Assembly: GCA_963765765.1 (NCBI GenBank)
Contig: CAVXYC010000029.1
Location: 32,001 to 96,000, forward strand
Direction: 5' to 3'
Length of the DNA stretch: 64,000 bases
Source of the DNA: an uncultured Chloroflexia bacterium
GTDB lineage: Bacteria > Chloroflexota > UBA6077 > JACCZL01
Below, one piece after another: positions 1-64,000 of this stretch. The translations under genes and the position numbers were made by a program. The number at the start of each line of letters is the position of its first letter. Position 1 is the first letter of the stretch. A model generated the notes under the pieces. The model did no database searches, had not been told where the DNA came from, and was given only the letters and a program-made list of their open reading frames with translations.

Positions 1-254
1 ACAACGAGGTGGTTTCCCGAGGTCTCGCCGTGATGCGCACGCTGATTGCGCACGGTGTTGAGGCAGGCGAGTTTCGCGAGACGGCGTTGGTCCAACTCCC
101 GCAGCCGCTGATCGCCGGAGCCCTGGTCGCCCTCCTGTGGGAATCGCTCTTCGGCCGCCTGCATCCCCTGGATACCGATCGACTGCTGGAAACCCACCTC
201 AACGTGATCCTGGATGGCCTGAAGACGCGGCCGACCGCGGCAACGTATCGATGA
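1..254 (+). CDS. TetR/AcrR-family regulator, C-terminal part (5' end outside window)
   Basis: Frame is open to the window edge. LIAHGVEAGEFR...LLETHLNVILDGL is typical of TetR C-terminal helices. Confidence 0.6.
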   Translation, partial: NEVVSRGLAVMRTLIAHGVEAGEFRETALVQLPQPLIAGALVALLWESLFGRLHPLDTDRLLETHLNVILDGLKTRPTAATYR

Positions 255-359
255 CCATCATACTGCGCCAGCTTGACAATGAAATCGTCGCGCAGCGCAC
301 AGTTGCAATCAAAAGCGAGAGCTATACTCGGCTTAGTTCGACCAACCGAGGTGGCTGAC

Positions 360-458
360 ATGGCTGACGAAGATTTCGAGCTGCCAATTCCCACGACTGA
401 AGAGCAGCTTCTAGAGCAAGATGGGCAGATGATTGTTCCTGACGAGCCCGAGGCATAG
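360..458 (+). CDS. small acidic 32-aa hypothetical protein (MADEDFELPIPTTEEQLLEQDGQMIVPDEPEA)
   Basis: GAGGTG Shine-Dalgarno at 348-353, 6 nt before the ATG at 360. Strongly acidic, non-random composition. Confidence 0.5.
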   Translation: MADEDFELPIPTTEEQLLEQDGQMIVPDEPEA

Positions 459-477
459 CTCGATTATCGAGGGCGGC

Positions 478-1659
478 CTAGCCGATCGCTGAGAGCGCTT
501 CCGCGTGCAGGTCAGCGTAGCGACCTTCCAGAATGGCCGTGCGCACGCGGGCGACCAGATTCATCAAATGCGCCACGTTATGGACGCTGGCGAGCCGGCA
601 GCCCAGCGCAGAACGAGTCTGGAACATCGAGCGCAGCGCTAGTCGGCTATATCGCTGACAGGTCGTGCAATCGCAGGCGCGATCGATCGGGCCATGTGGA
701 TCTTCGAGTGGTCCACGAACCAGACTGATCTTGCGCCAGCCGTGAAATACCCACCCGCCACGCCCCAGGCGGGTGGGTAGGACGCAATCGAACATATCGA
801 TCCCAAATCCTGGATAAGCAGCGATCTGCGCGGGCATACCCACGCCCATCAAGTACTTCGGCTTCTTCCCTGGCAGCGCATCGGCGCATAGCTGGGCAAG
901 CTCAGTTGTGAGTGCTGACGATTCACCAACGCTCAATCCCCCGATGGAGTAGCCGGGCAGGTCCATTGCCGCAAGCTCCTGAACGGCGCGTAGGCGCTCG
1001 CGTTCGTACATTCCGCCTTGAACGATTCCGAACAGCCACTGGTCATCCCGTTGCTGGGCGCGTTGACACCGTTCCAGCCAGCGCCTGGTGCGATCGGCCG
1101 CTGCCGCGGCGGCCGACTCATCCGCACCTGCCGGAAGGCAGACATCGAGGGGCATGATGATGTCCGCCCCGATGCGTTCCTGCAGGCCGATGACTGACTC
1201 GGGGGTGAATCGTCGCCTCCGACCATCAAGATGGGTGCGAATGGTGACGCCTGATTCCTCTAGGTCAATCAGGTCCGAAAGGCTGAATACCTGGTAGCCA
1301 CCGCTATCGGTGAGCATGGGGCCGTTCCAGCCTGTGAACCGCTGGATCCCGCCCAGTCTGGCAACGCGCGCGGCACCGGGCTGAAGCGCCAGGTGATAGG
1401 TATTCCCAAGGACACAGTGGGCGTTTGCCGCTCGAAGGTCCGATGGAGTCAGACCTTTGACGGTGCCAACCGTGCCCACCGGCATGAAGGTGGGTGTGGT
1501 GATGTCCCCATGTGGAGTGCGGATGCGTCCAATTCGGGCACCCGTCTGTTGACACTCAGTTAGGATCTCAAATGAAAGCGTGTTAGTTGACAGAATATTT
1601 GGCTCGTACGGGTTGATATACTCGTTGAGAGATGCTGAGGTTGACTTTCTCCGAGTCAA
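478..1659 (-). CDS. tgt: tRNA-guanine(34) transglycosylase
   Basis: TPTFMPVGT, NTYHL, TDSGGYQVFSL, GIVQGG, GGLSVGE, YLMGVG, DMFDCVLPTR and CxCxxC...HN zinc ligands. True start may lie slightly downstream. Confidence 0.95.
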   Translation of the reverse strand: MTRRKSTSASLNEYINPYEPNILSTNTLSFEILTECQQTGARIGRIRTPHGDITTPTFMPVGTVGTVKGLTPSDLRAANAHCVLGNTYHLALQPGAARVARLGGIQRFTGWNGPMLTDSGGYQVFSLSDLIDLEESGVTIRTHLDGRRRRFTPESVIGLQERIGADIIMPLDVCLPAGADESAAAAAADRTRRWLERCQRAQQRDDQWLFGIVQGGMYERERLRAVQELAAMDLPGYSIGGLSVGESSALTTELAQLCADALPGKKPKYLMGVGMPAQIAAYPGFGIDMFDCVLPTRLGRGGWVFHGWRKISLVRGPLEDPHGPIDRACDCTTCQRYSRLALRSMFQTRSALGCRLASVHNVAHLMNLVARVRTAILEGRYADLHAEALSAIG

Positions 1660-1793
1660 CGCCGTTCCGCCTGTCTGCCCGGAGAGAACGACTCCTCACG
1701 GATAAAAGCAGAGTCAGCCCGTTACTCCGAGCAGCATGACAGTGGTTCGATGCAGATAGCGCGAAACTGGTACTGATCAGCACGGAACAGAAT

Positions 1794-2027
1794 ATGCCAC
1801 TTGATTCCATCGCTAAATCGCTCATCCTGTTCGGCCTTGTCATTCTGGTGATGGGCGTGGTGATGCTGTTTGCTGGGCGGGTGCCTGGCCTGGGAAATCT
1901 ACCCGGCGATATCTTCTGGCAGCGAGACAACGTAAGCATTTATATCCCGATTGTCACAAGCATCGTCGTAAGCGTGGTCCTGACGGTCGTGCTCAACATC
2001 GTCGCGCGTGTGTTCTGGCGTCAATGA
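1794..2027 (+). CDS. DUF2905-family small membrane protein
   Basis: Two hydrophobic helices flanking GLGNLPGDI...YIPIVTSIVVSVVLT. This family commonly lies just upstream of queA. Confidence 0.85.
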   Translation: MPLDSIAKSLILFGLVILVMGVVMLFAGRVPGLGNLPGDIFWQRDNVSIYIPIVTSIVVSVVLTVVLNIVARVFWRQ

Positions 2028-3066
2028 CGCGGGACGAGACAGAATCGCTATCTACGGCCGATTTTGACTACGAGTTACCCTCAGAGCTGATAGCGCAGGC
2101 CCCGGTAGAGCCGCGCGATAGCTCCGCCTCATGGTCATTCCCCGAGCAGGCGGTTTGGAGCATCGGACATTTCGAGACGTTCTCGAATACATGAGGCCCG
2201 GAGACCTGTTAGTTGCCAACCGGAGCCGCGTTATTCCTGCCCGAATCACAGCCCGCCGGCCGGGCGGTGGAATCGCTGAGATTCTGCTGCTTCATCAGGT
2301 GGCCCGCGGCCGCTGGGAAGTCCTCGTTCGGCCCGGGCGTCGAATCTTTCCGGGCATGTTTCTTACCATTGATGACAGGCTATCGCTGGACGTCATCGAC
2401 CGAACGGATCGAGGGTGGGCGTATCGTCGAGGTACGAGGCGACTATCCCGATCCGGACGTGGCGTTGCTGGAGCGAGGCGCTGTTCCGCTACCGCCATAC
2501 GTAGAAGGATGGGTCGGGGAATCGGAGCGGTATCAGACCATTTACGCGGACCATCTTGGCTCTGTAGCGGCACCGACCGCCGGCCAGTCCATTTCACGCC
2601 TGACCTCCTGGAACGATTGGAGGAAGTCCGGCGTGCGTTGGGAGGTCTTAACGCTTCATGTAGGTCTGGGGACATTTCGACCGGTCAAATCCGAGGATGT
2701 CAGCGCTCATACGATGCACCGTGAGATGGTGGACGTTCCAGCCAGAATCATCGACGCTGTCGTACAGACCAGGCAGCGCGGCGGACGGGTCATCGCGGTC
2801 GGCACGACCACTGTTCGCGCGCTGGAGTCAGCGATGCGCTTCGGCGGAGCTGAGGGCTGGCAGGGCTGGACCGAGCTGTTCATCACGCCGGATTCGAGTT
2901 CCGCGCAATCGATGGATTGATCACGAATTTACATCTTCCGCGATCCACACTCATGATGCTGGTGAGCGGGCTCGTGGGGCGGGATCGCCTACTCGATTGC
3001 TACCGTGAGGCCATCGAGATGCGCTATCGCTTCTTTAGCTTTGGCGATGCCATGCTGATCATCTGA
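2024..3066 (+). CDS. queA: S-adenosylmethionine:tRNA ribosyltransferase-isomerase, broken by about 5 frameshifts
   Basis: [67 protein letters not shown] and [13 protein letters not shown] are spread over different frames (shifts near 2124, 2417, 2586, 2625, 2890). Confidence 0.9.
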
Positions 3067-3079
3067 AGTCCGGACATGA

Positions 3080-3207
3080 GACCGCGACCGCCGACATCCT
3101 GTCGCTCGGCCCGCGAGGGCCGCCTTGAGAAATCCATGACTAGCGGGAGCGGTAGGATCGATAGCGGACCTTGGGGGCCGAGCGACAGGCTATCGGCGGT
3201 CGCGGTC
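3080..3207. repeat. REP/MITE-like inverted doublet (33-bp arms, 62-nt spacer)
   Basis: 3080-3112 GACCGCGACCGCCGACATCCTGTCGCTCGGCCC is the reverse complement of 3175-3207 with 2 mismatches. It lies between convergent queA and mutY. Confidence 0.8.
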
Positions 3208-4183
3208 AGTGTGGGAGGCGGACGACGAGCTCGCCGCCAAGCTCAGTCTGCTCAGCGAGACCGTCATCCACGAGGCTGGCCAGAAGAGCCGCGAGATCAA
3301 CTTCTTCGGATTCGTGTCCGGCTGGTAGGTTGGCCACAACTGCGCGCCATTCGACAAAGTCATCGTGATCGAATGCTCGAAGCGCGTTGACGATACGGCC
3401 GCGCCAACGCCTGCGGGCCGCGCCCGTATCGGGGCGTGCGGCGTACTCAGTTCGAGCTTCCCGGACCCTGCGGACAGGCCCTCCACTCGACTCGGTTTCT
3501 CGTCGCCAGCGGCAGAGCGCAGCGGCGGGACAGAGCTCACATTGGGGGACTACCGCTCCGCAGATTGTGGCACCAAGGTCCATGAGAGCCTGATTCCAGC
3601 GGTATGCGTCTCCGACAGGTAGGACCGCCTCGGCGAGCTTCCAGGCGATCGACTCGCTCACTCCATCACGCTCGCCCAGGATGAGTCGACCGAGCACCCG
3701 ACGGACATTTGTGTCTACGACCGTTGTTTGCTGTTCGAAGGCGAAACACGCGACGGCGCCGGCTGTGTATCGACCCAGGCCGGGCAGCGATTGCAGATCC
3801 GCGAGCGTCTCAGGGAGCACGCCGTCGAAGCGCTCCTTAGCCGCCCTGGCGGCAAGGTGGAGATATCGCGCACGGCGGTTGTAGCCCAGTGGGGACCACA
3901 CCCTCAGGACTTCACTGAGCGGAGCATCAGCCAGGGCGCTAAGCGTTGGAAATCGCTGGAGAAATTGCTCGTACTTCGGCAGTACCCGGTCAACCTGCGT
4001 CTGCTGGAGCATGATCTCCGAAACGAGTACTTGGTACGGATCACGCGTCCGCCGCCAGGGTAATTCGCGGCTGTTGCCATCGTACCAACGAAAGATGGCG
4101 TCATGGAGCGACGCGTAAGAATCCCTTCCGTCGTCGGTCGATGAAGCGCGAGTTATATTCAGTTTTGGACTTGCTCCCGGCAT
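3206..4183 (-). CDS. mutY: A/G-specific adenine glycosylase
   Basis: RELPWR, PYQVLVSEIMLQQTQV, WSPLGYNRRARYLH, HhH LPGLGRYTA, VDTNVRRV, NQALMDLGATIC and a CxxCP..C Fe-S motif. Start uncertain. Confidence 0.92.
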   Translation of the reverse strand: MPGASPKLNITRASSTDDGRDSYASLHDAIFRWYDGNSRELPWRRTRDPYQVLVSEIMLQQTQVDRVLPKYEQFLQRFPTLSALADAPLSEVLRVWSPLGYNRRARYLHLAARAAKERFDGVLPETLADLQSLPGLGRYTAGAVACFAFEQQTTVVDTNVRRVLGRLILGERDGVSESIAWKLAEAVLPVGDAYRWNQALMDLGATICGAVVPQCELCPAAALCRWRRETESSGGPVRRVREARTEYAARPDTGAARRRWRGRIVNALRAFDHDDFVEWRAVVANLPAGHESEEVDLAALLASLVDDGLAEQTELGGELVVRLPH

Positions 4184-4243
4184 CGGAAAAGCATACCATC
4201 CGAGCTTGTCGCCCCAGTTCGCTAACTTGGGGCCGATGTATTC

Positions 4244-7081
4244 ATGAGCATCGTCCAGGCGCCAACGAGAAGGTCCGGCACCCGTCGAATTCAGGATGAG
4301 CCCGCCCGGGTTCATTTCCCTGACGCTGGCGCGACGGCAGCATCCTCACCGCGCCGAGTAGCCGCCCCGAGCAGGCCGGCAAACTCAGTACTCGACTCGA
4401 GCGTCACCTCCCTTGTAGCGCTGAGTGTCATCGCAATCGCGATGCTCGAGCTGGCCCTCATGATTGGCGATTGGTTTGGAAGCCTCCTCGCCATGCTCGC
4501 GTCGGCCATGGCGCTTGTGGCGGCGATCACATCCGGGCTTGCCTATCTCTCAGTCGAGCCGCGTGAAAAGCTCGCCTGGCTCGCCGCCTGGCTAGGTGCC
4601 GGAGTTCTGATGCTGGGGCTAGCAATGCTTGCCATGGTTGGCGGCACGCTCGGTACGCCCGCGCAACAGTGGGCAGAGCGGGTTTTGATCTGCGCTGTTC
4701 CTTTGCTGCTGGCGGCGGCGCTTCTCCGCGTAGACGGCGAGCTCACCACATTTCGAACGCTGAAGCTTGTGGCCGACATTCTCGTATTGGGCTTCACCAT
4801 CGTTATCGGCGTCACCGTCATCAGTGACGCCGATAGCATCGTCCTGACGAGTCGCGGCGCGGCCATGGTTGAATCGGGCGTTTTTGCCAGTGCCTACGTA
4901 TGTCTTGCCTTTGGCTGGATCATCGTGGCGCGACCATTCTTGCTCCGCAGTCGGATAACGCCGCCGGCGGCGTTTGCCTGGGGCTGCGTTGTGATCTCGG
5001 GGGGCGCCTGCGCTCAAGCACTGGCTATGGTCCATATTCTGCCAAGTCGATGGATCGGGGTTCCATTCTGGATCGTCGGCATCGCGTCGCTGTGTTACGC
5101 GGGCTATCTCGGAGCACGCGGAGATCGCGTGATGGGCGCTGAGCAGACCGACGCGTCGATGCTCTTCAGCAGTCGGCTCCACCTCATCCCGTCCATCGCC
5201 GCGGCCTTGCTGCTGCTGGCCATCTGGAGCAGTCAGGCGGTGACGCTCTCGCCGCCTTCGCTGGTCGTGTACTTCGCCTCAAACGTTCTGGCGGGGCTCA
5301 TCGTTGCACGACTCATCATCACGGTCTGCGAAAACTCATCGCTTCTCACGCATATTGAAGGCACCATCGAAAATGAGGAGAGCTTCCGCGATCTCGGTGT
5401 GGCCCTCAACTCGAGTTTGGAGATCCAGCGCGTCTTCCAGCACGTCTGTAAGATTGGCGCAGTCATCATGCGCGCCGACCTGGCGGTACTTTGGCTCGTT
5501 GACCGTAGGGCTCAGGACCTCGAGCTCGTTGAGCTGGTGGGCCGCCCTCGTCAAGACTTCGTTGGCCGGCGCATCTCGCTGAACGATCTTCAGTCGGTGG
5601 CTGTGCGGGTGGTACGGTCCGGCGATCCGGAGGTCATCCCCTACGCGCTGGGATCACGCAACTCCAACCCGTTCCTCAACACGATGTTCCACTCTCAGTG
5701 TGTTCTCGGCGTACCGCTCACGCGTCAGGACCATCAGCCGGTTGGCGCGCTCGTCTTTTGCAGCAGTCGGAACCCCACCGCATTCCAGAAGCGGGACACG
5801 GCGAAAGCTGAAGTACTGGCCGTCCAGGCCGTGGTAGCAATGGACAATGCGCGGCTTTACGGTGCTCAACACGATCGACTTCAGGAAATGTCCGCTCTCT
5901 TTGAGATCGCACAGGCTGCCAGTCGAACGTTCTCTACGCATGAGCTCTGCAATGAGCTTCTTGTCATCCTTGGACACGTGGTGGCGTATCGCTCCGCCAC
6001 CGTTTACCTGACTGATACCAGCACCGGCGTGCTCCGTGGAGCAGTTCATAACATCAGGCCGAACGACGAAGGGGGTAGACCCCCGCGGCCAATCGGTCCA
6101 ACCGCCCTCGCGTCTCAGGTGTTCGAAGACGCGCGAGCAGCCTCAGCGGAATATGGCCCTGACGATCCGGAGGCGCGTCGCGGGCACCCGCCAACGCTCG
6201 TTCGAATCGCAGTGCCGCTGCCATCCAAAGAGGGCCCTCCGCTCGGGGTAGTGGAAGTGGAGAGTCATCAGGCTGATGCATTTGATCGCACGACGATCAA
6301 TCTGCTGACGTCCTTGGCGCATAATGCTGCCCTGGCGATTGTGAATCTCCACCTCGTTGAGGAAGCGCGTCAAGTGGCGGCACTCAAAGAGCTGGACCGT
6401 CTCAAAGACGAGCTCCTTGCTACCGTCTCCCACGAGCTCCGGACACCGCTCGGCTCCATCAAGGGATACTCCACAACGCTGATGAAGCATGCCGCCAGGC
6501 TCAGCGATGAAGAGCGACAAGAGTTTCTCACGATCATCGATGAAGAAGCCGATCGTCTGAACGAGCTCATTGGAAACCTTCTCGACCTCTCAAGTCTGCA
6601 AGCCGGCATGTTGTCGATGCGGCGGGAGCCGATCCGCTTGCGCGAAATCGCGGACACCGCGGTGAGGCGAGCGGGCCGCCGATCAGAGCAGCATGATGTC
6701 AGCCTAGATTGGGCGGCTGATCCCGTTATTCTTGCCGACTCCAAGCGTATGGAGCAGGTGTTCATGAACTTGCTCGTGAACGCCATAAAGTACTCTCCAG
6801 ACGGCGGTCTTGTCCTTATGCGCGCCGAGCAAGATCAGGGATATCTGATCGTGAGCGTCACCGACGAGGGTGTTGGCATCCCGAGCGGAGAGGTCGGTAG
6901 AATCTTCGATCGCTTTCATCGAGTGGAAGGTGAGCTCAAGCACCGTATCGGCGGGACGGGGCTTGGTCTGGCGATCTGTCGTCGTCTCATTGATGCCCAC
7001 CAGGGAAAGATCTGGGTGGAAAGCCAACTTGGGAAAGGCAGCACGTTCTATATTTCGCTGCCGATTCACGGAAAAGATTGA
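4244..7081 (+). CDS. membrane sensor histidine kinase (multi-TM, two GAF domains, HisKA, HATPase)
   Basis: About 10 hydrophobic segments in the N-terminal 360 aa, two GAF-like regions, H-box SHELRTPL, NLLVNAIKYS, DEGVGI, FDRFHR, GTGLGL. Confidence 0.92.
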   Translation: MSIVQAPTRRSGTRRIQDEPARVHFPDAGATAASSPRRVAAPSRPANSVLDSSVTSLVALSVIAIAMLELALMIGDWFGSLLAMLASAMALVAAITSGLAYLSVEPREKLAWLAAWLGAGVLMLGLAMLAMVGGTLGTPAQQWAERVLICAVPLLLAAALLRVDGELTTFRTLKLVADILVLGFTIVIGVTVISDADSIVLTSRGAAMVESGVFASAYVCLAFGWIIVARPFLLRSRITPPAAFAWGCVVISGGACAQALAMVHILPSRWIGVPFWIVGIASLCYAGYLGARGDRVMGAEQTDASMLFSSRLHLIPSIAAALLLLAIWSSQAVTLSPPSLVVYFASNVLAGLIVARLIITVCENSSLLTHIEGTIENEESFRDLGVALNSSLEIQRVFQHVCKIGAVIMRADLAVLWLVDRRAQDLELVELVGRPRQDFVGRRISLNDLQSVAVRVVRSGDPEVIPYALGSRNSNPFLNTMFHSQCVLGVPLTRQDHQPVGALVFCSSRNPTAFQKRDTAKAEVLAVQAVVAMDNARLYGAQHDRLQEMSALFEIAQAASRTFSTHELCNELLVILGHVVAYRSATVYLTDTSTGVLRGAVHNIRPNDEGGRPPRPIGPTALASQVFEDARAASAEYGPDDPEARRGHPPTLVRIAVPLPSKEGPPLGVVEVESHQADAFDRTTINLLTSLAHNAALAIVNLHLVEEARQVAALKELDRLKDELLATVSHELRTPLGSIKGYSTTLMKHAARLSDEERQEFLTIIDEEADRLNELIGNLLDLSSLQAGMLSMRREPIRLREIADTAVRRAGRRSEQHDVSLDWAADPVILADSKRMEQVFMNLLVNAIKYSPDGGLVLMRAEQDQGYLIVSVTDEGVGIPSGEVGRIFDRFHRVEGELKHRIGGTGLGLAICRRLIDAHQGKIWVESQLGKGSTFYISLPIHGKD

Positions 7082-7779
7082 TGAATACCAAGAGAGCCTC
7101 CGTACTTGTCGTAGATGACGACCCACGCCTTCTTCGCTTCGTTCAGCGGAATCTGGAGCTGAATGGGTATCGCACCGTTACGGCCATGGATGGCTTGGCC
7201 GCCCTGACCGCGTGCGAAGCGCAGGAGCTCGACTTATTGCTGGTGGACCTCGGAATCCCGGGTATCGATGGATTTGAAGTCACGCGTCGCGTGCGCGAAT
7301 TTTCGACTTTGCCGATCATCATCATTACGGCACGCGACAACGAGCAGGACAAGGTGAGAGGCCTTGACGCTGGCGCAGATGATTACCTGACGAAGCCATT
7401 TGGCGAACATGAGCTAATGGCTCGGGTGCGAGCGGTGCTTCGTCGAGCCAAGCTCTATGCTGTTGACCAGGGGCAGCCGGCCTTCCAGACAGGTGAGCTC
7501 ACTGTTGACTTCGCTCAGCAGCTCGCACTTATCAGTGATAAACCCGCGAATCTCACGCCGACTGAATTCCGCATTGTTTCGCACCTTGCGAAAAGTGCCG
7601 GACGAGTCGTCACGCAGACCGATCTGCTGACGAAGGTTTGGGGACCTGAGTACAAAGACGAAGCGCACCTCTTGCGGGTCAATATTGCTCGGCTTCGCGG
7701 CAAGATTGAGCCCGACACGAGCAACCCGCGCTACGTAATCACTCGACCCGGGGTCGGCTACGTTCTGAACAAGAATTAG
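7078..7779 (+). CDS. OmpR/KdpE-family DNA-binding response regulator
   Basis: LVVDDD, phosphoacceptor LLVDL, GADDYLTKPF and winged helix LTPTEF...VNIARLRGKIE...GVGY. Overlaps the kinase stop codon. Confidence 0.93.
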   Translation: MMNTKRASVLVVDDDPRLLRFVQRNLELNGYRTVTAMDGLAALTACEAQELDLLLVDLGIPGIDGFEVTRRVREFSTLPIIIITARDNEQDKVRGLDAGADDYLTKPFGEHELMARVRAVLRRAKLYAVDQGQPAFQTGELTVDFAQQLALISDKPANLTPTEFRIVSHLAKSAGRVVTQTDLLTKVWGPEYKDEAHLLRVNIARLRGKIEPDTSNPRYVITRPGVGYVLNKN

Positions 7780-7848
7780 CCCAGACAGTTCATCCCGGAC
7801 GTCGCTAGACACTGCGCCAATCTCGTTTAAACAATGTTCTAATCCCGC

Positions 7849-7870
7849 GCGATGATCGGAAGATCATCGC
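7849..7870 (+). terminator. stable hairpin downstream of the response regulator (possible terminator or 3' stem)
   Basis: GCGATGATC-GGAA-GATCATCGC, a perfect 9-bp stem with a GNRA loop. No clear U-tract. Confidence 0.4.
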
Positions 7871-7983
7871 CATTCATAGTGTTCCGCTTTCCACGCGTTG
7901 CGCCCCAACACTACCCGGACATCGAGTGATGCAAAGTGCACACGCGAGACTAACTCCGGCCGGTTCATGTCCCGCGTATCGGT

Positions 7984-8035
7984 CTGTGATGCCACTGTGA
8001 TGAAAGTGGACGCCCAGCGTAACGGGCCTGTGATG
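7984..8035. promoter_or_regulatory. 11-bp-phased direct-repeat array, candidate OmpR/PhoB-family binding site
   Basis: CTGTGATG at 7984, 7995 and 8028, with degenerate GCGTAACG at 8017. All are at multiples of 11 bp. Confidence 0.6.
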
Positions 8036-8186
8036 CGATAGTGCGGATGATGCTGGTGGCGGTGGACCTAGCCAGTAGCTCCGGCATCGGGGCGATGGGG
8101 AAGAGCTACCGTGACCATGACGGTTGTGTGGCGTGAAATTGGGGGGTCAATGGCACGTTGCACAACCGCATCGTGACTTTTGGATT

Positions 8187-8396
8187 ATGAACTCAAGAGC
8201 CGTCGGTTCAACCACGAGTGCTAGCGCCACTCAACAGGCTCGTCCCGAGTCTGTTTTGAGCACGACTGATCTTCAGCGTCTCACATTGTTCAAGTGGCGA
8301 TATACGCTTGAGGCGCAGGGCTTCACTACTCCCCAATGCGACGGGTTACTTTTCCTGCGCTGGCTTAGGGTACGTCGACCGCTCACACTCCGATAA
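8187..8396 (+). CDS. small hypothetical protein (69 aa) with an internally repeated helical motif
   Basis: The ORF fills the intergenic space. LSTTDLQRLTLFKWRY and FTTPQCDGLLFLRWLR resemble each other. Confidence 0.6.
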   Translation: MNSRAVGSTTSASATQQARPESVLSTTDLQRLTLFKWRYTLEAQGFTTPQCDGLLFLRWLRVRRPLTLR

Positions 8397-8490
8397 CTCC
8401 TTCCTCTAGCCCTGATGACAGATTAGGGCTTGCAGCTTGTACGAAATTCCCAGTACGCTTCCGACCCTTGCGGGGGCGTTGGCACTGCTC

Positions 8491-8994
8491 ATGATGGATG
8501 TTGGTTTCAGCCTGAGGGCCGCGACTCTCGACGATCAGCCTGAGATTCGAGGCCGAGTGACTGTCACGCTCAACCATCCCGAGGGTGGGGCTCGACCGCC
8601 AAGTCTCCGCGGTTCTATTGAACGAGGCGAAGTCTTACTTCTCGAGTTTTTTGACCCACGCGAGCGTCAGACACGGATAGGCGGTTTCATCGAATACCGA
8701 TTGCGCGTTGACGACAGTCTCACCATTCGTGAGGTAGGCGTGGAGGAAGGTCCGTCTCAGGTGGCGATTGCCAAGCATCTCTTGAATGGCGTGCTGGATT
8801 CCGTGAGACCGGTAGCGGCGACGGTAAAGGTTCTTCGCGATGCAAGCTTCTGGAACGAGATTCTCGCGACGATCGTGGGCTTCCAGATTGAGGGGCCGCC
8901 TGAGTACAGTCGGAGGCACTATTTCAATGTTTGGGAATGGAGACGCGAGCGTGCCAGCGCGCGCAACACGCGACCTCGGGGTGGCAGGCGTTAG
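8491..8994 (+). CDS. hypothetical protein, possibly GNAT-like fold
   Basis: FSLRAATLDD start, IGGFIEY..., TIREVGV...IAKHLL pattern resemble GNAT beta-strands and motif A, but the CoA-binding Gly motif is degenerate. Confidence 0.55.
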   Translation: MMDVGFSLRAATLDDQPEIRGRVTVTLNHPEGGARPPSLRGSIERGEVLLLEFFDPRERQTRIGGFIEYRLRVDDSLTIREVGVEEGPSQVAIAKHLLNGVLDSVRPVAATVKVLRDASFWNEILATIVGFQIEGPPEYSRRHYFNVWEWRRERASARNTRPRGGRR

Positions 8995-9072
8995 CCAATG
9001 GTTCAACCTCTTGCCCTGTGCTACACTCTCGCCCGTTCCGAAGCCCGCCCCAAGGTTTTTATCGAAGGAGAT

Positions 9073-10029
9073 ATGGTGACTAGCGAAATTGAGTGCTTCT
9101 TCGAGTATCTGCAGGGCGAGCGGCAATTAGCTCCCAATACCCTGGCGGCGTACCGAAACGACCTATCGCAATTCACCGAGTACTTGGAAACTCCAAGAGC
9201 CGGGCAGTTCCTGAATTCGACCAATGGAACACCGGCCAGCGAGACTCAGCCATCGGCAGTGTCGCAGGCGGCAGTGTTCGATTTTTTCAGCTATTTGCGT
9301 GACGAGCGACGATATTCGGCCGCTACGATCGCCCGAAAGATGGCGGCGGTGAAATCGCTCTATCAGTTCTTAGTACGGGATGGAAAAGTGGGCCGCAGCC
9401 CTGTAGCCGATTTGGGTGCCCCTGAGGTCAAGAAAGCGCTCCCGCGAGCCCTATCCCTGGAAGACGTCTCCAATCTCATGCTGCAGGTCGAGAAGCGGCA
9501 TACGCCCGAGGGGCTCAGGGATTGCGCGATGCTGCGGGTGCTCTACGCGACGGGAATGCGGGTTACGGAGATGGTCTCTCTCGATCTGTGCGACCTGAAT
9601 CTCGAGGAGAGCACCGTCCTGTGTACGGGGCGTGGCAAGCGCAAGCGCACACTGCCACTTGACGAGGACACGACTTACTCGCTGAAGCAGTACACCGTGG
9701 CGGGACGAGGTCAGCTCAGTCGGGCACTAGACAACCAAGCGCTGTTTCTCAATCATCGAGGTCAGCGACTCACCCGACAGGGCTTCTGGCTCATCATGAA
9801 GGGCTTCGCGCGAGATGCGGGTCTATCGACGCTGGTTACACCGCACACGCTGCGACATTCATTTGCCGCGCATCGACTCAACGACGGCATATCGTTGCCG
9901 CATCTGCGATATCTGCTTGGCCACGCAAACCTGTCCACCACCCAGATTTATCAGCAGCTACGCGACCAGCAGCCGGTGCGAGAGCCTCAGACGCAGCTAG
10001 AACCCATTGCCGCCGGCAGCGGCCGGTAG
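9073..10029 (+). CDS. xerD: site-specific tyrosine recombinase XerD-type
   Basis: NTLAAYRNDL, LYATGMRVTE, RLTRQGFW, TPHTLRHSFA, LLGHA, TTQIY give the complete R-K-H-R-H-Y set. AAGGAG RBS at 9065-9070. Confidence 0.85.
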   Translation: MVTSEIECFFEYLQGERQLAPNTLAAYRNDLSQFTEYLETPRAGQFLNSTNGTPASETQPSAVSQAAVFDFFSYLRDERRYSAATIARKMAAVKSLYQFLVRDGKVGRSPVADLGAPEVKKALPRALSLEDVSNLMLQVEKRHTPEGLRDCAMLRVLYATGMRVTEMVSLDLCDLNLEESTVLCTGRGKRKRTLPLDEDTTYSLKQYTVAGRGQLSRALDNQALFLNHRGQRLTRQGFWLIMKGFARDAGLSTLVTPHTLRHSFAAHRLNDGISLPHLRYLLGHANLSTTQIYQQLRDQQPVREPQTQLEPIAAGSGR

Positions 10030-10123
10030 GCAACTCCGGGATCGCCCTTTCGTTTCCATATGTGGGAGCCCCGGTCGGCAGCGATGTCGGGCCGGATGCC
10101 CATCACTCGGCCTGGTCCCACAC

Positions 10124-11980
10124 ATGATCTTCTCGCGAATACTTGGCTCGCTCATCCAGTCTCGCCGGTTCAAAAGATGGTGTGCTGGTGTCTCATTGTC
10201 GGCTGCGCTCACGATGCTCGGATCGAGTGTCGCACCTGGCGCAACGGCTGTCGGGCCCACCGATGATCTCCCGGCCCGCGATCCCATATCACTGGCGCAT
10301 AGGTTTCTCGGAGTCACCTCGAACCTAGAAGTATCACCAGCGCCGCCGATCTCGGTTGGGGATCATCGCTCATTTCAGGTCTTGAACCAAGTCACGTCGC
10401 GATACGAAACGGTCGAGGCGACGCTTGTTTATGCATCCCCACACGCCTATTGGTGGCTGCAAGACGGGTTTAGCGTTGAGCAAGCGGCGTTTGAACGATC
10501 GGCCGAGGTGTTCGAAACGAAGGCATTCGGAGTTCTCCAGATGCTCTATGGCTCCGTGACACTTCCAAGTATCGGAGCGGACAGTAAGATCCACGTGCTG
10601 AACTCCAGAATTCATGGAGTTTCTGGATATTTCTCGTCGGTGGACGCTCTCCCACGGGCAATCCATCCCTACTCCAACGAAGCCGCGATGATCGTGATCA
10701 ACTTGGATTCGTTCAAGCCCGGGCAATCGGCCTACGATGAGACGCTTGGACACGAGCTTCAGCACATTCTCCAGTGGACGACAAATCCTTCCAATGAGGG
10801 CTGGTTCGATGAGGGCATGTCGGAGGTCGTTGCCTCAGCGGTGCGAGGTAGCGCGACTCGCGGCGGCACCTTCGCCCGCCGCCCGGACCGTCCCCTTCTG
10901 GCCTGGAGTGACGATCCGAGCGCATTCGCTGGTCAATATGACGGGTCGTTTCTCATTGCCCAGTATGTTGCCGACCGATTCGGGCTGGATGCTCTCGGAG
11001 CAATCGTCCGCGCCGGACGTGCTCCATCGTCGATAGAGCGTTTCCTGATTCAGAAGGGTGAGGGGGAGCGCTTCGACGAGCTCTTTGGAGACTGGCTGGT
11101 GGCCAACGTTGGCGATCCGCAACGAGTTGAGCGACCCGCCGCGTATCGCTACTCCCAGGTGGATCCAGATGCGTCTACGGTCGGACAGATATCACCTAGC
11201 GGTGAGTGGTCAGATACCGTATTTCAGTATGGGACAGATTATCTCGAGATCATGCCCGGGGTAACGACGCTCGCGATTCAGGCCACCTCAGCAGTGAAGA
11301 TCGTTCCCGCTGAAGGCGCGGAAACCAACCAGGTGTGGTGGAGCAACCGCGCGGACTCGCTTGATGCCACGCTCACACGTCGGATGGACTTGCGTGGACG
11401 TTCCGCCGCTCAGCTTCGCTTTCGAACTTGGTTTGACACTGAGCCGGAATTCGATCACGGCTACGTCGCGGTATCCACGGACGAAGGAGATACCTGGCGG
11501 GCGCTGGAAGGCCTCAAGACAAAGTCCGCCAACCCTACTGGAAACGCGTATGGTCCGTCATTTACAGGTTCCAGTGGCGGGGACAGGGTACCGCGGTGGG
11601 TGGACGAGCAGATCGACCTGAGCGGCTTTGTGGGCGCCGAGATACTCGTACGATTCGAGTACATCACCGATCAGGGCACATCCCGTCAAGGGTGGATCGT
11701 GGACGACATCAGCATTGATGAATCCGTAAGCGAACAGGATCAGCTGAACTGGCAAGCAGCGGGATTCGTACGCACGCCGCTCAGTGTGCCATCCCGCATG
11801 CTCGTACAGCTCATCAGTGGTACCGGCGCAACAACCAGCGTCGCTCGATACTGGATCGATTCTGGAGTGACGACTACCGTGCCAATTAGCCCAGTGGGTG
11901 GCCGCACGATCGTTTCAGTAAGTGGAGTAACACCCATGACCATGGAGCCAATGGAGTATTCGGTGAGGGCGGTGCAGTAA
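10124..11980 (+). CDS. secreted zinc metallopeptidase, immune inhibitor A (M6/M30)-like
   Basis: Signal-like hydrophobic stretch, HELQH (HExxH) followed by WFDEGMSE, C-terminal beta domain WFDTE..FDHGYV...DLSGF.G..ILVRFEYITD...GW.VDDI. Start uncertain. Confidence 0.75.
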   Translation: MIFSRILGSLIQSRRFKRWCAGVSLSAALTMLGSSVAPGATAVGPTDDLPARDPISLAHRFLGVTSNLEVSPAPPISVGDHRSFQVLNQVTSRYETVEATLVYASPHAYWWLQDGFSVEQAAFERSAEVFETKAFGVLQMLYGSVTLPSIGADSKIHVLNSRIHGVSGYFSSVDALPRAIHPYSNEAAMIVINLDSFKPGQSAYDETLGHELQHILQWTTNPSNEGWFDEGMSEVVASAVRGSATRGGTFARRPDRPLLAWSDDPSAFAGQYDGSFLIAQYVADRFGLDALGAIVRAGRAPSSIERFLIQKGEGERFDELFGDWLVANVGDPQRVERPAAYRYSQVDPDASTVGQISPSGEWSDTVFQYGTDYLEIMPGVTTLAIQATSAVKIVPAEGAETNQVWWSNRADSLDATLTRRMDLRGRSAAQLRFRTWFDTEPEFDHGYVAVSTDEGDTWRALEGLKTKSANPTGNAYGPSFTGSSGGDRVPRWVDEQIDLSGFVGAEILVRFEYITDQGTSRQGWIVDDISIDESVSEQDQLNWQAAGFVRTPLSVPSRMLVQLISGTGATTSVARYWIDSGVTTTVPISPVGGRTIVSVSGVTPMTMEPMEYSVRAVQ

Positions 11981-12139
11981 GAGCGCACTTGGGCTCCTGC
12001 GTCAAGCTTGTCCCAGATGGAGAGAACGGCGTTCCACCCACTCTGAATAGCGCACTTTCACTCTGGAGGGTGGGTGGGGTGCCTTTAGCGCGAACTTCGA
12101 AGCTACCGTGCACCTATGCTGAATAAGCGGATCTCGCGC

Positions 12140-12169
12140 TTGTCCGCTCGCTCGCCCGGCTCGTATACT
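12140..12169 (+). promoter_or_regulatory. sigma70-type promoter of tRNA-Pro
   Basis: TTGTCC (12140-12145), 18-nt spacer, TATACT (12164-12169), 22 nt before the tRNA. Confidence 0.65.
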
Positions 12170-12191
12170 GAAGTCCACCGGGACAGGTTGA

Positions 12192-12269
12192 CGGGGTGTA
12201 GCGCAGCCCGGTTAGCGCGCATCGTTCGGGACGATGAGGTCGGCGGTTCGAATCCGCCCACCCCGACCA
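12192..12269 (+). tRNA. tRNA-Pro (anticodon CGG)
   Basis: CGGGGTG/CACCCCG acceptor stem, anticodon arm CATCG-TTCGGGA-CGATG, T-arm GGTTCGAATCC, encoded CCA end. Confidence 0.97.
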
Positions 12270-12299
12270 GCAACAATAGACCTGCGTAAGGGCGACCGA

Positions 12300-13349
12300 T
12301 TACCGGTCGCTTTTTTCGTGCCCGTTGAGCGAGGCGCGCTCGATGTTCTTAGCTTCGGACCACAATGACTGCAGCTCGGCGCTATCGGCATCCTGAACAG
12401 TGGATCCTCGGCTCAGTAAGCATTCTTCCACATGTCGGAAACGCGATTGGACCCTGCCGATAGCCGCTGCCAGTGCTGCCTCAGCATCGACACCATGATC
12501 AAGTCCGATGCGCGCGGCCATGAACAGTACGTCACCAAGCTCGTGCTCCACGTCTTGCGCGGTCGATGCTTCGCGTAACTCCGCTAGCTCTTCCTCGAAC
12601 TTGCCCCTCGCTCCACCCTCAGCCCAGTCGAAGCCAACTGACTGAGCTCGACGTTGTACGGCTTGAGCGGCCATGAGCGAGGGAAGCCCTTTTCCCACAC
12701 CATCGAGAGATGCCTTGCGAGCGTTCGGTTTCTCGGAGTTCTTGATCCGATCCCAATTCACCAGAACTTGATCGGAGGATTCGGCCATGACGTCGCCAAA
12801 GACGTGTGGGTGACGCCTGACCAGCTTGTCGGTTAATGCCTCGAGCACGTCTGCAAAATTAAACTTGCCGGTCTCGTTTGCAATCTCTGATTGCAGCAAT
12901 ACCTGGAGAAGCACATCTCCAAGCTCATCGGCGATCTCGGACGGAGAACCCTGACGAATTGCTTCGGCAGCTTCATAGGCCTCCTCCAGGACAAACCGAA
13001 TCAACGTCTCGGGCGTCTGTTCACGGTCCCACGGGCATCCGCCGGGGCCGCGCAAGCGGGCAACGATGGCGCGGGCTCCGGCAATGCTTCTGCGCGCCGC
13101 GTCAGGCGCGAGCGGGGTGACGCGAATCTCCTTGAGCGGCCCCGAAGTCAGTAGATCCGCAACGGTACCGACAGTTTCTTTTCCATCTGGGCTGACGAGC
13201 ATAAGCTCGTCGGTATCTCTCAGACTCTGGCGGAGCGCAGAATATGAGCGCTTACGCCGATTATCGGACTCGAGATCCCGCACGAGCAGCGTGACGGTCG
13301 GATCAAAATAGTACGGTTCATCCGGATCGAGGACCTGGTAACTGCTCAT
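12300..13349 (-). CDS. mazG: nucleoside triphosphate pyrophosphohydrolase MazG
   Basis: LRGPGGCPWDREQT, EEAYE, ELGDVLLQV, KLVRRHPHVFG and a second domain GFDW...ELGDVLF. Confidence 0.93.
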   Translation of the reverse strand: MSSYQVLDPDEPYYFDPTVTLLVRDLESDNRRKRSYSALRQSLRDTDELMLVSPDGKETVGTVADLLTSGPLKEIRVTPLAPDAARRSIAGARAIVARLRGPGGCPWDREQTPETLIRFVLEEAYEAAEAIRQGSPSEIADELGDVLLQVLLQSEIANETGKFNFADVLEALTDKLVRRHPHVFGDVMAESSDQVLVNWDRIKNSEKPNARKASLDGVGKGLPSLMAAQAVQRRAQSVGFDWAEGGARGKFEEELAELREASTAQDVEHELGDVLFMAARIGLDHGVDAEAALAAAIGRVQSRFRHVEECLLSRGSTVQDADSAELQSLWSEAKNIERASLNGHEKSDR

Positions 13350-13371
13350 GCAGTCTCGATGCTATGCGGCG

Positions 13372-13590
13372 TCAGTGGCCGCAGGCGCAGCCCCCGCCGC
13401 AGCATCCTCCTCCGCCGCCCGCCATGGGCAGGCCCACACTCTTCTCCGAGCCGACTGTGGCAAACGTCGAGAACTGTCGTGAGACTTCGCCGGCGCAGGT
13501 GGGGCAAATCGGTGCTGGCGAGCTAGAGGATCGAACCAGAACTTCGAACCGTTCCTCGCATTGCTTGCAGGTATACTCGTACATCGGCAT
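13372..13590 (-). CDS. FmdB-family zinc-ribbon protein with Gly/Cys-rich tail
   Basis: MPMYEYTCKQC...FE...CPTC signature and C-terminal GGGGGCCGGGCACGH. Confidence 0.88.
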   Translation of the reverse strand: MPMYEYTCKQCEERFEVLVRSSSSPAPICPTCAGEVSRQFSTFATVGSEKSVGLPMAGGGGGCCGGGCACGH

Positions 13591-13683
13591 GGTTCGCGCT
13601 CCATGGATTCGCAGGTGAGAATGCACTCAAATTCTAAGAGCGAGCAGCCTGCCTGGCAACCCCCACGCACATAGGGTTCACTA

Positions 13684-15121
13684 ATGCGAGAGCTCACCCA
13701 ACGGGCAATTGATACTGCCACGCAAGCCGGCGCGAGCTATGCCGACATCAGGATTGAGCACCGACAGCGACAGGTCGTAAGCGTCAAGAACGGGAACCTC
13801 GACGCTGTTAGCGACGACCGCACACAGGGATTCGGCGTGCGCGCCCTTGTGAATGGTGCGTGGGGCTTTGCTAGCTCCTCGCGATTGGAGCCGTCCGAGG
13901 TGGATCGGGTGGCTCGGCTCGCCGTGGACATCGCACGTGCGAGCGGGCTTGCGTCTCGCCACCCGATCGATCTTGGGCTGCCTGTGAAATCCATCGGGAT
14001 ATACCGAACAGCGGTCGTTCGTGACCCATTCACGGTATCGCTCGATGAGAAGCTTGCCCTCCTACAGCAGGCCGACTCGGCCATGCGACGAGCCCCTGGA
14101 ATTGCATTCGCGGAATCCTCGCTGGACTGCCTTCGAATTGAGAAGGTCTTCGCAAGCAGTGAAGGCTCATATGTCGAGCAGACGCTGGTGGAGACTGGTG
14201 GCGGAATTGAAGCTACGGCAATCAACGAAAACGACCTACAGAAGCGATCCTATCCCAATAGCTTCGGTCGCCAGCAGGGCACCAGCCGGATTTGAGATCA
14301 TCGAAGCAATGGATCTGCCCGGAAATGGCGAGCGGATCGCTGATGAAGCCGTTCAACTCCTAACCGCGGCTCCGTGTCCCGAAGGTCGCATGACCATCGT
14401 TCTGGATGCTACGCAGACGGCTCTACAGGTTCACGAATCTTGCGGTCATGCCATTGAGCTCGACCGCGTATTTGGCATGGAGGCCAGTTACGCGGGGACC
14501 AGCTTCTTGACGACGGACAAATGGCCTGGATTCAAGTACGGCTCGGAGCACGTCAACATCGTCGCGGATGCGACTGTACCCGGGGCGCTGGGCACGTTCG
14601 GTTTCGATGACGAGGGCGTCCCGGCGCAACGTACGAACATCGTTGACCATGGTGAGTTCAAGAACTACATCACGTCTCGCGAGACAGCCTCCAGAATCGG
14701 TCAGTCAAGCAACGGAACCATGCGGGCCTCCGGATGGAATCGGATCCCGCTCATCCGGATGACGAATATCAATCTGGAACCGGGCGAGTGGTCGTTTGCA
14801 GACCTCATCGCGGATACGGACGACGGTATCTACCTGCAGACCAATAAGAGCTGGAGCATCGACGATAAGCGACTGAATTTCCAGTTTGGTACCGAGATCG
14901 CCTGGCGAATTAGGAATGGAAAGCTTGCCGAGATGATCCGTAATCCATCCTACGCCGGCATCACTCCTGAGTTCTGGGGCTCCTGTGACGCCGTCTGTCG
15001 GGAGTGGAACGTCTGGGGCACGCCCAATTGTGGAAAGGGTCAGCCTTCGCAAACCGCGCACGTAGGCCACGGCGCGGCACCTGCGCGATTCCGCAATGTT
15101 CGAGTCGGGGTGGTGCGCTAA
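13684..15121 (+). CDS. tldD: TldD/PmbA-family metalloprotease TldD, one frameshift near 14285
   Basis: N-half YADIR...GFGVRALVNGAWGFAS in one frame. C-half LQVHESCGHAIELDR, FDDEGVP, PLIRMTNINL and CGKGQP in the next. Confidence 0.9.
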
Positions 15122-16458
15122 TGCTCGGCGAACGACAGGCGCGATCGCTGCTCGAGGGCGTGCTGTCTCGATCTCGGGCTACCGAGACTGAAGTGCTGCT
15201 GGTGGACGACGACCAGAGCTTGACTCGCTTTGCTGGATCCGAAATCCATCAGAATGTAGCCGAGACGGATTCGGAACTTCGCATTCGGGTCGTTGTCGAG
15301 AAGCGAATCGGCACGGCTTCAACACATGACCTGTCGGCATCGGCAATTGACGGTGCGCTCGACGCCGCAATGGCTGCCGCGGCCAGAGTTCCCGCGGACG
15401 AGCGATTTGTCTCGCTACCATCACCAGCTTCGATCACGCCAACCACCACATACGTCGACGCCACCGCAGAATGTTCGCCGACTTACAGAGCCGAGCGTGT
15501 GGCGCCTATCTGTCGGCTTTCAATTGAGTCCAATCTTGATGCGTCGGGGGCTTTTTCCACGGGCTCCAGTACGATAGCGATTGCCAATTCACATGGGGTG
15601 TTCGGCTACGAGCGCCGGACGGGCAGTAATCTGAAGATCGTCATGACCGGCGAAGACTCCTCAGGCTTCGCAGAGCGTACCTCCATGAACGTCGACTCTA
15701 TCGACGCTGAGGCCGCCGGCCGAGAAGCAATCGACCGCGCTATTCGGGGACGTAACCCTATTGACCCTGAACCTGGTCAGTACACGGTTGTGCTGGAGGA
15801 ATACGCCGTCGCGGAGATGCTCGATTACCTCTCGTACGTAGCCTTCGGTGGACTAGCTTACATTGAAGAACGGTCGCTCTTTGCTGGACGGATGGGCGAG
15901 CGGCTTTTCGGTGAGAACGTCACCATCGTGGACGATCCCAGGGCTGCCGATACATTGGCACGAAGTTTTGATGCTGAGGGCGTACCGTCTCAAGCCGTCA
16001 CGATCGTGGCGGACGGAGTCGCGCGAGCGGTCGTTCACGACTCATACAGTGGTGCTCTCGCAGGAACAGGCTCCACCGGCCATGGATTGCCGGCCCCAAA
16101 CACCTTCGGGGCATTTGCGGGACATCTGCGTCTTCAACCGGGTACCGCGGACCGCGATAGCCTGGCGAGGGGCATCGACCGCGGCCTATGGGTCACGCGC
16201 TTTCACTACGTCAATATCGCTGACCCCAAGCGGGCCATTCTCACCGGGATGACACGCGACGGCACGTTCTTGATTGAGAATGGACAATGCACGCGTCCGG
16301 TCCGGAATCTCAGATTCACCCAGGGCGTTCCTGAGGCGCTCAGTAGCGTTCGCGCGATCGCATCTCAGACCAAGACCATCGAGAGCTTCCTGGGGGCGGA
16401 CGTAGTCCCGGCCGTTGTGATCGATGGCTTCACCTTTACCAGTGCAACCGTTGCCTAG
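15121..16458 (+). CDS. pmbA: TldE/PmbA non-catalytic partner
   Basis: LTRFAGSEIHQNV, PGQYTVVLE, FDAEGVP, STGH, TGMTRDGTFLIENG, NLRF. The ATG overlaps the tldD stop. Confidence 0.85.
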   Translation: MLGERQARSLLEGVLSRSRATETEVLLVDDDQSLTRFAGSEIHQNVAETDSELRIRVVVEKRIGTASTHDLSASAIDGALDAAMAAAARVPADERFVSLPSPASITPTTTYVDATAECSPTYRAERVAPICRLSIESNLDASGAFSTGSSTIAIANSHGVFGYERRTGSNLKIVMTGEDSSGFAERTSMNVDSIDAEAAGREAIDRAIRGRNPIDPEPGQYTVVLEEYAVAEMLDYLSYVAFGGLAYIEERSLFAGRMGERLFGENVTIVDDPRAADTLARSFDAEGVPSQAVTIVADGVARAVVHDSYSGALAGTGSTGHGLPAPNTFGAFAGHLRLQPGTADRDSLARGIDRGLWVTRFHYVNIADPKRAILTGMTRDGTFLIENGQCTRPVRNLRFTQGVPEALSSVRAIASQTKTIESFLGADVVPAVVIDGFTFTSATVA

Positions 16459-16528
16459 TGGAATGGCGGGGACTGACGTGATTCCCTTTGGCGAGGACGA
16501 TCATACGCTTGCAATTATTGGCTGACGG

Positions 16529-17263
16529 GTGACCGCCAGCGATCCAACCGAGACTCCCCCGCTTTCAGCGCTCGAAAGACGTATCAAGGTCCGATTTCGC
16601 GATCGGGACCTGTTGCGTCTGGCGTTGAGCCACACCTCCTATCTCAATGAGCGACCAGCCGAAGCTGACGGTTCCAATGAGCGCCTCGAATTTCTCGGTG
16701 ATGCCATCGTGGGAGCCGTCATCTCGGATTGGCTATACCGCTCACACCCGGATCGGTCTGAAGGAGATCTGACGGTGATTCGCTCCACGCTTGTTCGAGA
16801 GGAGACGTTGGCGCGTTGGGCGCGGGAGATTAACCTGGGGGACTATCTACTTCTGGGACGCGGCGAGGCCTTGGGTGGTGGCCGCACGCGATCAACCCTG
16901 CTTGCGCGGGCCTTTGAAGCACTGGTGGGCGCAATCTATCTCGAAAAGGGTGACGAGGCGGTCCGCAACTTTCTCTGGCAGTTTTTCGAGGCCGAAATGG
17001 CCTCGAGATCACCGGAGAGCCCCTTGCTCGATGCTAAATCTCGCTTGCAGCACCTCAGTCAGGTACGTTTCGGTCGGGTACCGCGCTATAAGGTGGTTTC
17101 CATGGGCGGTCCTGAGCACGAGCCCGTCTTTACGTGTGAAGTGCATATCTCGCCCGAACTGACTTTTCGGGGAACGGGCCGAACCAAGCGGCTCGCCGAG
17201 CAGGACGCGGCTAATCTCGCAATCTCCTCCATTCTCGAATCTGACGACGTCGAGGATTTTTAA
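16529..17263 (+). CDS. rnc: ribonuclease III
   Basis: NERLEFLGDA signature, FEALVGAIYLE and dsRBD DAKSRLQ...GPEHEPVF...AEQDAA. Confidence 0.96.
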   Translation: MTASDPTETPPLSALERRIKVRFRDRDLLRLALSHTSYLNERPAEADGSNERLEFLGDAIVGAVISDWLYRSHPDRSEGDLTVIRSTLVREETLARWAREINLGDYLLLGRGEALGGGRTRSTLLARAFEALVGAIYLEKGDEAVRNFLWQFFEAEMASRSPESPLLDAKSRLQHLSQVRFGRVPRYKVVSMGGPEHEPVFTCEVHISPELTFRGTGRTKRLAEQDAANLAISSILESDDVEDF

Positions 17264-20200
17264 TGCAGCTTCGCCGTCTGGAAATAGTTGGATTCAAGAG
17301 CTTCGCCAATAAGTCGACATTTCTCTTCGACGGGAATGTCACGGTCCTGGCAGGACCAAATGGCAGTGGCAAGAGTAACGTCGCTGAAGCCGTTCGATGG
17401 GTCCTGGGCGAGCAGCGCCCTAGCGCTCTGAGAAGTCGCCGTGCGGATGAGGTGATCTTCCTGGGTTCCGATTCGCGTGCGCCCGTGGGTATGGCTGAAG
17501 TTTCCTCGTGATGGACAACTCCGAGGGCCGCATGGGCGTGGATTTCGGGGAAATTCGAATTACCCGCCGAATATATCGATCCGGTGAAAGTGAATATCTG
17601 CTCAACGGCAGGCGTGTCCGACTTCGTGACATCACCGAACGGATTCTTACGGTGGGGCTCGGGCCGGACAACTACACGGTCATTGGCCAGGGCGCCGTTG
17701 ACGAGCTCATTGCGCAGAAACCTGAGGAGCGCCGAATCGCGCTGGAAAATGCCGCTGATGTTCGTCGTCATCAGCTTCAGCTGAATGAGACGCGCAGCCG
17801 CCTCTCGACCACAGAAGAGAATCTGACTCGTTGCCGGGACGTCCTGGTGGAGCTCGATCCACAGGTCCGTCGCATGCGCTCCCATGCCGACCGAGCGGGC
17901 CGTGCTCGGGAAGCTCGTCAAGAGCTGCAGGTGGTAAGTCGGCGCCTCTACCGACACCAGTATCGAACGGCTCTTCAGCATCGCACAACGGCGGAGCAAC
18001 GCCGCGGCGAGACTGAGGTGGCGCTACGATTTGTGGAGGAGGAGCTGACGGCTCGCGATCTGCAATGGCGAGCACTGGAAACCGAGTCAGAATCCCTGGG
18101 ACAGGATTTGACCGAGGCCGATCGGCTCGTAAGAGACCTGCGTGGACAACGAGATGCACTGCAGAGTCAGCTACTTCGCGCTCGAGAACAAGAACTGGCT
18201 CTGGAAGCGGAGTCCCGGGCCACCAGTGAGAGTCAGGCACGGTTTGAGCGTGAGCAGTTAGACCTGGTTAGTCGGTCGGAATCGCTGGAGGCCCGTCGCC
18301 TAGAAGCTGAAGCGAATCGAGCAAACGCGCAACGTGAGCTCTCCGCCATTCAGGATGAGGAGCGGACAGCAAGTGCCGCGGCCCGATCGCGACGTGATGC
18401 TCTCGTCTCATCGAATACGCAGCTTCTTCAACTTCACTCCCAAGTCGAGCGGGAGCGGCAGAGCTTTAACCTGGCAACGCAAAAAGCTGCGGGGCTGCGG
18501 GCCGCGCATGCCGGAGTTGTGGACGAAATAGCCAGGCTGGACGAGGCAGTCGATACGGCACAGACAGCGGTTCAAGCTGCCAATACTCGATCAACTGAGG
18601 CTCGGGCCGAGCTGGAGCTGGCGGAGAGCAAGCTCACTGAGACGGAGCGCGAAGTGGCACGACTGGATGCCGAGCTACAGAAGGTGCGTACAACAATCCG
18701 CGCTGCCGAGCAGGAGCATGCCCGGCTTGAGGCGGCGCGCGCCGCGCTCGATGAGTCGCTCCAACGTCTCGTCACCGACGCGGCAGGAGAGACGTTACGC
18801 AAGGCCAGCCGCGGAGTGCTCGGTGTGCTTGGGCCCTCGCTTCGAGTACGAGACGGGTACGAGCGCCTAATCTCCGCTGCGCTTGCCGATCGCGTCGGTT
18901 ACGTTGTGATGGATACTCTCGAAGCGGCCGGTGAGCTCGCGAAAAGAGTTATGAGCGCGGACGAGCGGGCAGCACTCGTGTTGTCCGAGTTCAACGATGC
19001 GTCTATGGAGCGGTCGGTCGGTCGACTCCACCAGGTTGTGAGTCGACTTTCTTTGCCCGAAGGGGCACTCCTCGGTTTCGCGACAGACGTCGCTGAATGT
19101 GATGCTGACCTCCGAGCGGTGGTTAGGCGCTACCTGGGGTGCACCCTCATGCTCGACACCATTGAGCACGCTATCGACGTCGCTGACAATTTTGCATCAA
19201 GCGATGCGGCGAATGTCCCATGGCAGCTTGTTACTCGTGATGGTCACGTGTTGCGATGGAACGGCGAGTGGCGGAGCGGCAGCGATCAGCGACAGGTACG
19301 CCTCGTCGCTGGTCGGGCGGAGCTTGCGGCAATCGAGCAAGAGATCGCAGCATCCAGAGAGACTTCCGAACCGGAGAGGGTGCGTCTGGCTGAGCTGGAG
19401 AGCCAGCATCAGCACCAGCTAGAGCAGCGTGGTCAGTTCCGAAACAAAGCGCAGGAAACGCGCTCCTCGCTCAATCTGGCCACGGCTGAGGTCGACAAAC
19501 AGCGTCGACTTCTGGGCCTGGCGCAGCAGGCGCGGACAGCGTCCGATGCACGGCACTCGGCCGCTCAGAACCAGCTGCGAACTTTGGAAGAGTCCATTGC
19601 GACTGCTGAGTCGAGAATCGCGGAAATTGCAACGCTCTCGGCTGACCTGGAAGAGCAGCGAGCCCGGGCGCAAACCGCGGCTCAGTCCGATGAAGTACAC
19701 CTGACTGCACTACGCGCCCGAATGGCGGAGCACCAACGATTGGCCGCTGGAGCTGAGGCTCAACTTCAGTCAGTAGCCGACGAGCAGCGTCGCGAAGCGC
19801 GACTTCAAGTCGAGATACAGGAGCGGAGTCAGGCGCTGTTGGTGGTTCAATTGGGACTGCAAACCCGTGGTCAAAGGCTCATCGAATCGACCGCCGATCA
19901 TCGTAAGCGGATTGCTGAGATCGACACCGCTTTGCCCGAAGCCGATCAGCGGTTAGAGGGCTTACTTTCGACCATGAACCAGCTTGCCGGACGGCGGACG
20001 GTCCTAGGCGCGGAAATGAACGAAATCCGCGCACGAGTCAGGCAGGCTCAAACGGTTCATGATGCCGCCGGGCTGGAGCTCACACGAACGATCGAGGATC
20101 TGATCAGGCTCGAACGTGAAATCGCCGATGAGCTGGAAGACCTGGGTGATGACCGGAGTGTCCAAATGGCACTCTCGTTTGAAAACCGCACAGACAAGTC

Positions 20201-20891
20201 ACCCTCTGAGCCTGAGACTGACCCATCCGAGCTCCAACGAGAGGTTCGTCGCCTCAAGCGGGAGCTTTCTCGCCTGGGCCCGGTGGACGATGCGGCCCTG
20301 TCCGAATATCAGGAGCTTATCGATCGGCACGAGTTCCTGACTCAGCAGTCCGTTGATCTGGAACGAGCTTCTGAGTCATTGAAGTCCGCGATGGCGGATC
20401 TTGAGGTGCTCATCCAGGGCGGGCTCGATGCCACGCTGACCGAGGTGAACAACGCCTTTCAACGCACGTTCGAGCGGCTTTTCAAAGGCGGTGAAGCGCG
20501 TCTCGTCTGGAGCAATCCGGACGAACCAATTGCAAGTGGGATCGATATCGTGGCTCAGCCGCCGGGCAAGCGTTTGCAGCCGCTTGGCAACTTCTCGGGT
20601 GGGGAGCGAGCACTCGCAAGCGTTGCGTTGGTCTTCGCCCTGCTCCAGGTCAATCCGACGCCCTTCTGCGTTCTCGATGAGGTAGACGCGGCGCTGGATG
20701 AATCGAACGTCGGACGGTTCGCCGATATCATCCGCGAGTGGTCTTCGCGAACGCAATTCATAGTGGTCACGCATAATAGAAATACGATGGAGATCGCCGA
20801 TTCGTTGTTCGGGATCTCCATGGACACTCACGGAGTGAGTCGCGTCGTGTCGCTCAAGCTGGACCAGGTTCTGGCGGCGGCCGAGGGGTAG
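17263..20891 (+). CDS. smc: chromosome segregation protein SMC, one frameshift near 17505
   Basis: GFKSFA and Walker A GPNGSGKSN (17263-17511), then long coiled coils with a hinge, SGGE signature, PFCVLDEVDAALDE and QFIVVTH. Confidence 0.93.
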
Positions 20892-20898
20892 CAAGGGA

Positions 20899-21837
20899 AT
20901 GGTCTTCAATCGTTGGTTTGGATCAGACAAAGCAATAGACAAGGGTGTGGAAAAAACCCGCCAGGGCTTCTTCAGCAAAGTCGCTGAGCTCTTTACACGA
21001 GAGACGCTCGACGAGGAAATCTGGGACGATCTGGAGGAAGCGCTTCTGGGGGCCGACGTCGGCGTTCAGACGACCGATGAAATTCTCGAAACGCTTCGGC
21101 GTCAGGTGGATTCCGGATCAATCCGCACTAACTCGGAATTGAAACAGGCTCTCCAGCAAGCTCTCGTCGACCTGCTGAGCAGTGAAGCCGAGTCCCAACC
21201 GTTGCTGGTGGATGGACTCAACGTTGTGCTGATCGTTGGCGTCAACGGAGTAGGCAAGACAACGAGCATCGTCAAGTTGGCGAATCTCTGGACTCAGGAA
21301 GGTCACAAGGTTCTGCTTGCCGGCGGAGACACGTTTCGCGCCGCGGCAATCGAACAGCTGAAAATCTGGGGCGATAGAGCCGATGTGATGGTGGTAGCCC
21401 ACCAGCCAGGCGCCGATCCAGGCGCAGTCGTATTCGACGCCATCACCGCGGCCAAAGCTCGTGGCGCGAACATCGTTCTGGTTGACACGGCCGGCAGGCT
21501 CCATACGAAAACCAACTTGATGGAAGAGCTCCGCAAGATTCGCCGTGTGATCGATCGGCATGGAGCGGAGCGAATTTCGTCGATACTGGTACTCGACGCG
21601 ACAACTGGACAGAACGCCATCTCGCAGGCAAAGAATTTCCGTGACGCGTCAGGTTTGGACGGGATCATCCTGACAAAGCTCGACGGGACTGCCCGAGGCG
21701 GCGTGATCTTTCCAATCGTACGCGAACTGAACCTGCCGATTCTTTACATCGGCACTGGCGAGACGCTCGAGGATATTTCTTCGTTTGAGCCCCAAGCGTT
21801 TGTCTCCGCTCTGCTGAAGGAGCCCAACCGTGTTTGA
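20899..21837 (+). CDS. ftsY: signal recognition particle receptor
   Basis: GVNGVGKTT, DTFRAAAIEQL, DTAGRLH, DATTGQN, TKLDGTARGG. Confidence 0.96.
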   Translation: MVFNRWFGSDKAIDKGVEKTRQGFFSKVAELFTRETLDEEIWDDLEEALLGADVGVQTTDEILETLRRQVDSGSIRTNSELKQALQQALVDLLSSEAESQPLLVDGLNVVLIVGVNGVGKTTSIVKLANLWTQEGHKVLLAGGDTFRAAAIEQLKIWGDRADVMVVAHQPGADPGAVVFDAITAAKARGANIVLVDTAGRLHTKTNLMEELRKIRRVIDRHGAERISSILVLDATTGQNAISQAKNFRDASGLDGIILTKLDGTARGGVIFPIVRELNLPILYIGTGETLEDISSFEPQAFVSALLKEPNRV

Positions 21838-23170
21838 CAACCTCTCTGACAAGCTTCAGGACGTCTTCAATCGGCTTGGGCGCAAGGGCAAGCTCACCGA
21901 ACAGGATGTGGACGAGGCGCTCCGTGAAGTGCGCGTTGCGCTCCTGGAAGCGGACGTCAACTTCAAAGTCGTTCGGCAGTTCGTCGCGGCGATTCGTGAG
22001 AAGGCGGTCGGCTCCGAGGTGCTCGAAAGCCTGACACCCGCGCAACAAGTCGTCAAGATTGTTCACGATCAGCTTCAAGAGATGCTCGGTGGAGAGTCTG
22101 TGGGCCTGGCCACGTCGTCAAGCCCTCCAGTGGTGATCATGCTGGTCGGCCTACAGGGCTCGGGCAAGACGACCACGAGCGCGAAGCTGGGACTGATGCT
22201 CAAGAAGCAGGGCAAACGGCCGCTTCTTGTGGCTGCCGATCCCTACCGGCCCGCGGCCGTGGAGCAGCTCGAGATTCTCGCTGGACAGCTCGAGCTGCCG
22301 ATCCTCAGTGACTTGAAGAAACGCCCTCCAGATCTTGCTCAGATGGCAGTGTCTCAGGCGAAATCGCAGGGGCTGACGCACGTCATCATCGATACCGCGG
22401 GACGCCTGCACGTCGATGAAGCCATGATGTCAGAGGTCGCTGAGATCAAGCGGCGAGTCAATGCCGACGATGTCCTGTTTGTGGCAGACGCTATGACGGG
22501 CCAGGACGCCGTAAACGCCGCGGCGTCCTTCAACGACTCCGTGGGCGTAACTGGCGCGATTCTGACCAAGCTCGACGGTGACGCTCGTGGCGGCGCGGCG
22601 CTCTCGCTTCGGTCGGTGACAGGCGTTCCCATCAAGTTCATGGGCGTAAGTGAGCGACCGGACGGCCTGGAGCCGTTCCATCCCGACCGAATGTCGTCGC
22701 GAATTCTCGGCATGGGTGACGTGCTCACACTCATCGAGCGCGCTCAATCGACTGTGGACGAGGGACGTGCGGAAGAGCTGGAGAAGAAATTCCGTACGAA
22801 TACGTTCGATTTGAACGATTTTCTGGATCAGCTTCAGCAGGTCCGCAAGATGGGGCCGTTGGATCAAATCCTGGGCATGATCCCGGGTTTATCACAAGCT
22901 ATGCGTGGCTCTCAGATGCCCACGATTGAAGACAAGCAAATCAAGCGGGTTGAGGCGATCATTCTCTCGATGACACCGACCGAGCGAGCACGCCCGGAGA
23001 TCATCGGTGGGAGTCGCAAGCGAAGAATTGCCAAAGGGAGCGGTACGACGCCGACAGATATTAACCAGCTTCTGAACCAGTTCAAACAAATGCAGAAGAT
23101 GATGAAGGCCATGTCTAGCGGCCGCATGCCCGCGGGAATGGGCGGCCTGATGCCCGGAATACGTCGCTGA
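21830..23170 (+). CDS. ffh: signal recognition particle protein
   Basis: ALLEADVN, GLQGSGKTT, DTAGR, TKLDGDARGGAALS, RILGMGD and a Met-rich M domain with SRKRRIAKGSG. Confidence 0.97.
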   Translation: MFDNLSDKLQDVFNRLGRKGKLTEQDVDEALREVRVALLEADVNFKVVRQFVAAIREKAVGSEVLESLTPAQQVVKIVHDQLQEMLGGESVGLATSSSPPVVIMLVGLQGSGKTTTSAKLGLMLKKQGKRPLLVAADPYRPAAVEQLEILAGQLELPILSDLKKRPPDLAQMAVSQAKSQGLTHVIIDTAGRLHVDEAMMSEVAEIKRRVNADDVLFVADAMTGQDAVNAAASFNDSVGVTGAILTKLDGDARGGAALSLRSVTGVPIKFMGVSERPDGLEPFHPDRMSSRILGMGDVLTLIERAQSTVDEGRAEELEKKFRTNTFDLNDFLDQLQQVRKMGPLDQILGMIPGLSQAMRGSQMPTIEDKQIKRVEAIILSMTPTERARPEIIGGSRKRRIAKGSGTTPTDINQLLNQFKQMQKMMKAMSSGRMPAGMGGLMPGIRR

Positions 23171-23183
23171 CGTGGTGCAAAAA

Positions 23184-23215
23184 CGGGTTACAATCGGGTT
23201 ACGAGCGAGTATAAT
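23184..23215 (+). promoter_or_regulatory. promoter with consensus -10 and a tandem GTTAC-N6-GTTAC box over the -35 region
   Basis: CGGGTTAC at 23184-23191 and 23195-23202 (11-bp period), TATAAT at 23210-23215. Confidence 0.6.
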
Positions 23216-23220
23216 GGCGA

Positions 23221-23405
23221 CAGCACTAAGGGAGCGTGGTCGGGACAGGCGTGACCGATAAAGCCCGCGTGATCGCTCAAACGCTGTCGACCACCAGCCC
23301 AATATCCTCCACACAATGGCGTGATGGAGTTTCGAGGACGCGCCAGGTCCGCGTCCATCATCACCTCAAACTTACATACGATCCTGTCAACGTGCCTAAG
23401 CGCTG
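23221..23405 (+). ncRNA. candidate 6S-like RNA (185 nt)
   Basis: Starts 6 nt after TATAAT. The 5' end CAGCACTAAGG..GCGTGGTCGGGA pairs with the 3' end TCCTGTCAACGT.CCTAAGCGCTG. A-rich central bubble with TGACCGATA, and further stems GTGAT/ATCAC and ACGCTGT/ATGGCGT. Folded by eye only. Confidence 0.5.
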
Positions 23406-23506
23406 AGCTTCCGGCGTAAAACACTTCATGCCGCTCGCTCGTGCAATCACCGCACGACGTGATCGCTTGGGTGTAGCTCGTAAGAGCGGTGCGTAAGAGA
23501 AAGGCG

Positions 23507-24820
23507 ATGGATTCGATGAAGAACGCAGTGCGTCTGGCTCCTGTGGGTAAACGGGTCCCTGCGGATTCCAAACACAAGAGCTCTCTGACGCAACAGGCGA
23601 GCGCGCGCTTGGCTACCGAACGCGAAGACCGCCGCAATCAGCTCCTAGAGATCGCCCGCACCCGCGGGTACGTCACTGTTGAAGATCTTATGGAAATTGC
23701 GCCCCCAGGCGAGCTCGACATCGACGAAGTTCGCGAGATCCTCGAGGAAGCAGGGATTGAGCTGCTCGAGTCTGACGATGAAGAAGAGGACACTCCCCCG
23801 CCGACAACGCTCGGATGGACGGAGGGCTCGGATCTCACCGCGGAATCGGTAGATGCCGCGGGTACCGAAGAGCGTGTGCTCATTCGCGCTCCGTTTCTCG
23901 AGGCTGAGGAGCTTGTACCCGAGACCCCCGCGGCTATCTATTTGCGGGACATCAGCCGTGTACCCTTACTCACGGCTGAGGAAGAGGTGCAGCTCGCCAA
24001 GGAGCTCGAATCGGGCGAGCTTGCAAAGGTCTCACTCGTTGATGTTGTGGATGACGAAAGCGAGCGGGATCACCTCGATGCCAACGTTGTTGTTGGAGAG
24101 AAGGCGCGTAAGCGACTTACGGAATCCAACCTGCGACTGGTGGTCAGTGTGGCGCGCAAGTACATGGGCCGTGGACTGCCCCTGCTGGATCTGATCCAGG
24201 AGGGCAATATCGGTCTCGGACGCGCAGTCGAGAAGTACGACTACACCAAGGGCTACCGCTTTAGCACGTACGCCTACTGGTGGATTCGTCAGGCCGTCAC
24301 CCGTGCGATTGCCGACCAGGCGCGCACGGTGCGCGTACCGGTGCACATGATCGAGCTCATCGGTGACGTCTACAAGGCCGCCCGCGATCTCCAGCAAACT
24401 CTCGGCCGCGAGCCCAACCCGGACGAGATTGCCGAGCACATGGAGACAACTGGCGAGCGTGTACGGCAGATCCTGCGGGCGGCGCGCCAGCCGATCTCGC
24501 TGGAGACGCCCGTCGGTGAAGAGGAAGAGTCCACCATCGCGGACTTCGTGGCCGACAAGTCGGCTCGCGCCCCTCTGGAAGCCGCGTCCGAAGCGATGCT
24601 GAAGGATCACGTGGAGGACGCGCTCCAGGAGCTCACTCCTCGCGAGCGGCAGGTGCTGCGGATGCGATTCGGTCTTCACGACGGTCGCGATCGAACGCTT
24701 GGCGAGATTGGCGAGGAGCTTGGGGTGAGCCGTGAGCGCGTACGCCAGATCGAAGCCGAGGCATTGGCCAAGCTTCGACAGCCGCGACTGCGGTTGAAGT
24801 TCCGCGAATACCTTGAGTGA
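23507..24820 (+). CDS. RpoD/SigA-family sigma-70 factor, probably group-2-like
   Basis: Region 1.1 (RGYVT), 1.2 YLRDISRVPLLTAEEE, region 2 NLRLVVSVARKY..DLIQEGNIGL..FSTYAYWWIRQA, region 4 TLGEIG..VSRERVRQIE. Confidence 0.92.
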   Translation: MDSMKNAVRLAPVGKRVPADSKHKSSLTQQASARLATEREDRRNQLLEIARTRGYVTVEDLMEIAPPGELDIDEVREILEEAGIELLESDDEEEDTPPPTTLGWTEGSDLTAESVDAAGTEERVLIRAPFLEAEELVPETPAAIYLRDISRVPLLTAEEEVQLAKELESGELAKVSLVDVVDDESERDHLDANVVVGEKARKRLTESNLRLVVSVARKYMGRGLPLLDLIQEGNIGLGRAVEKYDYTKGYRFSTYAYWWIRQAVTRAIADQARTVRVPVHMIELIGDVYKAARDLQQTLGREPNPDEIAEHMETTGERVRQILRAARQPISLETPVGEEEESTIADFVADKSARAPLEAASEAMLKDHVEDALQELTPRERQVLRMRFGLHDGRDRTLGEIGEELGVSRERVRQIEAEALAKLRQPRLRLKFREYLE

Positions 24821-24847
24821 TTTCGGCCTCGCGCTGAGATGAACACG

Positions 24848-24883
24848 AACCCCCGGGTTAATTCAGCCGGGGGTTTTGTTTTC
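24848..24883 (+). terminator. intrinsic terminator after the sigma gene
   Basis: AACCCCCGG / CCGGGGGTT stem followed by TTGTTTTC. Confidence 0.85.
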
Positions 24884-24916
24884 AGATCGATCTCACTCAG
24901 CACCGCCCGTTACCCG

Positions 24917-25011
24917 CCGAGCCGCGCACGCGAGTAAGCGGTTTCTCTCGCACCCACAGCGGTCTTGCATATCGGCGCGAGAGAAACCGCTTACTCGCGT
25001 GCGCGGCTCGG
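24917..25011. repeat. perfect 35-bp inverted repeat with 25-nt spacer (REP doublet/REPIN-like)
   Basis: 24917-24951 CCGAGCCGCGCACGCGAGTAAGCGGTTTCTCTCGC is the exact reverse complement of 24977-25011. Confidence 0.9.
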
Positions 25012-25147
25012 TTGATGGTTGGTGGGTTCTCGTGGGCTGGAATTGTCCGCGAGAGGAGTCGCATCCCGTGAGGGTGCGGCTCCGTCGTGAGTTGTGGTTG
25101 CCGGAAGGGCTGACGATCTGGTCTCGGAACTGGTACAAAAAGGTACC

Positions 25148-25994
25148 GTGTCTCCTTCAACGAAGCCTGCCGTTGGCGCACGCTCAGCGAAATCCCCGAA
25201 GCCGGCGTTCGGCTCGACGTTGCGCTCGTCGAACGCGCCCTGGCGCCATCTCGAGAGCGCGCTCAGGCGCTCATTCTGGCGGGAGTGGTCCGGGTGGACG
25301 GGGAGACGGAACGACGCGCATCACGACCGGTCGGCTCCGAGCGCGCTCTATCGATCGATGAGCCTGCTCGGTTCGTCAGCCGCGGCGGTTTGAAGCTCGA
25401 GCGGGCGCTCGATACGTTCGAAATTGACGTAACGAGCAAGGTTTGTCTGGACGCGGGCGCATCAACCGGTGGATTCGTCGACTGTCTACTCCAGCGTGGC
25501 GCGTCGCGCGTGTACGCGGTCGATGTCGGGTACGGGCAGCTAGACTGGCGGTTGCGCAGCGATCCGCGGGTCGTCGTCATGGAGCGCGTCAATGCTCGAT
25601 ATCTGGATGCGCTTCCAGAACCGGCAGGTACCGTGACTGCTGACGTTTCGTTCATCTCGCTTCGCCTGGTGCTTACCAGCGCTGCGCCGTGTGGCGACCC
25701 CTGAAGCACCGATCATCACGTTAATCAAGCCGCAGTTCGAAGCAGGCCGGGATGCTGTGGGAAAAGGTGGTGTTGTGCGCGAGGCGACGGACCATGTTCA
25801 GGTGATACAGGGCCTTGCTGACTGGGGCGAACAATGTGGCGAGCGTCTCGTGCGGCTCGATTACTCACCGGTGAGAGGGCCGCGGAAATATTGAGTTTCT
25901 TGGACTCTGGACCAGCAAACCAGGTGAGCCATCGGTATCGACGGCACGCATCGAGCTGTTGGTACTCGAGGCGCATCGGAGTTTGATCGGGTGA
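25148..25994 (+). CDS. tlyA: TlyA-family rRNA (cytidine-2'-O)-methyltransferase, about 3 frameshifts
   Basis: RLDVALVER..SRERAQALILAG S4 domain, FVSRGGLKL, DAGASTGGF, VDVGYGQL, DVSFISL, LIKPQFE and GNIEF across frames. Confidence 0.88.
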
Positions 25995-26794
25995 GTCGCA
26001 TTGCACTGGTGTTTCAGCCGTTCAAGCAGGACGCGGTGAAGATGGCCGAAGAGGCGGCGGTGTGGCTGAAGGAGCGATGCCATAAGGCGACGTTGTTTCC
26101 GGCGTTTGACCTTGATGCCGAATGTCCTAAGGACACGACCCTGGTCATCGCGTTTGGTGGTGATGGAACCACACTGCGTGCCGCGCGCTGGTTCGCAGAC
26201 ACAGCGACGCCCGTCCTTAGCGTTCGCATGGGAACGTTGAGCTTTCTCGGTGAAGTAGACCCCAGCGAGCTCTTCACGGTTCTCCCCAGTTACCTGGAAG
26301 GTGACTACTGGATTGAAGAGCGAGCCATGCTCGAGGGTCACTTCGATGGTCAGACCGCATATGCGCTAAACGACATCGTGGTCGCACGGGGTGGCGCACT
26401 TCGAGCTGTGCGTGTCGACGTAGCCGTTGATGATGAGCACGTTACTCGTTACCTGGCAGACGGCATCATCGTTTCGACCGCCACGGGATCTACGGCCTAC
26501 TCACTCGCGGCAGGCGGCCCAGTAGTTGCGCCAGAGCTCAGATGTATGGTTCTGACGCCTATTGCTCCTCATTTGAATGTTTTGCACAGCATGGTGGTCG
26601 GAGAATCCTCAACCATCCAGCTCACGCCGCTACCAGGGCAGCAGGCTCTTCTAACCGTGGACGGCCAGGAGGATGTTCCGTTGGCGCCAGACATGGCCGT
26701 CAGCGTGAAGCTGGCGGACCGTCAGACCCGATTTGCCCGTCGCGGCCCACGCGGGGTCTTTTATCGATCGATCGCAGCAAAACTTCATCGGTAG
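25991..26794 (+). CDS. nadK: NAD kinase
   Basis: GGDGT, LNDIV, DGIIVSTATGSTAYSLAAGGP, in the conserved tlyA-nadK-recN order. Confidence 0.95.
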   Translation: MSRIALVFQPFKQDAVKMAEEAAVWLKERCHKATLFPAFDLDAECPKDTTLVIAFGGDGTTLRAARWFADTATPVLSVRMGTLSFLGEVDPSELFTVLPSYLEGDYWIEERAMLEGHFDGQTAYALNDIVVARGGALRAVRVDVAVDDEHVTRYLADGIIVSTATGSTAYSLAAGGPVVAPELRCMVLTPIAPHLNVLHSMVVGESSTIQLTPLPGQQALLTVDGQEDVPLAPDMAVSVKLADRQTRFARRGPRGVFYRSIAAKLHR

Positions 26795-26803
26795 TATGGG
26801 ATC

Positions 26804-28589
26804 GTGCTGACTGACCTATCCGTCAGCAACTTCGCGATTGTTGATCGATTAACGCTTTCCTGGGACAAGCGGCTTCACTGTGATTACGGGTGAGACCGGC
26901 GCGGGCAAGTCAATCATTGTTGATGCCATCGGGGCTCTCATTGGCGGCCGTGTCTATCCAGACATGGTTCATGCGGGCGCCAACCGAGCTACCGTTGAGG
27001 GCGTATTCGATCTGGAGCCAGATTCGGCCGCTTGGACTCAGATTTCAACGATTCTGAGTGAGCATGGTATTGAGTCGGAAGACACTTCAGTCATCATCAC
27101 TCGTGAGATTGCCACGGGCAACGGCCGCGGAGTAAGCCGCATCAACGGCCGTGCAGTGCCCTTATCAGTGGTTCAGCGCGTGGGTGAGTGGTTAGTGGAT
27201 ATTCACGGTCAGAGCGAGCATCTCTCATTGCTCCGAGCACGAGAGCAGTTAGAGCTTCTCGATCGATACGCTCGATTGTTACCTCTTCGACAGCAGATGG
27301 CGACCGTAGTACGTGACCTTCGTCGTGTGCGATCGGAACGATCGCTGTTGGAGGAAGAGATGCGTCGGGCTCGTCGCGAGGAATCTCTGCTGCGACATGA
27401 GGTCACCGAGATCGAGGCGGCAAACCTGGATCCGGACGAAGAGGCGACGCTCCAGTCCAGTCGCCAGCGCCTGAGAAACGCGGAAAGGCTGCAGACGGCC
27501 CTGACCTCCGCGGTTGCGTTGCTCAGCGGCGAGGAAGAGCGGCTCGGCGCGGTGGAGCTCATCGGTCAGGCGGCGCTCCACGTTCGAGACGCCTCGCGTC
27601 ACGACCCAGAGCTCAGTGAGGAAGCAGACTCAATTGCCACGGTCTCAGCCCAAGCCGAAGACGTCCTTGGAGCGCTTGCCGCGTATCTCGAGCGGCTTGC
27701 CGAAGATGCCGGCGAGCTGGAATCAGTTGAAGAGCGGGCTCTCCTGATTGCCGATCTGAAGCGAAAATACAGCGATTCGGTGGTCGGAATTCTGGAGTAT
27801 TTGGAGGAAGCTCGCGATCGACTTACGCGCCTGGAGCATCACGACGCTCTGATCGATGAGCTCAGCGATCGAGAGATGACGTTGAGAGAGCAGGCGTCCT
27901 CAATTGCCTCGGACCTCAGCAGGCAGCGTCAACAAGCCGCGGAGCGGCTCGCTGAGGCGATCAAAACCGAGCTTGATGACCTTGGCCTCCGGGGCACGAC
28001 CATGGAGGTCAAGTTCGCACGAGAACCAACTGACGATGGTCTGAAGGTCGACATCGGCGGCAGCTCTGGGCGATACAGCTTCGATGAGACGGGTGTGGAG
28101 CACGCGGAGCTACTCATTGCACCAAATCCCGGCGAGCCGCCCAGACCGCTGGCACGGATTGCCAGCGGTGGCGAGCTTGCGCGCGTCTCTCTGGCAATCA
28201 AGACCGTGCTCAGCCAGGTCGACACGAGGGCAACTTTGATCTTTGATGAGGTTGATGTCGGGGTAGGCGGCCGAAGCGCCGTTGTGGTAGGTGAAAAGCT
28301 CTGGCAGCTTACCGGACATCACCAGGTTCTGTGTATCACACACATGCCGCAGGTTGCCGCATTTGCCGATCAGCACAAACGTGTGGAAAAGAGGACCTCG
28401 CTGGACACGACCAACGTTGCGGTTTCAAATCTTGCTTCGGACGATCGAGCCGAAGAGCTTGCCGCGATGCTGGCTGGGACAGGTGCCGGGAATGCAGCTT
28501 TGGCGTCCGCGCGCGAGCTTATGGATCGAGCCACTGACCTCAAGGAAGGTTCTCAGCCGACAATCCGATCATCTAAGATGCGTCAATGA
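26804..28589 (+). CDS. recN: DNA repair protein RecN, frameshift near 26866
   Basis: MLTDLSVSNFAIVD, then ITGETGAGKS, DIHGQSEH, IASGGELARV, LIFDEVDVGVGG, QVLCITHMPQVAA. Confidence 0.94.
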
Positions 28590-29665
28590 ATGGGCGGAGC
28601 GGCGGCGTTCGATTCGCCATTGCGTTCTACGGAATCGGCCTTACGCTATTCGTCCTTTATCTTATCCGCGACGTTCTAACGCTGCTGTTTGTGGCGTGGA
28701 TCATCGCCGCGGCTCTCCGCCCCGCGGTTGACGGGCTGCAACGATGGATGCCCCGGGGCGTGGCGATCCTCATTCCCTATCTCGCACTGGTGGGCGGCGT
28801 CGCGGCTCTCGGGTTCCTCCTCGTGCCGCCATTCATCGCCCAGTTCCGTGCGCTAGCGACAAACTTTCCGCGATATCTCGACCAAGCACAGAGTACGATG
28901 AGCGTACTTGATGAGTGGCTGCGCGCCAACGGGCTTCCGTCCACCTCACTCAATGATCAAGTCGCTCAGTTGACAGGCTTTCTCAATCAGGCCGCGGGAT
29001 TCTTGATCCGTGTCCCGCTGATGGCATTGAGCGCCATACTCGGTACCTTCGCAACGGTAGCAATTGGCTACTACTGGCTGCTTTCTCGAGATCAGGCCGT
29101 GACCTGGCTGTGCCGCACACTGCGGCCCGACAATTCAGAGACCGCCAGGCGAGTGTTCGATCGTGCGGAGCTTCAAATGGGCTCGTATGTGCGTGGCCTG
29201 GTCTTTCTCGGCTTTGTCATTGGCATCGTGACGCTCATCGGACTGCTTGTACTGCGTATCCCCTACGCAATCGTGTTGGCCGTGATCGCCGGCGTCCTGG
29301 AGCTGTTACCAACAATAGGGCCCATTCTGTCCGCGGTCCCCGCGGTGCTGGTGGCCCTCACGATCTCGCCCTGGCTCGGGCTCGTCGTCGCTTTGCTTTA
29401 CCTGGCAATCCAGCAGCTCGAGAACTACATCCTGGTCCCCCGAGTGCATCAACACTCTGTGGGGCTTCCACCTCTAGTTATCCTGTTGGCAGTGCTCATC
29501 GGTAGCACAATCGGCGGCATTCCAGGAGCCATTCTGGCGGTGCCAGTGGCGGCTCTAATCGCACTCATCGTAGAAGAATGGCAGCAGCTCACAACGGATG
29601 GGCCCGGTGAGGAAGGGGCCACGACTTCGCCGATTACTGAAACGCCGATTGGTGAAACAAAGTAA
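28586..29665 (+). CDS. AI-2E family transporter
   Basis: Multi-TM protein with LELLPTIGP, QQLENYILVPR and GGIPGAILAVP motifs. Confidence 0.9.
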   Translation: MNGRSGGVRFAIAFYGIGLTLFVLYLIRDVLTLLFVAWIIAAALRPAVDGLQRWMPRGVAILIPYLALVGGVAALGFLLVPPFIAQFRALATNFPRYLDQAQSTMSVLDEWLRANGLPSTSLNDQVAQLTGFLNQAAGFLIRVPLMALSAILGTFATVAIGYYWLLSRDQAVTWLCRTLRPDNSETARRVFDRAELQMGSYVRGLVFLGFVIGIVTLIGLLVLRIPYAIVLAVIAGVLELLPTIGPILSAVPAVLVALTISPWLGLVVALLYLAIQQLENYILVPRVHQHSVGLPPLVILLAVLIGSTIGGIPGAILAVPVAALIALIVEEWQQLTTDGPGEEGATTSPITETPIGETK

Positions 29666-29702
29666 TGGCGCGCAGCCTTGAGAGTGCGTGCGACGGAACA
29701 AG

Positions 29703-29740
29703 GAAAAGGCGGGACGATCTAATCGCCCGCCTTTTCTTTC
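29703..29740. terminator. bidirectional intrinsic terminator
   Basis: GAAAAGGCGGG...CCCGCCTTTTCTTTC between convergent genes. Confidence 0.85.
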
Positions 29741-29758
29741 AGTTACGACTGAATCGAC

Positions 29759-31528
29759 CTAAAGTGACGGCTCAGGGCTCGGGTGAATCATTGCTCCATT
29801 TGTGGGGCCAGTGACCGCGGCGATGCGCTTGCGCTGCTCGAGGCCGTCCAGAATCTCGATGACGTCATCGCCCGTGAGATCCTCTTTGACAAGAAGCTCC
29901 TCGGCGATGGCGATGACCTCGTCGCGGTGATCGTCCAGGAAAGATTTCACCTTGGCGAACTGCTGGTCCAGAAGCCGCTCGATCTCGCGCTTGAGCTTGG
30001 GATCGGGCTGCGCCTCGTTAAACGCGAGATTGCTATACAGGCTGCCATTCATGCCGTACATTGCGATGTATGCGCCTGCGAGCCGTGTTGCATTCTGAAG
30101 ATCGCCACTGGCGCCCGTCATCTCAATGCCCAGGAAGAGCTGTTCGGCAGCACGGCTTCCAAGTGAGACCTGGATATGTGTCAGCAGCTCGTCTTTGGTC
30201 ATCGTGTAGATCTCTTCTTTCGGCTTCGGCACTGCGAATCCGAGAGCGCCTTCAACCTCACCGTGCCGCACGATCGTCACCTTCTCGAGGCGCTCACGTG
30301 GGAGTAGTTTGGCCATCACGAGTGCATGGCCTGTCTCGTGATAGGCGAGGCGTCGTTTGTCTTCTTGATTCATGCTCCGGATGGGCTGACGGAGACCCCA
30401 TTCGCGCATCTCGCGGGCTTCCCGGAGATCCTCGACCGTGACCATCTCGCGACCGGCAAAGTGCGAGACGACCACCGCCTCGTTGATGACAAACTTGATT
30501 TCAACGGGTGTGTAGCCAATCATCTCGGACGCTAGTCGATCGGTATCGAGCTTCGGGTCGTGCACGACCTTTGCCAGGTAGTAGTCGATCACTTCTTTGC
30601 GTCCGTCGAAATCTGGCGCATCCACCTTGAGCTTCCAGTCGAACCGCCCGGGGCGGAGCAGGGCTTGGTCAAGAACGTTGGCGAGGTTTGTCGCGCCCAT
30701 CGTGAGTACGGCCGGGATCTCGGCCTTCTTGGTGCGCAGTCCAAACCTCCGCAGCATGCGGGATTTCCAGTCCTGGTCATTAGGTGGCGGATCCATCTGC
30801 ATGAGCAGCTCGTTCAGAAGGCCTGAGCCACCGCCCATGCCCATGCCCATCATCCCGAAGCCTTGCTGTTGGCCACTTCGGGCGGCGCCGATGGCGTCGA
30901 TCTCATCGATGAAGATGATGCACGCCCCATACTTTTTGGCAAGCTTGCGTGCTTTGCCGAACAGCATCATGACGCGGAAGTTGCCGATACCCATGAACAT
31001 GTTCTGGAAGCTAGGCGCGCTGCAGTAGCAGAACGGAACGCCAGCCTCTGTGGCGATGCACTGAGCGAGATAAGACTTACCGGTTCCAGGAGGCCCGACG
31101 AGTAGCAGTCCGCGATGGACTTGCCCGCCCATTTGTCGAAATGACTTCACACCGCGAAGAAGAGTCACCACGCGTCGGGCGATCTCGAGAATCTCGGGAT
31201 TGCCGCGGTAGTCGCGGAAACCTACGCCCGTCTCGCCCGGCATGATCCAGTAGACGCGCGTCCTTCCTAGAAACCAGAACAGCGCCACGAACTGGATGAT
31301 CATAAACATGATCGCAAAGAAGAGCTGGAAGATCAGGTACGCGCCGAACAGAATGGCCGACGACCACTGCTCCCAGTTTTGCCAAACGAGGTAGGCGACT
31401 CCCGCGATCACCGCGACGGTGATCAGGAAGCGAATCAGCGCCCCAACGCGACCAAGGGTCACATCGATTTTGCGATCTAGCTCGTCGTAGTCGTCCTCGT
31501 GATAGATGCTGGCCTGTTTCACGGCCAT
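29759..31528 (-). CDS. FtsH-like AAA+ / M41 zinc protease paralogue
   Basis: Two adjacent N-terminal TM helices, Walker A GPPGTGKS, Walker B IFIDEID, SRH ATN..LDQALLRPGRFD, HETGH, GASGD. Confidence 0.88.
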   Translation of the reverse strand: MAVKQASIYHEDDYDELDRKIDVTLGRVGALIRFLITVAVIAGVAYLVWQNWEQWSSAILFGAYLIFQLFFAIMFMIIQFVALFWFLGRTRVYWIMPGETGVGFRDYRGNPEILEIARRVVTLLRGVKSFRQMGGQVHRGLLLVGPPGTGKSYLAQCIATEAGVPFCYCSAPSFQNMFMGIGNFRVMMLFGKARKLAKKYGACIIFIDEIDAIGAARSGQQQGFGMMGMGMGGGSGLLNELLMQMDPPPNDQDWKSRMLRRFGLRTKKAEIPAVLTMGATNLANVLDQALLRPGRFDWKLKVDAPDFDGRKEVIDYYLAKVVHDPKLDTDRLASEMIGYTPVEIKFVINEAVVVSHFAGREMVTVEDLREAREMREWGLRQPIRSMNQEDKRRLAYHETGHALVMAKLLPRERLEKVTIVRHGEVEGALGFAVPKPKEEIYTMTKDELLTHIQVSLGSRAAEQLFLGIEMTGASGDLQNATRLAGAYIAMYGMNGSLYSNLAFNEAQPDPKLKREIERLLDQQFAKVKSFLDDHRDEVIAIAEELLVKEDLTGDDVIEILDGLEQRKRIAAVTGPTNGAMIHPSPEPSL

Positions 31529-31540
31529 GTACGGGCCTCC

Positions 31541-32077
31541 CTACTGAACCCGAGCGATTTTTCCGCCACGGTCAAGCGTGAACACGTATGGAATGTAGAG
31601 TTGATCACTTCGGGACTGCGGCCCCCTTGTGAGCACCAGGTAGAAGTGCATGCTGGTCCCGTCGGCCAACTGTTGGCCGCCGATGTATGAAAAGTCCTCC
31701 AGCTTCGTTCCTTGATCACGAGCCGCGTCCATCTGTTGTTGAAGCTCCTGTGTTGTGGCGCCCCGCGCTCGAAATCGCTCCTGAGCTTCCGGTGCGAGAG
31801 CGGTCCACATGAGCTCCGCATTGAAGTTTTGATTTCCCTTGAGGTAGTTCTCGGTCGATGATGGCGCTTGGTGCGTTACGCCAGCAGACATCGGTGCACC
31901 GTTGTCACCTGAACGGACCGCCGTGTCCAACGGATTCATTTTGCCCGGGCTCAGCCATAAGTACCCGCCCGCTGCGCCGCCAAGAACCAGGATAACAAGT
32001 AGGCCGATTCCCAGAATCGGTCGAAGTACGATGGCGCGTGTGAGGCGACGAATAATCCTCCCGATTACACGACCCAT
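31541..32077 (-). CDS. membrane-anchored hypothetical protein, likely co-transcribed with the FtsH paralogue
   Basis: Basic N-terminus, one TM helix and a soluble alpha+beta C-terminal domain. Ends 12 nt before the FtsH-like start, which has a GGAGG RBS. Confidence 0.75.
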   Translation of the reverse strand: MGRVIGRIIRRLTRAIVLRPILGIGLLVILVLGGAAGGYLWLSPGKMNPLDTAVRSGDNGAPMSAGVTHQAPSSTENYLKGNQNFNAELMWTALAPEAQERFRARGATTQELQQQMDAARDQGTKLEDFSYIGGQQLADGTSMHFYLVLTRGPQSRSDQLYIPYVFTLDRGGKIARVQ

Positions 32078-32459
32078 GCGTGTCTGGTCATCTCCCCATG
32101 TGGCTTTGTTTGGTGGACCTGTGAAATAAAACGGAGATTCTACGCATACGACCCACAAACATCGCCGCCACATCCACTCCTATTAGCCAGATTGGCTTTG
32201 TGAACCGAAGGATTTGTCGCGCGGGTTGAGCGCGATGTCACTAACACGTTAGTGGATTCGGCCGTCGACTTCCTTGTTTTCCATGCACGAACGAGAGGGT
32301 CTCCGTTCGGGAGAAGACTCAGTCAGCGATGAGAATGGAAACACTGAATCGACGTCAGCCTTTCTGGACCGATGTCACACCATTCTAACACGGGTCCTTA
32401 TGACACCTTGCGATTGAGTTGAGCCTCCACCTATCCTCGGTCGCGCGGAGGTAAGGACG

Positions 32460-33596
32460 TTGGGTCAAAGGATTCGGGTGGGTGTCCTCTTTGGAGGACG
32501 ATCGGGCGAGCACGAGGTCTCGCTGGCTTCAGCAGAGTCGATACTCCGATACATCGACCAGGCTAAGTACGAGGTCGTGCCAATTGGTATCACGCGCGAA
32601 GGGCGCTGGCTCGCGTCTGGAGATCCACTCGCGGCGCTCAAGTCCGGTCAAACCCACAAATTCCTCGCGTCAGGTGACGGCGGTGAAAAGGTTCTCCCGG
32701 CAGCGCTGCTCCCTGACCCAGTTCACGGAGGTCTCGTGACCTGGTCAGAGGGCGCGGCCTCTTCTCAGCTTCGCGAGCTTGCTTCAGTCGACGTCGTATT
32801 TCCCGTACTCCATGGCACATTTGGTGAGGACGGAACTATCCAGGGGCTCCTGGAGATCGCCGGCCTGCCTTACGTGGGCGCTGGGGTACTCGGATCGTCT
32901 CTGGGTATGGACAAGGGCAAGATGAAGTGGCAATTCCGCGCGCGTGGATTGCCCCTGGCTGACTTTATCGAAATTCGCCGTTCGCGGTTCGAGCGCGATC
33001 CGGAAGCTGTTCTCGCCGAGATTGAGCAGACGCTGGGATTGCCGGCCTTCATCAAGCCCGCACGCCTCGGCTCCAGCGTTGGGGTCAGCAAGGCACGCAC
33101 GAGAACCGAGCTTCGGGACGCGTTGACGCTTGCGGCTGAGTTTGACGATCGGCTGATCGCGGAGCAGAATATCAATGCTCGCGAGCTGGAATGCAGCGTG
33201 CTCGGGAACGAAGAGCCTATCGCCTCCGTAGTCGGAGAAATTATTCCCGCGAATGAGTTCTACGACTATGAGGCCAAGTATCTCGACGAGGGCTCGAAAC
33301 TGGTCATTCCGGCTGAGATCAGTAACGGAATCTCAGACGAAATTCGCGCGATGGCTATTGAGGCATTTGATGCCGTGGACTGCGCGGGAATGGCGCGAGT
33401 TGATTTCTTTCTGGAGCAAGATACGAATCGAGTACTGCTGAACGAGATCAACACGATACCGGGATTCACCAATATCAGCATGTATCCCAAGCTCTGGGAA
33501 GCGTCAGGTTTGAGCTATGGCGATTTGATCGATCGGCTCATTCAGCTTGCCATTGAGCGACATGCGGATCGGGCTCGAAACCGGGTCAATCGTTGA
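32460..33596 (+). CDS. ddl: D-alanine--D-alanine ligase
   Basis: [59 protein letters not shown]. Confidence 0.96.
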
Positions 33597-33695
33597 TGAA
33601 ATCTGGTCAGGACTGCTCAAGGGCTTCCCTCACGGTCAACTCAAGAACATGAGCCACAGGCTAACGACACCTACCGCGGCTCCCCGTTCGGGGAA

Positions 33696-34982
33696 TTAGA
33701 GCTCCGCAAACGCTTCCACCGCCGCATCGATTGTCCGATCAATGTCATCGTCGCGGTGCGCGAGGCTTACGAATGCGGCCTCAAATTGAGATGGCGCGAA
33801 ATAGACGCCACGGGCGAGCATGGCTTGAAAGAAGCGCGCGTATCGAGTTGTGTCGGCCTTCTTGGCGCTCTCGTAGTCAAACACGGGCTGGCCGATAAAG
33901 AAAGACGTCATCATTGAGCCAACTCTGTTTGAGAACATCTCAATGCCGTGCGCCTTCGCCGCTGAGGCGATTCCATCACTGAGCCGGGCTCCGAGTTTCT
34001 CGAGTCGGCCATAAACGCCAGGCTCTTGAAGCGCTCGAAGAGTCGCGAGTCCGGCAGCGACGGCGATGGGATTCCCTGAGAGTGTTCCTGCCTGGTAGAT
34101 CGGTCCGGCGGGTGCCATGCATTGCAGGACATCCCGTCGCCCTCCATAGGCTCCCACAGGCAGGCCTCCGCCGATGATCTTTCCCAGGCAGGTGATATCT
34201 GGGGTGATGCCGAATCGCCCTTGAGCGCCGCTATAGGCGACGCGAAAGCCGGTGATGACCTCGTCAAAAATGAGCAGCGATCCGGAGCGCTCTGTGATCT
34301 GGCGAAGCCCCTGGAGGAATCCGTCTGTAGGGGGCACCACGCCCATATTCCCCGCCACGGGCTCAACGATGACCGCGGCGATGTCTGAACCGAATTGATT
34401 GAATGCCCGTTGGACGCTCTCAAGGTCGTTGTAGCCGGTACTGAGCGTCTCGCTCGCTAGCCCAGGTGGGACGCCAGGGCTATCCGGAGACCCAAGAGTG
34501 AGCGGTCCGGATCCGGCTTTTACTAGTAGGCCGTCGGCGTGTCCGTGATAGCACCCATCGAACTTGATGATCTTGTTTCGACCAGTGAAGCCGCGCGCAA
34601 GGCGTATGGCCGACATCGTCGCTTCAGTACCGGAATTGACCAGCCGAACCATCTCAACGGATGGCAACGCGTCAGTAATGAGCTCAGCCAGCTCTACTTC
34701 TCGTTCGGTGGGTGCACCAAAGCTCGTGCCATTGCTCGCGGTGCGCTGAATGGCCTCGACCACCGATGGATGGCCATGGCCCAAAATCAATGGTCCCCAC
34801 GATCCGACGAAGTCGATGTATTCGCCACCGTCCGCGTCAAAAACGCGTGACCCGGCGCCGCGCTCAATAAACAGTGGCTGACCGCCGACCGAACGAAACG
34901 CGCGAACGGGGCTATTGACTCCGCCGGGAATTACATGTTGTGCGCGGGCGAAAAGGTGCTTTGAGTTCGGGCCGACGCTCAT
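33696..34982 (-). CDS. hemL: glutamate-1-semialdehyde 2,1-aminomutase
   Basis: [71 protein letters not shown]. Confidence 0.96.
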
Positions 34983-35959
34983 GCGCACATCCATCGGCAC
35001 ACGTCGGGGGCATGGTACGAGATGATCATGTCCGCGCCCGCTCGCTTGATACCGGTAAGAATCTCCATCGTTACTCGTTCCTCGTCAAGCCAGCCGTTTG
35101 CCGCGGCAGCCTTGACCATCGCGTACTCTCCGCTCACGTTGTAGGCGACAAGCGGCAGGTCGAATCGATCTCGCGCCATGCGAATCAGGTCGAGGTAAGC
35201 GAGCGCGGGCTTCACCATCATGAAATCGGCGCCTTCGTTTATGTCCAGCTCGATCTCTCGCATCGCCTCACGGGCATTGCCCGAGTCCATCTGATAGGAG
35301 CGGCGATCGCCGAACTGTGGCGTGCTATCCGCGGCTTCGCGAAATGGTCCGTAGAAGCCGGATGCGAACTTGGCGGAATAGGCCATGATGGCCGCTTCCG
35401 AGTATCCCTTTTCATCCAGGGCTTTCCGGATCGAGCCGATTCGGCCATCCATCATGTCGGACGGTGCAATGATGTCCGCACCGGCCTCGGCCTGAGCCAG
35501 GGCTGTCTTGTTCAGGAGCTGGATGGTGGCGTCATTCCGAACGTGGCCGTCCTCCACGATGCCGCAGTGACCGTGACTGGTGTACTCACAAAGACACAGA
35601 TCGGCAATCACGATGAGATCGGGGCAATGCTCCTTCAGCTCCCGTATGGCGACCTGAACGATGCCATCCCGTGCATAAGCTTCAGAACCAAACTCGTCCT
35701 TCGATTGGGGTAGGCCAAAGAGGAGCACGGCGGGAATTCCAAGCTTCGCAACCTCACGGGCGTCCGCCACAACTTCGTCCACCGAAAGCTGGGACACGCC
35801 TGGCATTGATGAGACCGGCTGACGGACACCTCGTCCTGGAGTGACGAAATACGGATAGATGAAATCAGACGGGGAAAGGGCTGTTTCGCGCACCATCCGT
35901 CGCATCGTTTCTGTTCGCCGCAAGCGTCGCATGCGCAGGGCCGGAAATGCACTCGTCAC
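34979..35959 (-). CDS. hemB: porphobilinogen synthase
   Basis: [50 protein letters not shown]. Confidence 0.97.
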
Positions 35960-37494
35960 GGTTGCCCCCTCTCCTGTCTCCGAATTGACCACCAGTCCAC
36001 GACGACGGACACTAAACCCTCGACGGTGTAGTCACTGGCAACGGACTCCACGCGAAGGCCTGCGTTGCGGGCGGCCTCGGCGGTTGTAGGACCAATGCAG
36101 ATACTCGGAATGTTCCGAGCTACTCCCTCACGCTCTTCTCCGACCGCGCTCACGAAGTTGGCGACGGTGGAGGAGCTGGTGAACGTCAGGACGTCAAGTT
36201 CGCATCGGTCAAGAAGGCCGCGGAGCTCCTCCGCGCGATGCGGGGCCGGAACCGTCTTGTAGGCGACAAACGATTCGACAGAAGCCCCCAGCTCCTTGAG
36301 TCCATCGACGATCTCTGTCGGAGCGATATCGCTTCGGAACAACGCAATTCGAGCGTGGTTTACGCCTACTTCCCCGAGCTTCTGCACGATCGCGCTCGAA
36401 ATGAATTTTGGGGGCGTCACATCCGCCTGCAGGCCGTAGCCCCGCAGCGCTCGCGCGGTGGCTGGTCCGATGGCGCAGATGCGCGTGTTACCGAGCACGC
36501 GTACATCCTTCCCGGAATTGAGCAGGCGGTCCATCGTCGCCCTCACTCCATTGGCGCTCGTGAATACCACCCAGTCGAAAGAGCTCAGGCTATGTAGCGC
36601 AGCGTCCAACGTCTCCAAGTGCTCGGTCGGCTGAATATCGATCGCAGGCAGCTCAATTGGCGCGGCTCCTAGCTCACGCAATGAGCGAACGAAGGAGCTT
36701 GACTGTTCTCGCGACCGCGTAACTAGAACTCGAAGGCCGAAAAGCGGGAGGTCCTCGAACCACGATAACTGGTCACGGAGCGCGACGACGTCACCCGCAA
36801 CGAGAATGGCTGGTGGTTTGACTGACTGTGCTCGAGCCCTGTCAGCTATGGTCGCCAACGTTCCAGTCACGGTCCGCTGTCGTGGCGTTGTTCCCCACTG
36901 GATGATCGCAGCAGGCTGGTCTGGCGCGCGGCCCGACCGGATAAGTCGCTCGACAATCTCCGCCATCTGCTCAACTCCCATGAGCACGACAAGCGTATCT
37001 GCACCGTTGGCGAGCGCGTCCCAACGGTGGGAAGACTCCGACTTTGATGGATCCTCGTGACCTGTGAGCACGGTGAATGATGCCGCGATCCCGCGGTGTG
37101 TGACGGGTATGCCGGAGAATTCCGGGGCTGCAAGGGCCGAGCTAATACCCGGGACGATCTCGAATGGAATCCCGTGCTTGCGGAGGCAGAGGGCTTCTTC
37201 TCCGCCTCGTCCGAATACAAACGGATCACCGCCCTTGAGCCGGACTATCTTCTCCCCGGCCTGCGCCAACTCGACAAGCAGGTCATTGATCCCGTCCTGT
37301 GGCACAGCGTGATCGCGCGGTCCTTTACCTACATAGATCCGCCGAGCAGAAGGAGGCGCAAAGTCGAGGACCTCCATCGGGATAAGGCGATCGTGAACGA
37401 CCACGGAAGCATCCTCAAGGCATTGCTTACCGCGAACAGTAAGTAACCCGGGGTTGCCAGGCCCCGCTCCCACCAGTGCAACTTGCCAGATCAC
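35956..37494 (-). CDS. cobA: uroporphyrinogen-III C-methyltransferase / uroporphyrinogen-III synthase fusion (CobA-HemD)
   Basis: [32 protein letters not shown], then HemD motifs VLVTR, FTSANGV, IGPATA, FTSSSTV. Confidence 0.94.
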
Positions 37495-38423
37495 GAACCG
37501 CCCAGCCCTGGATTCGCGAGTCGCGCCATTATTGCTGAAAGGTCGTCTGCAACTAGCCTTCCGAGCTGATCGGCATCTGACGCCGGCCCGGTCCTCTCCG
37601 ATCGTGCCACGTCCTGCCCGGACTCATCGGCGACCACCGCCAACAAATGCAGCTCGTCACCGTTTCGTCGTCCAATGGCCCCCACAGGCACGCGGCAACC
37701 TCCCCCAATAGCTGCCAGAAACGATCGTTCCGCCCGAGTTTCGGTATTCGTTATTTCGTCGTTCACATGGGCCACCAGGGCGAGCGTCTCAGCGTCGTCG
37801 GACCGGCATTGAATCGCCAACGCACCCTGGCCGACCGCCGGGATGCATTGCTCCGGGCTGAACACCGTCGAGATTCTCTGATGAAGCCCGAGGCGACTCA
37901 ATCCAGCGACGGCGATGACCAGGCCATCGAACTGCCCCTCGTCCAACTTGCGGAGGCGAGTGTCAACGTTTCCCCGGACTCCAGCGAATTGCAGATCAGG
38001 ACGGAGCGCCCGTAGCTGTGCAATTCTTCTCGGACTGCCCGTCGCCAGTATCGCGCCTGTCGGCACGTCGGAGAAATCTGTTCCATCGCGAGTGACGAGC
38101 GCATCGCGCGAATCCTCTCGTACCGGGACCGCACCGATCACCAGGCCGGATACTTCCTCTGAGGGCAGATCCTTCAGAGAATGCACGGCAATATCGGCTC
38201 GTCCACTCAAGAGCTCTTCTTCAAGTGCTTTGACAAATACGCCTTCACCGAGCTGGGCCAGAGATATGTCCTGGCGGACGTCCCCACGTGTGCTGACTAT
38301 CTCGATAGACAGCTCCTGTCTGCCGAGAAGCGGCCGAAGCATATCTGCAACAGAGTGCGCCTGCTTTAGCGCCAGGGTGCTGCCGCGGGTGGCTATCCGC
38401 TGCGGGCGCATCCCCGTTGGCAC
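37491..38423 (-). CDS. hemC: hydroxymethylbilane synthase
   Basis: ATRGSTLALKQ, GVFVKALE, AVHSLKDLP, RGNVDTRL, PAVGQGAL, GGCRVP. Confidence 0.96.
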   Translation of the reverse strand: MPTGMRPQRIATRGSTLALKQAHSVADMLRPLLGRQELSIEIVSTRGDVRQDISLAQLGEGVFVKALEEELLSGRADIAVHSLKDLPSEEVSGLVIGAVPVREDSRDALVTRDGTDFSDVPTGAILATGSPRRIAQLRALRPDLQFAGVRGNVDTRLRKLDEGQFDGLVIAVAGLSRLGLHQRISTVFSPEQCIPAVGQGALAIQCRSDDAETLALVAHVNDEITNTETRAERSFLAAIGGGCRVPVGAIGRRNGDELHLLAVVADESGQDVARSERTGPASDADQLGRLVADDLSAIMARLANPGLGGS

Positions 38424-39685
38424 TAGTCGTCAGCCAGGCTAAAGAGGTCGCGAACTGTTCTCGCGTATGCACGACTATCGTGCTCGGTCGAACTCGACTT
38501 GAGTCGAATGATGGGATCATGCAGAAGCTTGTTGACGAGAGCCACAGAGAGCGCCTGCACGACGTTTCTGTCGCGATCCGAGAGGCCTGACAGACGTGTC
38601 AGTGCCCGGTCTAGCTCTGATTGCCGTATCGACTCGGCGCGACTGACCAGCGACTGGATAAGTGGCGTCACCTCGCGACTTTCCCGCCAGGATTCAAAGC
38701 TCGCGACCTCGTCCTCGATCAACGCTTCAGCTTGAGGAAGCTCGAGCTTCCGAATTTCGAGGTTGCGCGAGCAGATTCCATCCAGATCATCGATATTGAA
38801 GAGATGGACATTGGAAACCTCGGCCGCCTCAGGCGCCACGTCACGGGGTACGGCGATATCCACAATGAGCATTGATCGGTCCATTCGCTGGAGCATGGCT
38901 CTCTCAACGTCCTGACGCTCCAGGACATGAGCTCCAGATGCGGTGGAGCTGATGACGATGTCTGATTGGGCGAGCGCAGCGTCGATGTCGTCCAGCGTGC
39001 AGGGCTCCCCGCCCAGTCTCCGCGCAATCCGCTCGGCACTTGCCATACCACGGCTTCCGACGATCAAGCGACTAACGCCGTGAGCTCGCAGGGTGCGGAC
39101 AGTGAGCTCACCCATCTTGCCCGCGCCAATGACGAGAGCCGTGAGGCCGCGCAAATCTCCGAGGACATCTCGTGCAAGCTCGACGGCCGCATAACTAACA
39201 CTCACCGCGTTCCTGGCTATGTCGGTCTCAGTCCGAATGCGCTTGCCAGTCGCCAGCGCTTGCTCGAAGAGGCGGGACATCGTCGGACTTAGAGTTTGGT
39301 GCTGTCGTGCAATATCATACGCCGACCGAAGCTGCCCCAGAATTTGCGGCTCACCAATCACCATCGATTCCAGGCCGGAGCTCACGCGAAGTAAATGACG
39401 GACTGCTTCCAGTTGAGCAAAGGTCTCCGTGCGTTCCTCTAGTTCCAGTCCCGGCACCCCGCGCGAATCAGCGAGAAAACGGATCAGCGCCTCACTGCCG
39501 GAGCGCAGGTGGCCGACGTCCGCGTAAATCTCAGTTCGATTGCAGGTCGAGAGAATGACACCCTCATGGGCAAATTGTCCCAGGCGGTCAATCGCCTGGC
39601 CCAGGGTATCTGGAGGAAAGGCCAATCGCTCCCGCAGCTCGAGGGGCGTCGTGTGATGGCTTACGCCCACGGACACGAGCGTCAT
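38423..39685 (-). CDS. hemA: glutamyl-tRNA reductase
   Basis: LSTCNRTE, SGLESMVIGEPQILGQ, SVSYAAV, IGAGKMG, DIAVPRDV. Confidence 0.96.
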   Translation of the reverse strand: MTLVSVGVSHHTTPLELRERLAFPPDTLGQAIDRLGQFAHEGVILSTCNRTEIYADVGHLRSGSEALIRFLADSRGVPGLELEERTETFAQLEAVRHLLRVSSGLESMVIGEPQILGQLRSAYDIARQHQTLSPTMSRLFEQALATGKRIRTETDIARNAVSVSYAAVELARDVLGDLRGLTALVIGAGKMGELTVRTLRAHGVSRLIVGSRGMASAERIARRLGGEPCTLDDIDAALAQSDIVISSTASGAHVLERQDVERAMLQRMDRSMLIVDIAVPRDVAPEAAEVSNVHLFNIDDLDGICSRNLEIRKLELPQAEALIEDEVASFESWRESREVTPLIQSLVSRAESIRQSELDRALTRLSGLSDRDRNVVQALSVALVNKLLHDPIIRLKSSSTEHDSRAYARTVRDLFSLADD

Positions 39686-40335
39686 TTGAGGCTTCCATTG
39701 AGCGCTGTGGCTTCAAGACGCGAAACGATGGTCTTGACTGCTTCGGCACGGCGTCCAGCGCGAATGTGAGCCAGGATTGACGCATCGTGCATGAGCTCTC
39801 GCCATTGGTCTCCAGTTGTCGAGATTTGCGATCCGCGAACCGACTCACGCGCCTCGGCGATGACTTCCAGGAGTGCCAGGCGCTCCTCTGTCAATAGCGT
39901 ATCGAGCTCTTCCCGCAGAAGTCGTGCAAATGCCGGGCTTCGTCCAGATGTGGAGAGGGCTACCGTGACATCGTCGCGCCTTACGACGGCCGGGACATGG
40001 AATGTACCGTCATGCGGCGAATCTGCTCGATTGACGAGGGACCCGTTGTGACGAGCGACTTGCTCAAGCCGAGCGTTCACCTGAGCGCTGTCAGTAGCCA
40101 GGAACACCAGGTTCGCGCCATCCAGGTCTTGTTCATGCGCTTCGCGCTGGATCCAGCGGATGGCCTGATTATCCACCAGATCACGAAGGTCGGGGTGAAC
40201 CCCAGGCGCGATCACCGTCACGTCGGCTCCCGCGTCCAGCAGCCCGCGGGCTTTGCGCAATGCCACCGCTCCGCCACCGATCACCACACAGCGAAGTCCT
40301 TCGACCCGAACGAACATGGGATAGAGGCGAGTCAT
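39682..40335 (-). CDS. precorrin-2 dehydrogenase / sirohydrochlorin ferrochelatase (SirC/Met8/CysG N-terminal type)
   Basis: YPMF, VIGGGAVALRK, VNRADSP..GTFHVPAVVRR, ALSTSGRSPAFAR. Confidence 0.9.
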   Translation of the reverse strand: MTRLYPMFVRVEGLRCVVIGGGAVALRKARGLLDAGADVTVIAPGVHPDLRDLVDNQAIRWIQREAHEQDLDGANLVFLATDSAQVNARLEQVARHNGSLVNRADSPHDGTFHVPAVVRRDDVTVALSTSGRSPAFARLLREELDTLLTEERLALLEVIAEARESVRGSQISTTGDQWRELMHDASILAHIRAGRRAEAVKTIVSRLEATALNGSLK

Positions 40336-40976
40336 TTCGCGGCAACCGTCCTTGTCGCGGCTTCGTGCGCCTCGGTCATGCTGAGCAGGACGTGATCCAT
40401 AAACTGATTGACCCGAATGAGCGCGTCAGCCACACGCGGTCCACGTTGGGGTTGATCTCCAAACCAGCGTGTGACGCTTTCTACGACCGGATTCCGAAAG
40501 AAAAGAAATGCCTGCATCGCATCGTGGAGAGACAGGCCCAGCCGAGCCGCGACCTGACCGTATTCAGTGGCGACCCCCGCTCCATCGCGAAGACTGCGTT
40601 CGCGCTCGCGTTTGGTAGAAGCCAGCACGAATGCCGTGAGCTGGTGGAGCATTGAAGAGCCCAGCGTACGGAAATGCTGACGCTCGACTGGCTCGAGATC
40701 CTGCATCCAGCCATGGTCAGGGTGGCCACGACGCTCTATCTGACCGTAGCGCTCGCGACTGGAGAGGAGGGCGGCGCTCAAGCTGGCTTCCATAGGAGGA
40801 GACGCCTCGGTGAGTTGGTGTAGGTCGTCTTCAAGGTATCGCCTATGGCCGCCAGGAGTGACGTAGGCGCGTACTTTTCCTTCGTCCGTCCAGTGTCGCA
40901 GCGTCGCTTGATTGACGCCGAGCAGCTCGCAGGCTCTACGGATACTGACCCAGCGCACATTGGGATTGACTTCCAT
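40332..40976 (-). CDS. Xis/BldC/MerR-like HTH regulator with all-helical C-terminal domain, first gene of the tetrapyrrole operon
   Basis: WVSIRRACELLGVNQATLRHWTDEGKV...TPGGHRRY winged HTH. Its stop overlaps the start of the next gene (ATGA). Confidence 0.85.
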   Translation of the reverse strand: MEVNPNVRWVSIRRACELLGVNQATLRHWTDEGKVRAYVTPGGHRRYLEDDLHQLTEASPPMEASLSAALLSSRERYGQIERRGHPDHGWMQDLEPVERQHFRTLGSSMLHQLTAFVLASTKRERERSLRDGAGVATEYGQVAARLGLSLHDAMQAFLFFRNPVVESVTRWFGDQPQRGPRVADALIRVNQFMDHVLLSMTEAHEAATRTVAAK

Positions 40977-41000
40977 TCGAGATGTGTCTGTCGATCCCCA

Positions 41001-41075
41001 AAAATCTGTCAAAATCTATCAATCTCTTCGGAAATGCTTCAGAGATAGCTTATGTCGTCGGTATTGAAGCGTCAA
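41001..41075 (-). promoter_or_regulatory. sigma70-type promoter of the tetrapyrrole operon with downstream 10-bp direct repeats
   Basis: Minus strand TTGACG (41075-41070), 17 nt, TAAGCT (41052-41047). Plus-strand repeats AAAATCTGTC 41001-41010, AAAATCTATC 41011-41020 and degenerate GAAATGCTTC 41031-41040. Confidence 0.65.
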
Positions 41076-41202
41076 GAACGCCCGGTTGTATCTGGCTGAG
41101 CGTCACCATGATTTCATAGATACGCGTCCAATCGATACGCGTTCAATCGAAGTTGTCTGGCGTCGGTCTAGGGGACGAAAGCCCTGATAAGATCTACGGC
41201 CT

Positions 41203-42273
41203 ATGCGTGTACTGCTCGCGGGCGGCGGATCCGGAGGCTCGGCAACGCCGGTTCTCGCGGTCGCGGAAAAGCTTCGGGCTCGAGACTCGTCCAGCGAGCT
41301 TCTGTACGTTGGCACGAGCACGGGGCCGGAGCGTGCGCTGGTGGAATCTGCTCGAATCCCATTCCGGAGTGTCCCGAGCGGTAAGCTGCGTCGGTACTTC
41401 GATTTGCAGAACGTCTGGGATGTTGCGAATGTAGGTCGCGGCATGACCCATTCCTTCGGGATCGTTCGCCAATTCAAACCAGATGTCGCCTTCGGAGCAG
41501 GCGGCTTCGCCTGCGTGCCACCTCTCTGGGCCGCGCGGCTATCCAACGTGCCCGTGGTCATTCATCAACAGGACGCCATTCCGGGACTGGCGAATCGCCT
41601 ACTTGTACCAGCCGCCACGTCTATAAGCGTGACCTTTCAGGAGACAATCCACCACTTCCCGAAATCTAAGACGTGGCTCAGTGGGAACCCCGTACGCCAG
41701 TCCGTATTGGAGGGCGACCGCGATCGATTCTTCGCCCGATTCGATCTCGACCCACAACGTCCGCTGGTCCTCATCACGGGAGGGGGTACCGGCGCCCTGC
41801 GACTCAATCAGCTCGCGGCTCAGGCCTCGGAACGGCTGATTCAGCATGTACAGGTGGTACATCTGACAGGGCAGGGGCGGGAGGTTGAAGTCCAGTTTCG
41901 CTCCCCGCACTACCTGCAGCGCGCATTCCTCATTGACGAGATGGCTGACGCTTTGCACGCCGCGACCGTCGTCGTGTCCCGCGCGGGACTTGGAACGCTG
42001 AGTGAGATCGGCGCCCTGGGGCTGGCTGCGATTGTGATACCTATGCCAGGCTCACATCAACTGGCTAATGCCAGGGCGTTCGCTGAGCGCCGCGCCGCTG
42101 ACGTGCTGAACGAGGAGACGCTCACGTCGGACGTGCTTGCTGATCGCGTTTTTCGTCTGATCGCCGACGTTGAGATGCGAGCGGCCCTGGGGGAAGCGGC
42201 CAGGCGTCTGCTCCCCCTTGATGCGGCAGATCGGGTGGCTGATCGCATCCGGGAGCTAGTGGTTGACAGCTAA
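41203..42273 (+). CDS. murG: undecaprenyldiphospho-muramoylpentapeptide N-acetylglucosaminyltransferase
   Basis: AGGGSGGSATP, GKLRRY, GGFACVP, HQQD..PGLAN, GNPVR, TGGGTGA, SRAG, HQLANA. Confidence 0.88.
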   Translation: MRVLLAGGGSGGSATPVLAVAEKLRARDSSSELLYVGTSTGPERALVESARIPFRSVPSGKLRRYFDLQNVWDVANVGRGMTHSFGIVRQFKPDVAFGAGGFACVPPLWAARLSNVPVVIHQQDAIPGLANRLLVPAATSISVTFQETIHHFPKSKTWLSGNPVRQSVLEGDRDRFFARFDLDPQRPLVLITGGGTGALRLNQLAAQASERLIQHVQVVHLTGQGREVEVQFRSPHYLQRAFLIDEMADALHAATVVVSRAGLGTLSEIGALGLAAIVIPMPGSHQLANARAFAERRAADVLNEETLTSDVLADRVFRLIADVEMRAALGEAARRLLPLDAADRVADRIRELVVDS

Positions 42274-44516
42274 CGCGAGACGAGCTGCGGCTCCGTCGCT
42301 TGCACCTCTTCCACGATGATCTTCAGTCCTCCGTTGGCTGACGTCTCAACGTCAATACCATTGCCGGTTTGGTGAACCGAAATGTCGATCGATGCACCTG
42401 CGACACGAAGATTTTTCATCTCAACGATCGTCACTCCGGCTGGCAGGAGGGGCCGCACGGTCATGCGCCGCCGAGGTGCATCCACATCCAGACCAAGTAC
42501 GCTCTGGACAATCAAGAACACACTCGCGGCCGCCCAAGCCTGTGGGCTGCACGAGACCGGGTACTGAGCAGGCATGGAGAAGTAGCGACGGTCCCTGGCG
42601 AAACCGCAGTAGACCTCTGGAAGGCGGTAACTTGGAAATCGGACCGCCGCGTCAATGACTTCGCCGGAAAGAATTGCAGCCTCATAGTCGAATCCGGCTC
42701 GTTTAAGGCCCGCGATGATGATCGAGTTGTCGTGCGGCCAAACGCTGCCGTTGTGATAACTCATCGGATTGAAGTTGGGCTCGTGACTGCTGAGTGTCCT
42801 GATCCCCCAACCACATCGCAGATCTTCAGACATCATGCGTCGCACCACGGTGGCACGAAGCTCCTCAGGGATGATGCCGCTCCAGATGTTGTGGGCCGCA
42901 TTGGAGCCAATCGCATGTATCTGCTCCTTCTCCGGACCCAATGCCATGGCAAAGTAGGAGTCGTCCTTCATCCAAAACCGCGCGAGATAACGCTCCTGCA
43001 ATAGTCGAGCTGCCTGGGTCTGCTCTTCGGCCCGATCAGTCAGCCCAAGGAGCTGGAAGAGATCAGCCATGCGCATCCGCGCATCGTAGACATAACCCTG
43101 GACTTCGCTGAGCGCAATTGGGGGTTCAACGGGTCGGCCATCGCGATATGAGATCGAATCGTGCGAGTCCTTCCAGCCCTGGTTTCGTATGCCAGTTTCA
43201 GAGCGTGAGCAATATTCGATGAATCCGTCACCGTCCTGGTCACCGTAGTTATCAATCCAACCGATCGCGGCATCGATATGCGGCAGCATCGACCGCGCAA
43301 AACCCATGTCGCCCGTCCATCGAACGTACTCGCTGAGTGTGATCAGGAAGAGAGGCGTTGCATCCACGCTCCCGTAATAAGGCGTATGTGGGACCTTGCC
43401 GAGATTGGCAACCTCCCCCATGCGAATCTCATGGAGAATCTTGCCCGGCTCCTCGTCGCGCCAGTGGTCGACACGTGAGCCTTGATATTTGGCCAGAAAT
43501 CGGAGCGTCGCGTAGGCGATGTTGGGATGCAAAGGAAGCGATTGCAGCGCCGTAATGAGACTGTCTCGGCCGAACGGGACACTGAACCAGGGGATTCCCG
43601 CCGATGGCAGATATCCATCCGGCACCTGATCGCTGAGCAGCCGGAGGTCACTTGCCGAACGACGGATGACCGCGTTGAGCAGTTCATTGTCGGTACGGAT
43701 GACGGTACTGCTATCGGCCCACACCGTATACGAATCGCGGATGAGTAGGAACTCCTGGTCAAGCGTTAAGCCGCGCGACCCGGGGCTCTCGATTGCCTCA
43801 TCCTTGATGTGTGGCTCTATCAGCGTGGTGATCACACGATATTGCGAGGGTGGAATCTCCAGCCGAAAGTGGACGTCAGCCCAGGCCGGATCCACCCGCG
43901 TATCCACACGCGGATCGCCAGCACCGCTAATGCCGGGCAGCTCCCTCAGGTCATTACTGATCGGCTCGGGCGTATGGCAGGTAAGTCCAGTGGGTTCTCG
44001 GTCGAATTTGACAATTGTTTCACGCTCGGTGCCATCCAGACCGCGGTACCCGAAGACGAGCTGACCGTCACTCGACGCCGGTGCGGAAATCTCACCGAAC
44101 TCAGTTCGTTTGAGATAACCGCGCACATCGAACATGTCTCGAAAGTCGGAACCTAGTCGTAGTACGACGTCGAAGGTAACGGCGTGGGAGTTGTAGTTGA
44201 AAAATCCCAGACGCTCATGGAGACCGTTATGAAGAAATCGATTGCGGCGGATGCTAACCGTGCGCGGCGGCACGAGATTCCCTGTTGAGTCCACGAGCCG
44301 AGGGTTCGCAAACTGAAGGTTGGTCATGAAATTGTGCTCGCCCGATGCGCTGAGAAGCTGGGGCTGAGCGCCGTTGATCTGGAGCTCAAAAATGCTCAGA
44401 AACCGTGTGTCGCGCCAGTACAGTCCCTGACCGTCAATATTTCCTGACCGAACATCGCCGCTTGGATCAGTCACCAGAAACATCTGGTTCTCTTTCAGCA
44501 CCGATCGATCAATCAC
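42270..44516 (-). CDS. amylo-alpha-1,6-glucosidase / glycogen-debranching family glycoside hydrolase
   Basis: GLYWRDTRFLS, AGIPWF..FGRDSLI, EEPGKILHE, YYGSVDATPLF, NQGWKDS, YHNGSVWPHDN, RLPE, CSPQAWAA. Confidence 0.92.
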   Translation of the reverse strand: MIDRSVLKENQMFLVTDPSGDVRSGNIDGQGLYWRDTRFLSIFELQINGAQPQLLSASGEHNFMTNLQFANPRLVDSTGNLVPPRTVSIRRNRFLHNGLHERLGFFNYNSHAVTFDVVLRLGSDFRDMFDVRGYLKRTEFGEISAPASSDGQLVFGYRGLDGTERETIVKFDREPTGLTCHTPEPISNDLRELPGISGAGDPRVDTRVDPAWADVHFRLEIPPSQYRVITTLIEPHIKDEAIESPGSRGLTLDQEFLLIRDSYTVWADSSTVIRTDNELLNAVIRRSASDLRLLSDQVPDGYLPSAGIPWFSVPFGRDSLITALQSLPLHPNIAYATLRFLAKYQGSRVDHWRDEEPGKILHEIRMGEVANLGKVPHTPYYGSVDATPLFLITLSEYVRWTGDMGFARSMLPHIDAAIGWIDNYGDQDGDGFIEYCSRSETGIRNQGWKDSHDSISYRDGRPVEPPIALSEVQGYVYDARMRMADLFQLLGLTDRAEEQTQAARLLQERYLARFWMKDDSYFAMALGPEKEQIHAIGSNAAHNIWSGIIPEELRATVVRRMMSEDLRCGWGIRTLSSHEPNFNPMSYHNGSVWPHDNSIIIAGLKRAGFDYEAAILSGEVIDAAVRFPSYRLPEVYCGFARDRRYFSMPAQYPVSCSPQAWAAASVFLIVQSVLGLDVDAPRRRMTVRPLLPAGVTIVEMKNLRVAGASIDISVHQTGNGIDVETSANGGLKIIVEEVQATEPQLVSR

Positions 44517-44736
44517 AGGTAACTAGACACCTCGGAGCGTGAATACTGGATCGCCACCAACTTGAGTTGGACGAGCACAGCTGGACGAGGTCACGGTTTG
44601 GGAATGTCACCGTGGTGCGCATCAAGCATGCCCGTGCCTCGGGGGGATGCCTGACCGGCTTGTTTAAGTATGACAGGTTTGGATGGGCCAATTTTATCGG
44701 CCCGTTTCCACCACGATATCTGAGAGCTGGACCGGT

Positions 44737-46017
44737 TCAGTCCCCGTCCGCGTTGAGAACGATCATGTCTTCGCGACTTTCGCCAATGCCGACGTGTGTA
44801 ATCGGAACGCGCATAAGAGACTCAAGCCGCTTGACGTACGTCTGCGCTTCGAGCGGCAGCTCGTCCCACTCGCGGACATGCGCAACGGGCCGACTCCAAC
44901 CGGGTAGCGTCTCGTAGATCGGCACGCAGCGATCGAGCTCCTCAACACTTGACGGCATGTGATGAATCGTCACGCCGTCTAGCTCATAGGCAACGCAGAC
45001 CTTGAGCTCCTCCAGCTTGTCCAGGATGTCCAGTCGAGTGAGAACGATCCCGTCGAATCCGTTTACGATCGCCGAATGCCGCCCGACGACGGCATCGAAC
45101 CAGCCGCATCGTCGAGGACGCCCCGTCGTGGTTCCGTACTCATGTCCTTCTTCGCGTAGGAAGGTCCCCACGTCGTCGTCCAGCTCAGTGGGCATGGGGC
45201 CGGTTCCGACGCGCGTTGAGTACGCCTTGAATACTCCGAGTGCCTGACTGAGATATCGCGGTCCAATACCGGCGCCAAGGCAGAGCCCAGCCACAGTCGG
45301 TGATGATGAAGTGACGTAAGGGTACGTTCCGTGATCCAGGTCAAGAAGAGATCCCTGCGCCCCCTCGATGAGTATCGTCTCGTCGCGATCGATCGCATCC
45401 TGGATTGCCATCGAGACTTCGCCAATCTGGCCGCGCAGTCGGTCGGCGATGGCGAGGTAGCTCGCGCAGATGTCCTCGACGGAGAGCGTGAGGCCGGCAG
45501 TGCCGAGAATAGGTGCAATATGTTCGGCCGCGTGAGCGACTTTCGAGCGGAAGCGGTCTGGGTCCAGAAGGTCCCCCGCACGAATCCCTTTACGGCTTAC
45601 CTTATCGACGTATGTCGGACCAATTCCGCGACCTGTCGTCCCAAGCCCACCATCTCCGCGCTCTTCCTCTTGAAGACTGTCCAGCAGGACGTGGTAAGGA
45701 AGAATGAGATGCGCACGGTCGGAGATACGCAGATTTCCGGTCTGAACGCCACGTGCGTGCAGCTCATCAAGCTCGGCCACGAGCGCGGTGGGGTTGAGTG
45801 CGACTCCAGGCCCTATGACGCAGAGAGTTGACGGATTGAATATGCCGGCGGGCACGAGGTGCAGCGCGAATTTCCCCTGAGGGTTGACGATGGTATGTCC
45901 CGCGTTGTCACCACCTTGCGCACGAATGACAACATGGGCCTTGCCGGCAAGCATGTCAATGACCTTGCCCTTCCCCTCGTCACCCCACTGGCCTCCGACA
46001 ACTGCATAAACCGGCAT
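44737..46017 (-). CDS. purA: adenylosuccinate synthetase
   Basis: GGQWGDEGKGK, GGDNAGHT, GTTGRGIGP, EGAQG, YPYVTSS, GTTTGRPRRCGWFD. Confidence 0.97.
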   Translation of the reverse strand: MPVYAVVGGQWGDEGKGKVIDMLAGKAHVVIRAQGGDNAGHTIVNPQGKFALHLVPAGIFNPSTLCVIGPGVALNPTALVAELDELHARGVQTGNLRISDRAHLILPYHVLLDSLQEEERGDGGLGTTGRGIGPTYVDKVSRKGIRAGDLLDPDRFRSKVAHAAEHIAPILGTAGLTLSVEDICASYLAIADRLRGQIGEVSMAIQDAIDRDETILIEGAQGSLLDLDHGTYPYVTSSSPTVAGLCLGAGIGPRYLSQALGVFKAYSTRVGTGPMPTELDDDVGTFLREEGHEYGTTTGRPRRCGWFDAVVGRHSAIVNGFDGIVLTRLDILDKLEELKVCVAYELDGVTIHHMPSSVEELDRCVPIYETLPGWSRPVAHVREWDELPLEAQTYVKRLESLMRVPITHVGIGESREDMIVLNADGD

Positions 46018-46269
46018 CCTACCCCCATCTCGCGCAATGGCGCGGGAATTATACGGTCAAGGTGTTTACGCCAATGTCACGCGACAACCGCGGTGGTCCT
46101 TCCAGTGCATTGTGGTTGTTGGCCACACAGCAGTCCTGTACGGCTCAGCGCTGGGACGCTCATGATGGCGTCACGAGGAAGCTGCCACCACACTAACTTC
46201 AAATTCAAAGACCGATCGCAGACGACACCGCGATCACCCGAGCCGGAGCTCAGCGAGACTCGTGCGAAT

Positions 46270-47295
46270 CTATCGGGATGAGCTCGCGGCGGCTTCCTCA
46301 CGGGCGGTGTAGTTCCGACGATAGTACTCCTGGAAGCTGGCGTCCTTCAGCCGTCGCCACCACGCCTCGTTCGCTACGTACCAGTGCACCGTCCGCTCCA
46401 TCGCCGCTGCGAAATCTCGTTGCGGCGCCCACCCCAGCGCGCGCGTCTTCGACGAATCCACGCTGTAGCGACGGTCATGGCCGGGGCGATCCGGGACGAG
46501 CTTCTTCAGGCTCGCGGGCTTCCCTAGGATACTCAGAATGGCGTCGGCCACCTGGTGGGTGTTGATGGCGTGCCCGGCCCCGACGTTGTAGATCTCCCCG
46601 GGCGTGCCGCGCTCTAGCACGGTGGCGATCGCCGTGCAGTGATCGGCCACGTCGATGTAGTCGCGTAGCGCCCCGCCATCGCCATAGATCGGCAGCGGCA
46701 GATCGTCGATGGCGTTGGTGGTGAACAACGGGACCACCTTCTCGGGGTACTGGTTGGGCCCGATCGTGTTGGCCCCACGGGTGATCAATACCGGCAGTCC
46801 ATGGGTCACGCCATAGGCGCGCACCATCAGGTCCCCGCCGGCCTTGCTGGCGGCATACGGGCTGCGCGGCTCGAGCGGATCGTCCTCCGTGGATGCCCCC
46901 ACCGGCACGTGTCCGTAGACCTCGTCGGTGCTCACCTGCAGGTACCGCTGCAATCCGTGCCGCCGCGCGGCATCGAGCAGCACCCAGGTGCCCTCGACGT
47001 CGGTCCGGATGAACCCGCCGGCATCCAGAATCGAGCGATCCACGTGCGTCTCGGCGGCGAAGTTCACGATCACGTCCTGGCCGGCCAGCACTCCATCCAC
47101 CAGAGCCGGATCGGCAATGTTCCCGTGGACGAAGGTGTAGCGCGGCTGCCCCTCGAGATCCGCCAAATTGGCGCGATTGCCAGCGTAGGTCAGCGCATCC
47201 AGGACTGTCACGTGCGCCCCGCGCTGCGTCGCGAGCAGGTGATGCACAAAGTGCGAGCCGATGAAGCCGGCGCCCCCGGTAATGACGACCTTCAT
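46270..47295 (-). CDS. rfbB: dTDP-glucose 4,6-dehydratase
   Basis: TGGAGFIGS, DALTYAGN, NFAAETHVDRSI, STDEVYG, PYAASKA, PEK, DRPGHDRRY. Confidence 0.95.
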   Translation of the reverse strand: MKVVITGGAGFIGSHFVHHLLATQRGAHVTVLDALTYAGNRANLADLEGQPRYTFVHGNIADPALVDGVLAGQDVIVNFAAETHVDRSILDAGGFIRTDVEGTWVLLDAARRHGLQRYLQVSTDEVYGHVPVGASTEDDPLEPRSPYAASKAGGDLMVRAYGVTHGLPVLITRGANTIGPNQYPEKVVPLFTTNAIDDLPLPIYGDGGALRDYIDVADHCTAIATVLERGTPGEIYNVGAGHAINTHQVADAILSILGKPASLKKLVPDRPGHDRRYSVDSSKTRALGWAPQRDFAAAMERTVHWYVANEAWWRRLKDASFQEYYRRNYTAREEAAASSSR

Positions 47296-48092
47296 GACGC
47301 GACAGCCTCCGCCGCGGCTGGTCCCGGGGGGGCGCATCGGTCGGGTCGATCTCGGTCGGTGGCGGTGCCGCCCCGCGCCCGCTCGGCCAGGAAGCGGAAC
47401 GTCTCGTAGTAGGTCTCGATTGATTCGCCGGCATCGCCCCACCAGCCGTCCAGGATGTCGTACTCCATGGCCCCGCGGTCGATATAGGCGTTATTGACGT
47501 CCGTCACTTCGAGCTCCCCACGGCCCGAGGGGCTCAGGGTGGTGAGGATGTCCCAGATGGCGGCGTCATACAGATAGATGCCGGTGACCGCGTAATGGGA
47601 GCGCGGGAATTGCGGCTTCTCCTGAATGAAAAGAATCCGCTCGCCCTCGATGATCGGCACGCCGTAGCTCTGCGGATGCGCGACCTCGGTCAGCAGGATC
47701 CGCGCGCCCTGGGCTTGCCGCTCGAAGTTGTCCACGGAGGCCTTGATGCTGCGGTCGACGATGTTATCGCCGAGCATGACGACGACCTTGTCGCCATCGA
47801 CAAAGCGCTTGGCCAGACCGATCGCCTCGGCGATGCCGCCGGCACGCTCCTGGTAGGCGTAGTTGAGCTGGCGCAGGCCGAACTCGTGGCCGTCGCCGAG
47901 CAGGCGCAGGAAATCACCGGCATTGTTGCCGCCGGTGACCAGCATCACCTCGTCGATGCCGGCGTCGGCCAGCGTCTGCAGCGGGTAGTAGATCATCGGC
48001 TTGTCGTACAGCGGCAGCAGGTGCTTGTTGGTGATCCGGGTCAGCGGATGCAGCCGCGTCCCCGAGCCGCCTGCCAGAATGACGCCTTTCAT
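47292..48092 (-). CDS. rfbA: glucose-1-phosphate thymidylyltransferase (short SpsI/RfbA type)
   Basis: KGVILAGGSGTRLHPLT..NKHLLP.YDKPMIYYP, LGDN, EKP, PSGRGELEVTD, WWGDAG. Confidence 0.92.
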   Translation of the reverse strand: MKGVILAGGSGTRLHPLTRITNKHLLPLYDKPMIYYPLQTLADAGIDEVMLVTGGNNAGDFLRLLGDGHEFGLRQLNYAYQERAGGIAEAIGLAKRFVDGDKVVVMLGDNIVDRSIKASVDNFERQAQGARILLTEVAHPQSYGVPIIEGERILFIQEKPQFPRSHYAVTGIYLYDAAIWDILTTLSPSGRGELEVTDVNNAYIDRGAMEYDILDGWWGDAGESIETYYETFRFLAERARGGTATDRDRPDRCAPPGPAAAEAVAS

Positions 48093-48126
48093 TGAGTAGA
48101 ACCTCCTGTGCTCCTCACCGGTCGAA

Positions 48127-48819
48127 TCAGCTTCGAGCGGTATAGCGTTCTAAGATCGTGGATGGTCGTACATCGTTGAGTACGACCCCCAGAATGCGTG
48201 CCTTCACCTGCTCTAACTGGCGCTTGGCACTCTGCGATGACTCGCGACGCGTGTGCCCCGAGCGAAGCACCAGTAGCACTCCATCGCTTCTAGGAGCGAT
48301 CTGTGCCGCGTCAGACACCAGCCCGATTGGGGGAGTGTCGACTAAGACAATATCAGCCCGCTCCTTCAGGCCCTCCCAGATGGAGTCCAGGCGGGCCGAG
48401 CCGAGTACTTCAGCCGGGTTGGGTGGGAGCGGCCCGGTTGGCACGAGACTGAGGCCCGGAATTGCAGTCGGATGAATGGAGTCGTCCAGACTTCCACCGA
48501 GCAGTGCATTGGTGAAGCCGGGCGATTGGGGACCACCGATGAGCGCATGCAAGGTGGGTGAGCGAAAATCGCAGTCCACGGCCAAGACCGTCTTTCCAGA
48601 TTCAGCCATCGCCACCGCGAGATTCGCAAGTACAGTCGACTTGCCGTCATTCGCACCCGCACTCGTGATCACGACCGTGCGGATTGGCGCATCGAGCCCG
48701 GAGAACTCGAGATTGGTGCGAAGCGTTCGATACGCCTCTGCCGCCGCGGAGTGGGGGTCGATCGCGGTGACGAGCCGCCGGCTATCTTCGGTCTGTGCCT
48801 TCGCTCCAAATAATGGCAT
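48127..48819 (-). CDS. CpsD/CapB-family bacterial tyrosine kinase, cytoplasmic subunit
   Basis: AEAYRTLRTNL, Walker A GANDGKST, DCDFR.P, GPLPPNPAE, VDTPP, ILGVVLN. Confidence 0.9.
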   Translation of the reverse strand: MPLFGAKAQTEDSRRLVTAIDPHSAAAEAYRTLRTNLEFSGLDAPIRTVVITSAGANDGKSTVLANLAVAMAESGKTVLAVDCDFRSPTLHALIGGPQSPGFTNALLGGSLDDSIHPTAIPGLSLVPTGPLPPNPAEVLGSARLDSIWEGLKERADIVLVDTPPIGLVSDAAQIAPRSDGVLLVLRSGHTRRESSQSAKRQLEQVKARILGVVLNDVRPSTILERYTARS

Positions 48820-49544
48820 CAGGTGGGGCTCCCTTGGGCTGCGATTGAGCTCGGCTCGGTGTTCCTGAGCTGCAATGCGATAGCATCGGCGGGGGCCGGG
48901 ATCGACGCCAGCGTGGCGAGGTTCAATCGGCGAGTCACGTCCTCAGCGGAATTGATCGTGTCGTTCACATAGGCAAGAAGCAATGCCAGGAGCGCGCCGA
49001 AGGCGATGCCGAGCCCGGTAGCCACCGGTACAATGGCTCGAGTTTGCGGCCAGACCAGGACTGCAGAAGTCGGACGGTCCAGCATGGATACTACCGTTCT
49101 CTCTGACTGAGGAACTCCCTGATTGCGAGCCGCGTGCTGCTCCTCGAATACGCGTGCGAACTCCAATGCCAGCCGTTCCGCCATTGTCGGGTCCGTATCA
49201 TCTACTTCGATCAGCACCTGAACGTTGTCGACGATGGCTTCCGCGCGCACCTTGCTCAGCAGGCGGTCCGGTCCCAGGTCAAGACGCAGACGTTGGTCGA
49301 CTTCGCGCGCGACTTCTGTAGTGCGAACTCGCTGCGCCAGCGGACGCAGTGTCTTCTCTACGGCGAGCTGGGCTCCGTAATCGAAACGCCCTGAAAGTTC
49401 GAGGCGCACACTCGAGCGATAGATCGGCGTCTGGATGCGCGAGTAGAGGAGGGCGAAGCCGGTCGCCGCGACAGCGGCTACGACAACCACCCACCAATAC
49501 TGTCGCAATGCATTGAAGACGTCTGAAGGACGGAGCTGAATCAT
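48819..49544 (-). CDS. Wzz/CapA-type polysaccharide chain-length determinant
   Basis: N- and C-terminal TM helices, TPIYRSS, DTINSAEDV..L.LATLASIP. Confidence 0.8.
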   Translation of the reverse strand: MIQLRPSDVFNALRQYWWVVVVAAVAATGFALLYSRIQTPIYRSSVRLELSGRFDYGAQLAVEKTLRPLAQRVRTTEVAREVDQRLRLDLGPDRLLSKVRAEAIVDNVQVLIEVDDTDPTMAERLALEFARVFEEQHAARNQGVPQSERTVVSMLDRPTSAVLVWPQTRAIVPVATGLGIAFGALLALLLAYVNDTINSAEDVTRRLNLATLASIPAPADAIALQLRNTEPSSIAAQGSPT

Positions 49545-49618
49545 GCGGCGTTCAAGCGCTCCACTCGCCGCCACTATACGAGCGGCCCCACAGTAGTGAC
49601 AATTGATGCTTCCGATCG

Positions 49619-50335
49619 CTATGGGAGGGATCGCTGCTTGGGAATCTCACCGATGACCGGCCATTTGAGTAAATCTTCAACCTCTCGTCGGGTGCGTAGC
49701 CGATCGTCCAGATATTCAAGAAGGAATGCCAGTCCCACCGCCAACAGGAACCCGATTGCCGTCCGCAGAAGGATTTCTCCAATGAGCGCGGCCCCTCCTG
49801 ATGCCCGAGCGAGCGAGGGACGGTTGATGATACGGACCAGGCCGTTGTTCGCTTGCAGCATTCCCATGTAGTCGCCGAGCCGAGAATTGAGAACTCGCTC
49901 ATACGCTTCAGCGATTGCCAGCGTACCAGGGCCCTCTGAGCCACAGATGCTCAGATCGAGCATACGGTGGGTCTTTTTGGTCCTGGCGACATTTGCAAGT
50001 GTCGCTGGATCGACCCTGAAGCCCATCTCAGCACTCACGTCCTCGGCAAACGCCTGGCTTCTTACGAGCTCGCTCAGGTCGTCGGCGAGGTATTCGGAAG
50101 CCAGCCATGGGTAGTAATTGTCGTATCCATAGTAACCCTCGCGCCGCGGTTCGGGTACCACGCTGACAGCCATTCGCATATTCGCTTGAAAAGCGCAGGG
50201 ACCCCGCCAGGCCGCAAGGGAAGCGGCGGCGAATGAAAGGGCCGTGATAGCGGCAATGAGCCACCATCGACGGCGAAGAACGGACGCGTAGTGTGAAAGC
50301 TCCAAAGGGCTCAATCCAATTTCTGGGACGCGCAA
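49619..50335 (-). CDS. second Wzz/CapA-type chain-length determinant
   Basis: LRRRWWLI TM start, C-terminal TM and LEYLDDRLRT..EVE.LL.WPVIGEIP. Start uncertain. Confidence 0.8.
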   Translation of the reverse strand: MRVPEIGLSPLELSHYASVLRRRWWLIAAITALSFAAASLAAWRGPCAFQANMRMAVSVVPEPRREGYYGYDNYYPWLASEYLADDLSELVRSQAFAEDVSAEMGFRVDPATLANVARTKKTHRMLDLSICGSEGPGTLAIAEAYERVLNSRLGDYMGMLQANNGLVRIINRPSLARASGGAALIGEILLRTAIGFLLAVGLAFLLEYLDDRLRTRREVEDLLKWPVIGEIPKQRSLP

Positions 50336-50368
50336 CTATACCGACAGGGGATAGACGCTTACAACGAG

Positions 50369-51499
50369 CTAAGAGCTGACGCCAATTCGTTCGACTGCGT
50401 TCCTGCGCTGAGTTCGTTGCACAAAAAGATTTTCGACAAGCGTGGTGAATTCTGACCGGAAGGTGTTGAGGCTGAAGCGCTCAGCGTTGCAACGAATGAG
50501 TCTGGAGTCCCAGCTCTGCATCTCAAATGTTCGGACGGCGCCCATCAGGGCATCAGACGTCTGATCGAAGAAATACGTTCCAGTCGTGCCATCCACAACA
50601 GTATCAAGCGCTCCGCCCGCGGCGAACGCAATTACCGGGCGCCCGCAGGCCTGCGCTTCGACCGGAGCAATGCCAAAATCTTCCTCCCCCGGGAAGATGA
50701 ATGCTCGGCAGCGCCCGTAAAGATCGCGCAGGTCAGCGTCGCTTACGCGTCCCAGGAACTCGATGTTGCCGCGAGCGGTGGCCTGAAGGCCTGCTCTGTC
50801 TCTGCCATCTCCGACGATTTTCAACGGAAGCCCAAGATGGTTGAACGCGTCTACGACGAGGTCAACGCGCTTATAGGGAATCAGTCGCGACGCCACGAGA
50901 AAGAAGTCGTCGACGGTTCCTGCTGGGCGAAATGCTTCTGTATCGACCGGCGGATAGATAACCGATGCGTCGCGACGATAGAACTTTTCGATACGGTCGG
51001 CCACGGCTCGCGAGATCGCAACAAATGAGTCCACTCGATTCGCAGCGGCAACGTCCCACATGCGCAGATAGTTCATAACGGGCGGCAGGGCAATACGGGC
51101 CAGCGGCCCCAGTCGCTCGCGATTTACATAATCGTGATATCGCCACGCCCATCGCATCGGGGTCAGGCAATAGCAGATGTGCACTGTCTCGGGGTTGGTG
51201 ATGACTGACTTTGCCCAGGCGCTACTGTTGGAGATGACGACGTCGAACCCGCTCAGGTCGAAGTTCTCGAACACGAGCGGATAGAACGGCAGGTAGCTCT
51301 GGTGACGAGACATGACGCCGGGCAGCCGTTGCATGAACGATGTCCGGATATCCATCCGCCGATAGCTGGCGGGCATGGCCTCGGGATCAAAGATGGAGGT
51401 AAAGATGGGCGCCTCGGGAAACAGCTCGTGCATGGCCTCGAGCACACGCTCGGCGCCGCCATACTGATTCAAATAGTCGTGGACGAGTGCTACGCGCAT
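50369..51499 (-). CDS. GT4 glycosyltransferase (WbaZ-like)
   Basis: RVALVHDYL..GGAERVL, YCLTPMR, YPPVD, SRLIPYKR, EEDFGIAPVEAQACG. Confidence 0.92.
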   Translation of the reverse strand: MRVALVHDYLNQYGGAERVLEAMHELFPEAPIFTSIFDPEAMPASYRRMDIRTSFMQRLPGVMSRHQSYLPFYPLVFENFDLSGFDVVISNSSAWAKSVITNPETVHICYCLTPMRWAWRYHDYVNRERLGPLARIALPPVMNYLRMWDVAAANRVDSFVAISRAVADRIEKFYRRDASVIYPPVDTEAFRPAGTVDDFFLVASRLIPYKRVDLVVDAFNHLGLPLKIVGDGRDRAGLQATARGNIEFLGRVSDADLRDLYGRCRAFIFPGEEDFGIAPVEAQACGRPVIAFAAGGALDTVVDGTTGTYFFDQTSDALMGAVRTFEMQSWDSRLIRCNAERFSLNTFRSEFTTLVENLFVQRTQRRNAVERIGVSS

Positions 51500-51505
51500 A
51501 GTCGG

Positions 51506-53023
51506 CTAGAACGCCCCTCCACCCCAGAGGACCGTGGGGATAGTCCGGAGAAAGATCCGGAGGTCGAGCGAAAGCGACCAATGCTCGATGTAGTAGATGT
51601 CGTACATCACCATTTCGTCGAAGTCGAGCTCACTTCGCCCGCTGACCTGCCACAGCCCGGTCATGCCTGGTGATACCGCGAGTCGCTTCTTGTGCCACTC
51701 CTCGTATTGCTCGACTTCCGAGGGAATCGGAGGCCTCGGACCAACCAGGCTCATGTCACCGCGCAGCACATTCACGAGCTGTGGAATCTCGTCCACTGAA
51801 AAGCGCCGTATAAACCGCCCGACACGAGTCAGTCGGGGATCCTGACGAATCTTGAACAGCGGTCCAACAGCCTCGTTCTTCTCTTCCAGAAGTGTCCGTT
51901 CATCCGCCGCGTTGGGTTTCATTGACCGAAATTTGAACATGGTGAACGGCTCACCATTCTTACCGACCCGTGTATGGCGGAAGATGGCCGGTCCACCTGG
52001 AGATTCAATCTTGATCACGAGGGCAATGAGCGCCATGATCGGGGAAGCTACAAGCAGAGCGGCCGAGGACAGCACGACATCTATGGCTCGCTTCACCACT
52101 CGATTCCAACCCTGAATCGAGACCTCTCGAAGACCGATCAGCGGAATGCCGAGCACTGTGTCAGTATCAACGAGACTCAGTCTCATCTCATACATATCCG
52201 GGACGACCTTGAAAGTGAGTCCGCCCCGTCGACATTGATCCAAGGTTTCCAGAACTTTCTCGTGCAGCGCTGGCGGGAGCGCAACAATCACCTGTGTGAC
52301 GTCGAAGCTCTCAATGACTTTTGCAAGCTCATCGATCGTTCCAAGTGCATGGAAGCGACCGAAATCGTCGCGTGCCGATTCACTAAGGAAGCCAACGACG
52401 TAATATCCGCGATTCCGCTGCGCGGCGAGGGCCTGCATCACCATCCGGCCCCGATTGCTATCTCCGACGACGAGCACTCGTTCCACGGCAGTGCCTCGCC
52501 TGTGCAAGGTGCTAATCAACATTCCTATGAGCGCGCGCCCAAGGAGCACCGCCAGGCTCGCGAGCGCCCAGACGTAAATAAATGTCCAACGCGAGGATGC
52601 CGGATAACGAAGCATGGCGGTGCCCGCGAAGAGCATCATGACGCCGAAGCCAGTGGACTTTACAACCCCCGGGCCGATGTCCACGATGGACCGTGTCGGC
52701 AAGCGGTAAAGGCCCGCAAAATGAAACTGAAGTGGCAGGATGACCGCAAGAGCCAGCTGAAGTGGGGCATAGACAGAGTACGGGACGTAATCCTCTGGCT
52801 CCACGTCTCCCCCAAGCTGAGCCACATAGCGGAGATACCAGGCGAGATAGAACGCCCCGCTTATGACAGCGAAATCAACCAGGAGTAGAGCGAACGGAAT
52901 CAGTCGTCGCAAGCGCGCTTGTTGCCGTTCCGCGGTGACGCGAACGGACTCAGGAGCATTTGAGGCGTTGGGTGTGGCAGGCGCAATCAGGGACTCAATC
53001 ACGGAATTCGTGCCGTCACTCAC
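51506..53023 (-). CDS. undecaprenyl-phosphate sugar-1-phosphate transferase (WcaJ/CpsE-like)
   Basis: TM N-terminus, Rossmann-like middle, KRAID, FKFRSM, DPRLTRVG, DEIPQL.NVLRGDMSLVGPRP, PGMTGLWQVSGRS. Confidence 0.93.
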   Translation of the reverse strand: MSDGTNSVIESLIAPATPNASNAPESVRVTAERQQARLRRLIPFALLLVDFAVISGAFYLAWYLRYVAQLGGDVEPEDYVPYSVYAPLQLALAVILPLQFHFAGLYRLPTRSIVDIGPGVVKSTGFGVMMLFAGTAMLRYPASSRWTFIYVWALASLAVLLGRALIGMLISTLHRRGTAVERVLVVGDSNRGRMVMQALAAQRNRGYYVVGFLSESARDDFGRFHALGTIDELAKVIESFDVTQVIVALPPALHEKVLETLDQCRRGGLTFKVVPDMYEMRLSLVDTDTVLGIPLIGLREVSIQGWNRVVKRAIDVVLSSAALLVASPIMALIALVIKIESPGGPAIFRHTRVGKNGEPFTMFKFRSMKPNAADERTLLEEKNEAVGPLFKIRQDPRLTRVGRFIRRFSVDEIPQLVNVLRGDMSLVGPRPPIPSEVEQYEEWHKKRLAVSPGMTGLWQVSGRSELDFDEMVMYDIYYIEHWSLSLDLRIFLRTIPTVLWGGGAF

Positions 53024-54176
53024 CTGCGTGACCGCCAGGGGACTTGGTCAGGCGCTCATAAACGGCGGCGGTCTCCGCCGCCATATGCTCCCAGCGAAAT
53101 CGAGCTGCCTGCTTTCGACCGGCCAATGATAGTCTACGGCGCAGGTCAGAGTCAGAAGCGATTTGGGAGAGAGCTGAAGTCAGCGATTCTTCATTTTCTG
53201 GCGGAACAAGTTTGCCGGCTTCTCCCACCACCTCAGGCAACGATGACGCCGTGGTTGTGATCACGGGTGTCCCGCAAGCCATAGCTTCTGCCACTGGCAG
53301 CCCGAACCCTTCATAGTGAGACGGGTAAACGAATGCAGTTGCCGCGGAGTACCAGAGGGGCAGGTCCTCGGAAGGTACGAACCCCGGGAACCTGACGTTG
53401 TCCCCGAGTCCCAATTGATCCACGAGATCGAATACCTCTTGATCTTTCCAACCGCGACCACCTGCCAGAATGAGCGGCAGCGGATTCTCCGCATCACGCC
53501 GATAGCGAGCGTACGCTCGAACCAGGCCCGCTACATTCTTCCGAGGCTCAATCGTTCCAACGTAGAGAAAAAACTCTTCGGGAAGCTGGTTTCGCTGGCG
53601 GAATGCCTGAATCTGAGTTTCCGGCGCGGGCTGAAACCGGTGGGACACACCGCAGTAGGTTGTAACAACCTTGTCAGGTGCCACTCCGAACAGTCTGATG
53701 ACGTCCCGGCGGGTGCTCTCTGAGATAGTCAGGACCGTGGTAGCTTTTCGCGCCGAAAGTCGGGCGATGGTCGCCAGGTACATAGCGTTGGAACGATTGA
53801 ACAGCCGCGGGTAGCGCACGAAGCTTAAATCGCAGATGGTCATGACGGATCGGCCCTTCCAGGCGAGCGGAAGTGCGTAGCCCAGAGCGTGGATCAGGTC
53901 TGGCGGTCGACGAGCCAGGACGAGCGGCTGAATCAACTGTTCCCACACGACGCGCATCGAGGGTTTTCGAAAAGCCGAGCTGAGCACGGTCGTCCGAAAA
54001 TTTGGTGTCGGGGATAGACAAATTTCGGTAGGCTCGTAAGTGACGAACGCCTCGTAGCATTGCTCCGGTGCTCTCAGACGGAGTTGTGTTAGCAGCTCAT
54101 AGATGTACTGACTGATGCCCGCTGACCGATACGACGCGGACTGGGAAAGAAGGAGCGCGTTCAGGACAATCTTCAC
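53016..54176 (-). CDS. GT4 glycosyltransferase (MtfB-like)
   Basis: AGISQY, TICDL, LYVGTIEPRKN, YPSHYEGFGLPVAEAMACG. Confidence 0.92.
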   Translation of the reverse strand: MKIVLNALLLSQSASYRSAGISQYIYELLTQLRLRAPEQCYEAFVTYEPTEICLSPTPNFRTTVLSSAFRKPSMRVVWEQLIQPLVLARRPPDLIHALGYALPLAWKGRSVMTICDLSFVRYPRLFNRSNAMYLATIARLSARKATTVLTISESTRRDVIRLFGVAPDKVVTTYCGVSHRFQPAPETQIQAFRQRNQLPEEFFLYVGTIEPRKNVAGLVRAYARYRRDAENPLPLILAGGRGWKDQEVFDLVDQLGLGDNVRFPGFVPSEDLPLWYSAATAFVYPSHYEGFGLPVAEAMACGTPVITTTASSLPEVVGEAGKLVPPENEESLTSALSQIASDSDLRRRLSLAGRKQAARFRWEHMAAETAAVYERLTKSPGGHAGE

Positions 54177-54475
54177 GATGGTAGGGGGAGCGGGAATGTT
54201 ACCAGTCGGAGCGCTTCGGTAGGAATTCGCTCCTGAGGTCCACATCGTGGCGGCTCTCAGGGGTCGAGCTCAGGAGATCACCGGGATGAGAAATTGAAGC
54301 TCCGAGACGCCCACGTCGGAAGCGGACCCGCAGAATCGTGAAGACCGCGGACTCTATGAACCTCCATTTTGACCAACCCCATCGATTCCAGGGCGGTTCA
54401 ATTGTCGGAGCGTTTCTCAGCGTGATATCGTGATGCCATTCAGGGTGCTCGGCACGAGCCGCGCCCCATTCATTC

Positions 54476-55414
54476 ATGACGGGTGCTGCCGTACGCGACG
54501 CTGACTCCGCGCCTAGCCCGATGGCGATAGTCTGGAATCCCAGACCATCCAACGCTGGCAGACTTCTCGCTATCATCGCCGCGTTCTCGCTTGTGCTCAG
54601 CGCTGTGGTGTTCTGGCTGGCGACACGCCAAGACGTGGGCCTGGGCATGTTCTTTGGCTTGCTCATTGGAGCAATGGCGCTCAGTCTCGGCGGTGCGGTT
54701 GCAGTGGCCGCGTTGGGATACTTTACTCTCCGCTATTCACTGGAGCCCGACGCGCTCGTCATTACCTGGTTGGATCGGGAAGAGCGTATTCCCTATGGGC
54801 AAATCGATGGAATCCTCGGCGGTGGGCGCCTTGGGCCATTACATGTTCGTGGACTGGATCTTCCCGGTTACAGGGTAGGGGCAAGCAGATCGCGCGCACT
54901 CGGCCTCATCCGCATCTATGCCACGAGTGGTCGACCCGACGACATTATTCTGGTGCTCACCGATACAACAAGCTACGCGCTAACCCCGTCAAGTATCGAA
55001 GAGTTCCGACAACAGCTCATACTATCCGCTGAGGCCAGCAGTCCCGAGCGGGAAGCTGCGAGTCAGGCGATCCGACCGGGCGTCCAAGCGGTCCCTCGAG
55101 ATGCAGTCATGCTCGGGTCCGCGGTCTTATCCATTGTGCTCGTGGCGTTGATGGTTGCCTGGATCATGGCCCGCTTTGCGTCTCTGCCGGATCTCATGCC
55201 GATTCATTTCGACGCCATGGCTAACCCAAATTTTGTGGCGCCTAAAGCGGACGTGTTCCGCTTCCCCGGGGTAGGTGGCGCGATTCTGCTGATCAATGCG
55301 GTTATCTGCGCGGCAATTTACACGACCGAGCGCGGCGCAGCCCGACTTCTCGCGATCAGCACAATTGTGATCGAGCTGGTGACACTTGTGGCCGTCGTGC
55401 GGGTCGTGTCCTAA
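54476..55414 (+). CDS. membrane protein with bacterial PH-like domain and DUF1648-like C-terminal region
   Basis: TM-TM, YSLEPDALVI...RIPYGQI PH-like strand pattern, then TM and LPDLMPIHFDAM.NPN (DUF1648-like) with more TMs. Confidence 0.65.
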   Translation: MTGAAVRDADSAPSPMAIVWNPRPSNAGRLLAIIAAFSLVLSAVVFWLATRQDVGLGMFFGLLIGAMALSLGGAVAVAALGYFTLRYSLEPDALVITWLDREERIPYGQIDGILGGGRLGPLHVRGLDLPGYRVGASRSRALGLIRIYATSGRPDDIILVLTDTTSYALTPSSIEEFRQQLILSAEASSPEREAASQAIRPGVQAVPRDAVMLGSAVLSIVLVALMVAWIMARFASLPDLMPIHFDAMANPNFVAPKADVFRFPGVGGAILLINAVICAAIYTTERGAARLLAISTIVIELVTLVAVVRVVS

Positions 55415-55444
55415 GAGCGGTCGCACCCTCCTACGCTTTGGGCT

Positions 55445-55619
55445 GCGGCGGTCTTCGCCGCTTTCCCGCGAGGCCGGAAGTCGTAACCTGTGTCGCTCCG
55501 CTCAGTATGAAGCGACGAAGACTGTCGCAGACAAAGCGCGTCGTCGGGCCGGTGTCATTCTGCGTGGAGCCACTCGGTGCCAGCGCTTCAGGCTCGGGTC
55601 AAGCGGCGAAGCCAGCCGC
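55445..55619. repeat. degenerate REP-like inverted doublet
   Basis: GCGGCGGTCTTCGCCGCTT (55445-55463) versus AAGCGGCGAAGCCAGCCGC (55601-55619). Each arm is itself a hairpin. Lies between convergent genes. Confidence 0.55.
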
Positions 55620-55631
55620 GCTCGAAGGCAG

Positions 55632-56984
55632 TTAAAGCGCCGAGAAATTGCGGCCTAGGGTTACGCGCACGTCCAGTTGACTGTCGCCCGCGCCCGAACG
55701 AACGGCGGTTGCCGGAAGCTGGAGTGCCACCGCTATGGCTCGCGCGGCCTCAATCTTTCCGTTGAAGTAGACAATCGTGCTTTCTGGGAGGTCCGTGCGG
55801 TCGGCGGATCCGACACGCACGTTCTGATGACCTAGATCGCGCAGCATGACCCCAACGTTGGTGGCGAGATTCTGTCGCTGTGTGCCGTTGAGAACTTCGA
55901 TTCGAACACCTTCTGTCCGACTGGCCACTGATTCAGTCTCAGCGCGCTCAATAGCACGGCGGATATCGGCGGTACGTGGACGGAGCAGGTCCTCCCCTTG
56001 GGGGCCTGTGAACGGATCGGCGTATTGCGTATCGATGACGAGATTGACGATCTTCTCTCGGTCGATCTCCGAAGCGAGGCGCGCGAGTGCAAGCAGCTCC
56101 GTAGGCGAAAAGTTTGTGGAGACTGTCTGCTGTGCGAGGCCGATGAGAGTAGGCGCTTTAGGCAGCATGTTGAGCTGCATGGCGCGATCGCGCAGAGCCA
56201 CCAGCAGGCGTTGCTGTCGGCGGGCACGACCGAAATCATTCTCACTGTGGCGTGATCGCGCATATTGAAGCGCTGTTCGCCCGTCGAGTAACTGCGGGCC
56301 CCCGGGGATGTAAATCCGTTGGTAGCCGTAATCCTCAGTGGGATATTCATCGTCTTTGATTGGACGTTCTACGTCGACGATAACCCCGCCGACGGTATCC
56401 ACAATCTGCTCGAATCCGCGGAAGCTCACGCGGCCGAAGAATTTGGATTTGATCGCGAAGTTAGCATCCAGCGTCCGCTGCAACAGCTCCGGGCCGCCGA
56501 CCGAGTGGGCCACATTGATTCGCTGATTGTAAGAACCTGGGATGCTCACCCAGAGATCTCGGGGAAAGGAGATCATCGCCGCGGTCTTACTGACCGGATC
56601 GATGCTCAGCAACAGCACGGTGTCAGCACGGCTACCTTCCAGAGGTTCGTCGTCGCGCTGGTCGACACCGAGCAGCGTGATATTGATCCGTTCCGTCCCC
56701 TGCCATTCTGGAAGGATGGTTACTGGGGCTGGAAGTGGAAGCGAAGGCAGAGAAGGGCCACGCCGGGCGATGTCTGGTGGCTGCAGAACAATCGGCGCGG
56801 TGCCCGGAACGGCCACCGTGATGCGACCTCGGTTGGCAAGCTCCTGGTAATTGGCAATGAACAGCCACCCAGAGTAGAAGCCACCCGCCACAAAGATGGA
56901 GAACGCGAATCCGAGGAAGAACGCTACGGCCCTGGGCAATCCGCCTGCGCCGCCGTCATCGTGGTCAAAATGATCCAAGGCCAC
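55632..56984 (-). CDS. LCP (LytR-CpsA-Psr) family glycopolymer transferase with LytR_C domain
   Basis: TM, NITLLGVD, RADT, SFPRDLWV, IVDTVGGV, ALQYARSRH, DFGRARRQQ, C-terminal EVLNGT...VTLG. Confidence 0.92.
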   Translation of the reverse strand: MALDHFDHDDGGAGGLPRAVAFFLGFAFSIFVAGGFYSGWLFIANYQELANRGRITVAVPGTAPIVLQPPDIARRGPSLPSLPLPAPVTILPEWQGTERINITLLGVDQRDDEPLEGSRADTVLLLSIDPVSKTAAMISFPRDLWVSIPGSYNQRINVAHSVGGPELLQRTLDANFAIKSKFFGRVSFRGFEQIVDTVGGVIVDVERPIKDDEYPTEDYGYQRIYIPGGPQLLDGRTALQYARSRHSENDFGRARRQQRLLVALRDRAMQLNMLPKAPTLIGLAQQTVSTNFSPTELLALARLASEIDREKIVNLVIDTQYADPFTGPQGEDLLRPRTADIRRAIERAETESVASRTEGVRIEVLNGTQRQNLATNVGVMLRDLGHQNVRVGSADRTDLPESTIVYFNGKIEAARAIAVALQLPATAVRSGAGDSQLDVRVTLGRNFSAL

Positions 56985-57056
56985 GTTACAGCGTTATTGT
57001 CCTTAGAGATCGTACGTGCATCTCTGATCGATCCAACTTGTGGGGCGCTTCGGCCA

Positions 57057-58157
57057 TTAAGGGGTGCAGACCCGGTTCAACGCAGCCTGTACGGATGCTG
57101 ATGGAATATCAGAGTGGATTTCTGCGTGCCCGATACGGGTCAGCATAATCCAGTTTATCGTGCCAGCACGATTTTTCTTGTCCAGCGTGAGCGCCGGCGC
57201 TAGTGCGTCAGGAGTCACCTCGCAATAGAGCGGTAGGCCCAAGGCATGAAGGAGTGCGCGCTGTCGAGCGGCGTCATCTTGATTAAGAATGCCGACGGAC
57301 TGAGCGATCGACGCACTCGCCTCCATCCCAATACTGACAGCTTCTCCATGTAAGTAACGCTGATACGCCGTAGCAGCCTCTATCGCGTGGCCTACGGTAT
57401 GACCGTAATTCAGGATCATTCGCAGGCCTGCTTCTTCATGATCAGACGTGACGACTTGACCTTTGAGCTCAACGCTACGCGCGATAGCGTCGATGAGGGA
57501 CTCGGTCTCGCCGCGGGCCAGCGCCGCGCTTTCGCGCTCGAGCCTCGCAAACATGTCCGCGTCTAGTATCGCCGCCATCTTCGCGACTTCCGCGAGCCCG
57601 GCGCGCCGCTCGCGATCCGGCAACGTTTCTAATGTGTTCACATCCGAGATCACGATACGAGCGTCATAAAAGGCGCCAATTAGATTCTTGCCGCGTGGAT
57701 GGTCGATACCCGTCTTTCCGCCCACACTCGAGTCCACCTGCGCAAGCACCGTTGTCGGAATCTGTACCAGCGGTACGCCCCTCAAATATGTCGCGGCAAC
57801 AAACCCCACCATGTCGCCAACAACGCCACCACCAAAAGCGATGATCGGATCACGTCGCTCGGCGCGCTGCTCCACAAGCCAATCGTAGATTGCCGCCACA
57901 GACTCGAGGTTTTTTTTATCTTCACCGGCTTCGATCTCTAGAACTGGCGGCAAGATTCCGAGCTGCTTGAATCCCTCGAAAAGATGTTCACCATGAAGCG
58001 CCCAAACGTTACGATCCGCCACGATGCGCGCCGTGCCCTTGAGTCCCGCAGTCTGGATAAGATCGGCGGCACGCGGCAGGAGGCCTGATCCGATATAGAC
58101 GTCGTAGGCGGAGCTACCCTCACCAACAGTGATGACGTGATCAGCTCGAGTGTTCAT
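57057..58157 (-). CDS. aroB: 3-dehydroquinate synthase
   Basis: GGGVVGDMVGF, YLRG, PTTVLAQVDSSVGGKTG, KNLIGAF, LNYGHT.GHAIE, HGEAV, DKK. Confidence 0.96.
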   Translation of the reverse strand: MNTRADHVITVGEGSSAYDVYIGSGLLPRAADLIQTAGLKGTARIVADRNVWALHGEHLFEGFKQLGILPPVLEIEAGEDKKNLESVAAIYDWLVEQRAERRDPIIAFGGGVVGDMVGFVAATYLRGVPLVQIPTTVLAQVDSSVGGKTGIDHPRGKNLIGAFYDARIVISDVNTLETLPDRERRAGLAEVAKMAAILDADMFARLERESAALARGETESLIDAIARSVELKGQVVTSDHEEAGLRMILNYGHTVGHAIEAATAYQRYLHGEAVSIGMEASASIAQSVGILNQDDAARQRALLHALGLPLYCEVTPDALAPALTLDKKNRAGTINWIMLTRIGHAEIHSDIPSASVQAALNRVCTP

Positions 58158-58689
58158 AAGCCTTTACAATCATCTCCGCGACGGTGTCCGGTGACGCTTC
58201 ATCGGTGGCGATCACGGCGTGGGCTTGCTCATAGTACCTGGATCGGGCTTGCAGGAGCGAAGTCAGGCGATCACGCAGATCTCCTTGCAGCAATGGACGC
58301 TCACCCGCTCCCTGATTGGTCAGTCGAGCGACGAGCGCATCTGGCGTCGTCCTTAGATACACAACAAACCCGCGTTCCCAAAGCTCCTCACGATTTGCTG
58401 GGAGAAGGATGGCGCCACCGCCCGTTGCGACGACCTGTTTCTCCCCACGCATCACTTGACTCACGACATCGGCTTCCACCCGACGAAACTCGTCCTCGCC
58501 AAAATTCGCGAAGAACTGTGTGATCGCGCACCGTGTCTTGGCCTCAATGAGAACGTCGGTATCAATGCTGGCCCATCCAAGCAGACCCGCGAGGCAGGAG
58601 GCGACGGTTGACTTGCCACAGCCGCTGAGACCGATCAGAACGATATTAGGTGCGAGCCTCTCAGACGACGGCTGGCTCGTACGTGGCAA
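58141..58689 (-). CDS. aroK: shikimate kinase
   Basis: LIGLSGCGKST, DTD, GEDEFR, VATGGG, RPLL. No ATG near the expected start, so TTG at 58689 is assumed. Confidence 0.92.
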   Translation of the reverse strand: MPRTSQPSSERLAPNIVLIGLSGCGKSTVASCLAGLLGWASIDTDVLIEAKTRCAITQFFANFGEDEFRRVEADVVSQVMRGEKQVVATGGGAILLPANREELWERGFVVYLRTTPDALVARLTNQGAGERPLLQGDLRDRLTSLLQARSRYYEQAHAVIATDEASPDTVAEMIVKAYEHSS

Positions 58690-59869
58690 TGTAGGACCGG
58701 TAGTTGCGCTCGATCTCGGCGATACTATCACCACCAAACTTTTGTCGGAATGCATCGGCCAGCACGATCGCGAGCATAGCCTCGCCCACGACACCCGCGG
58801 CCGGAATGACACACACGTCGCTCCGCTCTACGTGCGCCACAGCTCTCTCCCGAGTTGCCAGGTCGGTGGACGGTAGCGGCTTCATCAGCGTGGCAATTGG
58901 CTTCGCCGCCGCCCTCGCTACTATCGGGGCGCCGTTCGTGATGCCGCCCTCGGTGCCGCCGGCGTTGTTTGTATCGTGGAGCCAACCCAGCTCATCGTTG
59001 TAGGAGATGACGTCGTGAACTTTTGATCCTCGGCGAGCTGCTTCAGCGAATCCGTCACCCACCTCGGCGCCCTTGATTGATGGAATGCTGCCCAGCGCTC
59101 CCACAATCCGACCATCCAGGCGGTCCTCCCATTGTGCGAAGCTTCCCAGGCCGATCGGAACGTTGTAGGCGACGACTTCGAAGACCCCTCCGAGCGTATC
59201 GCCCTCTGAGCGGGCCGCATCAATCGCCTCGATCATGCGCTCCGCCGATGCGGAGTCACCGGTTCGAACCGCCGATTCTTCGACCGATTCAAAGAACGAG
59301 GCGATGGCCGGATTCTTACTGCCGCGCTTATCCAGACGGATCTCGTCGGGTACGTGCGCTTCGACTTCTCCGATTCGCACCGTGTGACTAAAGATCTCGA
59401 TACCGAAGTATTCCAGAAAAGCCCGGCACACTGAGCCCGCTGCAACGCGCGAGGTCGTTTCACGTGAGCTGGCGCGTTCCAGGACATTGCGAACATCGTC
59501 GTGGCTGTACTTGACCGCACCGGTGAAGTCGGCATGCCCGGGGCGCATCTTAGTTACCTTGGCAACGCGTTCGGTCGGTTCGGCGATATCCATTTTGCCC
59601 GCCCAGTTCGCCCAATCTAGATTGGCCACAACCATGGCGATCGGGCTACCGAGCGTTTCGCCGTAACGTACACCTGAGACGAACTGGACCTGATCCCGCT
59701 CGATCTTCATTCGACCGCCACGGCCATATCCACCCTGGCGGCGCGTCAGGTGCCGATTAACTTGGTCCGCGTTGAGCGGAAGTCCAGCCGGTATGTTGTC
59801 CAGAATAATCGTGCACTGCGGACCGTGACTCTCACCCGCGGTCTGTAACCGCAGTGCCTTCAGACTCAT
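58661..59869 (-). CDS. aroC: chorismate synthase
   Basis: TAGESHG, RRQGGYGRGGRM, RPGHAD, LERASSRET, NNAGG.EGGITNG, ERSDVC. Confidence 0.97.
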   Translation of the reverse strand: MSLKALRLQTAGESHGPQCTIILDNIPAGLPLNADQVNRHLTRRQGGYGRGGRMKIERDQVQFVSGVRYGETLGSPIAMVVANLDWANWAGKMDIAEPTERVAKVTKMRPGHADFTGAVKYSHDDVRNVLERASSRETTSRVAAGSVCRAFLEYFGIEIFSHTVRIGEVEAHVPDEIRLDKRGSKNPAIASFFESVEESAVRTGDSASAERMIEAIDAARSEGDTLGGVFEVVAYNVPIGLGSFAQWEDRLDGRIVGALGSIPSIKGAEVGDGFAEAARRGSKVHDVISYNDELGWLHDTNNAGGTEGGITNGAPIVARAAAKPIATLMKPLPSTDLATRERAVAHVERSDVCVIPAAGVVGEAMLAIVLADAFRQKFGGDSIAEIERNYRSYIATYEPAVV

Positions 59870-60018
59870 CGATCAGGCTCCTTGCTTGGTGCGCATTTTC
59901 AGTGTCAGTGCGATCGTAGCATATGATCGAAGGGCATTTTGATCTGGACGGCTTACATGCTCGGAGCGCCGCCGAGTATGGCGTCTGACCTCGCGTGGAA
60001 GGGCGAACGCCAACTCGG

Positions 60019-61071
60019 TTAAGCCTTCGCAACGGCGGTCTCTGATTGGGCCGCGGGTAGGGTCCGACCCACTGCTGGAACCAGCGCGCGCATACAGTCC
60101 ATCAGCCCGCTAAAATTCTCGAAGTTCAATGACTGTGGGCCGTCGGACAACGCGTGATCCGGCGAAGGATGAACTTCAATGATGAGACCGTCTGCGCCCG
60201 CCGCTGCCGCTGCCATCGCCATTGGCTTGACGAGATACCACTTACCGGTGGCATGACTCGGGTCGGCAATAACTGGCAGATGGCTGAGTCGCTTGATGTA
60301 CGGGATCGCAGCCAGGTCGAACGTGTTGCGTAACCATGGCTCGAACGTGCGAATGCCCCGTTCGCAGAGCATAAGTTGGTCATTGCCGGCATTGAGAATG
60401 TACTCGGCCGCCATCAGCCACTCTTCGAGCGTGCCGGCCAGTCCTCGCTTCAGCAGGACTGGCTTGTGGCTTCGCCCAACCTCACGTAGGAGTGGGAAAT
60501 TCTGCATGTTTCGGGCGCCCACCTGAAGCACATCGGTGTAGCGCGCTACAAGTGGCACGTCCTCGGGCGACATCACTTCGGTGATGATGGGTAGACCCGT
60601 CTCCGCCCTTGCCTCGGCCAGGAACTCCAGGCCTTCTTCACCGAGTCCCTGAAAACTGTACGGCGATGTGCGCGGCTTGAAGGCACCCCCGCGCAGCATG
60701 CGTGCACCGGCGGCCTTCACCGAGCGAGCCGTGGCAAGCATCTGATCGCGACTTTCCACAGAACACGGACCGGCCATGATGACGAGCTCATCGGCGCCAA
60801 TGCGTAGATCACCAACATTGACGATCGTATTCTCGGACTTGAACTCTCGACTCGCCTGTTTGTAGGGCTTGGTCACGCGAGTGACCTCGTCAACTCCGGG
60901 GAAGAGCTGTAGTGATTCCAGCAGCTCCGGGCCGAACGCGGTTCCCTTCACGCCGATGACGGTGCGCTCCGATCCATCAAAGACCAGCGACTCGAGTCCA
61001 AATTCGCCGATTCGCGCTTTTACGGCTTCCACCTGTTCTGGAGTGGCGCCGAGCTGCATCGAGATGATCAT
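60019..61071 (-). CDS. aroF: DAHP synthase, class I-beta with N-terminal regulatory domain
   Basis: [65 protein letters not shown]. Confidence 0.95.
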
Positions 61072-61125
61072 CGTTCGACCGGCCTTTCTATACTTGTCTC
61101 GCGTCTGCGGATCGGAAGAAGTGGA

Positions 61126-61156
61126 AAACAAAAAAGCAGGGGCGCTTCCCCTGCTT
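61126..61156 (-). terminator. intrinsic terminator in the aroF leader (attenuator)
   Basis: Minus strand AAGCAGGGG-AAGCG-CCCCTGCTTTTTTGTTTT, located between the promoter and the aroF start. Confidence 0.85.
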
Positions 61157-61185
61157 AGTACGGCGTGAAGGACAAATGCACTACC

Positions 61186-61239
61186 CTAGCGGGATAAGCC
61201 CCTCACGCCACACGTAAATGAGTAGATCAGACAGAACAT
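61186..61239 (-). CDS. putative aromatic-amino-acid leader peptide (MFCLIYSFTCGVRGLSR as sequenced)
   Basis: Short ORF between promoter and terminator with Phe, Tyr and Phe codons. An in-frame upstream ATG lies at 61284. Confidence 0.5.
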   Translation of the reverse strand: MFCLIYSFTCGVRGLSR

Positions 61240-61297
61240 AAGGCTTCTTGTTCGAGGGCGCCTTTCAATAGCCAGCGGACACATGTCGAATGCACGC

Positions 61298-61326
61298 AGT
61301 ATAGTTGTGCCTTCCAATGCTGTCAA
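61298..61326 (-). promoter_or_regulatory. near-consensus sigma70 promoter of the aro operon
   Basis: Minus strand TTGACA (61326-61321), 17 nt, TATACT (61303-61298). Confidence 0.85.
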
Positions 61327-61523
61327 CGTATTTCTATCCCTCACTCAGGCATCATGAAGCTCGCAATTGAACTCCTGAAGTCACACCGAAGCTGCCTCTC
61401 CGACGCCGCTGAGACGTCCCTTCTCCCCTCAGATCAACAAACCTTTTCGCGGCAGAGGCATTCGCCGTGGGTGACCATACCGTCAGAATTCGAGCGGGAA
61501 GCACCCACGGGAACCGGGACCCT

Positions 61524-62330
61524 ATGGGGGCCTTAGGCGAACGCTTTCGCCAGGCTCGGCTGGACCGGCATGCAACGCTTCAAGATGCGCAGCGGGAGAC
61601 ACGGATCCATCGTAGGTTCCTCGATGCGCTGGAGAAAGAAGACGTAGCCGCACTTCCGGCACCCGTTTATACTCGCGGGTTCATTCGCACCTACGCTGAA
61701 TTTCTCGGGATCGACCCCGAGCCCATGGTGGACCTCTACCAGACGATGCGGGGTAGTGACGAGCCCACGGAGATCCAGTCGGCGACCACGCGGATCAACA
61801 ACCCCAAGCCCGTCTCCACGCGGCTCCTCGGAATCGTCACCGGTGGTATCCTCGTGTTACTCCTGCTCGGTTACCTCTGGAGCCAATACAATTCATTTGT
61901 CGAAAGTGTTCGGCAGGCGGATGCCACCGCGACACCTCGACCTGGACTTGCCGGTGCTCCAAGTCCTGTGCCGCCACCGTTGATCGTGGACCCCGGAGCA
62001 GCGAGTCCAGTCGCCGAGTCGCCGCAGCCGATTAGTACACCGACAGAGGTCGTGGCGACGATCGCTCCGGTCGCCGCCGCCACACCAGTTCGAGGCGTCC
62101 AGGTCGATGTGCGGATTGCGGACCGAACCTGGCTGGCAGTGTGGGTTGATGGCCAGCAGATACTGGCAGAAGAGGTACGCCCCGGGTACACGAGAACGTT
62201 CAACGGGGACCAGTCGGTCCGAATGCGCGTGGGCAACGCAATCGGTGTGATAGCCACGGTGAATGGAATTTCGCAGGGCGCATTGGGCGCTCGAGGACAG
62301 GCAATTGAAGCATTCTGGGGACGGCAGTAG
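61524..62330 (+). CDS. RodZ-like HTH / TM / DUF4115 protein
   Basis: LGERFRQAR..TRI..FLDALE..LP..VYTRGFIRTYAEFLG HTH, one TM, Pro-rich linker, TWLAVWVDG...RVGNA C-domain. Lies upstream of rimO. Confidence 0.85.
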   Translation: MGALGERFRQARLDRHATLQDAQRETRIHRRFLDALEKEDVAALPAPVYTRGFIRTYAEFLGIDPEPMVDLYQTMRGSDEPTEIQSATTRINNPKPVSTRLLGIVTGGILVLLLLGYLWSQYNSFVESVRQADATATPRPGLAGAPSPVPPPLIVDPGAASPVAESPQPISTPTEVVATIAPVAAATPVRGVQVDVRIADRTWLAVWVDGQQILAEEVRPGYTRTFNGDQSVRMRVGNAIGVIATVNGISQGALGARGQAIEAFWGRQ

Positions 62331-63696
62331 TCAGGAGCTCGAGGGTAAGAGCTACTCTGTGGTCACGCTTGGCTGCGCCAAAAATCAGGTTGATAGCGAG
62401 GGGATTGAGCTACTTCTCGAAGATGCGGGTGCCCGGCGGAGCGAGTCTGACGATGCCGACGTGGTTATTGTCAATACCTGCGGCTTTATCGATGCCGCAA
62501 AGCAAGAATCGATCAACACGATCCTGGAGCTCGCTCAGGCAAAGAAACCTGGGCAGCGACTGATCGCGGCCGGCTGCTTAACTGAGCGGTACGGATCTGA
62601 GCTGGCGGCCGAGATTCACGAGCTTGATGGGGTCTGGGGTGCACGCAACTGGGGATCAGCCCCAGAGATCGTGGCTCAATCGCTTGCCACACCATGGGAA
62701 CCTCGCCAGCCTGGCTCGTCACTCGATCTCTTAGAAATGGCCCCGACCGGAGCACTTGATCTAGCAATGCCCAGGCGTCAGGCACAGGGGCCGAGCGCCT
62801 ACGTCAAGATCAGTGACGGCTGTAATCAGCGCTGCGCTTTCTGTGCGATTCCGTCCATGAAGGGCCGTCTGATTAGCAAGCCGACTGATCTGATCATACG
62901 TGAAGTTCAGGAGTTGGTGGATCAGGGTGTACAGGAGTGTGTCCTGATCTCGCAGGACAGCACTAACTATGGACACGATCTCGGTCTCGGTCGCGAAGGC
63001 CTTCCCGACCTGTTGGCTCGAATTACTGATGCAGTACCGAGGCTCTCCTGGCTGCGCGTGATGTATGCCTATCCCGCGCGACTCACCGAACGGTTGTTCA
63101 CGGAGATGCGCGATCGCCCTCAGATCTGTCGGTATCTCGATCTGCCTCTTCAGCACACACACGACGACGTGCTCCGCCGCATGCGGCGTCCTCATAAGCC
63201 CACAAGTGAGCTTATTGAGTGGATGCGCTCGATCGTGCCGGACATCACCCTTCGCACCACCTTCATCGTGGGTTTCCCCGGCGAGACCGAGGAGGAATTC
63301 GAGCATCTCCGAGAGTCGGTAGCCACACTGTCATTCGATCGAGTTGGTGCTTTTACATACTCGGATGAAGAGAGCACTCCGGCGTATGAGCTTGGCAACA
63401 AGGTGAAGGCGCGTGAGAAGGCCCGCCGTAAGCGGATGCTCATGGAGACTGCTCGGGATGCGTCACACCGTCGACTGGAATCAATGGTCGGCCAGGAGCT
63501 GGACGTTCTGGTCGAGGGACGCGGCAGTCTGAGCGGTCGCCCTACACTTGTCGGGCGTTCGCGCCGCGATGCTCCAGAGGTGGACGGACTCGTATTTATA
63601 GAAGGCGGAGCCGAAATCGGCAGCATCGTCCGCGCTCGCGTGGAACGTGCGTTGGACTACGATCTGGTTGCATCGCCGGCACCTGTTCCGTCGTGA
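62305..63696 (+). CDS. rimO: ribosomal protein S12 methylthiotransferase
   Basis: TLGCAKNQVDSE, NTCGFID.AKQESI, YVKISDGCNQRCAFCAIP, YAYP, TTFIVGFPGETEEEF, DAPEVDG TRAM. TTG start with GAGGA RBS. Confidence 0.94.
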   Translation: MKHSGDGSSQELEGKSYSVVTLGCAKNQVDSEGIELLLEDAGARRSESDDADVVIVNTCGFIDAAKQESINTILELAQAKKPGQRLIAAGCLTERYGSELAAEIHELDGVWGARNWGSAPEIVAQSLATPWEPRQPGSSLDLLEMAPTGALDLAMPRRQAQGPSAYVKISDGCNQRCAFCAIPSMKGRLISKPTDLIIREVQELVDQGVQECVLISQDSTNYGHDLGLGREGLPDLLARITDAVPRLSWLRVMYAYPARLTERLFTEMRDRPQICRYLDLPLQHTHDDVLRRMRRPHKPTSELIEWMRSIVPDITLRTTFIVGFPGETEEEFEHLRESVATLSFDRVGAFTYSDEESTPAYELGNKVKAREKARRKRMLMETARDASHRRLESMVGQELDVLVEGRGSLSGRPTLVGRSRRDAPEVDGLVFIEGGAEIGSIVRARVERALDYDLVASPAPVPS

Positions 63697-64000
63697 ATGA
63701 AGATGCCCTCGTCGAGCGATTGCTCGACGAGCTTCGAACGAAGGGCTGGACTATCGCCGTAGCCGAATCGTGCACCGGTGGTGAGCTCAGCGCGCGACTC
63801 TCGGCACCGGCCAGGTAGCTCTGATGTCTTTATGGGCGGCGTGATTCCTTACGCGGATTCAGCGAAGCGTTCACTGCTTGGAGTGGCTTCGGAGCTGATC
63901 TCTGAGCACGGTGCGGTAAGCGCCGCCGTAGCATTGGCGATGGCTCGCGGGGCTCGGGAGCGGCTCGGTTCAGATCTGGGCATTGGAATTACGGGTATAG
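63693..64000 (+). CDS. CinA C-terminal / nicotinamide-nucleotide amidohydrolase PncC, partial, frameshift near 63812
   Basis: IAVAESCTGG, then in a shifted frame GSSDVFMGGVIPY..AK..LLGV...HGAVS..A.AMA.G...GITGI. Runs off the window. Confidence 0.85.

Follow-up and report, generated by a model that had tools for sequence, protein, structure and literature searches.

How is heme synthesis controlled in Chloroflexota, and does the small regulator-like gene at the head of a hem operon in this bacterium take part in that control? To our knowledge, transcriptional control of heme synthesis is understood in a few bacterial groups only. Searches of the literature retrieved no publication on this regulator, and none on the control of heme synthesis in Chloroflexota or in the siroheme-dependent (Ahb) route. 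From the analysis of the locus, which lies in a stretch of 64,000 nucleotides (the window), we consider it likely that the gene represents a family of autoregulated, probably repressing, one-component factors dedicated to heme metabolism or homeostasis. The genes concerned are the following.

40332 to 40976, minus strand: regulator gene, 214 amino acids, its stop overlapping the sirC start by 4 nt
39682 to 40335, minus strand: sirC-like gene (precorrin-2 dehydrogenase / siroheme synthase N-terminal domain), with NAD_binding_7, Sirohm_synth_M and TIGR01470 matches
38423 to 39685, minus strand: hemA (glutamyl-tRNA reductase), from Pfam
37491 to 38423, minus strand: hemC (porphobilinogen deaminase), from Pfam
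35956 to 37494, minus strand: cobA-hemD fusion (uroporphyrinogen-III methyltransferase and synthase), from Pfam
34979 to 35992, minus strand: hemB (ALA dehydratase), from Pfam
33696 to 35000, minus strand: hemL (glutamate-1-semialdehyde aminomutase; class-III aminotransferase), from Pfam

A preliminary description of this DNA had placed the regulator first in a series of seven overlapping genes (regulator-sirC-hemA-hemC-cobA/hemD-hemB-hemL), and open reading frames and domain matches bear this out, with all seven genes on the minus strand and overlaps, from the regulator to hemL, of 4, 4, 1, 4, 37 and 22 nt. The sirC-like product scored 142.6 bits against TIGR01470 (cut-off 62.3), and the operon as a whole would run from glutamyl-tRNA to sirohydrochlorin and siroheme. 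Counted from its first TTG, the regulator reading frame covers 40332 to 41012 on the minus strand; the ATG at 40976, which gives the 214-residue protein and agrees with the N-termini of homologues, is likely to be the start. An Rfam scan of positions 33000 to 42000 yielded no riboswitch or leader RNA, and one match to a snoRNA model in this range was dismissed as chance (E 0.67). Terminator-like sites between 33400 and 41400 numbered 4, with 5.5 expected.

The N-terminal part of the protein had been assigned to the Xis/BldC/MerR type of winged helix-turn-helix (HTH), and both the profile match to BldC and the superposition of the model on it confirmed this assignment.

40806 to 40952, minus strand: BldC/excisionase-type winged HTH, residues 9 to 57 (Pfam, NCBIfam, profile, structure model)

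Pfam recognised MerR (PF00376, E 5.5e-10) and HTH_17 (E 6.8e-9), the excisionase domain TIGR01764 reached 33.9 bits (cut-off 28.8), and a profile of the regulator found BldC (6amk) at E 8.4e-11. The HTH model could be laid on BldC over 52 residues with an rmsd of 1.1 A (Z 8.9). Residues R27, W29, H44, R45 and R46 are present in all 81 family sequences compared, and the wing TPGGHRR is invariant. A PDB search with the family profile matched the HTH alone and nothing for the C-terminal domain.

BldC of Streptomyces (6amk, 6ama) has the MerR-like winged HTH and the GGHRRY wing in common with the regulator, but it is a stand-alone HTH of 68 residues without an effector domain, whereas the regulator adds a globin-fold domain of 150 residues. 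In the recognition helix, K26 and R30 of BldC align with A24 and H28 of the regulator, and the score against the NCBIfam model HTH_BldC (NF033787) was 37.2 bits, which is under the 77-bit cut-off. Classical MerR proteins carry a coiled-coil dimerisation helix and a C-terminal effector pocket, whereas in the model of the regulator a globin fold follows the HTH. The CarH/LitR photoregulators also share the MerR-type HTH (regulator profile against 8jbs, E 4.1e-10; against CarH 5c8d, E 0.0018), and they combine a tetrapyrrole-derived ligand with direct-repeat operators. Their B12-binding Rossmann domain (PF02310) and B12-binding_2 domain (PF02607) are both absent from the regulator, which scored 14.6 bits against the CarH model NF052513 (cut-off 400). 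Since Pfam gave no B12-binding family in the regulator even at E <= 10, the early statement that a CarH-type B12-binding domain is lacking was correct.

Three short elements precede the gene.

41070 to 41075, minus strand: -35-like hexamer TTGACG, read from the sequence; kept in the related locus L002, TTGACA in L003
41047 to 41052, minus strand: -10-like hexamer TAAGCT, read from the sequence; identical in L002, TAGGCT in L003
41001 to 41020, minus strand: putative operator of two 10-bp direct repeats, GATAGATTTT / GACAGATTTT on the minus strand

The hexamers are separated by 17 nt, and in L002, an 86%-identical relative, both hexamers and the 17-nt spacing are kept while the letters of the spacer differ. 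A consensus promoter scan of 33400 to 41400 called no promoter-like site, TTGACG-17-TAAGCT included, because TAAGCT agrees with TATAAT at only three of six positions. Just downstream of this candidate promoter, where tandem 10-bp repeats had been noticed before, the copies AAAATCTGTC (41001 to 41010) and AAAATCTATC (41011 to 41020) were found to be 90% alike at a spacing of 10. Each repeat carries an A/T run. The ATG lies 25 nt 3' of the pair, which spans about +20 to +40 relative to the inferred transcription start.

Such an arrangement resembles the sites of BldC, which, according to PMC5859096, assembles in a head-to-tail manner on phased direct repeats of 9 bp, AATTXXXX(C), that carry an AT-rich tract, and places a wing His in the AT-rich minor groove; the period in the putative operator is 10 bp. 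The regulator would thus bind, through its BldC-type winged HTH, 10-bp phased direct repeats with the core YAGAWTT in the 5' leader just past the promoter, and once bound it would most likely hinder transcription of its own operon, that is, act by negative autoregulation. We infer repression rather than activation from the position of the operator only. Many MerR-type proteins act as activators, BldC activates some of its targets and represses others, and the weak -10 hexamer TAAGCT would suit an activated promoter. That the regulator activates the hem operon, or controls it in both directions, is nevertheless quite improbable, as in the window, and also in the genome G001 described below, the repeats come after the -10 element and do not occupy the usual positions of activators, which are upstream of the hexamers or between them. 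The layout also differs from that of classical MerR proteins, whose palindromic operator lies in a promoter spacer of 19-20 bp, whereas here a 17-nt spacer is followed by direct repeats past the -10 element.

The repeat core was written as the tandem YAGAWTT-N3-YAGAWTT. With up to one mismatch it occurs once in the window (0.03 expected; 3 of 100 shuffles gave at least one match). A perfect copy is found once in the 6.49-Mb genome, at 41001 to 41020, and nine matches appear there when one mismatch is allowed; the other eight fall mostly in a dispersed CCGCAGATTCACGCAGATTT element and in intragenic sites, not at heme genes. In the same genome, 22 kb around the AhbA/B and ChdC-like genes held no site at up to two mismatches.

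Related loci were then compared with this motif, and the evidence from it is partly circular because the motif was derived from the window repeats and then refined by eye on these loci. In 80 related loci (787,482 bases, both strands) 29 tandem matches were found, of which 27 sit directly upstream of a regulator gene: 24 on the regulator's strand and at most 200 nt upstream, in 18 loci, and three more there on the opposite strand. Shuffles predict 0.04 loci with an upstream tandem. By group, the tandem precedes the gene at 14 of 34 heme-linked loci, 4 of 39 loci that are not linked and 1 of 6 short loci; regulator loci without hem genes that have it include L008, L019 and L070. No tandem was detected at two mismatches on either strand in 15 of 33 heme-linked loci, and one whole subclade of seven (L012, L016, L017, L028, L039, L064 and L073) is without it at up to two mismatches.

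The motif was also searched in trans, in 12 genomes whose regulator gene is not linked to hemA. Eight of them (G001, G002, G005, G011, G016, G029, G041 and G060) have a tandem with up to two mismatches in the roughly 350 nt that precede the first hem gene, and it is perfect in G001, G016 and G041; not all of these cases are independent, as G016, G029 and G041 belong to one genus. The hem operon of G001 shows four to five phased repeats right after a TTGACA-18-TACAAT promoter, and a near-identical tandem stands upstream of the regulator gene of that genome. Matches with up to one mismatch number just 0 to 7 per genome, and a control with the reversed pattern gave none. The remaining four genomes (G028, G035, G063 and G061) have no tandem upstream of hemA. 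In G001, G002, G004 and G005 the genes next to other matches are not heme-related (methyltransferase, RNase_H_2 / isocitrate dehydrogenase, NuoF, MnmA, heliorhodopsin and others). One regulator-bearing genome, G024, in which no hemA was found, has the order ChuX/HutX/HemS-like gene, tandem repeats, PucC-family MFS gene, regulator. This heme-utilisation locus suggests that the family is tied to heme itself and not to its synthesis alone.

The recurrence of the motif upstream of homologous regulators and of unlinked hem operons supports the earlier proposal that the repeats are the regulator's own operator, as far as sequence comparison can indicate. It has also to be weighed whether another factor binds the repeats, or whether they form an RNA-level leader element whose closeness to the regulator gene is incidental. 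The repeats are indeed part of the transcribed leader, and the start codon is only 25 nt away. Such an explanation is hardly credible, however, given that nearly all tandem matches in the 80 loci precede a regulator gene, loci without hem genes included, that the motif follows the regulator into the heme-utilisation locus of G024, and that Rfam matched nothing in the leader. Furthermore, G002, G005, G060 and G024 have the repeats in the opposite orientation with respect to the gene that follows, as would suit a DNA site but not an RNA site.

Besides the motif, the gene neighbourhoods connect the family to heme. At 33 of the 80 loci the regulator heads hem or alternative-heme (Ahb) genes: hem trunk genes follow downstream on the same strand at 29, and Ahb-type radical-SAM genes follow directly at four further loci. 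In Dehalococcoidia the regulator is followed by two radical-SAM genes, fused AhbA/B, sirC, hemA and hemC, and at locus L081 NrfH/NrfA cytochromes are neighbours. On a quick IQ-TREE tree the heme-linked label changes 7 times as compared with 26.3 times for shuffled labels, and none of 500 shuffles was as low. In an even sample of the phylum, regulator and hemA are both present in 20 of 61 genomes; ten of these 20 have them on one strand and at most 5 kb apart, and one more has them divergent at 2.7 kb. The association of homologues with hem or ahb genes, which the preliminary description had proposed to check, recurs both in the related loci and in the phylum sample. Presence and absence of the two genes are only loosely coupled, with hemA found in 20 of 27 genomes that have the regulator and in 18 of 34 that do not. 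Two large clades, of Limnocylindria type and of Thermomicrobiales/Chloroflexia type, carry the regulator in non-heme contexts. The family comprises 948 representative clusters at 50% identity, and among the best 150 of these almost all members have about 200-270 residues, with the C-terminal domain after an N-terminus of 60-100 residues, or are fragments; no kinase or STAS fusions of the C-terminal domain occur among these 150. This kind of regulator appears to be widespread in Chloroflexota and previously undescribed.

Which signal the regulator might receive has to be sought in its C-terminal domain.

40338 to 40796, minus strand: sensor-globin-fold domain of the non-heme RsbR/pXO2-61 type, residues 61 to 213 (AF2 model, structure search)

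The AF2 model of the regulator has a pLDDT of 89.5. In a VIA-align search its best structure match was pXO2-61, of whose 132 residues 130 were covered at an rmsd of 2.3 A (Z 13.9); other leading matches were the stressosome protein MtR (Z 11.0), the MabR N-domain (Z 10.0), the DosC globin (Z 9.6) and RsbR-N (Z 9.2). The heme globin-coupled sensors DosC, BpeGReg, AfGcHK and HemAT match the model at Z 7.6-9.6; photocobilin (8j2w, Z 7.9) and the phycobiliproteins (Z 8-10) stay below pXO2-61 and MtR. With the fold matches to pXO2-61, MtR and RsbR-N, the earlier suggestion of a globin or RsbR-N-like domain gains support at the level of a predicted structure. Foldseek against the PDB gave no match at E <= 0.001, the best being CarH (5c8f, E 9.2e-3), driven by the HTH. 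Neither Pfam nor NCBIfam gave a family for residues 60-214. The regulator itself has no Pfam match to RsbRD_N (PF14361), for which the homologues P0121 and P0012 scored 15.9 and 13.2 bits, under the cut-off of 24.3. An hhalign comparison of the family with seven RsbRD_N domains was weak (E 6.7e-4, probability 27%, 103 columns), and single RsbRD_N sequences gave E 0.055 and 0.11. The best ESM Atlas clusters, at 0.85 and 0.84 under the 0.9 level, again consist of HTH-plus-domain proteins of this family; one of them bears the automatic name RsbRD_N, which serves as a lead only.

Highly conserved positions of the domain include R161 and G140 (each 81 of 81 sequences) and D194 (80 of 81). At position 204, 49 of the 81 sequences have His and 27 have Tyr; every other His, Cys or Met column of the domain stays under 50%, and no His is invariant in residues 60-214. 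The preliminary description was right about a C-terminal domain of about 150 residues, but the His, Met and Tyr residues that it had highlighted did not hold up, as H101, H111, H151, M109 and M154 are not conserved, nor, judged by eye, is H195. As an invariant His is missing from the domain, canonical globin-type heme ligation is unlikely. In the alignment, R161 coincides with the R/K of the 'FRLLR' stretch in bona fide RsbRD_N domains.

The predicted homodimer scored 0.60 as compared with 0.00 for the best control; 20 of 30 solved homo-pairs reach that mark, as does 1 of 23 proteins whose solved structure is a single chain. At least 90% of the contacts are common to the three runs, the partner pLDDT is at least 72, and the predicted interface consists of residues 149-172 and 179-205. 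This pass may mirror the likeness to sensor globins, as those have been solved as dimers. The symmetric dimer model shows no obvious fit with direct repeats.

Among the known proteins, the RsbR N-domain, pXO1-118/pXO2-61 and MtR share the fold with the C-terminal domain and have no proximal His. The regulator has an invariant Arg at the end of the fourth core helix, which may correspond to the Arg of these non-heme sensor globins of the RsbR type, and, like them, a dimer predicted through the last helices; RsbR-type domains precede STAS or kinase modules or occur by themselves, whereas that of the regulator is C-terminal to the HTH. The heme globin-coupled sensors also join a globin-fold sensor to an output module, but they have a proximal F-helix His and GGDEF, kinase or MCP outputs, whereas the regulator has no conserved His, the reverse domain order and an HTH as output. 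Photoglobins and phycobiliprotein-type globins are characterised by association with B12-binding domains, a conserved Asp in helix 3, a hydrophobic residue in helix 4 and a bilin pocket; the regulator does not have the B12 domain. MabR (Rv2242), a protein of the PucR type, is likewise a transcription factor with a non-heme globin sensor that controls a biosynthetic operon (PMC11617747). Its globin is N-terminal and precedes a GGDEF-like domain and the PucR HTH, and the pathway that it controls, mycolic-acid synthesis, and its phylum are different ones.

These features would be consistent with a sensor-globin domain of non-heme type that dimerises through its last two helices and receives a signal tuning DNA binding. 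The most likely signal would be heme or a carboxylated intermediate of tetrapyrrole synthesis, in the role of a co-repressor. More specifically, a 'non-heme' RsbR-type globin might have been turned back into a tetrapyrrole sensor, in which Arg161 clamps a propionate or acetate of heme, coproheme, siroheme or uroporphyrinogen and the liganded dimer loads the HTHs onto the phased YAGAWTT repeats; His/Tyr 204, beside the predicted dimer axis, may add an axial ligand. This detailed proposal is a tentative one. With the same control of the hem operon, the signal could instead be a fatty acid or another lipophilic carboxylate, or the stress or redox state, and heme synthesis would then be coupled to the membrane or physiological state. 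The best structural matches, which are non-heme globins (pXO2-61, MtR, MabR-N and RsbR-N), the missing conserved His, and the invariant R161 aligned to the RsbRD_N Arg/Lys would fit such a signal, as would the binding of fatty acid by RsbR-family globins through a conserved Arg analogous to the proximal His, reported in PMC8717448. We regard it as rather unlikely, given that the genomic contexts centre on heme (hem trunk, Ahb, ChuX/HemS with PucC, NrfH/NrfA at L081), that feedback by a product or intermediate is the simplest logic for a regulator inside a biosynthetic operon, and that the Arg could equally clamp a propionate.

Finally, the globin-fold domain could bind no ligand and serve only to di- or oligomerise the HTH, and the protein would then buffer expression of the operon, either by simple negative autoregulation or as an architectural protein like BldC. 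A symmetric dimer is indeed predicted through the last helices of the domain, D194 and L197, which are among the best-conserved residues, belong to the predicted interface and not to a pocket, and BldC works without an effector domain, according to PMC5859096. The chance of this is slight, since a 150-residue sensor fold is kept across the 948 representative clusters, the invariant Arg is outside the listed interface, and the entire fold family consists of sensor domains.

The inferred role is the one that HrrSA/ChrSA, HemKR, Irr, HrtR and PerR play as heme-status regulators of bacteria, namely to match heme synthesis or uptake to heme status. Known regulators of this kind are two-component systems or Fur-, TetR- or PerR-type proteins, and we know of none among HrrSA/ChrSA, HemKR, Irr, HrtR and PerR that fuses a BldC-type HTH to a globin fold. 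The family would thus represent a new combination of modules whose parts are known separately from BldC developmental control and from stressosome-type non-heme globins, and it offers a concrete regulator, a putative operator and target genes across a large and mostly uncultured phylum. For metagenome-assembled genomes, the 10-bp repeat motif may aid the annotation of heme regulons. Should the ligand prove to be a tetrapyrrole, molecules of the heme pathway would be sensed by a 'non-heme' globin, possibly a first for this fold. If the tetrapyrrole-sensor reading is true, the family would be the first example in Chloroflexota of a one-component repressor that places heme metabolism under product feedback, covering the siroheme-dependent (Ahb) and trunk pathways and, where no hemA is found, heme uptake.

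The regulator is encoded by the first of seven close-packed minus-strand genes, which overlap successively by 4, 4, 1, 4, 37, and 22 nt.

Elements of the hem operon in the window
41070–41075, minus strand: TTGACG hexamer, upstream of the regulator gene
41047–41052, minus strand: TAAGCT hexamer, 17-nt spacer after TTGACG
41020–41001, minus strand: two 10-bp direct repeats, GATAGATTTT and GACAGATTTT, 90% alike
40332–40976, minus strand: regulator, 214 aa, ATG start at 40976
39682–40335, minus strand: sirC-like gene (precorrin-2 dehydrogenase/siroheme-synthase N-domain)
38423–39685, minus strand: hemA
37491–38423, minus strand: hemC
35956–37494, minus strand: cobA-hemD fusion
34979–35992, minus strand: hemB
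33696–35000, minus strand: hemL

A consensus promoter scan made no call at TTGACG-17-TAAGCT because TAAGCT agrees with TATAAT at just three of six positions. At the locus of L002, which is the closest relative (86% identity at the protein level), hexamers, spacing, and repeats are all retained and the spacer and flanks have diverged, and the more distant L003 (52% identity) carries TTGACA ... TAGGCT plus identical repeats. Thus, the gene order, hexamers, and repeats read in the preliminary description were correct wherever they could be checked. Three to four phased copies occur at many relatives' sites, e.g. L002, L021, L033, L035, and L080. A second tandem repeat (2 × 15 nt, ATAGATACGCGTCCA and ATCGATACGCGTTCA, 87% alike, 41116–41145), with an ACGCGT palindrome per copy, lies between the hem promoter and a divergent murG-like gene (41203–42273, plus strand, start 41203) and was not seen upstream in L002 in a by-eye check. 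Antisense to the murG-like gene, an Arg/Ser/Pro-rich 152-aa ORF (41103–41561, minus strand) looks like a shadow ORF, not a gene.

Residues 9–57 of the regulator match MerR, HTH_17, and MerR_1 in Pfam and, above cut-off, the excisionase DNA-binding domain TIGR01764; the NCBIfam BldC model scored 37.2 bits, under its 77-bit cut-off. The solved sequences nearest to this HTH are BldC (E 8.4e-11) and the putative cobalamin-binding regulator 8jbs (E 4.1e-10). Residues 60–214 had no Pfam or NCBIfam family match. An AlphaFold2 model from 43 homologues was confident (pLDDT 89.5, pTM 0.70), with helices at 62–83, 96–118, 122–145, 150–174, and 180–213, and a Foldseek search with it returned no match at E ≤ 0.001. 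In the exhaustive structure search VIA-align, where helical proteins can reach Z ~13 from arrangement alone and the top list was here nearly all one fold, the C-terminal domain fell among globin folds: pXO2-61 (Z 13.9, rmsd 2.3 Å, 130 of 132 residues), stressosome MtR (Z 11.0), the MabR/Rv2242 N-domain (Z 10.0), the DosC globin (Z 9.6), RsbR-N (Z 9.2), phycobiliproteins (Z 8–10), and photocobilin (Z 7.9). The HTH part matched BldC (Z 8.9, rmsd 1.1 Å, 52 residues). Model and search bear out the earlier suggestion of a globin/RsbR-N-like domain. The link to the RsbR class by sequence is weak but consistent, with sub-threshold RsbRD_N matches in two homologues (E 0.02 and 0.15) and a match of the domain profile to seven bona fide Chloroflexota RsbRD_N domains (E 6.7e-4, probability 27%, 103 columns).

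The regulator passed homodimer prediction with 0.60 versus 0.00 for the best control, a score that was also attained for 20 of 30 homo-pairs with solved structures and for 1 of 23 proteins whose solved structure is a single chain. Runs showed at least 90% contact agreement and a partner pLDDT of at least 72, and the predicted interface is symmetric (residues 149–172 and 179–205). As sensor globins have been solved as dimers, this pass may mirror the likeness to them.

Residue conservation was counted in 81 sequences, i.e. the window and the best 80 of 585 loci encoding relatives. R27, W29, H44, R45, and R46 of the HTH are invariant, and the C-terminal domain is marked by R161 and G140 (81/81 each), D194 and G106 (80/81 each), F157 and L197 (78/81 each), and W90 (75/81). 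None of the candidate heme ligands considered in the preliminary description is conserved in this set: the H101 column is mainly E/R, H111 mainly D/Q/N, H151 mainly A/T/S, M109 mainly L, and M154 mainly V; H195 is variable in A2, an alignment of regulator homologues. Columns 116 and 139 hold Tyr in 66 of the 81 each, and the sole further column of candidate-ligand type is 204 (His 49/81, Tyr 27/81). RsbR-family globins are described as holding a fatty acid via a conserved Arg on the fourth core helix, the structural analogue of the proximal His (PMC8717448). R161 aligns with the R/K of RsbRD_N domains, and splitting helix 150–174 at P163 would put it at the end of the fourth core helix; from this alignment, R161 may be the equivalent of the fatty-acid Arg.

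The motif core YAGAWTT-N3-YAGAWTT was derived from the window's own repeats. The window holds one tandem match at ≤1 mismatch (0.03 expected), and the 6.49-Mb own genome holds nine, of which the repeat site at 41001–41020 is the sole perfect one. The others are chiefly a dispersed CCGCAGATTCACGCAGATTT element unconnected with heme genes. An intergenic element opening with ATCCGCAGATTCACGCAGATTT is dispersed over the own genome (C2:35418, C19:34073–34083, C30:33234, C19:228481), and at C2 an inverted partner, AAATCTGCGGATAG, lies some 80 nt from it. The element resembles a small repetitive or mobile one, and most of the weaker matches in this genome stem from it.

Among the best 80 of 585 confirmed loci (787,482 bases, both strands), 29 tandem matches were found. 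Of these, 24 lie on the same strand within 200 nt upstream of a regulator start, at 18 loci, and three of the other five lie on the opposite strand in those upstream regions. In this set, the tandem was present at 14/34 heme-linked loci including the window (mononucleotide shuffles predict 0.04 loci), at 4/39 non-linked loci (two with <100 nt upstream excluded), and at 1/6 loci too short to judge; at ≤2 mismatches on either strand, the counts were 18/33, 8/41, and 1/6, respectively. One seven-locus subclade of the 80 lacks the tandem, and in four genomes the repeats have the opposite orientation. The counts for the 80 loci are partly circular, since by-eye refinement of the motif drew on those loci; the genome-wide controls are free of circularity.

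If the repeats are the regulator's operator, genomes in which the regulator gene is unlinked should retain them at the hem operon. In the hemA-bearing genome G001, hemC-cobA/hemD-hemB-hemL-hemA is preceded by TTGACA-18-TACAAT and then four to five phased repeats, two perfect cores beginning ~175 nt 5′ of the first aligned hemC residue, and the regulator gene has a near-identical tandem, AAGATTTGCACAGATTC, upstream. The two other genomes of this first set carry a 1-mismatch tandem on the opposite strand ~20–35 nt upstream of the inferred hemA start (G002) and a 2-mismatch tandem ~170 nt 5′ of the first aligned hemC residue (G005). Genome-wide tandems at ≤1 mismatch number 7, 3, 0, 4, and 3 in G001 to G005, and a reversed-pattern control gave 0, so a match within a few hundred bases of a hem operon is very unlikely by chance. 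In G002, a Limnocylindria-type genome, a heliorhodopsin gene (L104, C2 1603–2424; PF18761, E 1e-102) adjoins a weaker match. Nine further unlinked genomes from the phylum sample (117,005 bases) gave nine matches at ≤2 mismatches, seven of them ≤250 nt upstream of hemA: perfect tandems in G016 and G041 and 2-mismatch tandems in G029, G011, and G060. No match at ≤2 mismatches was found upstream of hemA in G028, G035, G063, and G061. Overall, 8 of 12 unlinked genomes have the tandem at the hem operon, three of them (G016, G029, G041) from one genus. Recurrence upstream of homologous regulators and of unlinked hem operons thus supports the earlier reading of the repeats as the regulator's probable own operator.

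Association of the homologues with tetrapyrrole genes, named as a check in the preliminary description, is supported. Among the best 80 of 585 loci, tblastn with the window's six enzymes identified same-strand hem trunk genes downstream in 29, and four further loci (L025, L033, L035, L066) end after radical-SAM genes of the type of Ahb, the alternative siroheme-dependent heme route, which start 30–48 nt past the regulator match; 33/80 are therefore heme-linked. In a set of mostly Dehalococcoidia-labelled loci, the genes read regulator, radical SAM, radical SAM/SPASM, fused AhbA/B (a NirDL-type siroheme decarboxylase), sirC, hemA, hemC. On a quick maximum-likelihood tree of the regulators, the heme-linked label changes 7 times versus 26.3 under shuffled labels, and 0/500 shuffles were as low. 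The window, L002, and L003 (support 97) adjoin a 14-row group containing the Ahb-type loci, 15 of these 17 rows being heme-linked, and a second clade is linked in 18 of 22. Two clades are not linked: a Limnocylindria-type clade (17 rows) with the regulator between M20 and M24 peptidase genes, and a Thermomicrobiales and Chloroflexia clade (22 rows) with the regulator adjoining AlkZ, DnaA, or other genes. A paralogous or orthologous regulator lies directly 3′ of dnaA in L018, L051, L054, and L065, and 5′ of genes for a HAD hydrolase and dnaN in L032, L059, L067, and L071; in L071, counted as heme-linked, a hemC-like match precedes the HAD and dnaN genes. At the lone actinobacterial locus of the 80 (L081, Intrasporangium sp., 3983–8761), the regulator gene is flanked on one side by a gene for a multiheme cytochrome of the NapC/NirT type and on the other by nrfH/nrfA-like (cytochrome c552) genes.

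Presence and absence are only loosely coupled. In an even phylum sample of 61 genomes including the own one, with hemA scored by GlutR_N, the regulator's C-domain was found in 27 (hemA found in 20, not found in 7) and not found in 34 (hemA found in 18, including G043, flagged as unpublished, and not found in 16). Where both were found, they lie on the same strand within 5 kb in 10 genomes and divergently, 2.7 kb apart, in one. Among genomes without a hemA match, hemC follows the regulator in G010, imelysin and FTR1 iron-uptake genes lie near it in G036, and G014, G027, and G039 have the Limnocylindria-type layout, the regulator being preceded by a long ORF and followed by one of ~370–400 aa on the opposite strand. 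In the 1.7-Mb genome G062 (L121, C1 3988–9194), where again no hemA was found, regulator, AhbD-like radical SAM/SPASM, and TRAP transporter genes follow one another, and this genome may salvage a late heme precursor; the transporter is a fused TRAP DctM protein, followed by an NMT1-like binding protein. In G024 (L122, C1 9453–12048), which likewise gave no hemA match, a ChuX/HutX/HemS-type gene, tandem repeats, a PucC-family MFS gene, and, last, the regulator lie on one strand, a candidate heme-uptake/utilisation locus in Chloroflexota. This locus ties regulator and motif to heme itself, not to one biosynthetic route.

The own genome (91.8% complete) encodes a fused AhbA/B siroheme decarboxylase (C20:686885–688129) and a ChdC-like protein (C20:700767–701627). 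No ferrochelatase family match was found in it, the URO-D-like match is partial, and the AhbC/D-like radical-SAM match is weak, with no clear AhbC-like protein. A siroheme-dependent route is plausible and would account for sirC and cobA within the hem operon; AhbA/B and a ChdC-like protein without a ferrochelatase match suggest a hybrid route from siroheme via coproheme to heme.

The individual modules of the regulator are already known, and in MabR a non-heme globin is described as the sensor of a transcription factor (PMC11617747). In the literature, nothing was found on a fusion of a BldC-type HTH to a globin fold or on this heme-gene regulator, and databases name the homologues only 'MerR family', 'helix-turn-helix domain-containing', or 'excisionase family'. 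They can be grouped as a family of one-component regulators whose candidate operator and regulon are defined.

BldC is reported to form head-to-tail multimers on 9-bp direct repeats, AATTXXXX(C), with a wing His entering the minor groove where it is AT-rich and narrowed and the recognition helix contributing residues that read the major groove (PMC5859096). Similarly, the wing GGHRR is invariant in the window and the best 80 of 585 relatives, and each 10-bp unit has an A/T run, here beside a conserved AGA and phased at one helical turn. Most likely, several HTHs would load adjacent to one another along a single face of the leader DNA. Since the repeats lie just 3′ of the −10 element in both the window and G001, loaded HTHs would be placed to hinder promoter clearance or elongation, and the position of the regulator as first gene of the operon suggests negative autoregulation. 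How efficiently the HTHs load would depend on the globin-fold dimer, and the heme-centred gene contexts speak for heme itself or a carboxylated intermediate in the putative role of co-repressor. When heme is plentiful, both the synthesis operon and the uptake locus would then be shut.
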